Of a DNA stretch of 64,000 nt, positions 1 to 64,000 are shown in pieces. The DNA is from a virus (lineage: Duplodnaviria > Caudoviricetes). Numbering within the stretch: the first letter of the stretch is position 1; every line of letters begins with the position of its first letter. The notes under the pieces are model-generated. The model was not told the DNA's origin, did not search any database, and saw only the letters and a program-made list of their open reading frames with translations. Position numbers and translations under genes: made by a program. The stretch lies in the IMG/VR virus record IMGVR_UViG_3300017963_000032, positions 1 to 64,000 of that record. One strand, given 5' to 3'.

Positions 1-453
1 ACAGATTATACTGCTTCATTCACTGGAGCTAACAGAGGAAAAATCACATTCACAACAGCACCAGCAGATGGTGCAGCAATAGTAGTAGATTATGATTATG
101 GAGATAGTTGTATAGCTTATGAAGGATTTCCAAGATTTGATTTAAGCCGTGGAAGTTATCCTAGAATAGCAGTAAGTTATATGTTCCCATCAGAAGCAAT
201 AAGCGCTTCTAACATGGTATTACAGACAGAAGCAAGAATCACAATCATGGTTTATGGACCAAATAGCACAGAGATAAATAATCTTATTAAAGAGATATGG
301 GATGCCTACCTACCAGCATACAAATCATTTTATTATTTGAGAGTTGTATGGCCAGTTAACGTTGCTGATATGGTTCCCACAGAAGACAAGACAGGAGACA
401 TGATTGCAAAAGCAATAGAGCTAAGAGCTCCTTTCAACATCAAAAAACTATGA
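1..453 (+). CDS. Tail completion/terminator-like protein (5' truncated by window)
   Basis: Frame is open from base 1 into the 181-453 ORF; lies directly upstream of the tail tube gene. Confidence 0.5.
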   Translation, partial: TDYTASFTGANRGKITFTTAPADGAAIVVDYDYGDSCIAYEGFPRFDLSRGSYPRIAVSYMFPSEAISASNMVLQTEARITIMVYGPNSTEINNLIKEIWDAYLPAYKSFYYLRVVWPVNVADMVPTEDKTGDMIAKAIELRAPFNIKKL

Positions 454-466
454 GGAGGTAAGAACA

Positions 467-775
467 ATGTTAAAGTACAGATACATAAATTCCGTTTACT
501 CAACTAAAGTTGGCACAAGCAAGGGCACAAAGGTTGTCAAGTTTGGTGATACTGTTGAGATAGGTGAGAAAGAAAGAGAACAGTTCGATAAGAACTCTGA
601 CTTTGTGCTTCTTAGTGGAGATAAAGCAAAGTTGAAGAAAGCAGACATAGAAGAAATGATAAACACAATGGGATGGAGGCCTTTCCAGAAGTTCGCTAAA
701 AAGAAGTGGGGAGCTTCAGATACTTCAAAGAAAGACTTGATAGCTGAAATCCTCAAAAAACAAGGAGGTAATTAG
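467..775 (+). CDS. Hypothetical protein in tail operon
   Basis: GAGGT RBS, 102 aa ORF, operon position. Confidence 0.6.
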   Translation: MLKYRYINSVYSTKVGTSKGTKVVKFGDTVEIGEKEREQFDKNSDFVLLSGDKAKLKKADIEEMINTMGWRPFQKFAKKKWGASDTSKKDLIAEILKKQGGN

Positions 776-776
776 G

Positions 777-1745
777 ATGGCGATACCAGCAGCAGGACAA
801 GACATCGCAGTAGCTGGAGTTGACTCATACACTCTTTACGGAGCGGAAACAACTTACGCTACAGCGGCAGGCTCTATCAACAAACACTTTGGTATAGTCA
901 CAAGGGTCAGTCCTACAAAAAGAAACAACCTATTGCAGGTTAGAGGATTCAAAGGAACCACAACTGGAGGAAGACAGATGGTCAAGTCTAGAGGTGGAAA
1001 GTTTGAACCGGGAGTAAGTGTAGAGTTCGAACCACAGACATGGGAATGGTTAGAATATGTCATGGGTACAAAGACAGGAAGTGGAACATCAGGAGACCCG
1101 TACATTTATACCAAGAGTTCAAGCCCGGGAAGTTTATCTATTGCAACAAGCATCGAGTTAGGAAGCACAGACCAAGACGTTATTTATCTTGGATGCCTAG
1201 TTAATTCATGCACACTAAGAGCTGCAATGGGAGAGAAAGTAACATGCACACTTGAATTAGTTGCAGCAGACCTAGACAAAGATAACACTGTACAAACACC
1301 AGTGGCTCTAAGCTCACTTGATGTATTCGTGTTCTCTGGAGTAACTTTGCAATGGCCAAGCGGTGAGGACGTAAACCACGTGATTGATAGTATAGAAATA
1401 ACAATCACAAACAATGCAGAAGTCAGATATGGTCTAGGAAGCAGAACAGGAAAGAAAGGAGTCCACAAACAACTTGAATACCAGATAAGGTTCACAGTTG
1501 ACCTTGAGGATGACACATTCTTGGATGACTTCTTAGGAAGCGCATCAGGTCCTGCAACAGACCCAACAAGGGTTGCAACAGCAGTGATAACATTCACTAA
1601 CTCAGCAACACACAGCTGTACATTCACATTCACAGGTGTGACAGTTGACGAGGATGGCGGAGACCAAACTTACGCTGAAGTGATTCCTGAAGACATAACA
1701 GCAATAGCTGAGAGTCTATCAGTGAGTGAGGTGCAAAGCGCCTAA
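777..1745 (+). CDS. Major tail tube protein
   Basis: 322 aa beta-rich protein (YGAETTY, YLGCLVNSCTL motifs typical of tail tubes), upstream of chaperone and TMP; no sheath gene seen. Confidence 0.8.
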   Translation: MAIPAAGQDIAVAGVDSYTLYGAETTYATAAGSINKHFGIVTRVSPTKRNNLLQVRGFKGTTTGGRQMVKSRGGKFEPGVSVEFEPQTWEWLEYVMGTKTGSGTSGDPYIYTKSSSPGSLSIATSIELGSTDQDVIYLGCLVNSCTLRAAMGEKVTCTLELVAADLDKDNTVQTPVALSSLDVFVFSGVTLQWPSGEDVNHVIDSIEITITNNAEVRYGLGSRTGKKGVHKQLEYQIRFTVDLEDDTFLDDFLGSASGPATDPTRVATAVITFTNSATHSCTFTFTGVTVDEDGGDQTYAEVIPEDITAIAESLSVSEVQSA

Positions 1746-1770
1746 ATAAAATAAGACGAGGTGGTTAAAC

Positions 1771-1908
1771 TTGGATTTAAACAAAGAAATTTTGGACGAG
1801 TTGAAGAAGCAAACAGAATTGCAACAGGAACAAAACAAACACATCGAAGGGATGAACATTAAAATAGACCGCCTGACAGTCGCAGTGAAGGGGGTACTAA
1901 AACAATGA
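1771..1908 (+). CDS. Small coiled-coil protein (45 aa, TTG start)
   Basis: GAGGTGG RBS; stop overlaps next ATG (ATGA); below ORF track cutoff. Confidence 0.5.
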   Translation: MDLNKEILDELKKQTELQQEQNKHIEGMNIKIDRLTVAVKGVLKQ

Positions 1909-2315
1909 GTAAAGAAAAAGAATTGAAAAATATCCCGGGGTTGAAACCCGAGGACGTAGTTGTAATTAGAAAGCTAAGTTACGGAGAACAATCCGAGCTG
2001 ATTGAGAAATCAGTAGATGCAGATGCAAGCGGTGCTATGAGTGGCAGAGCAGTAAAAGGCCAACCACAAATCAAAGCAAGCATCAGCCTAGGGAAGTTCA
2101 GAGTATGGCTACTAGTTTATGGAATAAGGGAATTCAGAACAGAAAACCCACAGTTGAAGGCATGGAATCTTCTTGCTGCAAAACCTAACAGCCCAGAAGT
2201 TATAAGCCAGAAGCTGACCATCATAAACAAGTTAGAGTCAGAAACAGGAGCTCACCTATTTGAACAACTGAATGGCTTCAACAACCCATTGGATGACCAA
2301 GCAAAAAAAGAATAG
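1905..2315 (+). CDS. Tail assembly chaperone (gpG-like)
   Basis: Between tube and TMP; ends in slippery A AAA AAA G. Confidence 0.75.
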   Translation: MSKEKELKNIPGLKPEDVVVIRKLSYGEQSELIEKSVDADASGAMSGRAVKGQPQIKASISLGKFRVWLLVYGIREFRTENPQLKAWNLLAAKPNSPEVISQKLTIINKLESETGAHLFEQLNGFNNPLDDQAKKE

Positions 2316-2503
2316 CATTCGCTTTAAAGGGAAGGCTCAAGTCGGATGCTAATATAAATAAGATAATCAACGAAGCCATGATGTGTAGGATGTTCAAGTG
2401 CCTTCCTAGTGAACTCAGAAAAGAGGACGCTGAGGACATCGAAGCATTCAGTATAGTTTATGAGATATTGATGAAGGACAACCCGTTCTTCGCATTCATG
2501 TAA
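2309..2503 (+). CDS. Tail assembly chaperone -1 frameshift extension (gpT-like)
   Basis: -1 frame open from the A7 run (2303-2309) to TAA 2501-2503, ending 2 nt before TMP ATG. Confidence 0.7.
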   Translation, partial: RIAFALKGRLKSDANINKIINEAMMCRMFKCLPSELRKEDAEDIEAFSIVYEILMKDNPFFAFM

Positions 2504-2505
2504 AA

Positions 2506-3981
2506 ATGGGAGAAATAGCAAATTTGGAAGTCGGACTTAAAATCTCCGACAGAAGCGTAGACGCTATGGTGAATGACATAGAGAAGAAACTCTCAAATAA
2601 ACTAGGCTCTGGCATGGGAAAAGGAGGCGGTGCAGGAGCAGCACCTAAAGGAAAAGCTGGAGGCGGACTTCTTCAATCATTAAGCGGTGGAGGAGGATTG
2701 TTTGGAGGAATCAGTAAAATGATTCAAGGAGCAATCTCTGCTCTCGGACCTATTGGTGTTGCAATCGTTGCGATAGGAGCTGTTGTTATGACTATGAAAC
2801 CTTTGGTTAACATGGTCAAGATAATTCTCAGGTTATTGACAGAACTTCTTAGACCAATAGCTGATGTTATTCTAGTACTGCTGATGCCAATTCTGGCAAT
2901 ACTTAAACCCATAGTTAAAGTAGTGCAAGCTATAATGATGCCGTTCCGTAAGGCTGCGATGCAGATGGCTGCACAAGGAATGAAACAGATAGCGGGAGGA
3001 GATGTTGCAGGAGGTCTAGCAACTTCCATGGGGGCATTTAATTTAATGTTCACAGGATTACAAATGATTATCTTCGAGATGATTTCTGAGATTATGAAGA
3101 TGTTAATGGAGCTTCAAGGATTCCTTGTAAAAGCACTGACCGCACCTATGTTCTTTATTGCAGGATTGATTGCAAAACTTATGGATTCACTCCTTGGAAC
3201 AGGAACTATGTTTCAGGAGATGGTCACGAATGCGCAATCAATGACATGGAACGCTATAGATTCTATAGTTAATCTAGGGAAGGCCACCATTGATAATTTC
3301 TTCGGCGGGGTAATCATGACGAACTTAGCGTTGCTCGAGAACACCATGATGACTTTATTAGGCCCTGATGGAAATGCCATGATTAACCTAGAAGAAATGG
3401 GTAAGATGCTTGACGGAATATTTCAAGATTCAACAGTGAGTTTTGCTGATTTAGGAAAACAATTAGAAGATGCCAACACAGAAATAGGGGGGGTCTTCGG
3501 ATTGTTTGAAGCTAACATAAGTGATTTAGCAACTATCTGGAGCACTGTTATGGGCCAGATGGGAGATGATTTAAAGAGTGCTATTGCAAATGCATTGTCA
3601 GGGATACCTTCAGGCGGTGGCAAAGGTGATGAGAAAGGATTATTTCAAAGAGCAGCTGACTGGGTCAGAGGACATAAAGGTACAGTTATAGGTGCTGGAA
3701 TCGGAATGGCTGGAGCAGGTATTCCCGGTGCAATAGCTGGAGGAGTAATCGGTAGCAGGTTCAATGATTTCGTGATGAGGCCCGGACAAAAAGCAGTACC
3801 ATTTAGCCCACAAGATACACTTATAGGAACCAAAGGAGGACTTCCCGGAGCTGGAGGCTCAGGACCAATTACAATAAACATAAGCGCTGGACAGATTGGA
3901 AGAGATACAGAAGTCAGAGCTCTTGCAGCGAAGTTGGCTGACAATCTAAATAGAGAAATGCAAAGGAGGTCAAGTTACTAA
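2506..3981 (+). CDS. Tape measure protein
   Basis: 491 aa Gly/Ala/Met-rich helical protein with DFVMRPG-type C-terminal motif, after chaperones. Confidence 0.8.
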   Translation: MGEIANLEVGLKISDRSVDAMVNDIEKKLSNKLGSGMGKGGGAGAAPKGKAGGGLLQSLSGGGGLFGGISKMIQGAISALGPIGVAIVAIGAVVMTMKPLVNMVKIILRLLTELLRPIADVILVLLMPILAILKPIVKVVQAIMMPFRKAAMQMAAQGMKQIAGGDVAGGLATSMGAFNLMFTGLQMIIFEMISEIMKMLMELQGFLVKALTAPMFFIAGLIAKLMDSLLGTGTMFQEMVTNAQSMTWNAIDSIVNLGKATIDNFFGGVIMTNLALLENTMMTLLGPDGNAMINLEEMGKMLDGIFQDSTVSFADLGKQLEDANTEIGGVFGLFEANISDLATIWSTVMGQMGDDLKSAIANALSGIPSGGGKGDEKGLFQRAADWVRGHKGTVIGAGIGMAGAGIPGAIAGGVIGSRFNDFVMRPGQKAVPFSPQDTLIGTKGGLPGAGGSGPITINISAGQIGRDTEVRALAAKLADNLNREMQRRSSY

Positions 3982-3982
3982 A

Positions 3983-4384
3983 ATGACAGATGTGACACTG
4001 GGAGATTTTACCTTCCAAGAAGGAGATGCGGACGATGTAACAGAAGATATTTCTTCTAACATAGAAAACCTTCCGATGCCTCTTGCAGGCCCATCAGAGA
4101 CACTTCTTTTTGATTTTGAAGGGGTTGTCAAGATGATTACTATAACTGGAAATTTAACTGATGCAACAAGCACGAGAGTTTCAGGACAATCTGTTTTGAC
4201 AATAGAAGAACAGAAAGCTTATCTTCAAGGATTAGTGAATGGTTTACAGTCTGCAACATCATTCACAAGCACATTCAATACTTCAGGAGTTACAGTAATG
4301 GTTATGAGTATGAATTTCGTTGAGAAATCAGGAGAGCCAAACTGGCTTAGGTTCACAATAAAATTAGTTCAAGGAAGTGGATAA
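3983..4384 (+). CDS. Distal tail protein-like
   Basis: 133 aa, immediately after TMP. Confidence 0.5.
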   Translation: MTDVTLGDFTFQEGDADDVTEDISSNIENLPMPLAGPSETLLFDFEGVVKMITITGNLTDATSTRVSGQSVLTIEEQKAYLQGLVNGLQSATSFTSTFNTSGVTVMVMSMNFVEKSGEPNWLRFTIKLVQGSG

Positions 4385-4386
4385 AA

Positions 4387-5889
4387 ATGACAATGTACAC
4401 TAAGGTAACAATAGGAGGATATGATGTAAGCGCTTACCTTAGAGGCTGGGATTCTGAAAAGACATTCGGACAACAGATTGGAGATATAAATATAAGAGTT
4501 GCAAAGACAGTTGTGAACACTGTAGACATAATTAATGGTATGGAAGTCAAAGTTTACAGGGGTCTTGTAACAGCCACAGATAAATTAGTTTTCTGGGGAT
4601 ATGTTGAAGATGTAGATAAAGGAGAGAAAGGCGGAACAGAATGGAAGATTTATGCCAAGGATAAGTTAAGCCTTGCAAAGAGAGGAGAAAAAACATATTC
4701 TTATGACCAAGCTATTGATGATGAAGCTGGAGTTGCAAGCGCAATATGGAGCGACTTGATGAGTCCATTTGATTTCTCAACTTCAGTTGTAAGCACAGGA
4801 ACAATAAATGTTCTTGCAAAGTTTGTATGCAATCACGCAGACCCTTACGAGAGAGGAGAAGAGTTATGCAAGATTTATGATTACCAACAGTTTTACAGGG
4901 CAGACACTGACACTGCTTATTTCCAGCCAAAAGGATACACAAACAATTCATTGGTCCTTCAAGTTGGCCAGAACATTGTGGGAGTTCCTAAATGGAATTA
5001 TAACTTTGCAGAATGCCAGAATTTTATTACAGTCATAGGTGGGGAACAGATTGTTGAGACAACAGAATCCAAGACAGGAACTGGAAGTCAGACAAGCTTT
5101 ACTCTAGCTCACACTCCAAAATCAGTAAAGGTTTATGTTGATGGAGTTCTTAAAGTAGGAGGGGTAGAGGAAGCAACAGAAGATTATGATTACACTGTTG
5201 ATGCAGAGTTAAGGCAAGTTATATTTGTAAACGCTCCTGCAAACGCAGCTCAGATAACTATTGATTATTCTTACCCTCTGACTATTGCAACTTCTTCAAA
5301 AGACAGCGTGTCCATAGCAAGATACTGCGATGATGATGAAGATAAAGCATACAAGAAGACTTATTTCAAATTAGATATTCTAACAGTGGAAGATGCAAGA
5401 AACTTCATCAAGAAGCAATTATCAACTTATGCTTATCCTTTTGTTACAACAAGTATCCCTTTGACAGCAGATACAGACACTCTTGCTTTAGAGCCCGGCC
5501 AAACTTTAAGAGTTGTTGACAGCGTTAATGATGAAGATAGATATGTCATGATTACTAAGATAAGAATAGGTTGGCCTCACAAAGCAGATGTTCTAGAAGT
5601 TGGAGACAGAATTTGGAAAACCAGCGACTGGCAGAATAACACTCTTGATAGAGTAAGAAGATTAGAAGAAGAGCTTGGAAAGAACCAAGAGATTCTAGTA
5701 CAAGTATTCCCTCTTGACAGAAGTATAAATTTTGTGAGAAGATATTTCAAGATGCAGCAGAATGGAACAGATATAATTGTAACTCAAGGAGGGAAGATTT
5801 ACCAAGAGTTTTTATATGATAATGATTTCATAGATACAACACTGACAACTGCAACAGTTAATAACACTACTAAAGAGGTGGCATTCTGA
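4387..5889 (+). CDS. Baseplate hub/tail tip protein
   Basis: 500 aa; hub-like N-terminus with an inserted Ig-like segment; C-terminal RVRRLEE coiled coil. Confidence 0.6.
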   Translation: MTMYTKVTIGGYDVSAYLRGWDSEKTFGQQIGDINIRVAKTVVNTVDIINGMEVKVYRGLVTATDKLVFWGYVEDVDKGEKGGTEWKIYAKDKLSLAKRGEKTYSYDQAIDDEAGVASAIWSDLMSPFDFSTSVVSTGTINVLAKFVCNHADPYERGEELCKIYDYQQFYRADTDTAYFQPKGYTNNSLVLQVGQNIVGVPKWNYNFAECQNFITVIGGEQIVETTESKTGTGSQTSFTLAHTPKSVKVYVDGVLKVGGVEEATEDYDYTVDAELRQVIFVNAPANAAQITIDYSYPLTIATSSKDSVSIARYCDDDEDKAYKKTYFKLDILTVEDARNFIKKQLSTYAYPFVTTSIPLTADTDTLALEPGQTLRVVDSVNDEDRYVMITKIRIGWPHKADVLEVGDRIWKTSDWQNNTLDRVRRLEEELGKNQEILVQVFPLDRSINFVRRYFKMQQNGTDIIVTQGGKIYQEFLYDNDFIDTTLTTATVNNTTKEVAF

Positions 5890-6779
5890 TGGCACAAGAA
5901 AGCTTAATCACAAATAATGGTAAAATAGTCTTACTTAACAGAGGTTATAAACCAACTCCAGATTATCTTCCACCAACACAATTCCAAGTGGGAAAGAACC
6001 AAGTGACAGCAGTCACTATAGAAACAACAGCTCTTGATGAACCAGTTCCTATAAGCAATGTTACTTTGATAGATAATTGCCAGACTGCTGATTGGAACGA
6101 GACGGGAGATGCAGACACTGATGTCGTAAACAATACTGCTGGACAATACATAGAAGGAACAGGATGTCTTAACTTAGGAAAGAATGGTTCTTCTCAGACA
6201 AGCTTTGGATATAATAAGAGCACAGCTGGAGCTTATGTTTTTACAGCAGGCAAAGTCACATACTTGTTTGTTTATATAACTGACACTTCAGACCTAGCAG
6301 AAACTGACGCAATTAAAGTAGGATTCGGGAGTGATACATCTAATTACTATTATACCTCTTATGACAGAGCAGACCTATCTAACGGATGGAATGCATTGAA
6401 AATAAGCAGGTCATCTGCAAGCAGTCAGGGAACACCAGACGAGAACGCTTGCGACACACTCATCATATTATTCGAAGCTGTAACCGCTGCAACCACAATC
6501 ACAAAAGGAAACATAAGAATGGATTACTGGAGCTTGGCAGCAAGCAATAGTTTCAAGAAAGACTTTGATTCAGGATACCCTTTAGTTGATGAGACAAACT
6601 TCGAAGTCGAGATGAAGGGAACTCTAGAAACAACAGATGCAATAGGATTCGCTATTGACTCTGGTGCAACATTCAATGAAGATGGAACACCAAAGATGAC
6701 TGGAGTAGACACATTCAAAGAATCTTCAAAGAGCAAAGATGACCAGTTTATTTTGATATTCAAAGATAGGCTAGTATAA
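5889..6779 (+). CDS. Tail/baseplate protein with carbohydrate-binding-like insert
   Basis: Operon position; GWNALKI...IRMDYW jelly-roll-like segment. Confidence 0.45.
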   Translation: MAQESLITNNGKIVLLNRGYKPTPDYLPPTQFQVGKNQVTAVTIETTALDEPVPISNVTLIDNCQTADWNETGDADTDVVNNTAGQYIEGTGCLNLGKNGSSQTSFGYNKSTAGAYVFTAGKVTYLFVYITDTSDLAETDAIKVGFGSDTSNYYYTSYDRADLSNGWNALKISRSSASSQGTPDENACDTLIILFEAVTAATTITKGNIRMDYWSLAASNSFKKDFDSGYPLVDETNFEVEMKGTLETTDAIGFAIDSGATFNEDGTPKMTGVDTFKESSKSKDDQFILIFKDRLV

Positions 6780-9700
6780 TGGTAGACTATAAGAAGGTAA
6801 CGCTAGGAATTTTAGCAATTTTGATAAGCATTTCTATAGTTTATATTACATTCAATAATGATTTAAAGATGAGGATTGACGAGGATAAATCTACTTTCTA
6901 TGTGAAGAATGATGCTAACAGATGGGTTGTTGCAGGAAGAGAGTACAACAAGCTCATGGACGGCTCGAGCAATATGTACCGTGACCGGAGAGGTATAACT
7001 CTTGAGACTCTTGTAAATAATCTGACAAACACAACGACCATAATCAGGACTACGCCTTACCAAAGAGGTCCGGTTATAAAAGATACTTACTTCTTTGATG
7101 GTAAAGTCACAGACAAAGAATTGTTTCCTATCTATCACAAGGTTGAAGTCTATAATGCTACAGGTTATTATTACAGGTATGAAGTTCGAGACTTAACTTA
7201 CGATGGACCAACGTTCAAGCTTGACGGAAACCAGACAATGCAAGAGTTCGGAAGGAATATGAAAGTAACTTGGTGGGATGATTACAGACTTGGATGGGTC
7301 TATAAGTCAGGAAGTATGTACGTGAAGAGCGAGAAGATAACTTCAGATTATGTTTCTTTCAATGTAAGATTATTCGACCCCCCACCTCTTCCAACTGCGA
7401 CTGGTTCTATAGCAACCGCTAGAATATATAATACTACTGTGTTCGAAACAGGGGGAGCAGGTTTGGCTAAATATCCTATATTTGGACAGAAGTTTGTAGA
7501 GACAAATGATGGGAATTTATATATGGTAACACTAAACAACGCTGACAGTATGCTCTATTGCTTGAACAGTTCAGATGGAGGCACTACATGGTCTAGCACC
7601 GATATAACAAGCATACTACCTTCTGGCGCAGGTTTATGGTTCTATCCTACGGTAGTTAGCAATGGTACAAGATTAGTGTTTATATTTGAACATGGTAATC
7701 CTACAAATAATCTTTCTTCTGCTTATTCAGATACGGGGTGTAATGCAACACAAATAAATGATACCTTCACATATGTCTCTGATGAAGACACAGCTATAAA
7801 TGACCAATTATATGATGTGGTTTATGATGACGTTAACAAGAGATATGTTGTAACAAAGACTTCCTACGATTCAGGGAACCTTACAGTCTATAATACTTCA
7901 GACTTAACATCATGGGATAAGTATGTAATAACTCCATCTAATAAGACAGTAACCAACTTAGCAGTAGATACTTCTGGTAGAATGCTAACCCTTATTCATA
8001 ATTCCACTTCGGCCACTTACGATGGATTCACAGTAGTGTATGCTTCAGATGATTTAAGAACATGGGATGTAATATTGAATGTAACACTTTCAGATTCTCC
8101 AGTACTGGGCTATCCTTCTGTTTCTGTAAATCCCTACAACAATGATTATTATGTTGCAGGAATACAAGGAATAGGCACAACTAATGATAACCTCACAGTT
8201 TACAGGAGCACAGACAATGGAACAACATGGACAAATTATACTTTTGCTTCTTCCAGTACTTATGAAGGAAATATTTCTAGATTCTCTGGATTTAAGATGG
8301 TCTTTTATGATGAATACAGGGTATTTTTACCTTATGGGAAATTTAATTCAGATACTATGATTTACTTAGCATACTCATCTAATAGAGGAGTTACATGGGA
8401 TGTAGATTCATTAGTTGTAAATGGGACTGGGTATACATTACCAGTAGCATTTAATGGGAGACAATCCATGTGGCCTGTAAGCAACAGATTTACTAACTTT
8501 AGCAAGCTAGATTTCAAATTCATTACAGATGGAGTACCAATAAATGAATATTATGAACAAACACAGATTAATGTATCTCCTTTCTGGACAACAGCACTTC
8601 CAAATCAAACAGTTAGCACGTATGACCCGGTTTTATTTTCAAACCTTTCTGATTATGTTGATGATGGAGGAACGGGAAGCATAACTTTCTCTGTAGAAGA
8701 AGAGAATGTTTATCAAGTAGATTGTGTAATAAGCACCAATGAATTAAGCGTAAGAGTATGGCCCGGATTCAGAGGGTTAGCATCATGCACTATCGGAACA
8801 AACAATAGCCAGTTTGACGGAGACAACTACACAATATATATTAACAGTACTTATGACCCTTTTGTAGAAGCCAACCTCACGACCGAAAGCGTTGGAGTTA
8901 CAGTTCAAGCTGGAGGGAGTACTGTTGCAGGAAACAGGATGGTCAAAACCAACGATGGAAACCTTTACTTATTTTATCCTTATGCAAGCTCAGGAGATTT
9001 AATGTGTGCAAATAGTAGCGATGGGGGCCAGACTTGGACAACAACAGAGATGGTAGACTTTTCAGTCTACGAAGTTTCTTATGTAAGGGCTGCAACAAAT
9101 GGTTCAAGAATTGTGGTTGTTGCTTCAGATACAACCAGTCCTCCCGGACCTTATCTTATAAGTTTTAAAACCGATACTGGGTGTAATGCCACAGAGTTCA
9201 CAACATATAATAGAACAATACCCTTGACTCCTTTTTATCACGGACTAGAATATGATGGCACAAGAGACCAGTATATAAGATGTTATGCGGACTATGTTGA
9301 TGGAAGCGGAAACCTAACATTTGCTAACTCTACTAATGGAATAAACTGGACAACCAAAGTTATAGATACAAAAGCCGGAGCTCTAGGTTGGTTCGAATGC
9401 GACATAGATGTAAACACAAAAGGAGAAATAGTAATGTTCGCAAACGATATATCTGATGAGCTCATAACCTTTGCCTCTGATGATTTCTTTACCACATGGA
9501 CTAATGAAACATTCACTCCAGAAAATACCCCTGCTGTGGGAAATGTATTTGCAGATTATAATACTGATTATTTTTATTTTACCTACTTCACTTCGGACAG
9601 AATAAACATGTCTTTCTACAGGAGCAGAGACGGAGGAGTAACATGGGAAGAAAGAACTAAGATACCCGGCGTTTTCCAAAAAACACCACAATCCACATAC

Positions 9701-12700
9701 GATTCTACACCGGGAGGGATGTGGACTAATGATGACAAGATTATTCATATTTTCAGTCAACAGAATACTGGTTCAGGAAGCCAATCAGCAGTATTTTATA
9801 CAAGTACATTTGACCAAGGACTTACTTGGACACAACCTCATGTGGTAGATGCGGCTTCAGGTTCTTTTGGAACTGCATACCCTTCAGCGATGTATGCTAA
9901 TTTCCCAACTGAAATGAGGGGGGAGTTAAGCAGGGAAATAAACATCCAATATGTGAATCATTCTCCGTTTACAATGGTTGCAGCAATATATAATTTGACA
10001 GCTATAGATGAGTTTACTCTTCCAAGACTTTATCCAGAAACTATTTATACAAATAATTCATTATATTTATATTGTGAACCTTCTGTTTACAATAGGAGCA
10101 CAAATATAACTAGATTAGATTACGATGTTTATAAGAATGGAGTTTCAATACTTTCTGGAAACAGAACTCCTGAAGAGAATTATACAGAAGGAGAATTGAT
10201 AACAACAGTACAAGGGGGATTGACCTACTACCCTCAAGTTGTTGAGAACTCTGATGGAGATTTGACTTATGTAACAACTTATTACAACGGAACAGGACTT
10301 GGAGTTTACATTTACCTTTGTGATAAATGGGGGCAAGATTGTACAAGGAGGTTAGTAGAAGGAAATGCCTCAGCATATTTGCCCATTAACATAGGTGGAG
10401 GTGATTCTTTAGTAAGCCTTTCAGGCGGTGGCTATGCAATGATTTATGAATATGATAGCAATTCTGCTTTCGGACTTGCAGTCTGTGATAGAAAAGGAGA
10501 GAATTGCCAGAGAACACAACTAGCAGATAACGGGGATGTTGGAACTTATGCTTCTATGATGCAACACTCAAATGGAGATATAATTGTGTCAGGAGGAACA
10601 TCCACCACTTATGGAACTTTCTGGGTATGTGATTCTACCGGAGTAACTTGCACAGCTAAGAATTTCACAACAGGTGAAGGAGGGTATAGGTCGGACATTA
10701 GAGAGATGAGCGATGGAAATATAACTGTATCTTATGTAGCCTCGGCCGCATGTAAAGTAAGACAATGTAATGCTACTGGGGATAGTTGTACTTCTGCAAC
10801 AACAATAGATTCTTCTAATTGTGATTATGCAAAATTCGTGAACAAAGAATCTGGAGATGACATAGATGTTGTTACAGGGGATAGTAACCAAGACAGATTA
10901 CAAATATATTTATGCGATTCTACTGGCGCTTCATGCACTTACAGGATATTAGCTCAATATACTGACCCTTGTAGCATGACTTATAGAGATTCTTTTACAA
11001 CATCAAGAGGAGACATAATCACTTCAATAATACCTACTTGTGTTTCTGACACACTCCAACATGTGATTTGTAATTCTACAGGTCAGGATTGTGTTATAAG
11101 AAACATAACAACTGGATTGGCATCTTCCACTAGGGTTTGGAGTGCAATAGAAACATCAAGTGAAATAATTGTAACAGCCCCATCAAAAACATCCAATCCG
11201 GGCTATCTTTATTTTACAAATCCTTATACTTATTCTAGGGGAGAAGAGTATTTTATGATTGAAGTTGGTTCTGGAAACTTTTCAAAAGGAGATAATCTAA
11301 CTGGAAGTTGCAGAGCAAATTCAACAGATGGGACATTAACTTCTTGGTTCAATACAAGCGTATTGACTGTATCAAACCTTGCACCTTATTGGCTTTATGA
11401 CTTGCCTAATCAAACAGTACTAGAAAACTCTGGAACTACAACAGTACTTAATAATTTATCAAGTTATGCCAATGACCTTGATAGTGATACAATAATATTT
11501 AGCGTTGTCGATGAAAATACCAGTAAAGTAGATTGTACAATTATAGAACAAATATGTTCTGATTGGCCAATTAATAATTGCACTTTTAATAATTCATACC
11601 AATCGTTATCTCCCCCAATATGGTGGACACAGAATATGAGTGTAGAACAAAATGGAACTGCTTATGGGTTTACATGGTTTTCAAGTAATTCAGAGTGGAA
11701 CGAAACATTATATTTTTGTAGGGATTCTGACTTCGATTGGATATGTGATTCTGGAAATGGGGTTTATGATGTTAGTGGCGAGGGATATACAAATGATGCT
11801 GGAGGGGTATGGCATACTTTCTACTTCAATGAAACTCTGGAAATCACAACAGCTCCAATGCAGATTCTCATGGTGGGCAAAGGGGACATTGAAACTAAAG
11901 GAGGAAATGGAAATACTTATGGAGCAACCGCACTTTGCATAGCTCTAAGCGGAACACAACCTATAAACTTATCATGTACTCCAAATTTTGCACCTTATAG
12001 AGGAGCCATTCTTTACACACCTGAAGAGCTTAGCGTGACTCCTGCCACTAACTGGAGCGGTAATTCAAATTGTACAGTCAACATTCAGGAAATATCAGGT
12101 GCAGATGGTGGCAACAAAACATTCTGGACTACTGTCACAGAGATTCCATTTATAGACTCAGTAACAATAGAACCAGACCCAGCTTATGCAAATGATACTC
12201 TTCAAGGGTATTGTAATTATACTTATAGTGATTCAGACGCCAATGGAACATTATATTATAAATGGTACAGGAATAATCAAGAGCTTTCCAGTGGAAGCAC
12301 ATCCAAGGGTTTTTGTTATCAAGAATCATTTAATACAACAAACCAGTCAGGAACTGATGGAAGTTGCGGACTTGATTATTCTGGCTCTATAGACTTTGAT
12401 ACAGAACCATCAGATGCTTGGAAAGGAATAGATGGAAATTATGGAACGTATGTTGTTCTTGGGTATGCGGAAGCAGACATTGTTTACAAAAAACCACAAG
12501 ATGCAATATCAGCTATTTGGCAATTTACATCAAGACCAGCATATGGAGTTATAGTTAATCAGACGATACCTGACGCTTGTTGGGATTACTCTCCAGACAA
12601 TATAACCTTGCACGTTTATTATGCTGACGCTCCCAGTACAGATAGTTTTGGAAATTATACTTGTTGGGATGGAAGTTCTTGGGTAGAAATTTATTCTCTT

Positions 12701-15700
12701 ACAGATAGGGGTGCAGGCTCATTTGGGGAAGAAGGAATTTATTGGTATACTGCTAGTAGACCTAACATAACATACAATGTAGCAAATCTTTCAAGCGATA
12801 ATTTCGATGTCGGAACTCAAATAATATTAAGTTGCCTTGCTCAAGTAAACCCTAATAGTACATGGAAAAATAGTTCAACACTTACAATTAGTAGCTTGGC
12901 CCCTTTATGGCTGTATAGTTTACCAAATCAGACAGTGACTGAAGACTCTGGAACTACATTGTATCTAAACAACCTTTCAGATTATGCTTACGACCCAGAT
13001 GGCCAAAGAGTTGTTTTCTCAATACAAGATGAGAACACAAGCCAAGTTAATTGTAATATTGAAAGCAAGGACACACTTACCGACATAAACACAACATTAG
13101 ATTATGCAGGAGTTAACATAACAAATATAGCTAATGCTTTTGATGGGAACTGGAATTCTTATGCTTCAACATCAAACACCGGAGGAGGTTACGCTTATAT
13201 TTATCATAACATATCTATGAATGATACAACAACAAACGCAACCGTGACTTACAAGTTTCAAATAGACAGTGGTTCAGCACCCTTCTTTATGAATTTCTCA
13301 GCACAATGCTATAATTTTACAGCAATAAATTATAGTACATTCAATCTGACCCAAGGTTCTGTTACGTGTGCTGCATCAGCTTGTACACATACAAATACTA
13401 TTCCTGATGATTGTTTGAAAGGAGATAATCTAAGATTAAGATATGAGACCTATTCCAATAATGATAGAAAGTGGAGAGTATATGAGAGTAATTACACCAT
13501 CACAGATACCACCTATAATCTTTCAGGAACTCCAGCTGCTAACTGGAATGGCCTAGCTAATTGTACTGTGGGAATCAATGACAGCTCAACATGGGGAGAG
13601 AACAGGACTTTCTTCATAAACGTGACATCTGTACCTGACGCTCCAATCTTTGACCCGGCTTTAGAAAACAAGAGCACAAACTCAAGCCCACCAGATGTTT
13701 ACTTTTATTATGACATTAACTGTACAGACCCAGATGGAGGAAATGTAACTTATGCAAGCAATACAACTTGGCTCCCTATAAACTCAACAACAGGAGTAAT
13801 CAACACAACAGTCAATGATACTTTTGTAGGAAACAATTCAATACAGATAACATGTACAGACACAGGAGGATTATCAACTAATGGAACATTCGTTCTTCTT
13901 GTTAATGATACAAGCCCACCCGAAGTAACTTTGCTTCTTCCAACAAACGGAGGAAGACAAGTAGGAACTACAACAGAAGTAGCATACTCTCCTTATGATG
14001 GAAGCGGAGTTGCAAACTGTAGCTTGTATATTAACCAAGCTCTTAACCAGACAGATACTTCAATAACAAATGGGGGAAACAATTATTTCACCATTGATGT
14101 AACTCAAGGAAGCACTTATAATTGGAGCGTGAACTGCACAGACCCTCTCGGAAACAGGAACTCTTCTGTAACTTGGAACTTCACAGTTAACACACCACCT
14201 CCTGCAACAAACTTGTTGACTCCAGCTGACGGAGCATTTGTCGGTGGAGACTTAACTCAATTAACTTGGAACACCAGCATAACAGACCCTGATGGAGATA
14301 CATTGACTTATTATGTATGGTTTGGAACAACAGCAGTTCCGCCTTATTATTCAAACACTCAGCAAGGAAATTTAAATGTCCTGACAACATCAGAAGGAAC
14401 TTACTACTGGTATGTTAAAGTCTATGATGGATATGAGTATTCTGCTGCAACCCCTACTTGGGATTTCCAGAGAACCTTCCAGTCATTGACCTTAGAAATC
14501 CAGACCCCTGTATTAGCATATACAAATGAAACAGAAATATTATTCAATGTCAGTGCGGTTGGAGACAATGCAACATTAGATAGTGGAAAGCTAAACTTAA
14601 ATGGTTCAGTGTACTATGTTTTAGATTATAATAAGGTAAATGATACTCTTGTTTACTTCTACAGAAATGTCACAGGATTGACTGAAGGAAATTATAGTTA
14701 TTTCTTCAGCGTAAAGAACGATTTCAATGTAGAATCAATAACCCCTACTCAATATATATATGTTGACCTTAGCTTCCCGGGAGTATCATTCATAGCTCCA
14801 ACACCTGCTAATGGAAGCTTCTGGAACAAATCAGTGAATGGAACAAATGTTACAATCAACACTTCAATAGTGGAGCCGTTGCCAGATGATAAGAGACTTT
14901 ACTGGTACAAGATAGAAAATGGAGTTATAGTCAGCACAAAAACTAAAGTGTTGACTGCTGATGATTATGTATTATTCGAACCAGATGGAAGCTCATTTAA
15001 TAAATACCAAGTATGCGTTGAAGATGTATTCTCAAGAAGGAACTGCACAGAGAACAGGACAATATATGTGTATCCAAAAACAGCACCTTATTTATCTTCA
15101 TCTATTCCGAACCAGACTACATATAAGAATGTAAACTTAACTTCTGCATTCGACTTAGATGATTATTTCATAGACCCAAACAAGTGGACATTGACTTATA
15201 CTTCAAGAGAAGGAGACAACGTCACAATCACTATAAACTCAGATAACACAGTGGATATAGGTTTAGATAATAACTTTGTCGGAACAAGTTGGGTAATATT
15301 CAATGCTACTGACCCAGCAGGCCAGAGCGTAGAATCAAATAATGTTACAATAACTGTCGCCGACCCTTACCCAGAATATAGCAATCCAACTGAAAGTTCA
15401 GACCCAGTTTATTATGAGAATGCCTTTAACCTATCAATAGATTGGACAACGAATGGCGGAACTATGGATACAGTTATTTTAGAAGTTAACTGGACTGGAA
15501 CACTCACAAACTTTACTGTAACAAATGTATCAGATACATACTCCTATGAGCTCAACACCACAGATTATGGAGTAGGAACAATGTATTATAGATGGTATGC
15601 AAATAACAGCTTTAGCAATAGCAACCAGACAGGATGGTACAATATAACTCTTGCAAAATTCCAGACAGTAATAACTATGACTCTTAATGGAGCATCAGCA

Positions 15701-16381
15701 AACTTGACAATCATAACACCTACAACTGTAGAGATTAATGGAAGCATAACATGTGTTTATTGTACACAGAACTTGACTCTCTATAATGATACTGGAGATT
15801 TGTTAGCTAATCAAGCAAGTCCTTTATCATATAGCGAACTTGTAAACATTAGCATAGGAGAGAATATAACTTACACCATAAATTTCACAGGAAATGCAAA
15901 TTACACGGCTGCAAATCAGAGCTATACTGTTTTCATGACAGACAATCAAGCACCAGTATGGAGCACAATTCCAAATCAGACTCTAAAAAGAGGACATAAA
16001 CTTATTGTTAATCTAAGCCAATACGTGACAGACCCAGAAGGAGACCCAGTAAATTACTCAGTCTCAGCTCAAAACCTAGAGCAAGTTGCATGTGATATAA
16101 ACACAACAAATGGGAATGTAACTCTTTGGGGGATGGTTAATCAAACCACAAACCAGACTTGGTATGGGAATGCAACATGCACAATAGTTGCAACAGACGT
16201 AGGAGGCTCATCTAGCACAACACTTAACATAGAAGTTAACAGCACAGGATACGTAGTTATCGGAAACTTCCTAGATAACTATGCAGGATTCTGGAACATA
16301 ACCACTGTAGTCAACAGAAATATAAACCTGAGCTGTATTGCATGGGATACTTATGACTTTTCAAGGTGGAAATATGAATAA
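6779..16381 (+). CDS. Giant (3200 aa) adhesin/surface-type protein: Asp-box beta-propellers, Cys-paired propeller, cadherin/Ig-like repeats
   Basis: N-terminal hydrophobic segment; about 10 SxDxGxTW-like boxes; CxxxGxxC repeats; PNQT...DPDG repeats; dozens of N-x-S/T sequons. Confidence 0.75.
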   Translation: MVDYKKVTLGILAILISISIVYITFNNDLKMRIDEDKSTFYVKNDANRWVVAGREYNKLMDGSSNMYRDRRGITLETLVNNLTNTTTIIRTTPYQRGPVIKDTYFFDGKVTDKELFPIYHKVEVYNATGYYYRYEVRDLTYDGPTFKLDGNQTMQEFGRNMKVTWWDDYRLGWVYKSGSMYVKSEKITSDYVSFNVRLFDPPPLPTATGSIATARIYNTTVFETGGAGLAKYPIFGQKFVETNDGNLYMVTLNNADSMLYCLNSSDGGTTWSSTDITSILPSGAGLWFYPTVVSNGTRLVFIFEHGNPTNNLSSAYSDTGCNATQINDTFTYVSDEDTAINDQLYDVVYDDVNKRYVVTKTSYDSGNLTVYNTSDLTSWDKYVITPSNKTVTNLAVDTSGRMLTLIHNSTSATYDGFTVVYASDDLRTWDVILNVTLSDSPVLGYPSVSVNPYNNDYYVAGIQGIGTTNDNLTVYRSTDNGTTWTNYTFASSSTYEGNISRFSGFKMVFYDEYRVFLPYGKFNSDTMIYLAYSSNRGVTWDVDSLVVNGTGYTLPVAFNGRQSMWPVSNRFTNFSKLDFKFITDGVPINEYYEQTQINVSPFWTTALPNQTVSTYDPVLFSNLSDYVDDGGTGSITFSVEEENVYQVDCVISTNELSVRVWPGFRGLASCTIGTNNSQFDGDNYTIYINSTYDPFVEANLTTESVGVTVQAGGSTVAGNRMVKTNDGNLYLFYPYASSGDLMCANSSDGGQTWTTTEMVDFSVYEVSYVRAATNGSRIVVVASDTTSPPGPYLISFKTDTGCNATEFTTYNRTIPLTPFYHGLEYDGTRDQYIRCYADYVDGSGNLTFANSTNGINWTTKVIDTKAGALGWFECDIDVNTKGEIVMFANDISDELITFASDDFFTTWTNETFTPENTPAVGNVFADYNTDYFYFTYFTSDRINMSFYRSRDGGVTWEERTKIPGVFQKTPQSTYDSTPGGMWTNDDKIIHIFSQQNTGSGSQSAVFYTSTFDQGLTWTQPHVVDAASGSFGTAYPSAMYANFPTEMRGELSREINIQYVNHSPFTMVAAIYNLTAIDEFTLPRLYPETIYTNNSLYLYCEPSVYNRSTNITRLDYDVYKNGVSILSGNRTPEENYTEGELITTVQGGLTYYPQVVENSDGDLTYVTTYYNGTGLGVYIYLCDKWGQDCTRRLVEGNASAYLPINIGGGDSLVSLSGGGYAMIYEYDSNSAFGLAVCDRKGENCQRTQLADNGDVGTYASMMQHSNGDIIVSGGTSTTYGTFWVCDSTGVTCTAKNFTTGEGGYRSDIREMSDGNITVSYVASAACKVRQCNATGDSCTSATTIDSSNCDYAKFVNKESGDDIDVVTGDSNQDRLQIYLCDSTGASCTYRILAQYTDPCSMTYRDSFTTSRGDIITSIIPTCVSDTLQHVICNSTGQDCVIRNITTGLASSTRVWSAIETSSEIIVTAPSKTSNPGYLYFTNPYTYSRGEEYFMIEVGSGNFSKGDNLTGSCRANSTDGTLTSWFNTSVLTVSNLAPYWLYDLPNQTVLENSGTTTVLNNLSSYANDLDSDTIIFSVVDENTSKVDCTIIEQICSDWPINNCTFNNSYQSLSPPIWWTQNMSVEQNGTAYGFTWFSSNSEWNETLYFCRDSDFDWICDSGNGVYDVSGEGYTNDAGGVWHTFYFNETLEITTAPMQILMVGKGDIETKGGNGNTYGATALCIALSGTQPINLSCTPNFAPYRGAILYTPEELSVTPATNWSGNSNCTVNIQEISGADGGNKTFWTTVTEIPFIDSVTIEPDPAYANDTLQGYCNYTYSDSDANGTLYYKWYRNNQELSSGSTSKGFCYQESFNTTNQSGTDGSCGLDYSGSIDFDTEPSDAWKGIDGNYGTYVVLGYAEADIVYKKPQDAISAIWQFTSRPAYGVIVNQTIPDACWDYSPDNITLHVYYADAPSTDSFGNYTCWDGSSWVEIYSLTDRGAGSFGEEGIYWYTASRPNITYNVANLSSDNFDVGTQIILSCLAQVNPNSTWKNSSTLTISSLAPLWLYSLPNQTVTEDSGTTLYLNNLSDYAYDPDGQRVVFSIQDENTSQVNCNIESKDTLTDINTTLDYAGVNITNIANAFDGNWNSYASTSNTGGGYAYIYHNISMNDTTTNATVTYKFQIDSGSAPFFMNFSAQCYNFTAINYSTFNLTQGSVTCAASACTHTNTIPDDCLKGDNLRLRYETYSNNDRKWRVYESNYTITDTTYNLSGTPAANWNGLANCTVGINDSSTWGENRTFFINVTSVPDAPIFDPALENKSTNSSPPDVYFYYDINCTDPDGGNVTYASNTTWLPINSTTGVINTTVNDTFVGNNSIQITCTDTGGLSTNGTFVLLVNDTSPPEVTLLLPTNGGRQVGTTTEVAYSPYDGSGVANCSLYINQALNQTDTSITNGGNNYFTIDVTQGSTYNWSVNCTDPLGNRNSSVTWNFTVNTPPPATNLLTPADGAFVGGDLTQLTWNTSITDPDGDTLTYYVWFGTTAVPPYYSNTQQGNLNVLTTSEGTYYWYVKVYDGYEYSAATPTWDFQRTFQSLTLEIQTPVLAYTNETEILFNVSAVGDNATLDSGKLNLNGSVYYVLDYNKVNDTLVYFYRNVTGLTEGNYSYFFSVKNDFNVESITPTQYIYVDLSFPGVSFIAPTPANGSFWNKSVNGTNVTINTSIVEPLPDDKRLYWYKIENGVIVSTKTKVLTADDYVLFEPDGSSFNKYQVCVEDVFSRRNCTENRTIYVYPKTAPYLSSSIPNQTTYKNVNLTSAFDLDDYFIDPNKWTLTYTSREGDNVTITINSDNTVDIGLDNNFVGTSWVIFNATDPAGQSVESNNVTITVADPYPEYSNPTESSDPVYYENAFNLSIDWTTNGGTMDTVILEVNWTGTLTNFTVTNVSDTYSYELNTTDYGVGTMYYRWYANNSFSNSNQTGWYNITLAKFQTVITMTLNGASANLTIITPTTVEINGSITCVYCTQNLTLYNDTGDLLANQASPLSYSELVNISIGENITYTINFTGNANYTAANQSYTVFMTDNQAPVWSTIPNQTLKRGHKLIVNLSQYVTDPEGDPVNYSVSAQNLEQVACDINTTNGNVTLWGMVNQTTNQTWYGNATCTIVATDVGGSSSTTLNIEVNSTGYVVIGNFLDNYAGFWNITTVVNRNINLSCIAWDTYDFSRWKYE

Positions 16382-19277
16382 GAAAATACTTTTGATAATG
16401 CTTGTAATGATTTTGCTAGCTGCACCAGTATTCGCAACAGTCTATCAAGTCCCATCCGAATATAATTATTCTGCTGCTTACGCACTAGCTAGTGAGAATG
16501 ATACAATAAATGTTTCTTCAGGAAGTATAGATGCAGTTGTTGCAAAAGGAATAATAATCAGAGCCTATAATACTTCGGTGTCTTATTTGAACATAACATC
16601 AAGTGCAAAAATATTTGGAATCAATGTCACAGGCGGACAATATTTTGGAAGCAAAGGAACGTACAACGTTGATGGTTATGATAAGGCAGCGATTTTCGCT
16701 TCAGGAAATAACATTTATTTAGAGGATGTAACAATAACTTCAATAGCTGGTCAGAATGGAGGGGCAAAAAGCGCAGGAAGCGGAGGAGTTAGAAGATGTT
16801 ATAATGGTGCTGGAGGAAATGGTTATGGTATTTATAGCACAGCGGCAGGCCTCAAGACAGAGAACCTTCAAATAACTTCAATCTCAGGAGGAGTTGGGAG
16901 CAGTTCCGCAAGAGCCGATTCTGACGATGACGATGACTGCGAGGGAGGAATTGGTGGAGATGCTTATGGGATTTACAATTCTGAAGGCCACATGCAAATT
17001 TATAATTCTCAAATAACTACTGTAAGAAGTGGAAATGGAGGTAATGCAGACGCTGATGATGGAGATGCCAGTGGAGGAGTAAACGGATATGCATATGGGA
17101 TTTACACTGATGATTATACTAGCGTAATAAATTCAACAATAACTTCAGTAACTGGCGGAACTGTAGGTAAAGCATATAATGATGATGAGTGCGATGCTAC
17201 AAACGGTCGTTCAGCAAGAGGTTCTTATGCTTTCTATGGGGACGATTACAATTTAATTTCAAACTCAACTATAACAACAGTCCAAGGAGGAACAGGAGGC
17301 CAAGGGGATATTGATGGCGGTTGCGACGGAGATGATGACGAGAACGGTTGGGACGGAGGTTCAGGTGGATTTTCTTATGGTATAAGAACAGATAGAAATG
17401 CCTATGTTTATGGAAATACCGTCTCAGCAATAACTGGAGGAACTGGAGTTAATGGAGGTTCTGGAACAGGTGGAGAATGTGAAGACGGAGGAGACGGAGG
17501 AAGCTCAGGAGCAGTTTATGCAATAAGGATAGCGGCAAACTCAAATACTTATGATAATATAGTTTATGATTTAAATGGAGGAGTTGCAGGAAATGGAATA
17601 AGTGACAATGGAGACGGGGGAAACGGAGGAACAGCATCAGGTTTGATAGCATTATACTGTACAGGAGTGGGTTGTGATATTTATTCCAACACAGTTTATG
17701 ATTTAGAAGGGAGCAATGGAGGTGTAGGTGGAGCTAACACAGATGATGACTGTAAAGACAATGGGGGAAGCGGAGGTGCAGGTTCTTCAACTTATGCATC
17801 ATATTTTACTTCAAACTCAAATACTTATGTTTATAATAATAATTTCACAGACTTGAACCCGGGAGATGGAGCGGCACCGGGAAGCAATAGGAGAGCAGGT
17901 TACAGAAGTTATGGTGGAAGTGGAGGAAGCTCTTATGGTATGTTTAGTTCTTCAGGAGCAGTCGGAGACATAACACATTATAATAATTCAATGAGTGATT
18001 TCACATGGGGAAACAGAGGATGTGATAAAATTCAAGGAACTAACAGGTGTGATTTAAACCCTGATGATTTTGGGAATGTCATCCCTTTGACAAATTCTTC
18101 AGTAACAGAACCAACACCTCAAACTTCACAAAGCGAAGAAACAGGCTCAACTATAACAATAAATTGGTATACTACATTAGATATTTATGGAACTGGAACA
18201 ACTGGTTCGGCTTTAGCAGTTAATTATGATTTGTATCATGGAGACAACAGCTCAGTCCAAACAAGCAGCATAGGTTCTGCAACATTATCAACTGACTGTT
18301 CAAATATTGTTTGCTCAAAGACATGGACTTATGGAGCAGAAACAGGAAGAGCTTACATCAAAGTCAACAGTTCAACAACAACCCTCACAAGCGCATACAC
18401 TCTTGAAGAAGTAAGTAAATATTATTATATATTGCCTTATACTTTTACAGTCTCAGCTTATCCAACATCAAGCCCGTACAGAACTTCTAACTTAACTTGC
18501 AAAGCTTACATAACAAGCACAGAAGTTTATGCAGCAACAGGGAATGTAACTTGGTACAAGAACGGAGCGTATTTCTCAAACCAAACAGGACAAAGCATAG
18601 CCCTGAATTCAAACGTGACAATCTCACCTCAAGTTAATATATCAGACTTAACAGTTGATGATGTATGGAATTGTTCTATTTCTGTAACCGACACTGTAAA
18701 GTCTTCAAGTGATAGTGATACAACAACTATTTTGAATTACAGACCTACAAATCCAACTGACTTACAATGCAATGAGACAACATGTCCTGCAAGCAAAGTT
18801 GATTGGTTCTATATTAATTGCAATGGGAGTACGGATACAGAGAATGACACAATCAGTTATTTCATCGGAGCAGAAAGTCCAACAATGGAATCTCTTCCAA
18901 ACATGACTCAAGTTAACAACAGATTAGATATTCAGTTCTGCTCAGGAATAAGCATCTTACAATTCAGACCTGACATGTCAAACTTCAACTTTACCAGCTT
19001 GACTTTGACCCAATATAATGTGACTGCAACAAATGTTTCAACAGCAGGATGCCTTTACAATGCAACATGCACTTATGATTGTCCAATAAATGTAACTGCT
19101 TATGTTAGCTCTTCATCCAGCACTCATAATATAACATGTAATAATACTGTCTTGACTACTTCACCTCAAGTAGTTTATACTGGAGTGAACACAAGTTATT
19201 TCCCTTTCAACTGTACAATGGATTATGTGAATGCAACGGGCGGTTACGATTTCAACCTACTATTTGATATACAATGA
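16374..19277 (+). CDS. Secreted Gly/Asp-rich beta-helix protein with C-terminal Ig-like domains
   Basis: Signal peptide MNKKILLIMLVMILLAAPVFA (start moved to ATG 16374 with AGGTGG RBS); GGxGG + AYGIY repeats; many sequons. Confidence 0.7.
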   Translation: MNKKILLIMLVMILLAAPVFATVYQVPSEYNYSAAYALASENDTINVSSGSIDAVVAKGIIIRAYNTSVSYLNITSSAKIFGINVTGGQYFGSKGTYNVDGYDKAAIFASGNNIYLEDVTITSIAGQNGGAKSAGSGGVRRCYNGAGGNGYGIYSTAAGLKTENLQITSISGGVGSSSARADSDDDDDCEGGIGGDAYGIYNSEGHMQIYNSQITTVRSGNGGNADADDGDASGGVNGYAYGIYTDDYTSVINSTITSVTGGTVGKAYNDDECDATNGRSARGSYAFYGDDYNLISNSTITTVQGGTGGQGDIDGGCDGDDDENGWDGGSGGFSYGIRTDRNAYVYGNTVSAITGGTGVNGGSGTGGECEDGGDGGSSGAVYAIRIAANSNTYDNIVYDLNGGVAGNGISDNGDGGNGGTASGLIALYCTGVGCDIYSNTVYDLEGSNGGVGGANTDDDCKDNGGSGGAGSSTYASYFTSNSNTYVYNNNFTDLNPGDGAAPGSNRRAGYRSYGGSGGSSYGMFSSSGAVGDITHYNNSMSDFTWGNRGCDKIQGTNRCDLNPDDFGNVIPLTNSSVTEPTPQTSQSEETGSTITINWYTTLDIYGTGTTGSALAVNYDLYHGDNSSVQTSSIGSATLSTDCSNIVCSKTWTYGAETGRAYIKVNSSTTTLTSAYTLEEVSKYYYILPYTFTVSAYPTSSPYRTSNLTCKAYITSTEVYAATGNVTWYKNGAYFSNQTGQSIALNSNVTISPQVNISDLTVDDVWNCSISVTDTVKSSSDSDTTTILNYRPTNPTDLQCNETTCPASKVDWFYINCNGSTDTENDTISYFIGAESPTMESLPNMTQVNNRLDIQFCSGISILQFRPDMSNFNFTSLTLTQYNVTATNVSTAGCLYNATCTYDCPINVTAYVSSSSSTHNITCNNTVLTTSPQVVYTGVNTSYFPFNCTMDYVNATGGYDFNLLFDIQ

Positions 19278-19603
19278 CACCAAGAGCAACATTCGGAGGC
19301 TCAGGAGATTTTCCAAGCCTATTAGCAAGTAAACAGATTCACTTAGGCAATACCATAGTCAGAGTAAATATAAGGTGTGTCTTTGAAGGAACAATCCGGA
19401 TGGAGATGACTGCCGATGGAACTAACTGGGAGTATGTTGGAGCATTGACTAGCGGAATTTTATCAACATATACTTTTACAAATCCCGGGGGAAATGTCCA
19501 GTACAGGATAATTGGATATTCTGGAGCCAAACTAAAGAATGAATATAATGCTGACGGCAGTTACAGCAAAGCCGCAATAAGAATAGAACTAGCTGAGGTA
19601 TGA
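19274..19603 (+). CDS. Hypothetical protein
   Basis: Translationally coupled ORF. Confidence 0.55.
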   Translation: MTPRATFGGSGDFPSLLASKQIHLGNTIVRVNIRCVFEGTIRMEMTADGTNWEYVGALTSGILSTYTFTNPGGNVQYRIIGYSGAKLKNEYNADGSYSKAAIRIELAEV

Positions 19604-20436
19604 AAATGGTAAACACACAATATTGGCTTGAGCTAATTAAACGTTATTTCAGGCATGGAAAATTTGTTTTGGACTTAGAACCTTTAGATGTAGATAAGAG
19701 GGATTTAAAGCTTAGAGGAAGGCCTAAATCAGGCACTGTAGACTTATCATGGGATGACCAAGAAGTAAAATATCAGGGCAGAGTTGGAAGCTGTGCTAGC
19801 CATACTGCAATGAGCTTGTTCGAACAGCAGATAAACAAGATTAATGTTAATTTCTTGAGAGACCCGGTATTCAAAAAGGGCTTCAGCGAGAGATACCATT
19901 ACTATTTTGCAAGGAAACTCAACGGAGGCTTCCCAAAGTTTGGAGGGATGACAGTTAGAGATATGTTCAAAGTGATGCACAAGTATGGGATGGCCCCAGA
20001 TAAATTATGCCCGTACAAGATAGCAGAACTGAATGATGAACCAAACTTTGCAGCCCAACAATATGGGAGGAACTTCTGGAAAATTAAGGACTACTTTTTC
20101 ATAAAGGATTCCGATGAAGTTGTTACCTGCCTTAACTCTGGAAGAGCCGTAGGGATAGGACTTAAAGTATGGAATTTCAAAGCCGATAAGACAACAGGGT
20201 ATATCCCAATGCCTGATTTAAAAAGAGAGACTTACAGGGGAGGGCATGCTGTAACCCTTCTAGGCTATGATGCCATGCTCGATAGGTTCAAAGGAATCAA
20301 CAGCTGGGGAACTTGGTGGGGAAAAAAAGGTTATTTTTATATAGATAGAGAGTATGTTGATACTCACAACGTTGGAATTGGGTCTTGTAACATAGACCCT
20401 AAATGGATTAAAACAGGAGGTGCATCAAATGTATGA
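19600..20436 (+). CDS. Papain-like C1 cysteine peptidase
   Basis: QGRVGSC (Gln/Cys), GGHAV (His), NSWGxxWGxxGY (Asn) catalytic motifs. Confidence 0.9.
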   Translation: MKMVNTQYWLELIKRYFRHGKFVLDLEPLDVDKRDLKLRGRPKSGTVDLSWDDQEVKYQGRVGSCASHTAMSLFEQQINKINVNFLRDPVFKKGFSERYHYYFARKLNGGFPKFGGMTVRDMFKVMHKYGMAPDKLCPYKIAELNDEPNFAAQQYGRNFWKIKDYFFIKDSDEVVTCLNSGRAVGIGLKVWNFKADKTTGYIPMPDLKRETYRGGHAVTLLGYDAMLDRFKGINSWGTWWGKKGYFYIDREYVDTHNVGIGSCNIDPKWIKTGGASNV

Positions 20437-20716
20437 CCATATAATCGGAGGCGCTATTGCTGGGCTTGGATATTCCTTGCTTGGTTATGGAAAGAACCTC
20501 AAAGAAAAAGAAGAAAGTTTTGACTGGACAAAGTTCGGTAAGAGCATAGTAATCTGTACAGTTGTTGGAGGAGTTACAGGTTACACAGGAGCAGACTTCA
20601 ATGCGGCTTTAACAGGTAGCATGGGTATTGCTATAACAAGTGTTGTAAACAACGCTGTAAGGTTTGTAAAGACCTTTCTAGAGAAAAAAGGAGTGAAGCT
20701 CAAAAAGAAAAAATAG
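20429..20716 (+). CDS. Small membrane protein, holin-like
   Basis: GGAGGTG RBS; 2-3 hydrophobic helices and basic C-terminus; follows peptidase. Confidence 0.55.
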   Translation: MYDHIIGGAIAGLGYSLLGYGKNLKEKEESFDWTKFGKSIVICTVVGGVTGYTGADFNAALTGSMGIAITSVVNNAVRFVKTFLEKKGVKLKKKK

Positions 20717-20940
20717 AAACTCTTGAGTTATAACTGGAGCAATGACGCTCAAGAAGAAGGTCCGGGAGATTCTTTGGAATCTCTTGGACTGGATTATTTC
20801 TAAGTACTATACTGCCGAGTATCTTGAGGTAAATACTAGAGGAAAAGTAATTGCAAAAATTAAAATAAGAAGAAAGTAAATTTTCTACTTCTTAATTGTT
20901 ACAAAAGTTTATATAATAATTATATCACAAAAATACAAAA

Positions 20941-21174
20941 ATGGGAAAAAATATTACAATTTCTGATGAGCTGCACAGGAAGCTCAAAGTTGAAGCTGCA
21001 CAAGCAGGTGATACACTACAAGATTATGTTGAAGAAAAGCTGGAGGGTTCTAAATTGATAAAGAAAAAAGATGATAAATCCATTGAAGAAATCAAAGAAG
21101 GACTTGGAGATGGAAAACAGGTTACTTCAGAAGCACTCGAAGCAGCCAATAGGAAGAAGAGATTAGCAGAATAG
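20941..21174 (+). CDS. Ribbon-helix-helix DNA-binding protein
   Basis: KNITISDELHRKLKVEAA motif; preceded by TTTATATA box. Confidence 0.65.
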   Translation: MGKNITISDELHRKLKVEAAQAGDTLQDYVEEKLEGSKLIKKKDDKSIEEIKEGLGDGKQVTSEALEAANRKKRLAE

Positions 21175-21185
21175 AGGTAAAGTAA

Positions 21186-21656
21186 ATGTTTGATTGGTGG
21201 TTTAAGAAAACAAGGTCCATAGACGATTTGAGGGAGACTCTTGAAGTCCCCGAGTATAGAGAGTTCTTACTATTTTACACCAAAAACAACAATGAGATAA
21301 TAAACCCGATGGGGTTCTTTCATCTATTCAGATATTTTCATGTAGAAAAATCTAAGAATCCAAACCTCAAAGACATAGGTGCGTACGTTCTAAAGAAAAT
21401 AAAGGAGCTGAAGAACAAAGAATTTAAAGCTGCACCGCCAATGGTAAAGCTTAACATTAAAAACTTCACAAAGTTATGGAAAGATTTAGAAGTGGAATTC
21501 AGACACAAAAACAGATACAAGATGCTCAAAGAATTTCTTTTTATGTGCAGTGATGATGACATCCCATGGGTTGTCAGATTCTTATGCAAAGAAGTAAGAT
21601 TCCCAAAAGGATGGGATAAAATAATTGAGGAGGCAAAACAAGATGGAAAGATATAG
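21186..21656 (+). CDS. Hypothetical protein, possibly DNA ligase N-terminal-like helical domain
   Basis: FLFMCSDDDIPWVVRFL resembles ligase DNA-binding domain; weak. Confidence 0.35.
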   Translation: MFDWWFKKTRSIDDLRETLEVPEYREFLLFYTKNNNEIINPMGFFHLFRYFHVEKSKNPNLKDIGAYVLKKIKELKNKEFKAAPPMVKLNIKNFTKLWKDLEVEFRHKNRYKMLKEFLFMCSDDDIPWVVRFLCKEVRFPKGWDKIIEEAKQDGKI

Positions 21657-21987
21657 AGTTATCTGCAAGGCATGTGGTCATGTAGAAAAGGAAGTTGACA
21701 AACCGGGACAACCTATAGACCCTCGATGCACTAAGTGCGGTGCTGAAAAGATGGCTGTAGAGCCTGTGATGAAAGAAGAGATTGACAAAGGCGCAACATT
21801 TGATATTGTCATATTCAATAAAGAGACTAACAGAAGCATAAAGGATGGCTTTGCTATGAGTATAGATGAGCTGAACCTTACAGAGACAAAGAAGAAAAAG
21901 CTACTGGTGAAAAAAGTAGCTGATGTGATAGTTTCAATGATGAAGAAGGACCAGAATGTGGCAACCTTACTTCAGACACAAAACTAA
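21643..21987 (+). CDS. Zn-ribbon protein
   Basis: CKAC...CTKC. Confidence 0.6.
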   Translation: MERYRVICKACGHVEKEVDKPGQPIDPRCTKCGAEKMAVEPVMKEEIDKGATFDIVIFNKETNRSIKDGFAMSIDELNLTETKKKKLLVKKVADVIVSMMKKDQNVATLLQTQN

Positions 21988-21998
21988 GGAGGAAGAAA

Positions 21999-22346
21999 AT
22001 GAAATTAGCAAAAATTATAGAAACAGACGTTAGGAGTAATTTCCAAGAAGCAGAGATGCAAGTCAACAAACACATGGTTGAACTGCAAAAGAATGGTTGT
22101 GAGATTCTAGAATCTCCAAGGATTATTGAGAAGAGTTCAGGATTCTTGATAGGAGTTATTTATTATGATGACCCTAAAATGGTTCCTGAAGAAGACAAAC
22201 CAGAAGAGACAGGCGGTGAAGAAGAGGCAGCTGAAGCTGAAACAGAAGATGATGCTCCAGCTGAAGAGGAAGAGGCTCCTGAAGAAGAAGCCGAAGAAGA
22301 AACAACAGAAGAAGAAAAGCCTGAAAAAGAAGAAAAGAAAAAATGA
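21999..22346 (+). CDS. Hypothetical protein with acidic tail
   Basis: GGAGG RBS; Glu-rich C-terminus. Confidence 0.6.
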   Translation: MKLAKIIETDVRSNFQEAEMQVNKHMVELQKNGCEILESPRIIEKSSGFLIGVIYYDDPKMVPEEDKPEETGGEEEAAEAETEDDAPAEEEEAPEEEAEEETTEEEKPEKEEKKK

Positions 22347-22741
22347 TGAGTGACGACGAGAAGAGAAAAGCTAAGCTGCAATTAAAAGCTTATGAAGATA
22401 AGCTTATGCAGATTGCAGAAGAGCACGGCCAGAAATGGGGAAGGGGAGTGATGGAAGCAACAGAAGAAAGATTCGCAGAGATTTACAATAAACTCATTGA
22501 CTTCTTCAACAAGGAGAATCTTCCCGTCACCATAAAAAGAAGGTTGGCTGCTGACTTAGAATATGTCGACGGCTATCCCGGACTGGTTCTAGGAGGACAG
22601 ATTGTAACCGCAGAGTTCAGACTGATGCCTCTTGACCAGACAGGCAAAGAAAAGATAGACGAGAAAGTTAACCAAGAGGTTAGCGAGATTCTCGCAAAAA
22701 AGAATGAATTACAACTGAAGTTGGAGGCAGATGCAAAATGA
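22343..22741 (+). CDS. Hypothetical protein
   Basis: Coupled ORF. Confidence 0.55.
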   Translation: MMSDDEKRKAKLQLKAYEDKLMQIAEEHGQKWGRGVMEATEERFAEIYNKLIDFFNKENLPVTIKRRLAADLEYVDGYPGLVLGGQIVTAEFRLMPLDQTGKEKIDEKVNQEVSEILAKKNELQLKLEADAK

Positions 22742-23022
22742 GACAAGGAGGATTTAAACCACCTGTTAATGAAGGTCAAGAAATAGAGCTCGAGATAATG
22801 AGCAAGGGAGCTAAAGGAGACCCTATTGGAAAAGTTGATGGTTATACAATTTTTGTTCAAGGAGACGTCAACATAGGAGAGAAGGTAAATGTCAGAATTA
22901 CAAAGACACTTGACAAGTTTGGTTTCGCAGAGATAATAGGAGATTCAGAAGAAGTTCCAGAAGAATCTGAACAAGAAAACACAGAAGATTTTGGAGAAGA
23001 TGAAAGCGGAACTGAAGATTAG
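22738..23022 (+). CDS. Single-domain TRAM RNA-binding protein (archaeal type)
   Basis: PPVNEG...GAKGDPIGKVDGYTIFV...GEKVNVRITKT...FGFAEI. Confidence 0.9.
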   Translation: MRQGGFKPPVNEGQEIELEIMSKGAKGDPIGKVDGYTIFVQGDVNIGEKVNVRITKTLDKFGFAEIIGDSEEVPEESEQENTEDFGEDESGTED

Positions 23023-23185
23023 GTGCTCTCATTGCGGTAGCACACTCATAGTTGAGAAGGGGGACGAAGTCCAGAAGAACGAGGCGGTCGTTGGGCTTCC
23101 CCCTAACTCACTATTCGTATCTTGCATAGTTTGCAAAGCGCCAGTGAGTCTCGGGGTTGAAGAATGGAAGAAGAAAAAACAGTAA
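22991..23185 (+). CDS. Small Zn-finger protein
   Basis: CSHC...CIVC. Confidence 0.55.
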   Translation: MEKMKAELKIRCSHCGSTLIVEKGDEVQKNEAVVGLPPNSLFVSCIVCKAPVSLGVEEWKKKKQ

Positions 23186-24417
23186 TGATTTTTGGAGATA
23201 GATGGGAAAGTACAACAGGCTATGCTAGAATGGGCAAGATGCTTGCAAGAGATTTATCTAAAGACCATAAGGTTATTTATGTTGGGGGCAATTATGGGTG
23301 TGACCCTACAGATATAGAAGTTGTAACAAAAGAAGGAGTCATTGTAGTTCCAATGTATCCTCCTGAAGGAAGCAACGAATACCTGATTCGATTAATGACT
23401 TATCTTAACAAGTACTCTCCAGATGTTTTGTTTGTCATAGGAGATGCAATAATAAGAGAATCATTACAACATCTTAATTTGATAAATTATAATGATAAAA
23501 TAAAAAAGATATTCTATTCTTTTGTTGATTCAGAGGGCCTTCCATCGGCAGGCATAGAATTCATGAATAAGATGGATATAATTATTCCTCCTTCAAAGTT
23601 TGGCGAAGACCAGATGAAAAGGGAAGGGTTCGAAGTAACAGAGCCAGTATTGTGCCCTGTTGACAAGACTGTCTTTAAGCCGATAAAGGATTTGGCGAAA
23701 AAGAATGTTAGGCGCAAGTATAACTTTGGCAAAGAGCACTTCATAGTGTTCAATTATATGAGGTTTCAAAGACGGAAGAACCCTTTCCACATTCTGGAAG
23801 CTGCAATAAAAGTAGGACTTGAACACAAACATGTGAAGTTCTTTTTCCACTGGGTTAAATACAATGATTATCCTCACATGAATGCTATTGATTATCTTGA
23901 TAGAGTAATTCCTAAAAGGATAGATTTACCTGAAGGATTCAAATGGCAGGATGTAATTTGCATCCATGATAAACCATTGGAGTACGAAGAAGTTGCAGAA
24001 TTAATTGCTGCGTCAGACCTTTGCTTGAGTGCAAGTAGTGGGGAAGGATTTAACTTGATGATTCCAGAGAGTTTGTATTCTCATGTACCAATTCTTGTAT
24101 CAGACAATAGCACAGCAGTTGAAATAACAAATGGGAGAGCGGGCTTGATTGAAGCACCACACCCTATTGATGCAGGTTATGGAACTTGGCATTACGCTTC
24201 TGATGCAGACAATATTTATTCAGAGCTGAATTTGGCAATAACTGATAAAGAACATTACAATTTAATGAAGGAAGATGCTATAAAATATAGGGAAGAGTTT
24301 GATTTAGACTCTGAGACTTGGATAAAAAAGATGAGAGGGATAATAGATGGGAGAACTGACACCGCAGATGGAAAAGATGCTGAAGGACCTGAAGCCAAAG
24401 AAGAAAAAGAAAGTTAA
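23164..24417 (+). CDS. GT-B (GT4-like) glycosyltransferase
   Basis: TGYARM, RKN, GEGFNL...E motifs. Confidence 0.85.
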   Translation: MEEEKTVMIFGDRWESTTGYARMGKMLARDLSKDHKVIYVGGNYGCDPTDIEVVTKEGVIVVPMYPPEGSNEYLIRLMTYLNKYSPDVLFVIGDAIIRESLQHLNLINYNDKIKKIFYSFVDSEGLPSAGIEFMNKMDIIIPPSKFGEDQMKREGFEVTEPVLCPVDKTVFKPIKDLAKKNVRRKYNFGKEHFIVFNYMRFQRRKNPFHILEAAIKVGLEHKHVKFFFHWVKYNDYPHMNAIDYLDRVIPKRIDLPEGFKWQDVICIHDKPLEYEEVAELIAASDLCLSASSGEGFNLMIPESLYSHVPILVSDNSTAVEITNGRAGLIEAPHPIDAGYGTWHYASDADNIYSELNLAITDKEHYNLMKEDAIKYREEFDLDSETWIKKMRGIIDGRTDTADGKDAEGPEAKEEKES

Positions 24418-24532
24418 GTACACTGCTTGGCAATATGTCTTATCACTGATTACTCTAGCTTTCGTGTTAGTTTGCTTATTTGCATTTTATGGTGCCCTGA
24501 TATTACTCGCTAAATGGTTGTGGTATTTATGA
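24347..24532 (+). CDS. Small membrane protein
   Basis: One long hydrophobic helix. Confidence 0.45.
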   Translation: MGELTPQMEKMLKDLKPKKKKKVKYTAWQYVLSLITLAFVLVCLFAFYGALILLAKWLWYL

Positions 24533-24942
24533 AGAAGAAAATAGTCGCAGTAAGCGGATACTTTACATGCCTTCATGAAGGACATGTTCGGCTCATGGAA
24601 GAAGCAAAGAAACTCGGAGATGAGCTTGTCGTAATTATAAACAATAATAGACAGCAGATTCTAAAGCATGGTCAAATAGTCCATGATGAGATGAGCATTA
24701 AACATACAATAAGACCTTACGAATTTGTTGATAGAGTTATGATTTCTATAGATAAAGATGGTTCTCAATGTGAGACTTTAAGAGAGCTCAAGCCAGATAT
24801 TTTTGCTAATGGTGGGGACAGAGACGAAAATAATATTCCAGAAGCAGAAGTTTGCAAAGAGCTAAAGATAAAAATGGTCTCTAATGTTGGTGGAGAAAAA
24901 GTCAACAGCAGCAGTGAGATAAGAAAGAGGATGGGAAAATGA
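24529..24942 (+). CDS. Cytidylyltransferase-like nucleotidyltransferase
   Basis: SGYFTCLHEGH (HxGH), FANGGDR, SSSEI motifs. Confidence 0.85.
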   Translation: MKKKIVAVSGYFTCLHEGHVRLMEEAKKLGDELVVIINNNRQQILKHGQIVHDEMSIKHTIRPYEFVDRVMISIDKDGSQCETLRELKPDIFANGGDRDENNIPEAEVCKELKIKMVSNVGGEKVNSSSEIRKRMGK

Positions 24943-26996
24943 AATGGTTTGCTTGTTATATAACCCTCAACGGGGGAGAATACATATGGTACAGTATAAA
25001 GTCAATATATGATTTCATAAAGGAATCAGGCGGTAAGATAATAATTATAGAAGGAAGCACTGATTATGCTAAAGCCGTTAATGAAGAAGGATTATCTCTT
25101 GATGACACCGAACACATAATAAATGATTTCATCAAGGACAGCCCTGAAGATTTCATAATCTATAAAAGACTAGGGAAAGTCAAGGACAAGACTGTTCTAA
25201 GACAGGCATACATTGACGCACTGGATAAACTTCCAGATGGCCAAAGACCTGACCACGAGAGAGATATGGTCTTGGTAGTTGATGATGACGAGCTGTACAA
25301 GAAAGATGATTTAGATAGACTCAATGAATATCTTGAAAGGCACCATCAAGTAATGCATGTGTTCAATCCTCAAAGATGGTTCTGGAAAGATTTTAACCAT
25401 GTTGCAGACTCTGACGAGTATGGTTGCATGGAACAAATTGCTAAGGGAAAAAGGGCTGATAGATTATTCTTTGATATGATTGGAACAAGAGTAAGGCAAG
25501 GGCAATATCATGAGAGAATCTTTAGATGGCAAGACGGAATGCATTACCCTAGTCACGCTACAATCAGTGATAAGGAAGGAAGACAAATCTATATTGATGA
25601 CGAGTACAGAAAAAGAAGGATTGTTTTTCCGGGATGCCCAAGGTACCATTATGGTTATCTCACAGAAACCAAAAGAATGTGGGAAAGATTCAGGTATTAT
25701 GAGCTCAGAGACAAAGCCAGAATATCAAGCAATCCTCTAAACGTATGGCTTGATAATTATGGGGGGTTCTTATTGAAAGGAGCTCCTTTGAATACTGTAA
25801 CAATGGTGAAGCCTTACTTCGGAGACCATCCAGAAATCATTAAGGAACATCCTTATTGGAAGTTAGGCAAGTGCCCCATGGCATTAGACGCTGAGAACTT
25901 GAAGAAAGAATATGGCGATGATGCATTTGAAAAAATACAACAGGAGGTTATAGGCGTGAAAGAACCAATAAACAAAGAGGTCAAACAACAAGAATGGTAT
26001 GATAAAAAGAAATGCTTAGAGCTTGTTGAAAAGGGCAAGAAACTTGCAGAAAGCGTTGAGGAACTTCCAAAGGTTGCTTACTGCTTTATGACACTGAACA
26101 GGTCTGACGAATTAAAGACTGCTGTTGGAAGAGTGAAAGATTACGTTGATAAGATTGTAGCTGTAGATGGAGGAAGTGTTGATGACTCAATCGAGTTCTT
26201 ACAAAACATCGAGAAATGCGACATCGTAAGAAGGACTTGGGATGATAAGTTTGATGTTCAAAGAAACCAATATCTTAATCACGTGTTGGAAAAATACCCA
26301 GACCATTGGGTTCTAGTATCCGACACTGACGAATGGTATTGCAAAGAATTTATGGAGAATCTCAAGTACATATTATTAGCTTGTGAAGAAGAAGGATATA
26401 ACAGGCTAGGAATTATGTGCTGGTTTAAGATGGTTGCAGGAGAGGACAGTCCTAAAGCTTTTGAGAAACCACCTGAATTCAAGAGTGAGGAACAAGGAGG
26501 AATCAAAAAGACATTCTTCAAGAAGTTAGCTTTCAAGGCACAGGACGGAATGAATTATGTTAAGAGCCCTCACGAAGGATTGTTCGGCACTTGGAATATT
26601 CTGAATCTTGGAAACAAGGACTGGTATTTTGAGCATGTCAAAACAAGAAAGGCAGAAGTCGAAAGAGGAGCAAGGAATTATTTTATTGCGGGTCCCGGAA
26701 TGAGAAAGCCTAAAGAGTGGGAGAAGTTCAGGAAACTAACAGAAAAGGTTGGCTGGAACATATGGGCTGATATGAACGCTGCAATGATTAAGGGTTCAAT
26801 GCCTGAGTTCATTTACGAATGGATTTGGTCTAGGAGAGATTGGGTTATTGATGAGGGACCTAGTTCAGAACAGAGAGAGTTCTGGATATACTTTTATGAA
26901 TTCCTACACCCTGAAATGCTCGAGGACCATAAGAAAATGTTTGAGAAATTTGTCTTGAATCACGAGCAACAAAGAAAGCTTATAGAGGAGGGATAA
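24939..26996 (+). CDS. Two-domain GT-A (GT2-like) glycosyltransferase
   Basis: Two GT-A modules: IEGS...VVDDDE and VDGGSVD...VSDTDE. Confidence 0.75.
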   Translation: MKWFACYITLNGGEYIWYSIKSIYDFIKESGGKIIIIEGSTDYAKAVNEEGLSLDDTEHIINDFIKDSPEDFIIYKRLGKVKDKTVLRQAYIDALDKLPDGQRPDHERDMVLVVDDDELYKKDDLDRLNEYLERHHQVMHVFNPQRWFWKDFNHVADSDEYGCMEQIAKGKRADRLFFDMIGTRVRQGQYHERIFRWQDGMHYPSHATISDKEGRQIYIDDEYRKRRIVFPGCPRYHYGYLTETKRMWERFRYYELRDKARISSNPLNVWLDNYGGFLLKGAPLNTVTMVKPYFGDHPEIIKEHPYWKLGKCPMALDAENLKKEYGDDAFEKIQQEVIGVKEPINKEVKQQEWYDKKKCLELVEKGKKLAESVEELPKVAYCFMTLNRSDELKTAVGRVKDYVDKIVAVDGGSVDDSIEFLQNIEKCDIVRRTWDDKFDVQRNQYLNHVLEKYPDHWVLVSDTDEWYCKEFMENLKYILLACEEEGYNRLGIMCWFKMVAGEDSPKAFEKPPEFKSEEQGGIKKTFFKKLAFKAQDGMNYVKSPHEGLFGTWNILNLGNKDWYFEHVKTRKAEVERGARNYFIAGPGMRKPKEWEKFRKLTEKVGWNIWADMNAAMIKGSMPEFIYEWIWSRRDWVIDEGPSSEQREFWIYFYEFLHPEMLEDHKKMFEKFVLNHEQQRKLIEEG

Positions 26997-26998
26997 AA

Positions 26999-27460
26999 AT
27001 GTTAACACAACTGCTTCAACAAAAAGAAGAATTGAGTGATTATTGTAAGGAACAAAAAATCCATGGTTTCGAAGAAAGATTAAGAAGCCACATAGATGGT
27101 TATTGCATAGCAAATGGGGCCACATATAAAGATGAACCCCAGCTTAAATTGCAAGTTGACGCCTTGAATTATGCGCTTAACGACCAAAGAGCAATACCTG
27201 CATTTTTAAGACAACAGTTAGCTTATAGAGAAGAAGCAGAACAAAATGATGGGTATCATTACGGGGAGATAGTAGAAGAGATAACAGTTCCAGCTCTAAG
27301 CAGAAGGATACCTATTCAGAATGTAAGCAATGGCCCTCAAGAAGTAAAGGTTAATTATAAAGAACCATTGGTTGTGATAGATGCAGGAGTTGGAGGGGAT
27401 GTACATTACAACTGGAAAAAGATGGCGGCTCACAGAAAAGAGGTTAAGGAAACAAAATGA
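26999..27460 (+). CDS. Hypothetical protein
   Basis: 153 aa ORF in operon. Confidence 0.55.
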   Translation: MLTQLLQQKEELSDYCKEQKIHGFEERLRSHIDGYCIANGATYKDEPQLKLQVDALNYALNDQRAIPAFLRQQLAYREEAEQNDGYHYGEIVEEITVPALSRRIPIQNVSNGPQEVKVNYKEPLVVIDAGVGGDVHYNWKKMAAHRKEVKETK

Positions 27461-28329
27461 GAATCGTAGCAGGAACACACGTACATAACGCAGAGAGATG
27501 GATTGGCTATGCAATAGCTTCAGTCCTTCCAGCAGTTGATGAAGTGCTTGTAGGAATCAGCAGGCAAACAACTGATAAGACAAGATTGATTGTTGAATCT
27601 ATGGCTTCAATGAATGGTAAGATTAAGATTTATGATAATGACAGATGCGACTTAGTTGAAGGCGGATTTGGAACTGTCAAGACAGATATGATTAAAAGGT
27701 GCGGAGAGATGGGAGCTGATTGGATTCTTAATTTCGACCATGACCATGTATATTATCCAATAGAACACGGGGTCTTGCACAAGCTCGCTGAAGAACAACA
27801 AAAGTTAGGCTTTAATGGGATAAAGTTCAGACAATACTTTGTTTATTCAGGTATCAGGACTCTTCCTTTAGACCCAGAAGTTAACAAGAAAGCAACCAAT
27901 GCTGGTTATTCTATGTTCGCTAGCTTCTTCAAGTTCGAACCAGACCTAAAAGTTACAGGAGAAGTTCATGAGACTGTAAAGATAAAAGGGGCTTGGACAT
28001 TTCATCCAGAATTTGACTTTGCTCATGTAGGTCCTCTAGGTCTTTCTGATTGGGAGACTGTTGAGAAAGAATTATTCTATGCAAAACTTAATCACAAGCT
28101 TGATAGTGAAGATGAAGAAATAGAATGGCTGAAGAAATGCCAAGAGATAAAATTCTTTCCAGAATGCATGATTGATTTCACTGCAAGGAGAAGATTAGAA
28201 TATCCTCTTGGTCTTCCATTATTGAGTGAAGTTAAAGAGGGAGGACTCCCACCAGTACTTGATAAGTACATCAATGGAAGTCACGCACTTGACATTGAAT
28301 ACTTAAAAGGGGTTGTAAACAATGAATGA
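27457..28329 (+). CDS. GT-A (GT2-like) glycosyltransferase
   Basis: HNAERWI...ADWILNFDHD...GEVHE. Confidence 0.75.
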   Translation: MRIVAGTHVHNAERWIGYAIASVLPAVDEVLVGISRQTTDKTRLIVESMASMNGKIKIYDNDRCDLVEGGFGTVKTDMIKRCGEMGADWILNFDHDHVYYPIEHGVLHKLAEEQQKLGFNGIKFRQYFVYSGIRTLPLDPEVNKKATNAGYSMFASFFKFEPDLKVTGEVHETVKIKGAWTFHPEFDFAHVGPLGLSDWETVEKELFYAKLNHKLDSEDEEIEWLKKCQEIKFFPECMIDFTARRRLEYPLGLPLLSEVKEGGLPPVLDKYINGSHALDIEYLKGVVNNE

Positions 28330-28840
28330 TTGGAAGAAAGAACACACGGAACTTCATTATAACACTCTAAGGTATTTATTTACCAGCATCAATAAGATTA
28401 GAGATGTTAAAGTGATGGTCGAGACAGGGATAGCGTCAGGACAATCTGGTAAAGTAATGCTTGAATCTTGTCCTAAAGCAACTTATTACGGATATGATTT
28501 GTGGCTTGGTTACGATGAAGTAAATGAGAAACCAGCAAGGGCTTTGCTGGAATCATTTGAGAGAGTAAATATTCAAAAAATAAATACTCAGACGCTTGAG
28601 AAGTTTCCTGATAATGTAGACTTAATTTATGTTGATGGGGACCATTCAACTTTGGGTTGCTTGCATGATTTGGAACTTGTTGAAAAACATTTAAGTCCAG
28701 AAGGAATCATAGTAGTTCATGATATGGACCATGTGCCCATACAAGAGGCTATTAAAATTTGGAACAAAGATGAAAGATTCGGAAGTTTTGAGATTAAATT
28801 TGGCAGAGGATACGGAGTATTCTGGAGGAAAGAAAAATGA
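28322..28840 (+). CDS. Class I SAM methyltransferase
   Basis: VETGIASGQS; DLIYVDGDH. Confidence 0.85.
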   Translation: MNDWKKEHTELHYNTLRYLFTSINKIRDVKVMVETGIASGQSGKVMLESCPKATYYGYDLWLGYDEVNEKPARALLESFERVNIQKINTQTLEKFPDNVDLIYVDGDHSTLGCLHDLELVEKHLSPEGIIVVHDMDHVPIQEAIKIWNKDERFGSFEIKFGRGYGVFWRKEK

Positions 28841-29640
28841 ACAAAGAAATTGATGGAGACAGCGGAACACCAGTTAAAGATTTACCACCACTTACAATCG
28901 GAGACCAAGATGATAGAGAGTATTGGAATCAGCCTAGAGTTCTAGCCAGCACAGGAAAGAACTGGAAGGTAGACAAAGGAGGAATCCTTGAATGGTTTCA
29001 GAAATCTTGTGAAAAGCATGGAGTCCCTAAAGATGCTAAAGTTCTAGTCATAGGTGGAGGCCCGGGAAGATTGGTCAAAGGAATGCAACAATTACTTCAG
29101 CCATTGACTAAAGATTGGCACATCACAGTTGCAGAAGGCAGCGCAGGAATGGTAGAGAATGCAAAGAAAAACCTTGCAGAAATTCACCCTGATTGCCCAG
29201 ATTCTAACAACCTTTGCAAAGTAGATTATTTACATAAGAATGCAATGGATTTAGAATATAAAGAACAGTTCGATGTTATATGGACTTGCACAGTGTTGCA
29301 GCATAACAGCACAAAGAACAAAGATATTTTCGTTCCTAAAATGTACAATGCATTAAAGCCTCAAGGACTTTATATCTGTCTTGAAGGTACAAAGACTGAA
29401 AGAATGTGGGTAGACCCTACGCCTGAATATCCAGAAGGCCAGTTCAAAAAATACAACGAGCGAGGAAGGTTCACATTTGATTGGAGTGATTCAAAAGGAG
29501 CAAAAGGAACTGCTGCTTGGTTCATTAATTACATAGGCAAGCATGGTTTTGAGATTCAAGAGTATGGCAGCCATCACATTGATTGGTTCGTGTTCAGAAA
29601 AATCAGAGAGGTTGGTGAGAATGGGGCAGAGGAATCCTAA
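28837..29640 (+). CDS. Class I SAM methyltransferase
   Basis: VLVIGGGPGR; FDVIWTCTVLQH; LKPQG. Confidence 0.85.
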   Translation: MNKEIDGDSGTPVKDLPPLTIGDQDDREYWNQPRVLASTGKNWKVDKGGILEWFQKSCEKHGVPKDAKVLVIGGGPGRLVKGMQQLLQPLTKDWHITVAEGSAGMVENAKKNLAEIHPDCPDSNNLCKVDYLHKNAMDLEYKEQFDVIWTCTVLQHNSTKNKDIFVPKMYNALKPQGLYICLEGTKTERMWVDPTPEYPEGQFKKYNERGRFTFDWSDSKGAKGTAAWFINYIGKHGFEIQEYGSHHIDWFVFRKIREVGENGAEES

Positions 29641-30139
29641 GTTTTTAGATGTTGGAAGTGGAAATCATCCACACCCCGAAGCTGGAGTTTTACTAGAGAA
29701 GTATAAAGATAACACTAGCCGGGGAGGAGACCTTGTAGTACCTGAAGGAGTAAAGTTTATAGAAGGTGACGTAGAGGATATGCCCTTCAAAGACAAAGAG
29801 TTTGACTTTGTGAATTGCAGCAATGTTCTTGAACACGTTGATGACCCTGAAAAAGCCTGCAAAGAATTAATGAGAGTTGCAAAAGCAGGGTACATCGAGT
29901 GCCCAAGATATTTCTGGGAAGTTCTTTTTGGAAGAAAATATCACAAATGGTTTGTTAACATAAAAGGTAACAAGATTATCTTTGTCAACAAGGCAGGAAA
30001 GATTCCTGAGAATACTTTTGACGGGGATAAGTTGTATTCTAATGTTCCTGAATTCAGGGAGATGTTTGTTAGTAACCATCACTTGTTCTATGCTAAGTTC
30101 CAATGGAAGGAATCATTCGAAGTGGAGGTGTCTAAGTGA
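29621..30139 (+). CDS. Class I SAM methyltransferase (type 11-like)
   Basis: LDVGSG; GDVEDMPF; FDFVNCSNVLEHV. Confidence 0.85.
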   Translation: MGQRNPKFLDVGSGNHPHPEAGVLLEKYKDNTSRGGDLVVPEGVKFIEGDVEDMPFKDKEFDFVNCSNVLEHVDDPEKACKELMRVAKAGYIECPRYFWEVLFGRKYHKWFVNIKGNKIIFVNKAGKIPENTFDGDKLYSNVPEFREMFVSNHHLFYAKFQWKESFEVEVSK

Positions 30140-30957
30140 AGGCATTAATAACTGGAGGTTCAGGATTTATTGGAAGCCATATTATGAATCTCTTTGATTA
30201 CGAATTTGAGAATATAGACATTCAAGTCGACAGGGATATTAGGAAAGCAAACATCAAAGGAAGTCCAAAAATATGTTTCCATCTGGCAAGCAAGTGTATA
30301 GTCAGGGATTGCATAACAACTCCTAACATAGCCTTCAGGAATAATGTTGAAGGAACATTCAATATAATGGAAGGGTTGAGAAGAAAGGATGTAAAAGAAT
30401 TAATATTGTTCAGTTCAAGCAGGGTTCTTTCTAAAGAGAAAAATACCTATACTGCATCTAAGACTTATGCTGAAGGATTGGCTGAAGCTTACTGGGAATG
30501 TTATGGAATCAAGTACAAGATTATCAGGCCAAGCACAGTTTACGGAGAGCTCGATAAGACAGATAGGATAATCCCTAGGTTCATTCGTGCTGCATTCAAC
30601 GGCAGGCCTTTAGTAATATATGGTGATGACAAAAAGACATTGGACTTGACTTACATTAGAGACTTCATGAATGCATTTAAATTAGTGATGGACAGCCCGG
30701 TGTGGAATACAGATTATAACATTGCTAATGGAAAAGAAGTAAATGTTTTTGAAATAGCAAAGTACGTGAAAGATATTACAGGGAGCAAATCAGAAATTGT
30801 ATTCAGAGATTCTGAAGTTGCACAACCTCAAAGAGTCAAAGTTGATATTAACAAGATAAGAATGCTTGGTTACAGGCCACAGATGGATTGGAAAAAGGGG
30901 GTAGCTAAAACAATAGCTTGGTTGAAAAATGATGAAGAGCTTACTGGAAGAAATTAA
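30136..30957 (+). CDS. NAD-dependent epimerase/dehydratase
   Basis: ITGGSGFIGS; YTASK (YxxxK); RPSTVYG. Confidence 0.9.
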   Translation: MKALITGGSGFIGSHIMNLFDYEFENIDIQVDRDIRKANIKGSPKICFHLASKCIVRDCITTPNIAFRNNVEGTFNIMEGLRRKDVKELILFSSSRVLSKEKNTYTASKTYAEGLAEAYWECYGIKYKIIRPSTVYGELDKTDRIIPRFIRAAFNGRPLVIYGDDKKTLDLTYIRDFMNAFKLVMDSPVWNTDYNIANGKEVNVFEIAKYVKDITGSKSEIVFRDSEVAQPQRVKVDINKIRMLGYRPQMDWKKGVAKTIAWLKNDEELTGRN

Positions 30958-31234
30958 AGCAATGCACAAGACTATTCGATTCTCAAATAAAGTCTTGATG
31001 ATGGTCAACATAGTTAACATACTTACAATAGCGGTCTTGATAATAGCCCTATTTACTATGAGTGGTTGCACAATGGAAGAACCTGAAGAGCTGTACACTC
31101 AAGATGAATGTATAAATAAAACTGTTCCTTTATGCCATAAGGTTTGTAAAGAGAAAGTTCTGGAAGTTTTGAATGACCAAGAATTTAGAGAAGAATATTG
31201 CGAAGGAATAGTTGAAGACGTGGTGGTAATATGA
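30929..31234 (+). CDS. Membrane/lipoprotein-like protein
   Basis: Hydrophobic helix ending in MSGC. Confidence 0.45.
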   Translation: MMKSLLEEIKAMHKTIRFSNKVLMMVNIVNILTIAVLIIALFTMSGCTMEEPEELYTQDECINKTVPLCHKVCKEKVLEVLNDQEFREEYCEGIVEDVVVI

Positions 31235-32394
31235 AAAGAAGAATAGTTTATAACAGTCCATTATGGAGTCATGAAGGAATAACAAAAAGCAGCAGAGAGT
31301 ATGTAAAGCAGATAGCAAAGTTCAATAAAGTTTGGTTAACTCAGTTCCCAACAAATTATTTCGGACCAGAGTTCACAAAGATGTACAACGCATTCTCAAT
31401 CAAATCGGACAATCACATTCTTTTCAATTACGGCTGGACAGACCACTGGCATAGATATTTGAAACACCACATAACAATAGGATATTCTGTTTATGAAGGA
31501 GACAATCCTCCGGGTTGTTGGATTAATAATATGAATCTTCCAACCATAAAAGAGGTTTGGGTTCCTAGTAATTATGTTAAAGATGTATACAAGAATGCAG
31601 GCGTGAAGAATAAACTTAGAGTTGTACCTCATGGTGTAGGTCCTCATGTTAAACCTATAAAAGTTGAGAGAAAGAAAACATTCAAATCAATCCATGGGGG
31701 AGACAAGTTGCTTGATAAATTTATCTTCTTCGGTATGGGTGCAGTGTGCGCTTTCGGAGAGAGAGACAGGAAAGGTGTTGATATTTTTCTTCAAGCATTC
31801 GAGCAAGAGTTCAAGAAAGAAACAGATGTCGCACTGATGCTGAAGCTTAATACAAATTATGCTACTTCTATTGCTTTAGACAAAGGAGAACCTTTTGATG
31901 TTAATCAATGGTTAGGCCAGTACTTGACTCCAAAATCTAAAAATGTGTTTGTTCTTATACAAGACCTGTCTGAAGAGCAATTAATTAGACTGTATAATTC
32001 CGTAGATGTTGGAGTATTTGCAAGCAGAGGAGAAGGTTTTGGTATGTGTGAGATGGAAATGATGGCATGCGACAAGCCAGTAATCACTACAGGATTTGGA
32101 GGGACTCTAGATTTTAGTCATCCAAGCTTGAGAATCAAAGTCAAAGAGATGTTAAATGCTGAGAGAGATAACGTTTCTGACCAGAGATACCCTTATGTTG
32201 GCAGCAAATGGGCAGAGCCCGATATAAAGGATTTGAGACGACTTATGAGAAAAGTTTACTCAAACTACAAAAGAGCAAAGAAAACGGCTCAGGCTCATGG
32301 TAAGCACATCAGAAAGGACTTCTCATGGGATGTTATAGGTAAAGATATAGAGAAGTATATCGAAGACATCTGGAAGAAAGAAAAGAATCTTTAA
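31231..32394 (+). CDS. GT-B (GT4-like) glycosyltransferase
   Basis: VWVPS, RKG, SRGEGFG..E motifs. Confidence 0.88.
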   Translation: MKRRIVYNSPLWSHEGITKSSREYVKQIAKFNKVWLTQFPTNYFGPEFTKMYNAFSIKSDNHILFNYGWTDHWHRYLKHHITIGYSVYEGDNPPGCWINNMNLPTIKEVWVPSNYVKDVYKNAGVKNKLRVVPHGVGPHVKPIKVERKKTFKSIHGGDKLLDKFIFFGMGAVCAFGERDRKGVDIFLQAFEQEFKKETDVALMLKLNTNYATSIALDKGEPFDVNQWLGQYLTPKSKNVFVLIQDLSEEQLIRLYNSVDVGVFASRGEGFGMCEMEMMACDKPVITTGFGGTLDFSHPSLRIKVKEMLNAERDNVSDQRYPYVGSKWAEPDIKDLRRLMRKVYSNYKRAKKTAQAHGKHIRKDFSWDVIGKDIEKYIEDIWKKEKNL

Positions 32395-32403
32395 ATACTA
32401 ATA

Positions 32404-32679
32404 ATGCAATGTTGCTATTGTAAGAGCAAGAAGGCGCATCTGCTCTTTGAAACGAAGAAAGAATCATACTATAAGTGTAATACTTGTGGTACGATGTTCT
32501 CAATCAAACGTGGTGAAGATATGAAAGACAAATCTGGCCGTAAAATGCATTATTATCATCCAACATTTGATGCAAGTTATTGTACAAGATGTACAAATAA
32601 AAATTTTTTAACACATAATATTGATAAAGTTACCTGCATTCTCTGCAAAAACAAGATTGAGAAGGCACTTCAAGGATAA
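32404..32679 (+). CDS. Zn-finger protein
   Basis: Four CxxC pairs. Confidence 0.5.
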   Translation: MQCCYCKSKKAHLLFETKKESYYKCNTCGTMFSIKRGEDMKDKSGRKMHYYHPTFDASYCTRCTNKNFLTHNIDKVTCILCKNKIEKALQG

Positions 32680-32983
32680 ATCATATATACAAATGTATAT
32701 CACATCCATATATCATTTTCATATTCAGTGGAAATAGAGGTCCACTGGAAATAAAGGCGGTTAAGTGCTCAAAGGATTGAATTTCTTAATTCTGGCCCCT
32801 CCTATTGGGATGCTGACCCCCCCTTATTTCTTGTGGAACTCTATTATATTATATATAGATTAAGCATATATTATATTATATTATATAAGAACTACATGAG
32901 AATTGAATATCACATCTCCAGTGGAAATGAAGGGGGGTGGGTTATATATTAGTATATACTAATCATATATACATTTGTATATC
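32679..32983. other. Candidate archaeal-type replication origin (ORB-like boxes flanking an AT-rich unwinding element)
   Basis: CTCCAGTGGAAATGAAGGGGGG 32916-32937 (+); GTTCCACAAGAAATAAGGGGGGG 32817-32839 (-); two more boxes at 32724-32760; (TATAT)n tract 32840-32890; 23-bp near-identical palindromic repeat at both ends. Confidence 0.65.
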
Positions 32984-33069
32984 TTAATGAAATGTAACCG
33001 AAAAGTATTTATATTACATATACTTTACACTCAAAATTAAGCATTAATCAATTAAACGAGGCGGAAAAT

Positions 33070-33255
33070 ATGGAATCGTGGAATAAACTCGTAGGAAAAG
33101 AAGTTGTAGTAATATACAATGACAATGGCAGGCATCCAATAAAGAAAATAGGATTTCTGCTGGAGCATGACTTACACAACTTTGCACTACAATCTGAAAA
33201 GAAAGACCCTGAAATTCTGAACAAGGCACAAATCATAAGGGTGGTGCCAAAATGA
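33070..33255 (+). CDS. Small protein, possibly Sm/SH3-like fold
   Basis: LVGKEVVVIY...G.L pattern; BRE-TATA upstream. Confidence 0.4.
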   Translation: MESWNKLVGKEVVVIYNDNGRHPIKKIGFLLEHDLHNFALQSEKKDPEILNKAQIIRVVPK

Positions 33256-33611
33256 AACAACAAAAATTAATCAGACTTAGTGAAGATGTTCTCAAAGACA
33301 TTCAACTAAATGACTGCATGGATAACTTCTCTGACTGGGTAGAAAGAGCCTATAGAAATGAGTTCATGACCATGAAGAACAAGAAAGAGCAACTGGAGAA
33401 AATCAAAGCTGAAGCAGAAAGACTAGAGAAAGAAGTTGCATTGATGAAAGAAGAAGATGAGAAGAGAATGTCAAAGAGTGACAGAGTTTTCTGCAACATC
33501 TGCGGAGAGTCAGCAATAGATGAAGTCAAAATTAATGGACTAATCACTTGCAAGCAATGTTACTTGACAAGAAGTGAAGAGCTCAGAAAAAAGAGAAGGG
33601 ACGGACAATGA
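33252..33611 (+). CDS. RHH-like regulator with coiled coil and Zn finger
   Basis: KLIRLSEDVL...FSDWVERA; CNIC/CKQC. Confidence 0.5.
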   Translation: MKQQKLIRLSEDVLKDIQLNDCMDNFSDWVERAYRNEFMTMKNKKEQLEKIKAEAERLEKEVALMKEEDEKRMSKSDRVFCNICGESAIDEVKINGLITCKQCYLTRSEELRKKRRDGQ

Positions 33612-33985
33612 CTTGGCAATGTAAAAAGGGGTGTAGCGAGTGTTGCGGAGTCATACCAATGAAGAAAGACTGGGCCAAGAAGCACGAGAAAAAAGCAATG
33701 GTCCAGCCAGAAGAGATACTTCCATTCATCAAAGATGACGAGATTGTAGTGATGACAGAGGACTGCAAGTGCGTTTTTTTAGATAGAGTTAATAATAAGT
33801 GTGTCGTATATAATGATAGACCTGAGATTTGCAGGAAATATGGGCGTAGCGAAGATATTCCATGCAAGTACATAAAACCCAATGGAAACCCCAGAAGTCC
33901 TGCGCAAGTTAAGAGAGTTAGCAGACAGGTCGACAAACAACTGACGCACTTTATGCAGAGGTTGGCAAAAGAGGTGGAAAGATGA
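33608..33985 (+). CDS. YkgJ-like CxxxCxxCC metal-binding protein
   Basis: CKKGCSECCG...CVFLD...CVVYNDRPEICRKY. Confidence 0.85.
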   Translation: MTWQCKKGCSECCGVIPMKKDWAKKHEKKAMVQPEEILPFIKDDEIVVMTEDCKCVFLDRVNNKCVVYNDRPEICRKYGRSEDIPCKYIKPNGNPRSPAQVKRVSRQVDKQLTHFMQRLAKEVER

Positions 33986-34176
33986 GCATTGACCAAACAG
34001 TGAAGGAGAAACCTAAATACCAACAACCACACAACATACATTTTAATCTGGGTTATCACAACCCAGCATTGTACGAGCATCTTAGATTGAAGGAACATGC
34101 AAGGCAGAAATATGATGCAATGTACAATCAACAAAAAAAAGGAGGCGGTTATAATGAGGATAGAGTTGGAAGGTAA
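33982..34176 (+). CDS. Hypothetical protein
   Basis: Coupled ORF. Confidence 0.4.
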   Translation: MSIDQTVKEKPKYQQPHNIHFNLGYHNPALYEHLRLKEHARQKYDAMYNQQKKGGGYNEDRVGR

Positions 34177-34426
34177 GCAAGTGCTACTGGGTGTACTCAT
34201 TACTATATTACTATTGGGTACACTAGTGGCTTTGCCAATGTATACATACAAGTTAGGAAAAGACAGTAAAACAACATGCACGTACAGGCCTGCAAAGTGT
34301 CCGGTATGTCCTGTGTGTCCTGAGACACCAGAGAATTTAGACATTAATCTGAACAGCAAAGGGGATTGTATTATGATAACTCAGCCCGGAGACAAAGAAG
34401 GAACCATGAGGTGTAAGTTAACATGA
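34154..34426 (+). CDS. Single-pass membrane protein with CPVCPVCP motif
   Basis: GGAGGCGG RBS; hydrophobic helix. Confidence 0.55.
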   Translation: MRIELEGKQVLLGVLITILLLGTLVALPMYTYKLGKDSKTTCTYRPAKCPVCPVCPETPENLDINLNSKGDCIMITQPGDKEGTMRCKLT

Positions 34427-34656
34427 CATGGTTCGAGACTTATCTTTATCATCAGTATGGTAGCAAAAAGACTATGTTGATTGATTGGTACAGAATACCT
34501 GATGGGATAGATGCTTACAAAGACAGCCACGGAGTCAACTACAATTACATGAGAGACCAACTCAAAGACATGGGAGATGTCATGGGCTTTGACAATCCAA
34601 AAGCAAAGATAGAGAAGAGGGCAGACGTCACTATAGATGACTGCATTGGACTATGA
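34423..34656 (+). CDS. Hypothetical protein
   Basis: Coupled ORF. Confidence 0.5.
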   Translation: MTWFETYLYHQYGSKKTMLIDWYRIPDGIDAYKDSHGVNYNYMRDQLKDMGDVMGFDNPKAKIEKRADVTIDDCIGL

Positions 34657-34937
34657 AAGTAATTGATTTGCTAAAGAAAGCATTGTCTCATTGGGGGATA
34701 GACATGCAAGCTGGAATGTTGAATGAAGAGATGGCAGAGTTAACAATAGCAGTTAATAAGTACAGAAGAAAGCCAAACAAGATAACCAAAGCAGCTGTTG
34801 CAGAAGAGATTGCAGACGTTAGGATAATGCTGGAGCAGATAGAGTTAGCATTCAAAATAACTCCAGAGCAAAAAGCTTATTGGAGAAAACATAAGTTGTA
34901 CAAGTTAGAGAGGTTGATTGAACATGGGAGAAGATGA
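34653..34937 (+). CDS. MazG-like nucleotide pyrophosphohydrolase
   Basis: EEMAEL...EEIADVRIMLEQ. Confidence 0.85.
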   Translation: MKVIDLLKKALSHWGIDMQAGMLNEEMAELTIAVNKYRRKPNKITKAAVAEEIADVRIMLEQIELAFKITPEQKAYWRKHKLYKLERLIEHGRR

Positions 34938-35358
34938 TTTTTATGAAGAAGGAGACACTTGCCCAAGCTGTAAGAAAGGGATGCTTGTTGTTGGAGTACC
35001 AAGCGAAGCTACTGGTGGCTTGTGTGAGTTGAGATGTCAGGATTGTAATTATGATGCGACCGATGATGACACAAAAGGATACACAAAAAATCCATGGGGA
35101 TGGGAGAAGATAATACACCAGAACAAGAAGTGGACTGTTAAGCTCTTACATATCAAAGCAGGACACCAACTAAGTGAACAGTATCATACTAAGAAAGGAG
35201 AGTTTATGTTTGATGAAGAGAAGATGCGTTATTTTCCTGCAAAGACTGTTCATAGGCCTAGCGCAAAAGGAAGGAAGACAGACCTAGAAATCATAGAGGT
35301 CTCAACAAACGTCAAAGATGAGATAGTCAGACTTAAAGATGACTATGGAAGAAAATGA
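34924..35358 (+). CDS. Zn finger fused to cupin (mannose-6-phosphate isomerase type)
   Basis: KNPWGWEKII...KLLHIKAGHQLSEQYH...E. Confidence 0.7.
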   Translation: MGEDDFYEEGDTCPSCKKGMLVVGVPSEATGGLCELRCQDCNYDATDDDTKGYTKNPWGWEKIIHQNKKWTVKLLHIKAGHQLSEQYHTKKGEFMFDEEKMRYFPAKTVHRPSAKGRKTDLEIIEVSTNVKDEIVRLKDDYGRK

Positions 35359-36086
35359 AAAACTTAATCTTAGACATGGATGGAGTTATCAGTGAGAGCA
35401 GAACTCCTGCAAGTTCTGATATGATTATTGAGCTTGCAAGACTCGCAGAGAAGTACAGGCTTTGCGTAATCTCTGGAGGAACTTTATCTTTGATGAAGTA
35501 TCAGTTCTTAGATAGATTACTTGGAGCCCTCCCACAAAGAGTTTACATTGATTTGCTTCCAACATCTGGTCTTGCTTATTATAGGACTGCTATGGGCGAG
35601 ATTGTGGAATGGTATTTTGAAGAGATGCAGCATGACTTGAGGATAAAAATAGTCAGGATTGCAAGTGAAGTCTTAAAGAAATCTGCAACCAAACCGATTA
35701 CTCTTGATGTAATTGAAGACAGGCAAACTCAAATTACAATTTCTGTTCTTGGAAGGAGCGCACCATTAGAGGACAAAAAAAGATACGACCCGCTTGGAAC
35801 AAAGAGAAAGCATTTAGTTACCAAGCTGAAGAGATTGCTCCCGTCTGGACTGTCAATTAAGATTGGAGGCACAACAAGTATAGATATTACAGAGGATGGA
35901 AAGGACAAAGGATATGGCCTAAACAGTTACAGAGAGAGAACAGGGATAAGATTCCAAGATTCGATGTATATAGGAGATAGCTTGCACAAAGGAGGCAACG
36001 ATTATCCTGCAAAACTGCTCATGCCAGAGACAAGCTTTAACGTTAATAGCCCCGAAGAAGCCTTGAAATTGCTTAAAAGTCTGTAA
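35355..36086 (+). CDS. HAD-IIB phosphomannomutase-like enzyme
   Basis: LDMDGV; IGGTTSIDIT; KGYG; YIGDSLHKGGND. Confidence 0.85.
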   Translation: MKNLILDMDGVISESRTPASSDMIIELARLAEKYRLCVISGGTLSLMKYQFLDRLLGALPQRVYIDLLPTSGLAYYRTAMGEIVEWYFEEMQHDLRIKIVRIASEVLKKSATKPITLDVIEDRQTQITISVLGRSAPLEDKKRYDPLGTKRKHLVTKLKRLLPSGLSIKIGGTTSIDITEDGKDKGYGLNSYRERTGIRFQDSMYIGDSLHKGGNDYPAKLLMPETSFNVNSPEEALKLLKSL

Positions 36087-36090
36087 GAAA

Positions 36091-36132
36091 AACGAAACAT
36101 TTATATACTAGCTATACTTACATAAGTGTAAG
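36091..36132 (+). promoter_or_regulatory. BRE-TATA promoter with CTTAC-N6-GTAAG palindrome
   Basis: AACGAAACATTTATATA then CTTACATAAGTGTAAG (36117-36132). Confidence 0.65.
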
Positions 36133-36160
36133 ACGTTAAATCAAGTCGGAGGCGAGACAA

Positions 36161-36463
36161 ATGGAAATAAAACAAATCGAATCAAAGGTTAAGGACATGG
36201 CGCATATATCTGGGTACAAACCAGAAGAGTACAGCAAGTGTGAACTTGTAGATGCACAAAGGAGAATTAACGCATTGATGTCATGGGCTAATATAAATGA
36301 AGATGCAGACCTAATGCAAGCATGTCATAATGTAGCAAAAGAGTTTGTTTGGCAGAAAGGCTATGCACAAGAACCTAACGAATATATCCTTGTACAAGAA
36401 CAGAATATTCACGAATCAGTTCAAAGAGTAATTGATAAGATTAGGGAAGAGAAAAATGAATAA
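36161..36463 (+). CDS. Hypothetical protein
   Basis: GGAGGCG RBS. Confidence 0.6.
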   Translation: MEIKQIESKVKDMAHISGYKPEEYSKCELVDAQRRINALMSWANINEDADLMQACHNVAKEFVWQKGYAQEPNEYILVQEQNIHESVQRVIDKIREEKNE

Positions 36464-36592
36464 GAAAGAACTCATACAAGAAATGAAGGAAAACATCAAA
36501 CCATATGCTTTACCAAGAAGTATTAACAGCAGGAGCAAAGCAGAGCTCGAGAAAACTTATGAAGAAGCTAAGAGACTGGGGTTGACAAAACA

Positions 36593-37237
36593 ATGAAGGC
36601 CAAAGCTTCTTTTTCAATTCTTTTACCATACTTGATGACAGAGTACGAGCAACTAAAACCTCTTGCAATAGCAACAGTCAAGGAGGGCACAAGATACAGA
36701 TGGTACTTCAACTGGGAAGACTTCGAATCAGTTGCAAAGCTCGTAGGAAAAGACATCGAGTTCGAGAAAGGAGAAATCGAAAGCATGTTGGAAATGAGCC
36801 CTGCAATGAAAAGAGCAATAAAGACAGACAGATACAAAGGCACAGGAAAGTTTGAAATCAAATGGAGAAGCCCTAAGATTTACATTATAGAAACAATCAT
36901 TAACAAAAAAGTCGTGCAGAAGAAGATACCTGTTGAAGCAATTCAAACAGCATGGGATGTAATGAGGAATTACCCCATTAACAAACCTATCAAGACCAGA
37001 ACAGTTGCTGAAAGAATTTGTGACCTCTTAGGAATAGACCGATTCAACAGGGAAGAGTCAGGAACATTTGACTTTGCAAAGTTCTTCGGAGAGAGAGCAG
37101 ACTATTACCGCTACTTTTATGCGCCAATAAAAGTATTGGAGGCCGAGGGGGTGGTCCTCCATCATAAAGATGGGCGTGTAGAGAGAACAGTTGACAGCTG
37201 GGAATTACAGACTGAGTTCGATGAGGATGTACAATGA
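36593..37237 (+). CDS. Hypothetical protein
   Basis: 214 aa ORF. Confidence 0.6.
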   Translation: MKAKASFSILLPYLMTEYEQLKPLAIATVKEGTRYRWYFNWEDFESVAKLVGKDIEFEKGEIESMLEMSPAMKRAIKTDRYKGTGKFEIKWRSPKIYIIETIINKKVVQKKIPVEAIQTAWDVMRNYPINKPIKTRTVAERICDLLGIDRFNREESGTFDFAKFFGERADYYRYFYAPIKVLEAEGVVLHHKDGRVERTVDSWELQTEFDEDVQ

Positions 37238-37589
37238 GCGCAGTATACAAAGTGATGTGCCCCAAGTGTGGGGGAAAGCAACTTACAGAACCAAGAGGAC
37301 TAATAACTACTGCTAGGAAGAAGTGTGTTTATTGTGGCAAGAGCTTCAAGATTCACACCCACATAGCAAAGAGCAGTACAATATTGGAGCGAGTGAGGTA
37401 ATAAAAATGGATGATATACATGATGTACACTGCACAGACACAGTTGAGAGTTGTAAAGATTGCCCAAGATACATGGATGATTGCGATGGAATGGAAGGAA
37501 CAGACGATGACTAGGTTTCACATGAAAATAACCGAAAATTATATATATGACAAGTGTTTAATGAATAAAAACACATGCAGGTGATGTTC

Positions 37590-37721
37590 ATGAAAATAGA
37601 AGTAGAGGCGGAAGAAACACTCAACAAAAAGGTGCCAGTGACGAAATCACCTTCGCCAGCCATATATGTTCCTAAACATTGGGAAGGGCGGAAAATATTG
37701 ATTATCTTAGAAAAAGAATAA
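37590..37721 (+). CDS. DUF2080-like small archaeal protein (43 aa)
   Basis: KKVPVT...AIYVPKHWEGRKILII pattern; GGTGA RBS; own TATA promoter. Confidence 0.6.
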   Translation: MKIEVEAEETLNKKVPVTKSPSPAIYVPKHWEGRKILIILEKE

Positions 37722-37736
37722 TTGGAGGCGAGATAC

Positions 37737-38183
37737 ATGACAAACGAAATAGAAGGTATCGTAGAGAATGTCAGTCAAAAGACTGGCGGAATCTGCATAG
37801 GTGGAAAGTGGTACAGCAGTACAGACAGAACAAAGAAATTTGTTTTGCAGGCCAACAAAGGAGACAAGGTCAAGATAGAGATTGACGATAAGAACGCAGT
37901 CAACTTCATCAAGACATTGCAAAAGAATTCTAATTCTGGAGGCAATTCACAACCTATGAATGTTCCAGAAGAAAGAGTAGAGACCAACGAAGAGCAAAGA
38001 AAAAGGGTAGTCGAAAACATGGGCAACATCCATAGAGATTGCATGGAAAAGACTATTGAGAATCTTAGCTCAGAGAAGTTTACTTTTATGAAGGAACTTC
38101 CGATAGACAAGAAGTCAGAGCTCATTGGCCAACAGACTAGCACACTTTTTATCCAAGTATGCAAGGCTTTAGGGTACAAATAA
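37737..38183 (+). CDS. Possible OB-fold ssDNA-binding protein
   Basis: N-terminal beta domain plus N/S/G-rich linker; weak. Confidence 0.35.
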   Translation: MTNEIEGIVENVSQKTGGICIGGKWYSSTDRTKKFVLQANKGDKVKIEIDDKNAVNFIKTLQKNSNSGGNSQPMNVPEERVETNEEQRKRVVENMGNIHRDCMEKTIENLSSEKFTFMKELPIDKKSELIGQQTSTLFIQVCKALGYK

Positions 38184-38198
38184 ACGGAGGCGGAAACC

Positions 38199-38456
38199 AT
38201 GGAATTAAAATACAAAGAACTGAACATAAAAGAGAATGATTCAGACGAGACAGCAATAGCAGTATTTGATGGACAGACAGGAGCAAGTATGACCATCAAA
38301 CTTCAGATAAGAGGGGACAAAGAAGAAATCGACAAGTTCTTGAAAGAACACAAGATAACTGCATACAATCAAGTCATCAGTGCAGAGTTCAAGAACAATC
38401 AGAAGACTCTTGCAGAGAGTACAAAAAAACCTGAAGAAGAAAAGAAAGCTGAATGA
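38199..38456 (+). CDS. Hypothetical protein
   Basis: GGAGGCGG RBS. Confidence 0.55.
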   Translation: MELKYKELNIKENDSDETAIAVFDGQTGASMTIKLQIRGDKEEIDKFLKEHKITAYNQVISAEFKNNQKTLAESTKKPEEEKKAE

Positions 38457-38728
38457 ATACTGATAGATACAAAAAGGCTGAAAAACTAATCACTGAAGGG
38501 CAAGTAGTACTAGAGTCAAAAACTCAGAAGGCATTGTACTTCAAAGTCAAATGCTATGATGTAAGAATAGGTATGGAACAGAACAGTTGCACTTGTCATC
38601 ATTACACTTATGATGCAGGATTAAAAAAGAACTGTTCCCATATCATTGCAGCTGAAGCATATTTAGTTTTCCAGTCTTATAAGATTGTGAAAAATGGAAC
38701 CGCTAATAAAAGAAGAAGACCTAAGTAG
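38453..38728 (+). CDS. SWIM Zn-finger protein
   Basis: CTC...CSH. Confidence 0.75.
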   Translation: MNTDRYKKAEKLITEGQVVLESKTQKALYFKVKCYDVRIGMEQNSCTCHHYTYDAGLKKNCSHIIAAEAYLVFQSYKIVKNGTANKRRRPK

Positions 38729-38871
38729 GAAATGCAAAAATTGTTATTATATGAGGGAGCATTTAGAGAATGGGGCTGAACTCCCAGTTGACTGTGAAAG
38801 AAGAGTGAGGACAAATAACCTTGTCACTCCATGCAAAAACAAACCAGTCATAGAAAAAATGTTCAAAACTA

Positions 38872-39312
38872 ATGGAGAAGAAGATGATGAAGAAGATTGA
38901 AGAAGGAGTAGGAGACCTTCAGCAACAGATTCAAGATAATGACAGCTTGATGATTTACAAGAAGCTTCAAGAGAGCAAGAAGTTCAGACGGATGATGGAC
39001 ACACACTTTGATATAAAAGTCAAAGTAGATACCATGGAACCGATAGAGATAACAGATACTGAGAAAGGACAATCCATGGTTCAGATTGGAATGAAGAGAG
39101 GAGTAACAATCAGAGAGAGAAACATTATTGAAAGATTCTTTGCAAGAATATTAATCAGATGTCATGAGATAATCAAAAAATTGGAGGCGAGACATAATGA
39201 CACTACACGAGGAGACTCAGGAACTTCATGTAAATGCAGTGGAGACAAGCACATGCATGATAGGGAAGGAAAGGGAAGAGACAAAGGAAGGCTGGATAAG
39301 CATAAAAAGTAA
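38872..39312 (+). CDS. Hypothetical protein (boundaries uncertain)
   Basis: ORF overlaps neighbours. Confidence 0.35.
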   Translation: MEKKMMKKIEEGVGDLQQQIQDNDSLMIYKKLQESKKFRRMMDTHFDIKVKVDTMEPIEITDTEKGQSMVQIGMKRGVTIRERNIIERFFARILIRCHEIIKKLEARHNDTTRGDSGTSCKCSGDKHMHDREGKGRDKGRLDKHKK

Positions 39313-39457
39313 AGACCTTCACAAGTACAAGAACCACACACTCAAGATAAAAATTATTGTAGAAGAGGACTTAGGAATATTCTGTGTCCACTGCAATACT
39401 AAACTAGAAGAAGAAAAAAAGATGTGCGCCAAGTGCGGGAGGAAAGTGTTACGATGA
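39197..39457 (+). CDS. Hypothetical protein with C-terminal Zn ribbon
   Basis: GGAGGCG RBS; CVHC/CAKC. Confidence 0.5.
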   Translation: MTLHEETQELHVNAVETSTCMIGKEREETKEGWISIKSKDLHKYKNHTLKIKIIVEEDLGIFCVHCNTKLEEEKKMCAKCGRKVLR

Positions 39458-40251
39458 AGATAGGAGTTATAGGTTGCGGAGTTGTTGGAGGTACAATCCT
39501 CACTGGCTATAAAGCTTTAGGTTATGATGTTCTTGGTTATGACCCTTACAAAGATGAATATATAACTACATCTTTTGATGATATAACAAAGTGTGATGTT
39601 TTATTCTTATGTTTACCAACAGTCCCAGATTCTTCAGATAAGATGATTATGAAACCTTTGGATGAAACATTTGAGAAACTAAACGAGAGAGAATACAAGG
39701 GCTTAATAATTCTGAAGTCAACAGTAATTCCCGGTACTACAAGAAAGTATGCCCTTAAATATCAGAAGCTAGATATACTCCATAGCCCGGAATTCTTGAC
39801 AGAAGCAAGAGCAACATTTGATTTCTTCTGCCCTGACAGAATAGTTGTTGGCAGCACAGACAAGTACATCAATGAACAATTCTTTGAGATTCATAAAATA
39901 TTCAACTGTCCAATAATGGAAGTTGATGCAGAAACAAGTGAGCTAGCAAAGTTCATGAGCAATGCTTTCTTTGCAACAAAGGTAAGCTTCGCAAATGAAT
40001 GGAACGAGATTGCTTTACACTACAGAGCAGACTATGATGCTGCAAAGAGAGTTCTTTACACAGACAAAAGAGTTGGAGCTGACCATCTATCCATCAATGA
40101 AGACAGAGCTTACGGTGGAATGTGTTTGCCTAAAGATGTGACACAGATAACCAAGGACTTAAATGACCAAGGGATAACACCATTGCAGCTTGAAGCTACT
40201 GATGATGTCAATGGTAGAACACAGAAATTAATCAAGAGGGATAAACAATGA
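39454..40251 (+). CDS. ugd: UDP-glucose/GDP-mannose dehydrogenase family protein (short form)
   Basis: IGVIGCGVVG; KSTVIPGT; SPEFL; KFMSNAFFATK; YGGMCLPKD. Confidence 0.88.
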   Translation: MKIGVIGCGVVGGTILTGYKALGYDVLGYDPYKDEYITTSFDDITKCDVLFLCLPTVPDSSDKMIMKPLDETFEKLNEREYKGLIILKSTVIPGTTRKYALKYQKLDILHSPEFLTEARATFDFFCPDRIVVGSTDKYINEQFFEIHKIFNCPIMEVDAETSELAKFMSNAFFATKVSFANEWNEIALHYRADYDAAKRVLYTDKRVGADHLSINEDRAYGGMCLPKDVTQITKDLNDQGITPLQLEATDDVNGRTQKLIKRDKQ

Positions 40252-40765
40252 AATGTCCTAAGTGCGGAAAAGAAGGATGCAAGTACGTTGATGAGAAAAA
40301 GCTCAAAGAAGTTGAAGATAAAAATAAAGTGAAAAGGAAAATGTATGCAAGAGATTCAAACAAAGTCATATGCAACAAATGCGGTTACGAGGGAAACGCA
40401 TGACTCTCGCAATCAGTCAGATGTTTTGCCACGTGTTCACCAAGGGGGTTATCTCTTTTCCCTCCTTTCTTAGCGCAGCTTTTCATAGACTGGCGATGAG
40501 GTTTTGAATATGGCTAAGTGTTATAACTGCGGAAAGGAACTTGAAGACATCATGAAAGAAGAAGGTTACGAGACAGTGTTCAGATGTCATAATTGTGGCG
40601 CTTTGAACAGTGTAAGGGGGGAAGAATGATGAGTCCGATTGAATTAATCATATGGGAACTTAAACAGATAACTGCTGCTGAACTAATCATCATGGTTATC
40701 TTGATAATATTCTTGAGTTGGGACATATATAAATTTTCAATGCTCAAGAGATGGAGGAATGAAAA

Positions 40766-41407
40766 ATGATAAAAGAAATCATAGACAAGCAAGCGCTTGC
40801 ACTTAATGAAAAGAACAGAGCAGGAAGAAGTCCAACAAGGAATTACTTTTATGCTTCAGAAGCTGGCAAATGCCACAGAGCAATATTCTTTAGTATGACT
40901 GGAGTGAAAGGAAAGCCTAAAGACGCTAGGACAATCAGAATATTTCAGAACGGAGACTCAGTTCATGAAAGACTCTGCAAGTATTTGAAAGAAGCAGGCG
41001 TTCTAGTTTGTGAAGAGAAAGAGATGAACAATCAATCTCCAGAGATTCATGGAAGAGTTGATGCAATCGTTGAGCTTAACGGAGAGCAGATTCCTTTGGA
41101 GTTCAAGAGCGCAAATATCAGAACTTTAGCTCAACCATATCCTGAACATGTAAAACAGATAATGCTCTACATGCACGTAGGAAATTACAAGAAAGGAATG
41201 CTCGTTTATGAATCAAAGCAGACTCAGGAAATATTTGAGTTCGAGATTGTTTATGATGAAGAGCACGCAAAGAAAATCCTAGAATCATTCAAGGAAGTTG
41301 AGGAGTGCTACAAGAAGAACGAGACTCCAAAAAGAGCAGATGTAATGGTCAGAGCAAAGTACCCATGTACTTACTGTGATTATGCAGACGAGTGCTGGAA
41401 GGAATAA
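40766..41407 (+). CDS. cas4: Cas4-like PD-(D/E)xK exonuclease (stand-alone)
   Basis: ASEAGKC; GRVDA; EFKS; Q...Y; CTYCDYADEC Fe-S ligands; no CRISPR array in window. Confidence 0.8.
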   Translation: MIKEIIDKQALALNEKNRAGRSPTRNYFYASEAGKCHRAIFFSMTGVKGKPKDARTIRIFQNGDSVHERLCKYLKEAGVLVCEEKEMNNQSPEIHGRVDAIVELNGEQIPLEFKSANIRTLAQPYPEHVKQIMLYMHVGNYKKGMLVYESKQTQEIFEFEIVYDEEHAKKILESFKEVEECYKKNETPKRADVMVRAKYPCTYCDYADECWKE

Positions 41408-41408
41408 A

Positions 41409-41804
41409 ATGCCAGACAAAAAAACAGATGAGATGATTAAGCAAATCAAAGACCAAGAATGCTGTTGGCCAGATTGTGAGCAGAAGAACATGATGACATG
41501 TAGCTTACCATTTGTAAAAGATGTAGATGGAAAGTTAGAGGTTCAACAGGACGTCCAACTTACTGCACCATTTTGCAAAGACCATTTCATGTACGGAATG
41601 TCAGGGTACTTCAGTGTTCTAGAAAGAAATGGAGTCAAACAAATCTATGGACCTTTTGATGTATTCAGAATGGCAGAGATTGTTTATGAGACCAAGCAGG
41701 TAAAAGAGGGAAAATGTCCACACCATACCAAAGAGGAGCAAGATTCGAATACAGAATCATCTACTACCTCCAAGACAAAGCCGCAATCGAAGGCAGAGAA
41801 GTAG
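41409..41804 (+). CDS. Hypothetical Cys-containing protein
   Basis: ORF, overlaps next gene. Confidence 0.5.
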   Translation: MPDKKTDEMIKQIKDQECCWPDCEQKNMMTCSLPFVKDVDGKLEVQQDVQLTAPFCKDHFMYGMSGYFSVLERNGVKQIYGPFDVFRMAEIVYETKQVKEGKCPHHTKEEQDSNTESSTTSKTKPQSKAEK

Positions 41805-42106
41805 AGATAGAAAGAAGCATGGGCAGTAAAGGTCCTGCTGATATTAAAGTCTACTGGCCTGACATAGATGAGTGGTGGTTCATACAAGCCAAGCTTCACA
41901 AAGTTTCGCTAAGCATAAAAGAAAAAGAAGGCTTACAAAGATTGAAGGAAAAGGCTGAAGCAAGGAAACATAAAGCAAAATGTTTCATGGTATATTCAGT
42001 CAAGGACAGGAGAGATAAAAGAAAGAGACCAATCATATGGGAGGAACTCAAACATGAGCAAGCTGAAAAGACAGATGAAAGAAAACCAAATGATGCGGAT
42101 GCTTGA
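41714..42106 (+). CDS. hjc: Archaeal-type Holliday junction resolvase-like nuclease
   Basis: YQRGARFE; RSMGSKGPADI; IQAK. Confidence 0.75.
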   Translation: MSTPYQRGARFEYRIIYYLQDKAAIEGREVEIERSMGSKGPADIKVYWPDIDEWWFIQAKLHKVSLSIKEKEGLQRLKEKAEARKHKAKCFMVYSVKDRRDKRKRPIIWEELKHEQAEKTDERKPNDADA

Positions 42107-42395
42107 TGATGCATTCAGGAAAGACCGCAACATGGTGAAGATAGGCAAAGGAAATACTAAAGCTCATGAGAGAACCAAGTTTGATATTTGTTGGGGGTTA
42201 CTTCAGGAAGACAGAAACTTCGTAACAGAAGCAAGATTCAAGAGCGGAGGAAGAGCAGACGTTTTTGATATAACTACTGGGGTGGTTTACGAAGTTATCT
42301 GCTCTGAAACAAAGAAACAATGCGAGGAGAAAGTAAAGAAGTATCCTTGCGAACTAGAAATAATTATCGTGGAGGCGATTAAGGATGGGACATAA
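42054..42395 (+). CDS. PD-(D/E)xK nuclease-like protein
   Basis: TEARF...RADVFD...VYEV. Confidence 0.55.
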   Translation: MSKLKRQMKENQMMRMLDDAFRKDRNMVKIGKGNTKAHERTKFDICWGLLQEDRNFVTEARFKSGGRADVFDITTGVVYEVICSETKKQCEEKVKKYPCELEIIIVEAIKDGT

Positions 42396-42612
42396 TATAG
42401 ATTTACAATGGTTGCTTGGATTACCAGCATACATTAGGTGTCCAAAGTGCAAGGAGAAAACAAGAAGCTGGTTTGATGATTATGACATTGACTGCGGAGA
42501 ACCTCAATCTAAAGATGGAGTCATGACATTGGATGTACAATGTGACCATTGTGAGGAAGAGATACAGTTCAAAGTAGAAATAAAACAAAAGGAGAGTGAT
42601 TCAGATGAGTAA
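42385..42612 (+). CDS. Zn-finger protein
   Basis: CPKC...CDHC. Confidence 0.55.
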   Translation: MGHNIDLQWLLGLPAYIRCPKCKEKTRSWFDDYDIDCGEPQSKDGVMTLDVQCDHCEEEIQFKVEIKQKESDSDE

Positions 42613-43366
42613 GTTAGTATTCGCAGACATTGACTTTTTTAAGAAAGCAATGAAATCAATAAGTGTTTTGTTATTGGAAGCAACAATAGAGCTTGACCAA
42701 GAAGGTATGAGAATCAAAAGCATGGACCCTGCAAACGTGGCCATGGTTGATTTCTACATCAGGGCTGATACTTTTCCAGAGTATGATGTGAAAGAAGAGG
42801 GAGAAAAGCACACATTCAAGGTTGAGACTTTGCTAGCATTCTTGAAAAGAGCTAATGCAAAAGACATAGTGACTCTAGAGTTTGATGAGAAGATGCACGT
42901 AAAGATTAAGAGCGAGAACAATAAAGAGTTCGGAACTACATTGATTGGTATTGAACCAGACAAAACTCCAGACACTGTCAAGTTAGATTTTGATTTTGAA
43001 ACAACAATGCCTACAGAACAATTCAATTCAGTATGCAATGATATTGCAACCATGGGTGACAGTGTGGTGCTTGTTGGAGATAAGGAAAGGATTGTCATGA
43101 GGGCAGAATCTGACAAGATGGTTGATAGCTTTGGAGAGATTAAATTGTCAGCTGATAACAAGGTAAAGATGAAGGAAGGAGTTGAAGCTGCAAAGGTCAA
43201 GCTGAGTTCGGAGTATATCAACAAGATTGTAGACTCAATCAAGAAGATAACAGAGAATGTTAAGATTCAGTTTGGAAATGATTATCCAATACTATTGACG
43301 TATTCAATGGCAGATAGAGCTTCTATAAGCTTCTTGGTTGCTCCAAGGGTGGACAATGAGGGATGA
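42605..43366 (+). CDS. pcn: PCNA sliding clamp
   Basis: SMDPANVAMVD; FLVAPRV C-terminus; about 253 aa. Confidence 0.92.
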   Translation: MSKLVFADIDFFKKAMKSISVLLLEATIELDQEGMRIKSMDPANVAMVDFYIRADTFPEYDVKEEGEKHTFKVETLLAFLKRANAKDIVTLEFDEKMHVKIKSENNKEFGTTLIGIEPDKTPDTVKLDFDFETTMPTEQFNSVCNDIATMGDSVVLVGDKERIVMRAESDKMVDSFGEIKLSADNKVKMKEGVEAAKVKLSSEYINKIVDSIKKITENVKIQFGNDYPILLTYSMADRASISFLVAPRVDNEG

Positions 43367-43547
43367 AGAAGAGTTAAAGAAAGAGGAAGATACTCAAGTA
43401 CGTTGTAGACGATGTAATAGGGTCTTATGGGGCAAGAAATCAGTTGAGGAAGGAATTGGCAAGGGCTGTAAAAGAAGGGAGTTCTGGGCCAAGCATAAGC
43501 CTCTGACGCACTTCTACAACAAAAACGAGAAATCTGAGGGCAATTAA
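43356..43547 (+). CDS. Small Zn-finger protein (DUF6011-like)
   Basis: CRRCNRVL...S...GIG..C. Confidence 0.6.
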   Translation: MRDEEELKKEEDTQVRCRRCNRVLWGKKSVEEGIGKGCKRREFWAKHKPLTHFYNKNEKSEGN

Positions 43548-43603
43548 GTGGGACTTCTTTTTTAAAGGATTCTCGCCTCCAGCCCTTGGACTCGTCTTTT
43601 TAT

Positions 43604-43654
43604 TCTTACAAAAACGAAAGATTTATATAGTAGTTATACTTACCTATACGTAAG
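43604..43654 (+). promoter_or_regulatory. BRE-TATA promoter with CTTAC-N6-GTAAG palindrome
   Basis: CTTACAAAAACGAAAGATTTATATA, then CTTACCTATACGTAAG (43639-43654). Confidence 0.7.
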
Positions 43655-43678
43655 ACGTTAAACGGAGGCGAAACCAAT

Positions 43679-44401
43679 ATGAAAGTACCAAAATTCCCAA
43701 GCATAAAAGGTGTTGAATTGTACCTAGTAGGCGGATGCGTGAGAGATTCCCTAATGGGTCAGACTCCAAAAGATTTGGACTATGTTATGATAACAGACAA
43801 GTCTTTCGAAGAAGTCGTAAAGCAAATATCAGAGACACCTAACTGCAAAGTATTCCAAGCTAAGGCAGAGTTCTTAACAATCAGATGCAAGATACAAGAC
43901 CAGATAGTAGACTTAGTCATGCCAAGAACTGAAGAAGGATACTCAGACCATAGAAGGCCAGACGAAGTTAAAGGAACAGATTCTCTATTTGAAGATTCCA
44001 AGAGAAGAGACTTCACTATAAATTCAATGTACATGGACAAAGAAGGAACCATACTTGATTATCATAAAGGAGTGGTTGACCTGAAGAATAAAGTCATCAA
44101 GTGCGTAGGCAACCCAAGGGAAAGATTCCAAGAAGATTACCTAAGAATACTCAGAGCTGTCAGGTTCTCTTGCAGGTTTGGATTCAAAATAGATAAGAGC
44201 ACACAAAATCATATGATTAAATTATCAGAGAGATTAACTGATGTTGAACAGAACAGAGTCAGGGAAGAACTAAACAAATCATTGAAGGCAAATCCTAAGT
44301 GGACTATGAAATACATCGAAGCATTGAACTTATATAAAACATTATCAGAATTAGGATTACATTTTGAGCTTAGCTCTAAGGGGGGAGAAAATGATAAGTA
44401 A
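43679..44401 (+). CDS. cca: Class II tRNA nucleotidyltransferase (CCA/poly(A) polymerase family)
   Basis: VGGCVRD...KDLD; RRDFTIN; EDYLRILRAVRF. Confidence 0.9.
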   Translation: MKVPKFPSIKGVELYLVGGCVRDSLMGQTPKDLDYVMITDKSFEEVVKQISETPNCKVFQAKAEFLTIRCKIQDQIVDLVMPRTEEGYSDHRRPDEVKGTDSLFEDSKRRDFTINSMYMDKEGTILDYHKGVVDLKNKVIKCVGNPRERFQEDYLRILRAVRFSCRFGFKIDKSTQNHMIKLSERLTDVEQNRVREELNKSLKANPKWTMKYIEALNLYKTLSELGLHFELSSKGGENDK

Positions 44402-44825
44402 AGCTATGATGTTTGCATTCGAGAAACATAGAGGACAACTATGTGACGAAGGAAAACCATACATACTGCACCCATTCAAGGTTGCAGATATAGTAAGGCT
44501 AGTCACAGATGATAAAGAAATTATTGCAGCTGCATACCTGCATGATACAATAGAAGATACAGCAACAACTTACGACGAATTAGTTGAAGAGTTCAGCAAG
44601 AGAGTTGCAGACTTAGTGATGGAAGTATCACATGAAGGACAGAAGGATGAAGTAGGATATTATTTTCCTAGATTGAAAACACAAGGAGGAATCATGCTCA
44701 AGTTCGCAGATAGATTATCCAACCTCTCAAGGATGAGCGCTTGGGATGATGGAAGAAAAGAACATTATTTAAGAAGGTCAAGATTTTGGAAAAGGAAACC
44801 CGGGGACAGGTGGGAGAAAAAATGA
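44391..44825 (+). CDS. HD-domain hydrolase (SpoT/MESH1-like)
   Basis: KHRGQ...PYILHP...LHDTIEDT...KFADRLSNL. Confidence 0.88.
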   Translation: MISKAMMFAFEKHRGQLCDEGKPYILHPFKVADIVRLVTDDKEIIAAAYLHDTIEDTATTYDELVEEFSKRVADLVMEVSHEGQKDEVGYYFPRLKTQGGIMLKFADRLSNLSRMSAWDDGRKEHYLRRSRFWKRKPGDRWEKK

Positions 44826-45013
44826 AGTTTGCAGAAATGATTTATTGGAATCAGCATAGCTATGGAAAAGCGTTCAGGATAAAGAGAAGCATAATCATTA
44901 CTTGTGGCATTGCGCTCTGCCTCCTTACGTTTGGTACTAACTGGCTGATTCCTTTTCTGCATAAGATAATCAAATCAGATATTGTAATAAGATACGGAGG
45001 CGAGATACTATGA
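44822..45013 (+). CDS. Small membrane protein
   Basis: Hydrophobic helix; coupled ORF. Confidence 0.45.
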   Translation: MKFAEMIYWNQHSYGKAFRIKRSIIITCGIALCLLTFGTNWLIPFLHKIIKSDIVIRYGGEIL

Positions 45014-45228
45014 GTGAACCACAAAAACATAACAAAGAATTCATCGACGAGACAAGGAAAGCTCTTGAAGAAAACTTGAAGGGAATGTGCAACAAGAAGG
45101 CAACAGTGAGAAAACTTATTGACTTAGACAAAAGAAGCAGAGTCATAATCACTAAGGAAGTCAAGGCACTTAGAACAAAACATAAAGAGATTGAGAAGGA
45201 AGTACTAGGTTCAATATTTAAAGATTAA
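45010..45228 (+). CDS. Hypothetical protein
   Basis: GGAGGCG RBS. Confidence 0.55.
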   Translation: MSEPQKHNKEFIDETRKALEENLKGMCNKKATVRKLIDLDKRSRVIITKEVKALRTKHKEIEKEVLGSIFKD

Positions 45229-45248
45229 ACCGAAAGCTTTATATTTAT
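45226..45248 (+). promoter_or_regulatory. BRE-TATA promoter for Y RNA-Ro60 locus
   Basis: AACCGAAAGCTTTATATTT about 25 nt upstream of first repeat. Confidence 0.65.
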
Positions 45249-45269
45249 GTTGTCATTTTCATGTTGTTC

Positions 45270-45357
45270 GGGTGGCGTAGAATAGGGTTACTTCGCTTGA
45301 AACGAAACCAAAATAGGCTGTAAGAGCCTATTGTCTATACCCTGTTTGATTGTACCC
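45270..45357 (+). ncRNA. Y RNA-like ncRNA 1
   Basis: GGTGGCGTAG-N5-GGTTACTTCG motif; 5'/3' pairing AATAGGGT/ACCCTGTT and GGGT/ACCC; upstream of Ro60. Confidence 0.65.
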
Positions 45358-45374
45358 CCACAACTCATGTTCAT

Positions 45375-45499
45375 GGTGGCGTAGTCGAGAGTTACTTCGA
45401 CTCGTAATCGAGAGGTCGCAGGTTCGAATCCTGTCATGTGCTTCGGCACGTGTAGCTCAGTTTGGTAGAGCGCTAACGTACTCTCGACGACTGTTCCCC
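45375..45499 (+). ncRNA. Y RNA-like ncRNA 2 (YrlA-type tRNA mimic)
   Basis: GTCGAGAGT(T)AC/GTACTCTCGAC stem enclosing anticodon arm, T arm GCAGG-TTCGAAT-CCTGT, tetraloop-closed acceptor stem and D arm. Confidence 0.85.
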
Positions 45500-45538
45500 T
45501 TCATAATCATAAGCACTAAGGTACCAGATTGACAGTAT

Positions 45539-45600
45539 GCGGTGACGTAAACAAGGGATACTTCGTTCCTAAGAAAAGACCCTCGTTGCTTGTTTCCCGC
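45539..45600 (+). ncRNA. Y RNA-like ncRNA 3 (minimal)
   Basis: GGTGACGTAA-N4-GGGATACTTCG variant; GCGG/CCGC closing stem. Confidence 0.55.
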
Positions 45601-45619
45601 ATTCATTATCATAGTCATT

Positions 45620-45733
45620 GGGTGGCGTAGTAAAGAGTTACTTCGGTAAAAAACAAACTTCAAAATTTGTTCAACTGGTTCAAATCCAGAATCCCTTCGG
45701 GGTTTCAAAACGTACTCTTTACGTCCGTTCCCC
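45620..45733 (+). ncRNA. Y RNA-like ncRNA 4 (T arm and closed acceptor stem, no D arm)
   Basis: GTAAAGAGT(T)AC/GTACTCTTTAC stem; CTGG-TTCAAAT-CCAG; AATCCC-TTCG-GGGTTT. Confidence 0.7.
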
Positions 45734-45771
45734 CGGACAATTTAATAAATAAGAACATGAGGTGTTTGAAC

Positions 45772-47319
45772 ATGAGTAAATACAACAAGCCTACTAGAGG
45801 CAAAGATAAGACTGTAAACCACGAAGGAGATGTGGCTTACAAATTGGATAGCAAAACAGAACTGTATTCTACAGTCTGCACATCAATGTTGCAGAACAAG
45901 TTCTACGAGAAAGAAGATGAAACTCTGAATAGAATCAGAACTCTCATCAAGACTACAGACCCAGAGTTTGTGGCTAAGCTAGCAGTGTATGCAAGAGAGA
46001 AGATGTACCTTAGAAGTATACCTTTAGTCCTTGCAGTTGAGCTGGCAAAGGTCCACAACGAGGACAGCATTCTTGGAAGAACTGTTAGCAGAATAGTCCA
46101 AAGGGCTGACGAGATAACAGAGATTCTAGCTTACTACAAAGAAGCTAACAAGGATAACTGGGAGACTGAAAAGAATTCTGGAAAGACAAAGCATCTTGGA
46201 AGATTATCAAAGCAGATAGCTAAAGGTCTGAACTTTTCTTTTAACAAGTTCGACGAGTACCAGTTTGCTAAGTACAACAGAAAGGGCCAAGTTACTTTGA
46301 AGGATGCACTATTCCTAGTTCACCCAAAGGCAAAGAATAAAGAGCAGCAAAAACTGTTTGATAAGATTGTCAATGGAGAACTAAAGACACCTGAAACTTG
46401 GGAAGTTAAGATGAGTGAAGGTGGAAAGGAAGGAGCTGACAAGAAAGAAGTCTGGGAGAAAATGATTAGCTCAGGCAAGATGGGTTACATGGCAATGCTG
46501 AGAAACCTAAGAAACTTCTTGGAAGCTGACGTGAGCCAGAAGCACATGGCTGATGTAGCGCAGACTCTTGCAGACCCTGAGAAAGTTAGAAAGAGCAAGC
46601 AGTTACCATTCAGATTCTTGAGCGCTTACAAAGAGCTGAAAGGAAACAAGAGCTCTAAGGCTACAATGATTTTGAACGCTCTGGAAGAAGGAGTGATTAC
46701 AAGCATTGAGAACTTGAAGGGCTATGATTATAACACAACTGTTTGCGTAGCTTGTGATGTTTCAGGAAGTATGCAGCATTCAATCAGTGACAGAAGCAAG
46801 GTCGAACTTTACGACATTGGATTGCTACTTGGTATGCTATTGCAGTCAAGATGCAAGAGTGTAATCACTGGTATATTCGGAGACACTTGGAAGATTAAAG
46901 CACTTCCTCAAAAGAGCGTCTTGCAGAATGTGATGGACTTGCATAACATCGAAGGAGAAGTTGGTTACTCAACTAACGGGTACAAAGTAATCCAAGACTT
47001 AATCACTAGAAAGGAGAAAGTGGATAAGATTATGATATTCACTGACTGTCAGATGTGGAACAGTTACTCTGGAAGTAGAGGAAGCTTTGCTACTTGTTGG
47101 TCTGAATACAAGAAGATTCATCCAGAAGCAAAACTCTACTTGTTTGATTTGTCAGGTTACGGAAACACTCCTGTATCTGTTAAAGGAGATGGAGTTTACT
47201 TGATTGCAGGATGGAGCGAGAAAGTCTTTGATATGCTAGCTGCAATAGATAAGGGCAGTAATGCAGTGAAGGAGATTGAAAGCATCGACTTGTTCAAGAA
47301 ACCAAGCAAGAAGAAATAG
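45772..47319 (+). CDS. rsr: Ro60/Rsr RNA-binding protein (TROVE + vWA)
   Basis: NHEG..AY; DEYQFAKY; PETWE; YMAMLRNLRN; QLPFRFLSAY; MIDAS DVSGSM; FTDCQ. Start moved to ATG 45772 (GAGGTG RBS) because upstream codons overlap ncRNA 4. Confidence 0.95.
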   Translation: MSKYNKPTRGKDKTVNHEGDVAYKLDSKTELYSTVCTSMLQNKFYEKEDETLNRIRTLIKTTDPEFVAKLAVYAREKMYLRSIPLVLAVELAKVHNEDSILGRTVSRIVQRADEITEILAYYKEANKDNWETEKNSGKTKHLGRLSKQIAKGLNFSFNKFDEYQFAKYNRKGQVTLKDALFLVHPKAKNKEQQKLFDKIVNGELKTPETWEVKMSEGGKEGADKKEVWEKMISSGKMGYMAMLRNLRNFLEADVSQKHMADVAQTLADPEKVRKSKQLPFRFLSAYKELKGNKSSKATMILNALEEGVITSIENLKGYDYNTTVCVACDVSGSMQHSISDRSKVELYDIGLLLGMLLQSRCKSVITGIFGDTWKIKALPQKSVLQNVMDLHNIEGEVGYSTNGYKVIQDLITRKEKVDKIMIFTDCQMWNSYSGSRGSFATCWSEYKKIHPEAKLYLFDLSGYGNTPVSVKGDGVYLIAGWSEKVFDMLAAIDKGSNAVKEIESIDLFKKPSKKK

Positions 47320-47520
47320 AAAGCTTTAAATATTTCTTTATTATTCTTTTTTTGTTTTATTTGAAACTAGGTGATTAAAGCAATATGTTATACAACACGA
47401 CAACCGGAATGTGTACATCAGACTTACTTAATAGTCTGGCGTCTCATTGATTCGGGCCTGTCGTTGTTAAACTTTTTCTGCGCTTTGTTGTTTGATGACG
47501 ACAAGGCAAAGCTATATCAT

Positions 47521-47605
47521 ACCGAGGTCGGATAGCGGTCAATTCCAAAGGGCTCATGACCCTTCGCTCATCAGAGCTGCGCAGGTTCAATTCCTGCTCT
47601 CGGTA
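47521..47605 (+). tRNA. tRNA-Met(CAT), initiator-like, long variable arm
   Basis: ACCGAGG/TCTCGGT (A1:U72); AAGGG-CTCATGA-CCCTT; variable stem GCTC/GAGC. Confidence 0.85.
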
Positions 47606-47613
47606 TCTTTTAT

Positions 47614-47685
47614 GCCTTCAGAGTGCGTGAGGTAGCACACCTGACTGTTAATCAGGAAGTCCAAGTTCGACTCTTGGTGAGGGCG
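47614..47685 (+). tRNA. tRNA-Asn(GTT)
   Basis: Cloverleaf; CCTGA-CTGTTAA-TCAGG. Confidence 0.9.
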
Positions 47686-47690
47686 TTCAT

Positions 47691-47828
47691 AGGCGGGTGC
47701 CAGAGCCCGGTTGAATGGGCTGGACTTAGGAGCCAAATGGCTTGGTCAAAGGGCCACACTCAAAACCGATAGCTTAGAAATCCAGTGCGGTAGCGCTAAA
47801 CACGTGGGTTCGAATCCCACCCCGCCTA
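47691..47828 (+). tRNA. tRNA-Leu(TAG) with 49-nt intron (47731-47779)
   Basis: CTGGA/TCCAG stem, long variable arm, relaxed BHB at 37/38. Confidence 0.85.
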
Positions 47829-47834
47829 TCAAAT

Positions 47835-47964
47835 GCCGAGGTTGAGCAGCTGGTAGCTCGCTGGTCTGCTGATTAACTCAGCCCAGAGTGGAGTTCCGGG
47901 TTGTTAGCCCAGAGTTGAAAACCAGTTCCCTTGCGGTCTGCGGGTTCGAGTCCCGTCCTCGGCG
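47835..47964 (+). tRNA. tRNA-Ser(GCT) with 48-nt intron (47872-47919)
   Basis: GCCGAGG/CCTCGGC, G73, CTGGT/ACCAG stem, 14-nt variable region. Confidence 0.75.
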
Positions 47965-47968
47965 TTAC

Positions 47969-48041
47969 GGGCAGGTAGCTCTAATGGTAGAGCGGTTGGC
48001 TTGCATCCAACAGGCTTCGGGTTCGAATCCCGACTTGTCCA
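47969..48041 (+). tRNA. tRNA-Ala(TGC)
   Basis: G3:U70 present. Confidence 0.95.
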
Positions 48042-48094
48042 TAAGCTCTCCAGCAAGGATACTGTCAAGTGAGAGTTAAAAAGTCCTTGCGTAT

Positions 48095-48167
48095 GCTGGC
48101 GTGGCCTAATTGGTATGGCAGTTGCCTTGTAAGCAGCCGAATGGGGGTTCGAGTCCCTCCGCCAGCT
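48095..48167 (+). tRNA. tRNA-Thr(TGT)
   Basis: Cloverleaf; U73. Confidence 0.92.
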
Positions 48168-48170
48168 TTC

Positions 48171-48243
48171 GGCACTATGGACAAGCTGGTAAGTCGTCAG
48201 GTTGCAACCCTGAAGAACGAGGGTTCAAGCCCCTCTAGTGCCT
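48171..48243 (+). tRNA. tRNA-Cys(GCA)
   Basis: Cloverleaf; U73. Confidence 0.92.
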
Positions 48244-48268
48244 TAATTCTACCATTTATAAACAAATC

Positions 48269-48319
48269 TCTTACAAAAACGAAAGATTTATATATAAGCT
48301 ATGCTTACTAATATGTAAG
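48269..48319 (+). promoter_or_regulatory. BRE-TATA promoter with CTTAC-N6-GTAAG palindrome
   Basis: Same CTTACAAAAACGAAAGATTTATATA as at 43605; CTTACTAATATGTAAG (48304-48319). Confidence 0.7.
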
Positions 48320-48334
48320 ATGGAGGCGAGCAAT

Positions 48335-48487
48335 ATGAATGACGAACCATGGGCAAAAGGATATGTCAGCCCAACAGTATGCGCTGACGGAGAAGACTCT
48401 CATGAATGGGAGAATACAGTTATGGTAGAAAATGGCTGTATAGAAATACCAGTAAGGCACTGCAAGAAGTGCGGATTTTATATGTAA
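48335..48487 (+). CDS. Small Cys/His protein (50 aa)
   Basis: GGAGGCG RBS; C..HEW...CKKC. Confidence 0.5.
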   Translation: MNDEPWAKGYVSPTVCADGEDSHEWENTVMVENGCIEIPVRHCKKCGFYM

Positions 48488-48504
48488 AAATGGAGGCGAG
48501 AAAT

Positions 48505-49065
48505 ATGAGAAAAACATTATATAAGGAGACGAAAACAACTGGCTGCGAGATGGAAGACGGCAGCGACACAAGAAAGACTGAATCAACTTTGATTTTGGTC
48601 AATGAATCGGAAGAGGAATCCTACCAAGACCACGTGGCTGATGAAGCAGGAAGTCAAGACTACAGTTACCAGTTCAATAACAAAGCAATCATAACTCTTG
48701 AAGATGGAGATTGGGATAAGGTTGCAGACCTTCTTGAAGCTGAAGGCAAGATAGCCAAAGCAGAGAGTGAAGAGTATAATGGATGGACTAACAGAGAGAC
48801 ATGGGCAGTAAAGCTGCACTGGGACAACAACCAAGGAGATTACGAGTCTCTGATTGATAGAACAAGACAGATGAAAAAACAAGGTAAGTCACCTTATAAC
48901 TTAGCATCAGAATTAAAAGAGTATGCTGAAGAAGCATTCAACATGATGTTTGAAGGCCAGAAACTTCCAGAGCAAACAGCACACTTCATCAATGATGTGG
49001 GCAGCCTTTGGAGAGTTAATTGGAAATAGATTGCTGAAGCTTACTGGTCAGAGGTGGAACTATGA
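48505..49065 (+). CDS. Viral protein with YNGWTNRETW motif; in-frame TAG at 49027
   Basis: GGAGGCG RBS; frame continues IAEAYWSEVEL to a TGA overlapping the next ATG. Confidence 0.55.
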
Positions 49066-49403
49066 AAAAGAAAGAGCGGAAGGTTTACGAGGACGAGGCA
49101 AACAACAAGATATTTTTTGACATCAGGAAGTACATGAAGAACTTAACCAACAGCGTGATAGACCAAGATGCAGAAGCTTCATACTATATCCAAAGAGAGA
49201 TAAGCATCCATAGGCTTTGGGATTATCATGAAGGAGAGGTTCTAGAAATCTTGAAGAAAAATCCAGAAGTCACAGAGATATTCAAGGTTGAGAAGATAAA
49301 AGATAGGGGCCATCTCACAACTTATGTGCAGTTCAGAGGAGAAGCGGAAGTCAGCACTGGATATGACAGGATATTCATCAAGAAGATGGAAGTGGTAAAA
49401 TGA
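49062..49403 (+). CDS. Hypothetical protein
   Basis: Coupled ORF. Confidence 0.55.
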   Translation: MKKKERKVYEDEANNKIFFDIRKYMKNLTNSVIDQDAEASYYIQREISIHRLWDYHEGEVLEILKKNPEVTEIFKVEKIKDRGHLTTYVQFRGEAEVSTGYDRIFIKKMEVVK

Positions 49404-50296
49404 ATACTTGGAAGACCTTCAATAAGTATGTTGATTTCCACAAGAAAGGATTGGACTTGGGCTTAGAGCCTTACACTATTGGAGAGCCTGAAGAGACATT
49501 CATAGAGAAATTAGATAACACCTTCGCACACGGCAAAGTCTTTGATATAAATGAAGATGTTAAGGATTTGCTTTTGAGAACTAAAGGGACAAAGGAGATT
49601 GACAAAGTACCTTTTGAGAGTATCTTTATTGATACAGACTTTGATGTTTCAGAGTTCAAGGAGAAGCAAGACAATGATGACATAACAAGCGTTGCAGGAT
49701 TGCTCGTATCTGTGGCCAACAAGGTAGAGATAATAGAGAACAAAGAATATGTGAAGAACTCAACTCTAGACTTGAAGACATTAAGGGGTGCTGAAGGATT
49801 CAAGATATACTGGCTCGGGCTAGACAAAGGAAAGATAGGTTATTGCTTTCACACAATCAACATAGTCAACAAGAACAATCTAGACATGGAGTTTGAGATT
49901 AGCAGCAAGACACCTAAGATAAGAAAGTTCCTTATTAATTTTGTCAGCAACTTCTTGAACTTACTTAACAATCCTCAACCAGACATAGTAATCACAGAAA
50001 GAAAAGCCAACGAAGCAAAGAACAAAAGATTGATTAGACATGGACAGATTCCAATGCCAACTAAAAGTGTTGTGCTCATGATTGGAAAATTAAAGATATA
50101 CCTTGACCAGCTCCGAAGTAATGGGTACATGTCTTACTCTCATAAGTTCTGGGTCAGAGGCCATTGGAGAACTCTTAGAGATGAGGACCGATGGGGAGAA
50201 AAGGTAGGAACAAAATTATGGATTCACCCGTTTGTGAAGGGAAGCGGAATCCTAATTGACAAGAAATACAATGTTACCAAGGAGGCGGAAGCATGA
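49400..50296 (+). CDS. Viral protein with C-terminal VRGHWR motif
   Basis: HKFWVRGHWR motif seen in many phage proteins of unknown function. Confidence 0.6.
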   Translation: MNTWKTFNKYVDFHKKGLDLGLEPYTIGEPEETFIEKLDNTFAHGKVFDINEDVKDLLLRTKGTKEIDKVPFESIFIDTDFDVSEFKEKQDNDDITSVAGLLVSVANKVEIIENKEYVKNSTLDLKTLRGAEGFKIYWLGLDKGKIGYCFHTINIVNKNNLDMEFEISSKTPKIRKFLINFVSNFLNLLNNPQPDIVITERKANEAKNKRLIRHGQIPMPTKSVVLMIGKLKIYLDQLRSNGYMSYSHKFWVRGHWRTLRDEDRWGEKVGTKLWIHPFVKGSGILIDKKYNVTKEAEA

Positions 50297-50559
50297 ATGG
50301 AAAAGAATTATGGATGAGGATATTCAACACAGACTTTGAGGAAGCAGTCTTATCTCATCTAAACTTAGAAAAGAACTTTGAAGATGAAGGAACTGACGAA
50401 GAGAACAAAGAGATTGTAGAGGCTCTTGAAGGAAAAACCTTGCAAGACATGATAGATTATAGGTGTCAATATTTTGGATATGGAATTGATTCAACAGATA
50501 TAAGAGACATGATTGAGCAACTCCAGATAGAAGACATAAAGGAAATAAAAGGGTGGTAA
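50293..50559 (+). CDS. Hypothetical protein
   Basis: GGAGGCGG RBS. Confidence 0.55.
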   Translation: MNGKELWMRIFNTDFEEAVLSHLNLEKNFEDEGTDEENKEIVEALEGKTLQDMIDYRCQYFGYGIDSTDIRDMIEQLQIEDIKEIKGW

Positions 50560-50560
50560 T

Positions 50561-51445
50561 ATGGCAAAAGAAAAATTCAGAGAGAAACTACATCTCTCAC
50601 CAAAGAACAAGAAACAACTTGAAGTTATCAATGAAATTATAGATGAGTACGCAGCAGAAGGTTACAAGCTAACATTAAGGCAGCTTTATTACCAGTTAGT
50701 GTCCAGAGACATAATCCCTAACAAACAATCAGAGTATGCAAAACTTAGCAACTTACTTGTTAAAGGAAGGATGGCTGGTGTTGTTGACTGGGAAGCTATC
50801 GAAGACAGAATCAGAGTACCATTTATTCCTTACTGGGTACATGGAGTTAAGGATGCAATAGATGACACAATCAGTCAGTACAGATTAGACAGGCAAGACG
50901 AACAAGAAGTTTACATAGAACTCTGGGTAGAGAAGGACGCATTGTCAGGAGTGCTGAAGAGAATCACATCACACTATCATATCAATTTGATGGTTAACAG
51001 AGGGTACAGTTCTTGCACTGCAATGCATGATGCATACAAAAGATTCAGAACACAAGCTATAGCCAATGAGAAGAAGATTGTAATACTGTATCTTGGAGAC
51101 CACGACCCAAGCGGTCTGGATATGATTAGAGATATAAGGGACAGGTTATTTGAGTTCGGAGTTGATGTAACAGTCAAACCAATAGGACTTACTATGGCTC
51201 AGATTAAGCAATACAATCCACCACCAAACCCTGCAAAGATTACAGACCCAAGGGCAAAGGATTATATCGAAGAGCACGGAAACACTTCATGGGAAGTTGA
51301 CGCTCTGAATCCTAAAGTCTTGCACCAGTTAGTAAGAACAAATGTCGAAGGCATGATTGACATGGGCTTGTTCGAAGAGATGCTAGAGAAAGAGAAAGAG
51401 CACAAGAAAGAACTGGAGAGACTGCGTGAGGAAAGCAAAAAATGA
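50561..51445 (+). CDS. Topo VI-A/Spo11-like TOPRIM protein
   Basis: TLRQLYYQL; WVEKDAL; RGYSS; YLGDHDPSG; WEVDAL. Confidence 0.8.
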   Translation: MAKEKFREKLHLSPKNKKQLEVINEIIDEYAAEGYKLTLRQLYYQLVSRDIIPNKQSEYAKLSNLLVKGRMAGVVDWEAIEDRIRVPFIPYWVHGVKDAIDDTISQYRLDRQDEQEVYIELWVEKDALSGVLKRITSHYHINLMVNRGYSSCTAMHDAYKRFRTQAIANEKKIVILYLGDHDPSGLDMIRDIRDRLFEFGVDVTVKPIGLTMAQIKQYNPPPNPAKITDPRAKDYIEEHGNTSWEVDALNPKVLHQLVRTNVEGMIDMGLFEEMLEKEKEHKKELERLREESKK

Positions 51446-52227
51446 AGGAGAAGATTAAAGGACTCTGCAAGCAGATAGAGAAAGAAAAAGGAATCAAGAT
51501 ACTATTTGCTGTAGAGAACGGAAGCAGAGCTTGGGGCATGGAGAGTGAAGACTCAGACTATGACATCAGGTTCGTCTATCACAGGGAAGTCAAGGACTAT
51601 CTTTGCCTGAACCCAAGTGATGAAGTAATCAAAGCAAGCTTCGATAAGGAAGGAAACAAAGCTCCAGCTGAAGGATGTTTCTTTGATATTGTAGGATTCG
51701 ATTTGTTCAAGTTCGCAAGGATGTTGAGCAGCTCTAACCCTCAAGTCATTGAATGGCTTTGCACGGACATTGTTTACTTAGGAAAGCAGAACAAAGTGTT
51801 CCAAGAGTATGCAGAGAAGTGCTTCAAGCAAATCAGTTTGTACTATCATTACAAGAGCATGTGCAAGCAGAACTATTTGAAGTATTTAAAGTCAGGCAAT
51901 CTAGTTACATACAAGAAGTATCTATATGCAATGCGAGGATTAATCAACGCAAGGTATGTAGCTAACTTCAAAGTATTGCCGCCTATAAACTTCATTCAAA
52001 CATTGGAGACTCTTGATAAATTACTTCCTTTGTATGTTGTTGAAAGGTTGAAACAGATTGTTGAGCTCAAGAAAGAAGGAAAAGAAAAGGACATCATAGA
52101 GAACGAGACCAAGATAGATAATTACATTGAGGAGTTCTTGAAGGATGACAGCGAAGCTCCAAAAGAGAAGAAGCTTTCAACACAGACAGAGCTCAATCAA
52201 GAAGTACAAAAAATATTGGGGGTGTAA
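51442..52227 (+). CDS. RlaP/YcgL-like Pol-beta superfamily nucleotidyltransferase
   Basis: AVENGSRAWG.ESEDSDYDIRFVY; YYHY..M; KKYLYAMR. Confidence 0.85.
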   Translation: MKEKIKGLCKQIEKEKGIKILFAVENGSRAWGMESEDSDYDIRFVYHREVKDYLCLNPSDEVIKASFDKEGNKAPAEGCFFDIVGFDLFKFARMLSSSNPQVIEWLCTDIVYLGKQNKVFQEYAEKCFKQISLYYHYKSMCKQNYLKYLKSGNLVTYKKYLYAMRGLINARYVANFKVLPPINFIQTLETLDKLLPLYVVERLKQIVELKKEGKEKDIIENETKIDNYIEEFLKDDSEAPKEKKLSTQTELNQEVQKILGV

Positions 52228-52229
52228 GG

Positions 52230-52601
52230 ATGGTTGAAATATTGTTTAAACAATTCGTGATAGTGCCTAAGAGACCTAAGATGTCTCCCGGTAAGATTGC
52301 AAGCCAAGTAGCTCATGCAACATTCATGGCACTTGAGAATCAGAAGGAACTCAATAAGCATCAAACAGATATTATAGACACTTGGAAACATAACGGGATG
52401 TGTGTCATAGTATTGCAATGCAAGAGCTCATCACAGTTGATGGGGATTGCTAAGTACTTGGACCAATGGAAGATTCCAAACCATCTTTACATTGATGAAG
52501 GGATGACAGAGGTTGAGATGGGAACTCCTACAGCTCTTGCAACAGGCGTACTTCCTTTAGATAAACATTGGATGCTTGGTCAGTTGGAGTTGTTAAAATG
52601 A
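52230..52601 (+). CDS. pth2: Peptidyl-tRNA hydrolase, archaeal/eukaryotic Pth2 type
   Basis: KMSPGKIASQVAHA; DEGMTEV..GTPTA. Confidence 0.88.
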   Translation: MVEILFKQFVIVPKRPKMSPGKIASQVAHATFMALENQKELNKHQTDIIDTWKHNGMCVIVLQCKSSSQLMGIAKYLDQWKIPNHLYIDEGMTEVEMGTPTALATGVLPLDKHWMLGQLELLK

Positions 52602-52867
52602 TACTGGCAATAGACCCTGATGGGATAATCAGATTAATGTCGGACTGGAGTTTAAGATACAATATAGGGTCTGACTGGACTATCATTAAACGATTTGAGA
52701 TGCCAAAGATGGGCAGGAAAACTCACACTACAAAGCTTGATGAGTACATCCAAGTCCAAAGAGAAACCAAAGAGAAACTAGAGAAAGAGATTAAAGAGCG
52801 AGAGAAGAACATAAAGTTACTCGAAGCATTGAAACAGGAGGCAGAAAAACATGCAAAGAAAAAGTAG
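52598..52867 (+). CDS. Hypothetical coiled-coil protein
   Basis: Coupled ORF. Confidence 0.5.
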   Translation: MILAIDPDGIIRLMSDWSLRYNIGSDWTIIKRFEMPKMGRKTHTTKLDEYIQVQRETKEKLEKEIKEREKNIKLLEALKQEAEKHAKKK

Positions 52868-52984
52868 AATATTCACAAACGCTGAGTTAGAAGTGATAGC
52901 TCAGAAAGAGGCAGGCAAGTACAAAGACACAAATGGCTTGTTTGCAGGTAGGATAAAACCTAAAGTCAAGGAGTTGCTCAAAGA

Positions 52985-53374
52985 ATGGGTACCAAAAAAG
53001 AAAAAGCTGGAAAAGTTAATCAAGTAATCTGGATGGCTCCCCTTGTTATTTTATCTTTATTCGGAGTGATTTTCCTAGGATTATTGATTCATGAAGCAAC
53101 ACACGTAGCTCAGAGCAAGGAGCCTATAAGTATATGTTATGATTTTCAACAAGCTACAATGGCTCATGTTTGGCATGATACTACAGCTTGGGCTTTAGAA
53201 AATAATCATACAAGAGCTGCAACTCTGGCCGAGTTTCATGACTGGCAGATATACACAGAGAAGTGGGCGTATAATATTCAAGGATTTTTATTGGCTATAT
53301 TGCCATTCTTACTAGGAATAAGCACGACAATGTGCTGGAGGAAATACAATGAGCGGAAAAGAAAAGAAGATTGA
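52985..53374 (+). CDS. Membrane protein with HExxH (M50-like peptidase?)
   Basis: LLIHEATHV inside hydrophobic helix; start uncertain. Confidence 0.5.
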   Translation: MGTKKEKAGKVNQVIWMAPLVILSLFGVIFLGLLIHEATHVAQSKEPISICYDFQQATMAHVWHDTTAWALENNHTRAATLAEFHDWQIYTEKWAYNIQGFLLAILPFLLGISTTMCWRKYNERKRKED

Positions 53375-53514
53375 GAAGGTCACAGTCAGGGAATTGATTC
53401 ATATGCTACTTGATTACCCTAATGACTGGGAAGTTATTATAAGGAGCAAAGGAGGCAACAGGTTATCCGGGGCCACAATCAATGTAAAAGAGCCAGAAGG
53501 ATTAGCTTGTTTGT

Positions 53515-53700
53515 TTGGATAAAATGAGAGCGAGATTCCATAAGCAAAGTTGGAGGAGTCCAGCATACAAGTATGAATTGTTTAAGATATTATTCCATAG
53601 ACATTCTTACATCAGTCCAGATAAGATAGCTTATTCATTCGAGCTTGTGATATTTGGATATGAATTGCACTTAGAGATACTCAGACCAAAACCAAAATAA
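53515..53700 (+). CDS. Hypothetical protein
   Basis: Short ORF. Confidence 0.4.
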   Translation: MDKMRARFHKQSWRSPAYKYELFKILFHRHSYISPDKIAYSFELVIFGYELHLEILRPKPK

Positions 53701-53895
53701 CCAAAACATTTAAATATATGTAAGAGTTTCTCGCAAATTATGAGTACCGTAATTTGGAAAAGGGATAGAGAACAGGGCATCGGGATAGTCGATGTGCCGT
53801 TTCAATATCATCAGTGATTCCAGAGCTGCGGTCAAGACCTTCTAAAATTTTATTCAACCCCTCGAATCGTTTTGTATCGCAGTTCTAATTTATAT

Positions 53896-53967
53896 GCCCC
53901 TATGGTGTAGCAGCAATCACACTCGATTTTCGGTCGAGTAACTTGGGTGCGAGTCCCAATGGGGGTG
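53896..53967 (+). tRNA. tRNA-Glu(TTC)
   Basis: CTCGA-TTTTCGG-TCGAG; atypical D loop and TGCGAGT T loop. Confidence 0.8.
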
Positions 53968-53971
53968 TTTC

Positions 53972-54045
53972 GGGCATGTGGTCTAATCTGGTAGGTCACT
54001 TGGCTTACATCCAAGAAGGTGCAGGTTCAAATCCTGTCATGCCCA
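53972..54045 (+). tRNA. tRNA-Val(TAC)
   Basis: Cloverleaf; A73. Confidence 0.92.
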
Positions 54046-54150
54046 TCCAGCGCTGAGCGGAGAAGCAGGTTCGAGTCCTGTCAGCTTCAGATGAGTGCGC
54101 ACATAAAATATCTGAAGATGTGGTGTATTGGGAGAGCATACCGCTTTATT
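54046..54150 (+). ncRNA. Circularly permuted tRNA-like element (3' half precedes 5' half)
   Basis: AGCGG-AGAA-T arm-CAGCTTC-A ... GAAGATG-TG-D arm-A-CCGCT; halves pair as acceptor (6/7) and anticodon (5/5) stems. Confidence 0.7.
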
Positions 54151-54222
54151 GGGGTATTGGTGTAATGTGTAGCATCCGTGCCTTGGACGCACGAGACAGA
54201 GGTTCGATTCCTCTATGCCCCA
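54151..54222 (+). tRNA. tRNA-Pro(TGG)
   Basis: Cloverleaf. Confidence 0.9.
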
Positions 54223-54227
54223 TAAAT

Positions 54228-54298
54228 GCCTGTGTGATGTAATGGCAACATACATGCCTGTCCAGCATGAACCTCGGGTTCGATTCCCGACACGGGCG
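54228..54298 (+). tRNA. tRNA-Asp(GTC)
   Basis: Cloverleaf; G73. Confidence 0.92.
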
Positions 54299-54301
54299 TA
54301 C

Positions 54302-54412
54302 GGTGCTGTGGCGCAACTGGTGAGCGCATCCGGCTGATAAGGAGCGTGCAGAGCTTATATGCACAGTTGCGAAGAGTCTGGAAGGCTAAGGGTTCAAGTC
54401 CCTTCAGCACCA
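54302..54412 (+). tRNA. tRNA-Ile(GAT) with about 37-nt intron (54340-54376)
   Basis: TCCGG/CTGGA stem; BHB central helix imperfect. Confidence 0.8.
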
Positions 54413-54417
54413 TTCAT

Positions 54418-54525
54418 AGGCGTGTAGTCTAACGGACAGGACTCTTGGCTTCTATGCAGTGCATGGCTAGGAAGAAGTCATGTCGAAGAGACCAAGGAAT
54501 CTGGGTTCAAATCCCGGCACGCCTA
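54418..54525 (+). tRNA. tRNA-Arg(TCT) with 36-nt intron (54455-54490)
   Basis: BHB helix CTTC/GAAG perfect. Confidence 0.9.
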
Positions 54526-54529
54526 TTAC

Positions 54530-54612
54530 GAGCAGGTCGCATAATCTGGTATTGCACTGGACTTTTAATCCAGAGCCATTAGGCATCGAGGGTTCAAATC
54601 CCTTCCTGCTCA
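54530..54612 (+). tRNA. tRNA-Lys(TTT) with long variable arm
   Basis: CTGGA-CTTTTAA-TCCAG; variable stem GCC-ATTA-GGC. Confidence 0.85.
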
Positions 54613-54616
54613 TCAC

Positions 54617-54691
54617 AGCCCCGTAGTGTAGATAGGACAATCATCTTAGACTTTGAATCTAGGGACGGCGGTTCGAATCCGCCCGGGGCTA
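54617..54691 (+). tRNA. tRNA-Gln(TTG)
   Basis: A1:U72 archaeal Gln signature. Confidence 0.92.
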
Positions 54692-54695
54692 TCAT

Positions 54696-54776
54696 GGTGC
54701 AGTTGGTGTAAGGGTTATCATAGCACGGAAGACTGTGACTCTTCAGGACCGGGTTCGAGTCCCGGATTGCACCCCA
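54696..54776 (+). tRNA. tRNA-His(GTG) with encoded G-1, C73 and CCA
   Basis: GAAGA-CTGTGAC-TCTTC; long D loop. Confidence 0.88.
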
Positions 54777-54777
54777 T

Positions 54778-54849
54778 GGGATTATAGCTTAACCGGGAGA
54801 GCACCTCGCTGAAGACGAGAAGGTCCGAGTTCAAATCTCGGTAATCCCA
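54778..54849 (+). tRNA. tRNA-Phe(GAA)
   Basis: Cloverleaf. Confidence 0.92.
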
Positions 54850-54915
54850 TTAAAAGAAGAGAAGAAGAAAAGGGTTCCCCCCGGACCCCCCTCCCAAAAG
54901 AAGAAGAGAAGAAAA

Positions 54916-55413
54916 ATGGACTACGCAATTTTCAGAAAGACCCTGTCAAAGGAGGAGTTCTTTGGCAAGTGGACTAGGGATGATTTTGCTAGCGCAAGCG
55001 ATGCAGACAAAGAGAAGGGATATAATGATTATGTTGTGAAGAGCATTGTATTTCAGAGGGATGGTTTTAAATGTCAGAATGTGAACTGCGAGCATCCACA
55101 CAGTGGATTAACTCTTCACCATATAAAACATCAAAGGAACGGGGGAAAGACAACAGTAAGGAACTGTATAACAATTTGTTTAAGATGTCATGAGTTGTTT
55201 AACAAGAAGGCCATAGGCCTAACGTTCGCTGACAGACCAGAGCTGCCAGCTCACGTAAGGAACAGGACTTTTAAGATTAACAAGGACAACAGTATTAATT
55301 GGAAACAAGTTAGAGCGGAAGGAAAGAAGATAAGAAAACAGAACAAAGAGCATCATGGTTATAGGATTAGCTGGGAGATGATGCTTAAACTAATCAGATT
55401 TTTGAAACTTTAA
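54916..55413 (+). CDS. HNH endonuclease inside tRNA cluster
   Basis: RDGFKCQ...LTLHHI...GG...NCITICLRCH. Confidence 0.88.
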   Translation: MDYAIFRKTLSKEEFFGKWTRDDFASASDADKEKGYNDYVVKSIVFQRDGFKCQNVNCEHPHSGLTLHHIKHQRNGGKTTVRNCITICLRCHELFNKKAIGLTFADRPELPAHVRNRTFKINKDNSINWKQVRAEGKKIRKQNKEHHGYRISWEMMLKLIRFLKL

Positions 55414-55414
55414 T

Positions 55415-55487
55415 GCGTCCATATCCTAATCTGGCAGGGAACTCGGCTTCCACCCGAGGTATGCGGGTTCAAATCCCGCTGGGCGCA
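55415..55487 (+). tRNA. tRNA-Gly(TCC)
   Basis: Cloverleaf; A73. Confidence 0.92.
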
Positions 55488-55491
55488 TCAA

Positions 55492-55562
55492 CTCCTCTTG
55501 GTGTAAGGGCTGCATAACTGGCTGTAACCCAGCAGGACTGAGTTCGACTCTCAGAGAGGAGA
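55492..55562 (+). tRNA. tRNA-Tyr(GTA), archaeal type
   Basis: C1:G72, short variable loop. Confidence 0.9.
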
Positions 55563-55610
55563 TACATTTAAATATGAGTGTACATTACTTGGTCTACACT
55601 CAATATTAAA

Positions 55611-55742
55611 GGGAGCGTAGTGTAACGGCACCACGTTGGACTCCAGATTCTAGGGTAGAGTTTAACACCCTCCGCCCAAAGAATACCCCTCGGATAACAA
55701 AGGAGAAACCCAAAGATGCTGGTTCGAATCCGGCCGTTCCCA
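55611..55742 (+). tRNA. tRNA-Trp(CCA) with 61-nt intron (55647-55707)
   Basis: BHB helix CTCC/GGAG with 3-nt bulges. Confidence 0.9.
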
Positions 55743-55877
55743 TTCTTGAATATCAATTAAATTACAATCAAAACTCACATGATATTAGGGTTAACTAACG
55801 TAACAACGAAAGATTTAAATATAACCAACACTTATTAAACTAAGGAAAGGTCAATTAGTAGTCGGCTGAACCCGCAA

Positions 55878-56396
55878 ATGCTAACCCGACCGTACACCAA
55901 AGATTCCCTAAAAGAAAGGAGGTACCTCCAAATGAGGCGGTTCGAGGCGGTTTTATTAAAGACAGACAAAGCTAACGCAGCAAACATCAAGTTCATGAGG
56001 CGAAGCCTAAAAGGCAAGCTTGACGATGTTCTATGGATTCATCATGGCAGAGGCTCTGTTGAAAACCCAGCTAAAATCATTGGTGAAGCTAAAGCCAGAC
56101 TCGAAGGAAACAATCTTATTCTTGCAGGAAAACTCAACAGCACTGAGATAACTAACAGGTTAGAAGAGCTAGACAAGATAACCTGTTTGCTTGACATTAA
56201 CAAATCAATCAAAAGAGGAAAGGTTGAGATGGTAATTGACGCAGACTTCAAGGCTTTAATCATTGATGAAGAAAGCTTTGGAAACAAGAAGCGCCACCAA
56301 AAACTAGGGATTGGCATAACTAACATTGAAGATGTCGAAGGCCCAGAGATTGAATACAACAAAGATAAGGGGGAAAAAACTCATGACACAGAATAA
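55878..56396 (+). CDS. Hypothetical protein
   Basis: 172 aa ORF after a TATA promoter; start uncertain. Confidence 0.5.
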   Translation: MLTRPYTKDSLKERRYLQMRRFEAVLLKTDKANAANIKFMRRSLKGKLDDVLWIHHGRGSVENPAKIIGEAKARLEGNNLILAGKLNSTEITNRLEELDKITCLLDINKSIKRGKVEMVIDADFKALIIDEESFGNKKRHQKLGIGITNIEDVEGPEIEYNKDKGEKTHDTE

Positions 56397-56712
56397 TGTT
56401 ATTGGAGTAGATATAGCAAATGGAGAAGAGACAACTGTTTATGGACATTTAGAAGGTGACAAGTTAATAATCGACAAGATAGAAAGAAGACCAGTTGAAG
56501 AGAAAAAGACATTGAGTGATAATTTTGTTTTAATTCCTGCTGCTATGGTTGGGATAAGGCATCCCGGAGAAGAAGCAGTTTACAGAGAATATGACGTAAA
56601 GCATTACTTGAAAAAGTTCATTGAATTTACAGAAGAGATGACTCTTGGTGGATGGAACAAGACTGTTAGAGACAAAGCAAAAAGTATATTCGGGGAGAGA
56701 GTGATAGAATGA
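56383..56712 (+). CDS. Hypothetical protein
   Basis: Coupled ORF. Confidence 0.5.
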   Translation: MTQNNVIGVDIANGEETTVYGHLEGDKLIIDKIERRPVEEKKTLSDNFVLIPAAMVGIRHPGEEAVYREYDVKHYLKKFIEFTEEMTLGGWNKTVRDKAKSIFGERVIE

Positions 56713-56993
56713 AAATAAACAAGTGGTTAACAATCAATAGAAACGGAGCTTGCAGGATAACAGCTAGCAAGCCCCGAATGGAGTGGGACGAGATAAGCGT
56801 ACTGCTTAATATCAATTTGCCTGATGCATTATTCGAGCGACCAAGACTTGAAGCAAGCATTGACATCCCAGAGGAAGCAGTCAAGGCAGATATAATAAGC
56901 GCCGAAGTCTTAGACAATGTAAAAGATGTAGTCAAGAAAGCAACAGACTTAGAGCTGAACATAAACGTAATCAAGGAGGATGAAGATGAGTGA
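56709..56993 (+). CDS. Hypothetical protein
   Basis: Coupled ORF. Confidence 0.55.
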   Translation: MKINKWLTINRNGACRITASKPRMEWDEISVLLNINLPDALFERPRLEASIDIPEEAVKADIISAEVLDNVKDVVKKATDLELNINVIKEDEDE

Positions 56994-57300
56994 GATAATA
57001 ATATCAGGACAAAGGCAGGCAGGAAAAACAGAAGTATTAGTCACATTAATTCTGGCAAATATTGGGGAAGAGATGCTAGTTATAACTCCAACTACACAAC
57101 ACCATGCAATAATAAGAAGCAGAATTTTGAGAAGATACCCTCAATTATCAGTTCTTGAATATAATAAAATAAAATTCGCAACAGAGAAGAATTTGCAAAC
57201 TGTAACTGTGGGTAGAGCATTCGATAAAGTTTTTATGGATGAAATAACCGAATACATTCCAGTAAAAGCCTCAATGATTTATAAAACGAGGTCAACTTAA
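56986..57300 (+). CDS. Miniature P-loop protein (terminase ATPase-like fragment)
   Basis: SGQRQAGKT and VFMDE. Confidence 0.55.
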   Translation: MSEIIISGQRQAGKTEVLVTLILANIGEEMLVITPTTQHHAIIRSRILRRYPQLSVLEYNKIKFATEKNLQTVTVGRAFDKVFMDEITEYIPVKASMIYKTRST

Positions 57301-57302
57301 AT

Positions 57303-57848
57303 ATGGCAACACCAGCATTCGAGAAGAGCAAGAACAAGAAGAGGATATTCGAACTACTTGGCAAAGTCAACAGGAAAGACTTCACCTTCAAGAAATGCAG
57401 GATTACAATAAAGAAAGAACTCGGAGAAGATTACAACGAGAAAACTCTTCAGTACTGGAGAAGCAAGTTCTTAACACCAGAGCAAAGACTCCCACCTAAA
57501 GTAGCACAGGTAAGGATGAAAAAGCTCGATGAAACAGTGGATGTTTACAAAGAGAGCATAAGATTATTTAACATGCAGAAAGCACGAGTTGAAAAAGAAG
57601 TAGAAGCAGAAAATCAATGTCAAAGACTCCTACCATCCGTGAGGGAAGAAATCAAGGTTGCAGGAGTCCTTCTTGAGGGTATCAAGAACCTAGAGTTTGA
57701 GCTTGGAATAAAAGAGAAGAAAACCAACAACGGAGTTGCTGGAGACCTCAATTATTACATCCTCGACACTATGGAAAAAGTAAAGGCCGCCAAAAAGGAA
57801 ATAGATGCAGAAGACAAAAAACTTGGAAGTCGAACCCGAATTAGTTGA
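57303..57848 (+). CDS. Probable terminase small subunit
   Basis: Helical protein directly upstream of terL. Confidence 0.55.
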   Translation: MATPAFEKSKNKKRIFELLGKVNRKDFTFKKCRITIKKELGEDYNEKTLQYWRSKFLTPEQRLPPKVAQVRMKKLDETVDVYKESIRLFNMQKARVEKEVEAENQCQRLLPSVREEIKVAGVLLEGIKNLEFELGIKEKKTNNGVAGDLNYYILDTMEKVKAAKKEIDAEDKKLGSRTRIS

Positions 57849-59487
57849 AGACTGGTTCCAAAGGCCCGAACTATTCTTTACAGCGGTGACTGGACTTAAA
57901 TCTTGTAGATACCAGACTGTATTTCTCAGAGACAAATCACAGAAGATAGCAATGCGTGTAGGCAGGCAAGGAGGCAAAAGCACAGTAGTTGCAGTAAGAA
58001 CAGTCTTCAAAGCCATGATGAACAATGGACACTTTAGTTTATTAATCAGCCCAACACTAGAGCAGACAGGAATTCTATTCAGAAAGATATTAAGGATTGT
58101 TAACACCAACCCTTGGATTAAACAAAGAATCAAGGTCCAGACTCAGACAAGGATTTATTTCAAGAATGAGAGCTGGATTTATACAACAAGTAAAGATACA
58201 GTGAGAGGTCACACACCTGATGAGCTCATAGTTGACGAGGCAGCATTCGTACCTGATGAAGTTTATGAAGCAGCTGAGCCTTCTCTTGCAGCAACATTCG
58301 ATACAGGAGGAAGCGTTGTTTATATCAGCACTCCTTTTGGTATGAGGGGAAAATTCTATCAGGCATTCCAAGACAGTTCATTTAGCACATATCACGTTCC
58401 AAGCACAGAGATTGCTCACGTGAGTCAACAGTACTTAAAAGACAAGGAAGCCAAATGTTTAGAGAATGAATTCAGGCAGGAGTATCTAGCCGAGTTCGTT
58501 GAGGACGTTGACACTTACTTCCCAAGGCCACTAGTTATGAGCGTGGCTGGAGATATTGAAGAAGTTAAAGAACCAAGGGAAGGATTCCTTTATTTCTTAG
58601 GAGTGGACATTGCAAGGTATGGAATGGATGAAACAGTATTCATAGTCTTAGAAGTCGACCCAACCACTAGCACTGGACAAGTTGTTGAGATAACAAGAAC
58701 AGCAAAGAAACCAACAACAGATACTATGGGAAGGATTAAAGAGCTCCATAAGAAATGGAAGTTCAGGACTATTTACCCAGACGAGACAAGTCTTGGTGGA
58801 GGAGTTGTTGATGTACTGCTTGAAGCTAAGCTCCCAGTCAAACCTATATCTTTCGGTGCAAGAGCTGAGAACAGGAAAGAGTCAAACAAGGAGTACATGT
58901 ATAAAAGTCTGAAATGGCTCATGGAAAACAAGAAAATCAAAATACCTCACTATCATAAATTAATCAACCAGCTGGTAGAGTTAAGAGAAGACTACACTGC
59001 TTCAGGCAGACTGATGGTCAAGCACCCAGAGAGAGGCCATGACGATTATCCTGATGCTTTAGCTCTAGCTTGCTTAGCTCTGGCCAAGACAAGAGACATG
59101 CCAAAGGCAGCGTTCGGAGCACTAGGAAAACCCGGAATGGTATCCTATAAGAAGGAAGAGTCTGAAGGTCAGAAGTTCATCAACAAGAGAGGAAAGGTAA
59201 AAAACAAAGACATCAAGATTGTCAGGCAGGACAAGGTCGAAGAGAATATTGACTGGGAAAAGATAGATGAAGTAATCAAAGAAGAAGCTGCAAGCGGTGT
59301 GGTCACTTGCAATATTTATGGTAAGATTGTAACCCCTCTTTATTGCTGGGGATGTTACAAGGAGCAATGCGATAATTTTAAAAGAGTAAGCCAGATAGCT
59401 CTTAGAAAAGGAATAAAGAAAGAGCAGCTCTGGATGAGACAAACAAGATACAAGAGGGGGGAACATGTCACAAAAAAAACAGATTAG
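57805..59487 (+). CDS. terL: Terminase large subunit
   Basis: GRQGGKS; LIVDEAAF; STPFG; LGVDIA; HDDYPDAL. Confidence 0.95.
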   Translation: MQKTKNLEVEPELVEDWFQRPELFFTAVTGLKSCRYQTVFLRDKSQKIAMRVGRQGGKSTVVAVRTVFKAMMNNGHFSLLISPTLEQTGILFRKILRIVNTNPWIKQRIKVQTQTRIYFKNESWIYTTSKDTVRGHTPDELIVDEAAFVPDEVYEAAEPSLAATFDTGGSVVYISTPFGMRGKFYQAFQDSSFSTYHVPSTEIAHVSQQYLKDKEAKCLENEFRQEYLAEFVEDVDTYFPRPLVMSVAGDIEEVKEPREGFLYFLGVDIARYGMDETVFIVLEVDPTTSTGQVVEITRTAKKPTTDTMGRIKELHKKWKFRTIYPDETSLGGGVVDVLLEAKLPVKPISFGARAENRKESNKEYMYKSLKWLMENKKIKIPHYHKLINQLVELREDYTASGRLMVKHPERGHDDYPDALALACLALAKTRDMPKAAFGALGKPGMVSYKKEESEGQKFINKRGKVKNKDIKIVRQDKVEENIDWEKIDEVIKEEAASGVVTCNIYGKIVTPLYCWGCYKEQCDNFKRVSQIALRKGIKKEQLWMRQTRYKRGEHVTKKTD

Positions 59488-59941
59488 GCCGGGAGTTATT
59501 GAGGTAGATTCCATAATTGGAAGAGTTAATCAAGAAGAAGAAAAAACACCAGATATTCCGAAGTTATTCCCAAAGAAGGATGAAACAGAGGAGATAGTTG
59601 AGAAAGCATTCAGCAAGCACCCATTATACGAGAAACCACAAAGATTAAAAGTATCTTTAAATACTCTAGCCTCTATTCTTAGACTCAAGGGCAAGAATCT
59701 CTTGACGCTTACCAAGTTTTACACTGGGAAAATAATCAAGCCCATACGGGACGCATCAGAAATACCAGTATTCATCGTCATACACGGACTCTTAGGATGG
59801 AGCGTACTGATAGCATTTTTAGGTTTTCAAATTAGCAAGCTGTCAATAGTACATATCATCGCTTGTGGAAGTGTGTATTACTTTATTTATGACTTATTAA
59901 CCCTTCTTAAAACGAAGAGGCAGGAGATAATTAAACGATGA
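59465..59941 (+). CDS. Membrane protein
   Basis: Two C-terminal hydrophobic helices, between terL and portal. Confidence 0.55.
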   Translation: MSQKKQIRPGVIEVDSIIGRVNQEEEKTPDIPKLFPKKDETEEIVEKAFSKHPLYEKPQRLKVSLNTLASILRLKGKNLLTLTKFYTGKIIKPIRDASEIPVFIVIHGLLGWSVLIAFLGFQISKLSIVHIIACGSVYYFIYDLLTLLKTKRQEIIKR

Positions 59942-62133
59942 AGCTGATAAGAGAAAGATTCAACAGGCCCGTAGCACTAAAAGAAAGGAGTTCTATAGTA
60001 GGTTCTATCGGTAATTTCGACAGGGACATCTACAGAGAAAGACTCTGGTCGCCTCATGAAGAAATGATTGAGTGCGTTAAGATGTACAATGAGAATTCTC
60101 TTGCTCAAGCAGCAATAAACACTATGAAAGAGTTCATCACTGGAGGGCAAATAAAAGTTATAGCTGATGATGAAAGAACTGCAAGAGCAGGCACAGCTTA
60201 TATCGAAAGCATAGGGATGCTTGACTTTACCAGTGAAATTGTCGAGAACACAATCAAGACAGGAAATGGTTATCTTGAGTGTGACTTTGACCGAATGACC
60301 AAGTTAAGAAAGAGATTCTATCCAATCGCTGATTCTTCAAGGATGTACTTGAACATTGACATTTATGGAAATGCAAAGAAAACTCAAAAGCTCGTAATGA
60401 GAAAAGGCGAGTACAAATACATAACAGTTGATAATGATGATGAATTCTTCCTACAACAAGTAGACCCTTCACAAATGATACCTCAAGCTAAGTGGTATGA
60501 TATGAGCTATTATTTTGGGAGTATGCTTAGGAGATTTAGAATTTACGCAATCCCAATTCACAGAGATAAGATGATTCATTTCAAGCTCAACATAGGGGAT
60601 ACTGGAGTGTACGGACGAAGCTATATGGCTAGTGCATTGAACGATAATCTTGCTTTAAGACAAGTCGAAGAATCACTGGCCACTATAGCCAAGTTCAAAG
60701 CTGTTCCTAGAGATGTCCTACAATATGGTGATGAGAACATGCCAGCAGAAAGTGAAGAGCTGGATGAGTTCATAGCTTACATGGAAAGTCTTGAAAAGGA
60801 CGAGACAGCTATTATTAACAAGCCAATCAAGAGAGAAGTTCTTTCTTATGCAGGCCAAGATATAAACCTTGATTATGTTATTCAGCACTTGAGAAAGAAA
60901 ATCATTGCAGGTATTGCTCCTGATTTCATGATGGGTCTTGGAGACCAAGTCAACAGGGCAACAGCCGGGCAAGCTTTACTCGCTTACGTTCTTGCTATTT
61001 ATTCAAAGAGAAGATTGTTCTTGAAACCATTAGAGAGATACATACTTTATCCATGGCTATTGCATCATGGGTTTAAAGTGGACAATGTACATTTAGAGTT
61101 CGGACAGTTAGACTTTGAAACAAAATCAGAAAAAGAATCAAGAGTATTGCAATCATGGAATAGCAATGTCTTAACACTCAACCAAACACTGGAAGAGCTA
61201 GGCAAGCCACAGATTGGAAAAGAAGGTGATGTTTACAGCCTAGACTGGCAGAACCAAATGATGCCAGATTTAATGGGTGGCTTCGGTGATTTTTCGCAGC
61301 CAGAGGAAGGAATGTCAGATTTCTCAACCACCCCCCAAAAAACAACTTCCGATGATGAGGAAGTTTCCGAAGCCAATTCTTATACTGAAAGTTTGACTAA
61401 GTTCCCTCATAATCCTACAGGTACTAAAACATTGCAGAAGCAAATGGCAGTCATGATAAGAAGCGCTTACAGGGAGAGATTGAAAGAAATCCTTTCAACC
61501 CTAGAGAAGAACAAGAAGTTATACGAAGAAAAGATAATGACTGAAGCAACCATAGGTGTTGAGGCCATTGACAATATTCTTTCTAAGATGATTGGACTTA
61601 ACTTGTTATTGAAGCCAATAATAAACGAGTTCATCAAGAAAGCTTATGACAAAGGAAACAGCGCAGTTGCAAGAGTCTTGAATGTTGGAACATTCGTTCC
61701 TTATGAGAAGAGACAACTTCAAGCATTGCAGAAGAACGCATTCGGTTACATCAAAGATTTCGGAGAGGAAAAGAAAGAAGAGCTCAGAGGAATCCTAACT
61801 GAAGGGGTAAGCCAAGGAGACAGAGTAAGCGAAATATCTAAAGAGATAAAGCAATCCTTCAATACCGTAGCTTGGAAGAGCGAGCAAATAGCTAGGACAG
61901 AAATGATAAGGACATACAACGAAGCAGCAGTTCAAGCAACAAACCAGTCAGGAGTCACAAAAGAAGTCAGATACGTTACTGCTCATGATGACAGGGTTTG
62001 CCCAGAGTGCAGGCCTAATCATATGAAGATATTCAAAACAAACCAATTAAAAGAAAACGTGAACAAACCGCCACTTCATCCTAATTGCAGGTGCGGTCTT
62101 GTACCATACGTTGGACCAAAGGAGGAAGAATAA
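59938..62133 (+). CDS. Portal protein fused to MuF/SPP1 gp7-like head domain
   Basis: IIHFK...YGRS portal motif; C-terminal IARTE...DDRVCPEC...PPLHPNCRC. Confidence 0.88.
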   Translation: MKLIRERFNRPVALKERSSIVGSIGNFDRDIYRERLWSPHEEMIECVKMYNENSLAQAAINTMKEFITGGQIKVIADDERTARAGTAYIESIGMLDFTSEIVENTIKTGNGYLECDFDRMTKLRKRFYPIADSSRMYLNIDIYGNAKKTQKLVMRKGEYKYITVDNDDEFFLQQVDPSQMIPQAKWYDMSYYFGSMLRRFRIYAIPIHRDKMIHFKLNIGDTGVYGRSYMASALNDNLALRQVEESLATIAKFKAVPRDVLQYGDENMPAESEELDEFIAYMESLEKDETAIINKPIKREVLSYAGQDINLDYVIQHLRKKIIAGIAPDFMMGLGDQVNRATAGQALLAYVLAIYSKRRLFLKPLERYILYPWLLHHGFKVDNVHLEFGQLDFETKSEKESRVLQSWNSNVLTLNQTLEELGKPQIGKEGDVYSLDWQNQMMPDLMGGFGDFSQPEEGMSDFSTTPQKTTSDDEEVSEANSYTESLTKFPHNPTGTKTLQKQMAVMIRSAYRERLKEILSTLEKNKKLYEEKIMTEATIGVEAIDNILSKMIGLNLLLKPIINEFIKKAYDKGNSAVARVLNVGTFVPYEKRQLQALQKNAFGYIKDFGEEKKEELRGILTEGVSQGDRVSEISKEIKQSFNTVAWKSEQIARTEMIRTYNEAAVQATNQSGVTKEVRYVTAHDDRVCPECRPNHMKIFKTNQLKENVNKPPLHPNCRCGLVPYVGPKEEE

Positions 62134-62135
62134 AA

Positions 62136-62519
62136 ATGGCATTAAGAACATTAAAATCAGGAGTAAGAACAGCTACTGGAGCTACAGATAGTTTCACATT
62201 CGACAACATCAGAGGCATAGTTCATGCAATAAGATTCATAGTGAGTGCAAGCACTAACTTTGAAATCTCAGAAATAGCACCAGACGGAACAACAGAACTA
62301 CAGCATTTATTTGGAACAGCAGGTGTACCAGTAACCGTGGCTGCATCATGCGTACATGCAGTAAGAGGAGTCCCTGTTGATAGAACAGATGGAGCAGACA
62401 TAGCAACACTAAATGGGGTTGTCCTAGTAGCAATAGATGGAAAAGTCAAAGTAGAAGCTTCAGCTTTAACAGCAGATGATACTTGGGCTGTTGAAATAAT
62501 AGTTGAGGTACCAGAATAA
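62136..62519 (+). CDS. Hypothetical beta-rich structural protein
   Basis: GGAGG RBS; head operon. Confidence 0.55.
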   Translation: MALRTLKSGVRTATGATDSFTFDNIRGIVHAIRFIVSASTNFEISEIAPDGTTELQHLFGTAGVPVTVAASCVHAVRGVPVDRTDGADIATLNGVVLVAIDGKVKVEASALTADDTWAVEIIVEVPE

Positions 62520-62544
62520 AAATAATAATCAAGGAGGAAAGAAA

Positions 62545-64000
62545 ATGGAAGATGTAGACCCTATCGCAGGAGATGAAGTCGTTCTAAAAGAACCTAAAGA
62601 TTTCAAGAAGATGAGTGATGAAGAATTAAGTGCTTGGATTGATAATAAGAAAGCACAAATCCAACAGGCAGAAGAAGAAGGAGACGCAGAGTCTAAGAAG
62701 ATTTACGAGAGTGGACTCAAGAAAGCTACTGAGATTCAAGATGCTAGAGCTGGAGTAGAACAGCCAATGGAAGAAGAGATTAATCCAGAAGAGAATCCTA
62801 TTCAAGCAAACCCGGGCCAACCTAATGCGCCTAGGACAGAACCTTTACCTGAAACGCCAGAAGATGTAGAACCTTCTGATGATGACCCAGAAAAGATAAT
62901 TGATGCTGGGGAAGTAATCATAGAAGCAGAAGAAGCACCAACAGGAGAGGGCGAAGTAACAGAAGACAGTTACCAGAAAGGAATAGACATAGAGTCCAAA
63001 GAACACCCTGACCTTTCACCAAAAGATATAATCAAATTAGTCAAAGACCACATGATTGAAGACCCTTATTATTATGATAAGGAAGAAGAAGTCAGCACTG
63101 AAGCAGGACCTCAGCTTCCACCGGGAGCAAAGAGCGTGAGCGACCCATCACAAGTACCAAAAGGATGGAGAGTAATCAAAGGCCCTAAAGGAGGAACTTA
63201 CGCAGTGCCACCAGCAGGAGGAGCAGGCGGAGACCAGAAACCATCTGAAGAACCTAAAGGGGAAGTACCAGATAATAAACAAGATGCAAGGTATGATTCC
63301 ATTGCTCAAGCATTGTACGGAAAGGATGCAAAAGATTTGACAGACCAAGAATTGGACGCAGTGCAAGAGTATGACCCAACAACAACATCTAATGTTACAA
63401 TAAATGATGGGGAATCAGTTATTGGTGACAAAGTTTATTCTGGGACGGATGAAGTAGAAATCAAAGCAATAGATGAGAATAACCAGATGGTTGTTGTTCA
63501 AGACTCTTCAGGAGAATATTCCGTAAAAGATGGAAAAGAACTCACAAAAGCTTCTGATGACAGCGGCAGTTTCGAAGGCGATGAAAAAGGATTCGCAGAT
63601 GCAGTTTCTAAATTCACTGACGCAGAAGTTACAGATGTAAGAACAATGAATGACTTTGCTGTTGATTATGCTGAAGTAGAAACCAATGAAGGAACATATA
63701 TGGTTTTCAACAGCGATGAAGATGCAGAGCATTTTGCAACTCAGAGAGTTCTTGATGATTTAAAGAATGAACCTGAGCTATTCAATCAAGACTGGCTTGC
63801 AGGACATGTAGATGAAGAAGCTGCAAAAAATGACATCGCACTTGGAATAGAAAATGATTCTGGATTCTATGACCAGTTTGTTGAAGAAGAACAACCAAAA
63901 ACAGACGAAGACTATGACAAATTTGCAGATTGGGCAAAAGAAAAAGCAGACCAAATCGTAGACAATGATGAATACTCAGAGTATGGGTTCGACAAATTGT
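62545..64000 (+). CDS. Large acidic head-region protein with DUF5661-like motif (3' truncated)
   Basis: Open to window end; KGIDIESKEH...KDHMIEDPYYY; absent from ORF track because it has no stop. Confidence 0.65.
   Translation, partial: MEDVDPIAGDEVVLKEPKDFKKMSDEELSAWIDNKKAQIQQAEEEGDAESKKIYESGLKKATEIQDARAGVEQPMEEEINPEENPIQANPGQPNAPRTEPLPETPEDVEPSDDDPEKIIDAGEVIIEAEEAPTGEGEVTEDSYQKGIDIESKEHPDLSPKDIIKLVKDHMIEDPYYYDKEEEVSTEAGPQLPPGAKSVSDPSQVPKGWRVIKGPKGGTYAVPPAGGAGGDQKPSEEPKGEVPDNKQDARYDSIAQALYGKDAKDLTDQELDAVQEYDPTTTSNVTINDGESVIGDKVYSGTDEVEIKAIDENNQMVVVQDSSGEYSVKDGKELTKASDDSGSFEGDEKGFADAVSKFTDAEVTDVRTMNDFAVDYAEVETNEGTYMVFNSDEDAEHFATQRVLDDLKNEPELFNQDWLAGHVDEEAAKNDIALGIENDSGFYDQFVEEEQPKTDEDYDKFADWAKEKADQIVDNDEYSEYGFDKL

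Follow-up and report, generated by a model that had tools for sequence, protein, structure and literature searches.

Why should a tailed virus carry exactly one tRNA gene for each of the 20 amino acids, and what would such a set do during infection? We addressed these questions in a tailed virus (IMGVR_UViG_3300017963_000032) whose host is an uncultured archaeon from marine sediment and whose complete genome comprises 79,464 bp; the window analysed is a stretch of 64,000 nucleotides, positions 1 to 64,000 of that record.

Composition of the tRNA gene set

The whole genome contains 20 conventional tRNA genes, one per amino acid and none duplicated, arranged as a cluster of seven at 47521-48243 (Met, Asn, Leu, Ser, Ala, Thr and Cys) and a cluster of 13 at 53896-55742 (Glu, Val, Pro, Asp, Ile, Arg, Lys, Gln, His, Phe, Gly, Tyr and Trp). 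ARAGORN in default mode detected only 16 tRNAs and the Rfam tRNA model placed 18 genes above its cut-off; with introns allowed, ARAGORN returned all 20 across the genome plus one extra call (Thr-CGU). The Rfam model gave zero matches outside the two clusters in the full 79,464-bp record. The first-pass annotation had claimed exactly 20 genes, one each, and Rfam and intron-mode ARAGORN together confirm that count genome-wide; isoacceptors elsewhere in the genome, which it had named as evidence to the contrary, were found by neither method on the whole record. When 20 genes are drawn from 46 archaeal anticodon species, the probability of obtaining 20 distinct amino acids by chance is P = 1.4e-7, and the composition of the set is non-random. 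The array spans 8.2 kb at a mean density of 2.4 genes per kb, the sub-clusters packing 7 genes into 0.72 kb and 13 into 1.85 kb. It thus has at least 15 tRNA genes and at least 2 per kb, as in the cluster definition of Morgado and Vicente, if the 5.6-kb protein-coding gap is tolerated; read strictly, it falls into one cluster of 7 genes and another of 13.

Table 1. tRNA genes, tRNA-like elements and neighbouring genes, with supporting evidence
Feature	Position	Strand	Evidence and remarks
Class II CCA-adding enzyme + HD domain, two overlapping frames	43679..44825 (43679-44401; 44364-44825)	+	Pfam PolyA_pol 7.1e-32, PolyA_pol_RNAbd, HD_4 1.6e-15; PHROG tRNA nucleotidyltransferase 1.2e-54
Four-repeat array GGTGGCGTAG..GTTACTTCG, Y-RNA-like	45253..45700	+	Repeat family D1; contains ARAGORN Thr-CGU
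Ro60/Rsr (TROVE + vWA)	45667..47319	+	Pfam TROVE 2.4e-38
tRNA-Met(CAU), initiator type	47521..47606	+	Rfam tRNA 48 bits; 13-nt variable-region hairpin
tRNA-Asn(GUU)	47614..47686	+	ARAGORN, Rfam 56 bits
tRNA-Leu(UAG), class II	47691..47828	+	ARAGORN intron mode; intron 47731-47779 (49 nt)
tRNA-Ser(GCU), class II	47835..47964	+	ARAGORN intron mode; intron 47872-47919 (48 nt), central helix 3/4 pairs
tRNA-Ala(UGC)	47969..48041	+	64.5 bits; G3:U70 present
tRNA-Thr(UGU)	48095..48167	+	64.4 bits
tRNA-Cys(GCA)	48171..48243	+	64.9 bits
RlaP nucleotidyltransferase, RNA-repair associated	51442..52227	+	Pfam RlaP 3.2e-52
Peptidyl-tRNA hydrolase Pth2	52230..52601	+	Pfam PTH2 1.2e-22
tRNA-Glu(UUC)	53896..53968	+	49.5 bits
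tRNA-Val(UAC)	53972..54045	+	65.2 bits
Circularly permuted tRNA-shaped element (3' half, linker, 5' half)	54046..54150	+	Between Val and Pro; ARAGORN cloverleaf only once permuted; outside the 20
tRNA-Pro(UGG)	54151..54223	+	59.9 bits
tRNA-Asp(GUC)	54228..54299	+	56.4 bits; C37 unusual
tRNA-Ile(GAU)	54302..54412	+	Rfam 58.5 bits; intron 54340-54376 (37 nt), relaxed bulge-helix-bulge, central helix 2/4 pairs
tRNA-Arg(UCU)	54418..54525	+	Rfam 51.2 bits; intron 54455-54490 (36 nt), central helix CUUC/GAAG perfect 4 bp
tRNA-Lys(UUU)	54530..54612	+	ARAGORN, Rfam; 14-nt variable-region hairpin
tRNA-Gln(UUG)	54617..54691	+	55 bits
tRNA-His(GUG)	54696..54776	+	ARAGORN, Rfam; encoded G-1 facing C73
tRNA-Phe(GAA)	54778..54850	+	66.3 bits
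HNH endonuclease, within tRNA array	54916..55413	+	Pfam HNH 7.1e-07
tRNA-Gly(UCC)	55415..55488	+	61.7 bits
tRNA-Tyr(GUA), class I	55492..55562	+	C1:G72, archaeal/eukaryal type
tRNA-Trp(CCA)	55611..55742	+	Rfam 44.1 bits; intron 55647-55707 (61 nt), central helix CUCC/GGAG 4/4 pairs

Archaeal-type features and decoding capacity

Introns of 36-61 nt interrupt five of the 20 genes (Leu, Ser, Ile, Arg and Trp), all at the canonical position 37/38, and splicing there yields the anticodons UAG, GCU, GAU, UCU and CCA, respectively. A scan for bulge-helix-bulge motifs found 4, 4, 3, 3 and 2 of 4 central helix pairs in the five introns, i.e., 16 of 20 positions. An ARAGORN call of 'Leu-UAA' proved to be an artefact, as 37/38 splicing gives the loop CUUAGGA with the anticodon UAG. 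In other contigs of the same metagenomes the exons of tRNA-Leu are identical while the interior of its intron varies, which indicates purifying selection on this tRNA. The variable-region insert of tRNA-Lys is mostly missing in a contig of run X3. The set is archaeal in type, with 37/38 introns bearing bulge-helix-bulge motifs, a class I tRNA-Tyr with C1:G72 and an initiator with A1:U72, and it keeps the identity elements G3:U70 in Ala, G-1:C73 in His, C1:G72 in Tyr and the long arms of the Leu and Ser tRNAs. A 3' CCA is encoded in tRNA-His only, the other 19 genes being without it.

The tRNA-Met carries an initiator signature consisting of A1:U72, A73 and GGG-CUCAUGA-CCC, in which three G:C pairs close the anticodon stem. 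This signature matches the single AGCGGGG...CCCCGCUA tRNA in each of five archaeal genomes, and all tRNAs with GGGCTCATAACCC in the five genomes start with AGCGGGG and end with CCCCGCTA. Judged by these signatures, the viral set comprises 19 elongators and one initiator, with elongator Met absent. Since the Met slot is taken by the initiator, the one-each pattern holds for synthetases and not for decoding jobs.

The first-pass annotation had listed the anticodons correctly; it was also right about the wobble nucleotides, U34 serving family boxes and NNR codons and G34 serving NNY, and about the absence of decoders for UUR, UCN, CGN and AUA. A single U34 tRNA serves each of the family boxes of Ala, Gly, Pro, Thr, Val and Leu(CUN). 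Of the 12 amino acids that leave a choice of anticodon, 10 have the one with the widest coverage of the virus's own codons, and all 12 do should U34 read every codon of a four-codon box; Arg-UCU matches the AGA/AGG codons that make up 92% of viral Arg codons. The fit is the same in structural and other viral genes. Under strict wobble 74% of viral codons are readable, and under four-way wobble at most 90%; 11 sense codons (AUA, UUA, UUG, UCN and CGN), amounting to 10.2% of the 23,243 viral codons, cannot be read by the set, not even with four-way U34. Viral genes show no avoidance of these codons, AUA accounting for 48% of Ile, UUR for 46% of Leu and UCN for 54% of Ser codons. Because these 11 sense codons go unread, the set works as a supplement and not as a complete decoding system; it is not autonomous and cannot replace the host tRNA pool. 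The minimal 'superwobble' sets of organelles and Mollicutes read every sense codon, and they too have one U34 tRNA per family box, G34 for NNY and non-redundant isoacceptors, whereas the viral set is not codon-complete and lacks an elongator Met.

Gene context and comparison with known arrays

The CCA-adding enzyme/HD genes lie 3 kb upstream of the tRNA genes, and the TROVE gene adjoins the first cluster, with 201 bp between the end of Ro60 and the start of tRNA-Met; RlaP, Pth2 and Ro60 fall within one 12-kb stretch together with the tRNA genes. We also searched the virus for an RNA ligase and a splicing endonuclease; neither is encoded, and tRNA maturation therefore needs intact host enzymes. 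The repeat array beside Ro60 resembles Y RNAs without being a certified member, its best YrlA match of 43.8 bits falling short of the curated gathering score of 69. The Thr-CGU call (45369-45442) was rejected as a 21st tRNA, as it scores 22.6 bits on the tRNA model and overlaps the YrlA-like match directly upstream of Ro60.

Among named viruses, HGTV-1 (Halogranum tailed virus 1, Hagravirus, Halomagnusviridae) is the best match by terminase (30.5% identity) as well as by Ro60 (34%, to its TROVE protein), and identity of the viral Ro60 to bacterial and phage Ro60 is 55-65%; by sequence, the virus probably belongs to a family other than Halomagnusviridae. Both are archaeal tailed viruses with a large tRNA complement, and HGTV-1 combines its tRNA genes with a TROVE protein, a CCA enzyme and RtcB (PMC8651126). 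Its tRNAs cover all amino acids or all but one, and one of the genes bears an intron. The genome of HGTV-1, a halovirus, is 144 kb long and contains 34-36 tRNA genes including pseudogenes, whereas the present virus has 79 kb, comes from marine sediment and carries 20; HGTV-1 is redundant (4 Leu, 4 Ser, 3 Arg and 3 Thr by ARAGORN), in contrast to one gene per amino acid here, and it encodes the ligases RtcB and Rnl2, whereas the present virus has five introns and no ligase. The two arrays are not detectably related by sequence.

Dense viral tRNA clusters, with 15 genes or more and no fewer than 2 per kb, have been described in tailed viruses whose genomes measure 72 kb or above, and eight surveyed clusters contain all 20 isotypes (Morgado and Vicente, 2019, PMC6409571), Xanthomonas phage XacN1 being one example of a 20-isotype cluster (PMC5852040). 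HGTV-1 aside, the surveyed clusters are mostly from bacteriophages; their tRNAs are of bacterial type, have no introns and usually include several isoacceptors for the same amino acid, whereas those of the present virus are of archaeal type and entirely free of redundancy. In Halobacteria and Methanobacteria, 20 of 29 tRNA clusters are accompanied by a TROVE gene, one has all 20 isotypes, and nearly all contain pseudogenes (PMC6333295). These TROVE-linked clusters share archaeal-type tRNAs and an association with mobile elements with the present set, but they are chromosomal or plasmid-borne and have Leu and Ser duplicated, whereas the present set is viral, pseudogene-free and adjoins a CCA-adding enzyme, RlaP and Pth2. 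In jumbo phages, tRNAs together with RlaP, CCA enzyme, PTH2 and TROVE have been read as a counter to tRNA-targeting host defences (Iyer et al., 2021, PMC7824862); those phages infect bacteria, have genomes above 200 kb and carry RlaP in company with RNA ligases, whereas the present virus is archaeal, ligase-free and 79 kb in size.

Among the virus records nearest by Ro60, 8 of 21 carry 11-36 tRNAs, and the four nearest readable terminase relatives have zero tRNAs within up to 10 kb either side of the terminase gene. Relatives had been proposed as a check on the one-each pattern, and the pattern passes it in part: strict one-each is special to this virus, whereas near-complete amino-acid coverage is general in large viral arrays (25-34 genes for 17-19 amino acids in the Ro60-linked ones).

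Proposed role of the viral tRNAs

We consider the 20 genes to be a lean kit with which this archaeal tailed virus maintains translation, a reading to which we assign a probability of roughly 55%. The most likely role of the viral tRNAs is to sustain the supply for viral protein synthesis, as in a few known viruses; clusters with all 20 isotypes are already known in viruses, and the case described here is an unusually lean form. Each dense cluster would probably be transcribed as one precursor and cut by host RNase P and RNase Z. The five introns would be removed by the host splicing endonuclease and RtcB, since the virus encodes neither, and the 3' ends would be added by the viral CCA-adding enzyme, as every gene except tRNA-His is without an encoded CCA. 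Charged by host synthetases, the products would serve as decoders, offering one broad-reading anticodon per amino acid, suited to A/U-ending viral codons, plus an initiator, and may top up or replace host tRNAs that are limiting during infection. As the tRNA genes are embedded among the CCA-adding enzyme/HD, RlaP, Pth2, Ro60 and Y-RNA-like genes, tRNA damage or depletion, through host RNases or host shut-off, is a more likely driver than codon mismatch alone.

Plain codon-usage compensation, according to which the virus is richer than its host in A/U-ending codons, RNA damage is irrelevant and the repair genes serve other ends, would account for the use of U34 or G34 throughout, for the best-reading anticodon in 10-12 of 12 choices and for the match of Arg-UCU to the predominant AGA/AGG codons, and the same trend towards A-ending codons has been described for HGTV-1 (PMC13532342). 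It predicts tRNAs only where viral and host codons differ, however, and not one for every amino acid; the single-choice Trp, Cys, His, Phe, Tyr, Asn and Asp tRNAs and the initiator are not predicted, no tRNA of the set reads AUA, the most frequent Ile codon, and the tight linkage to the CCA/HD enzyme, RlaP, Pth2 and Ro60 is unexplained, so that we regard this account as possible but rather unlikely. The genes could also be a passenger cassette, a mobile tRNA cluster picked up recently, spread with HNH assistance and of little benefit, as might be suggested by the HNH gene within the array, the ties of archaeal tRNA clusters to mobile elements and TROVE genes (PMC6333295), the tRNA-free terminase surroundings of the nearest relatives and the bacterial or phage-derived appearance of the Ro60 and CCA genes. 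Most mobile clusters differ from this one, which has zero redundancy, pseudogenes or missing isotypes; the anticodons suit the virus's own codon use, exons are conserved while introns diverge, and tRNA identity to the HGTV-1 and phage arrays compared, about 0.5-0.75, does not exceed that of unrelated tRNAs to one another. We find such an origin improbable.

The first-pass annotation had itself favoured supply or protection of a substrate for every synthetase over codon matching. The pattern behind that proposal is real, genome-wide and non-random, but the preference for a substrate role is not supported, because the anticodons fit the virus's own codons (10-12 of 12) and decoding is thereby favoured. 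Under that proposal the tRNAs would act as ligands of the 20 synthetases, occupying or protecting the enzymes or muting a starvation signal, with decoding beside the point. One gene per amino acid exactly, an initiator that suits MetRS and not elongation, and the retained identity elements (Ala, His, Tyr, Leu and Ser) agree with it. Yet decoding needs identity elements equally, anticodon choice that tracks viral codon use is not predicted, and large arrays in other Ro60 viruses add second or third Leu, Ser, Arg and Ile decoders; in the literature we found, no such role is reported for viral tRNAs. Of the readings weighed here, this is the least probable.

Besides the 20 tRNA genes of the proposed translation-maintenance kit, the virus has two circularly permuted tRNA-shaped elements. 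The one at 54046-54150 has zero Rfam matches at E<=1, and its permuted call is distinctive, as 0 of 3000 shuffles and 0 of 410 real windows yielded a call of this kind.

One tRNA gene per amino acid

Twenty tRNA genes with no amino acid repeated had been claimed in the first-pass annotation, and intron-mode ARAGORN, applied to the whole genome, bears this out. Default ARAGORN called 16 tRNAs and the Rfam tRNA model 18, all inside 47521-55742; with introns allowed, ARAGORN returned the same 20 genes and one extra call. Further isoacceptors elsewhere in the genome, which would have spoken against the claim, were not found by the Rfam tRNA model in the last 15 kb. The set holds no duplicates, the highest pairwise identity being 74%, and the chance that 20 species drawn at random from the 46 archaeal anticodon species all serve different amino acids is P = 1.4e-7. 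The one-each pattern is real and needs selection for breadth.

Inserts of 36-61 nt occur in the genes for Leu, Ser, Ile, Arg and Trp. The scan looked for bulge-helix-bulge motifs in which two 3-nt bulges flank a 4-bp helix and cutting follows the second base of the bulge; all five introns agree with the canonical 37/38 position, and their central helices form 4, 4, 3, 3 and 2 of the 4 pairs. Splicing at 37/38 gives the anticodons Leu-UAG, Ser-GCU, Ile-GAU, Arg-UCU and Trp-CCA, which upholds the earlier anticodon list including its absent UUR decoder. The 'Leu-UAA' called by ARAGORN was rejected, the program having placed the intron within the anticodon.

The CAU gene shows A1:U72, A73 and GGG-CUCAUGA-CCC. 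We sought GGGCTCATRACCC in five archaeal genomes, each of which has one match within a CAU tRNA that starts with AGCGGGG and ends with CCCCGCTA, this being the archaeal initiator; one archaeal genome (G803) has a second match, at a place where ARAGORN calls no tRNA. Given this match to archaeal initiator features, the viral CAU gene is therefore of the initiator type and an elongator tRNA-Met is absent. The set is one per synthetase rather than one per decoding job, and the one-per-amino-acid claim holds at the first of these levels and fails at the second.

Several features point to working viral tRNA genes. Synthetase identity elements are present, namely G3:U70 in Ala, an encoded G-1 opposite C73 in His, C1:G72 in Tyr (a class I tRNA), and long variable arms with A73/G73 in Leu and Ser. 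On other contigs from the metagenomes that hold the virus there is a tRNA-Leu whose exons match exactly and whose intron interior has diverged (at least 12 substitutions and indels) around an unchanged bulge-helix-bulge core, the pattern that would be expected of a spliced gene under selection. The tRNA-Leu copy could belong to the host or to a sister virus, and could offer a lead to the host. Contigs of the two source metagenomes also include tRNA genes with 81-89% identity to the viral Asn, Thr, Glu, Asp and Gln genes. Only the His gene encodes CCA, so the other 19 genes need a CCA-adding enzyme. We found no RtcB, Rnl2-type ligase or splicing endonuclease in the virus genome, and the five intron-bearing tRNAs therefore depend on host splicing; for the Ile gene, whose motif is relaxed, a broad-specificity splicing enzyme in the host is predicted.

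Individual genes show further peculiarities. The neighbouring Ile and Arg introns have 68% identity, and both terminate in CGAAGAG at the 3' end, which pairs perfectly with the Arg anticodon loop and poorly with the Ile loop. Position 37 of the tRNA anticodon loop is a purine as a rule; in tRNA-Asp it is C, a pyrimidine. The initiator Met and Lys genes carry variable-region hairpins of 13-14 nt, unusual for both isotypes, and a related Lys gene on a contig of a third metagenome lacks about nine of the hairpin bases.

Codon reading and the role of the set

The codon count covered 89 plus-strand reading frames with 23,243 codons, of which the set reads 74% under strict wobble and 90% if U34 covers whole family boxes. 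Out of its reach in either case are 10.2% of the codons, made up of AUA (48% of Ile), UUA/UUG (46% of Leu), UCN (54% of Ser) and CGN. Viral genes show no avoidance of these codons, and the codon fit of structural genes is no better than that of other genes. The set alone is unable to run translation.

A choice of anticodon exists for 12 amino acids, and in 10 of them (Ala, Gly, Pro, Thr, Glu, Gln, Lys, Arg, Ser and Ile) the gene present reads the top share of viral codons. The Arg gene reads 92% of viral Arg codons, the Ser gene reads AGY (46%, versus 30% and 24% for the alternatives) and the Ile gene 52% versus 48%. The two amino acids that fall short with two-way U34 reading, Val and Leu, have the best choice under four-way reading (for Leu, CUN 54% versus UUR 46%), raising the tally to 12 of 12. 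The annotation had preferred a supply of synthetase substrates over codon matching; a decoding role predicts such a fit and a synthetase-ligand role does not, and this preference is therefore unsupported.

The reading that we favour, with a probability of about 0.55, is that the genes form a lean tRNA supply kit, which would act through decoding and be tuned to viral codons, its breadth being maintained to guard against a shortage of tRNAs or damage to them in infection. Plain codon compensation would likewise go with anticodons that track viral codons; we regard it as possible and clearly less probable. A passenger cassette, in which the array would simply be carried along, is improbable. About as low we place the view that the tRNAs are mere synthetase ligands, which agrees with the one-per-synthetase composition and does not predict the fit of the anticodons. 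The tRNA sets of other viruses also bear on this view. The nearest Ro60 genes lie in 21 IMG/VR records, eight of which hold 11-36 tRNAs; the sets of 25-34 genes, none of which has introns, cover 17-19 amino acids, with extras mostly for Leu, Ser, Arg, Ile and Lys. Broad amino-acid coverage is the rule for big viral arrays, and their extra genes go to multi-box amino acids, one more sign of decoding; what distinguishes the present virus is its strict economy of one gene each.

The island around the arrays and two permuted elements

Both arrays lie in an island of about 12 kb. Its other genes are a class II CCA-adding enzyme with an HD domain behind it, a Y-RNA-like array, Ro60, RlaP, Pth2 and, within the second array, an HNH endonuclease. 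Archaeal CCA-adding enzymes are of class I; the enzyme here is of the bacterial class II type and is split from the HD domain in two frames with a 38-nt overlap, which may reflect a frameshift or a programmed shift, or the two may be genes in their own right. Promoter-like boxes of the form AAAG[AC]TTTA[TA]AT (compare archaeal BRE-TATA) stand before several island units, one of them 200 bp upstream of the first tRNA array; across the window this 12-mer, with up to two mismatches, is not enriched (18 found versus 13 expected).

Positions of the features discussed in the text
Feature	Position	Description
Open reading frame	6779-16381	3200 codons; presumed tail region
Sugar-metabolism gene block	23164-40251	at least three glycosyltransferases, phosphomannomutase, mannose-6-phosphate isomerase-like protein, UDP-glucose/GDP-mannose dehydrogenase
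Promoter-like boxes	43617, 45233, 47320, 48282, 55809	
CCA-adding enzyme and HD domain	43679-44825	
Y-RNA-like array	45253-45700	four repeats starting GGTGGCGTAG..GTTACTTCG; directly upstream of Ro60
Thr-CGU call	45369-45442	
Ro60	45667-47319	TROVE-vWA
tRNA cluster 1	47521-48243	seven genes
Initiator Met hairpin	47565-47578	
tRNA-Leu	47697-47818 (part compared with other contigs)	
294-aa protein	50561-51445	
tRNA cluster 2	53896-55742	13 genes
Permuted element	54046-54150	105 bp, between Val and Pro
tRNA-Asp anticodon loop	54262-54268	
Ile intron	54340-54376	
Arg intron	54455-54490	
Lys hairpin	54573-54586	

The 294-aa protein adjoining RlaP has no Pfam match, and a sequence search of solved structures returned nothing for it. 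Its predicted model (pLDDT 95.7) resembles topoisomerase VI-A/Spo11-type Toprim proteins, which rules out the RNA ligase that had been expected of this gene; from the model, the product is predicted to be topoisomerase VI-A/Spo11-like, with a winged helix and Toprim. It belongs to a very large family, of which 8077 representatives were found at E ≤ 0.001.

In addition to the 20 conventional genes there are two permuted tRNA-shaped elements of putative status. The extra (21st) ARAGORN gene, a Thr-CGU call of 22.6 bits, lacks a proper D arm and overlaps a YrlA-like match of 43.8 bits, below the cut-off of 69. It is the second of the four GGTGGCGTAG repeats and follows permuted-tRNA order: anticodon arm (CGU), T arm, UUCG-capped hairpin, D arm. 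In the element between the Val and Pro genes a tRNA 3' half is followed by a 5' half, and circular permutation yields an ARAGORN cloverleaf call, as seen in none of 3000 shuffles and none of 410 other windows treated alike. With its ends joined at 37/38, the loop would read UUUAUUG with the anticodon UAU, for AUA; the bulge-helix-bulge motif there is a poor one, and U would stand at position 37. We consider it very doubtful that this element becomes a working UAU tRNA, which would take end-joining at a relaxed bulge-helix-bulge and then cleavage by RNase P and RNase Z. If true, the tRNA would read the virus's commonest Ile codon, which is the biggest gap in the set, would be the first permuted tRNA gene reported for any virus, and would show archaeal splicing machinery being used by a virus for tRNA assembly.

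The components of the island are those of a jumbo-phage toolkit described as countering host attack on tRNAs, comprising phage tRNAs, RlaP, CCA enzyme, PTH2 and TROVE (PMC7824862). Similarly, the haloarchaeal tailed virus HGTV-1 (Halogranum tailed virus 1) has tRNAs together with RtcB, a CCA enzyme and a TROVE protein (PMC8651126), and on archaeal chromosomes a TROVE gene occurs in 20 of 29 tRNA clusters (PMC6333295). HGTV-1 is named as the archaeal virus with the most tRNA genes, 34-36 in number and serving 19 or 20 amino acids (PMC13532342, PMC8651126). A 2019 survey listed eight viral clusters with all 20 isotypes, in genomes of at least 72 kb, and found a tRNA cluster in no archaeal virus besides HGTV-1 (PMC6409571). 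Viral all-20-isotype clusters and the HGTV-1 kit are thus already known, and the present virus joins them; what sets it apart is a small genome, the setting in a sediment archaeon, a strictly non-redundant set with five introns and an initiator as its Met gene, and the absence of a ligase of its own. An HGTV-like strategy, with tRNA supply linked to RNA repair and Ro60, is thereby present in a much smaller, non-halophilic sediment-archaeal virus and cut to a minimum of one gene per amino acid. Since the set is non-redundant, intron-bearing and ligase-less, it makes clear predictions that are testable given a host, concerning the host enzymes needed, the codons left host-dependent, and whether selection keeps amino-acid breadth or codon fit.

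Virus, host and relatives

The virus record (79,464 bp, with direct terminal repeats) is rated complete, and the window is its first 64 kb. Among its genes are those for a large terminase, for a portal that is fused with a Mu-F domain and for PCNA, along with further tailed-virus genes. The best named match of the terminase is HGTV-1 (30.5% identity), and the next genome matches are archaeal MAG contigs of Methanosarcinales, Bathyarchaeota, Aenigmatarchaeota and Nitrososphaerales. Its DNA is found in sediment and seawater metagenomes among public sequencing runs, none of those listed being an RNA run. Because of the terminase matches, the PCNA gene, the archaeal hallmarks of the tRNAs and the sediment and seawater occurrence, we conclude that this tailed virus infects an uncultured archaeon that is not a halophile. 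Copies from other samples are 99.995-100% identical and are therefore uninformative on variation.

The host was sought by BLAST of tRNA cluster 1 against 401 sampled genomes from the phylum of a Bathyarchaeota MAG, which gave a 30-nt match only, and against 401 genomes from the phylum of a Methanosarcinales MAG, which gave tRNA-Ala only (about 75% identity). The same cluster had no match in five archaeal MAGs with related terminases, the viral Met tRNA as query gave only chance matches at places without tRNA genes, and no homologues of the viral PCNA above 35% identity were found.

A terminase search of IMG/VR returned no close relatives, a terminase profile search gave only short contigs at an identity of at most 35%, and among deposited phages megablast gave no hit to the island. 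The nearest terminases, 44-50% identical, lie on 18-45-kb contigs without a tRNA in up to 10 kb on each side of the terminase gene; the equivalent span in the present virus includes most of the 20 tRNA genes, and the island therefore looks like an acquisition of its lineage. The comparison with tRNA sets in relatives that had been proposed earlier thus gave a divided answer, with no set beside the nearest terminases and larger, redundant ones in the Ro60-sharing records. No comparable array was found on 60-70-kb contigs of distant terminase relatives; for L169, one of these contigs, Rfam confirms at most one (29.6 bits) of four intron-type ARAGORN calls. A common array origin with HGTV-1 or phage tRNAs was not detected, identities of 0.5-0.75 being no better than those between different isotypes.

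The viral Ro60 is 34% identical to that of HGTV-1, versus 55-65% to Ro60 of Bacteroidota and phage-like contigs. That archaeal-type tRNAs occur together with a Ro60 and a CCA enzyme of bacterial or phage-like kind suggests gene flow between viruses of the two domains, including transfer of Ro60. On L172, a 59-kb phage-like contig with 29% G+C and a Ro60 61% identical to the viral one, 26 intron-less tRNA genes for 19 amino acids, Met being absent, lie just downstream of Ro60 (11830-18508 of that contig).
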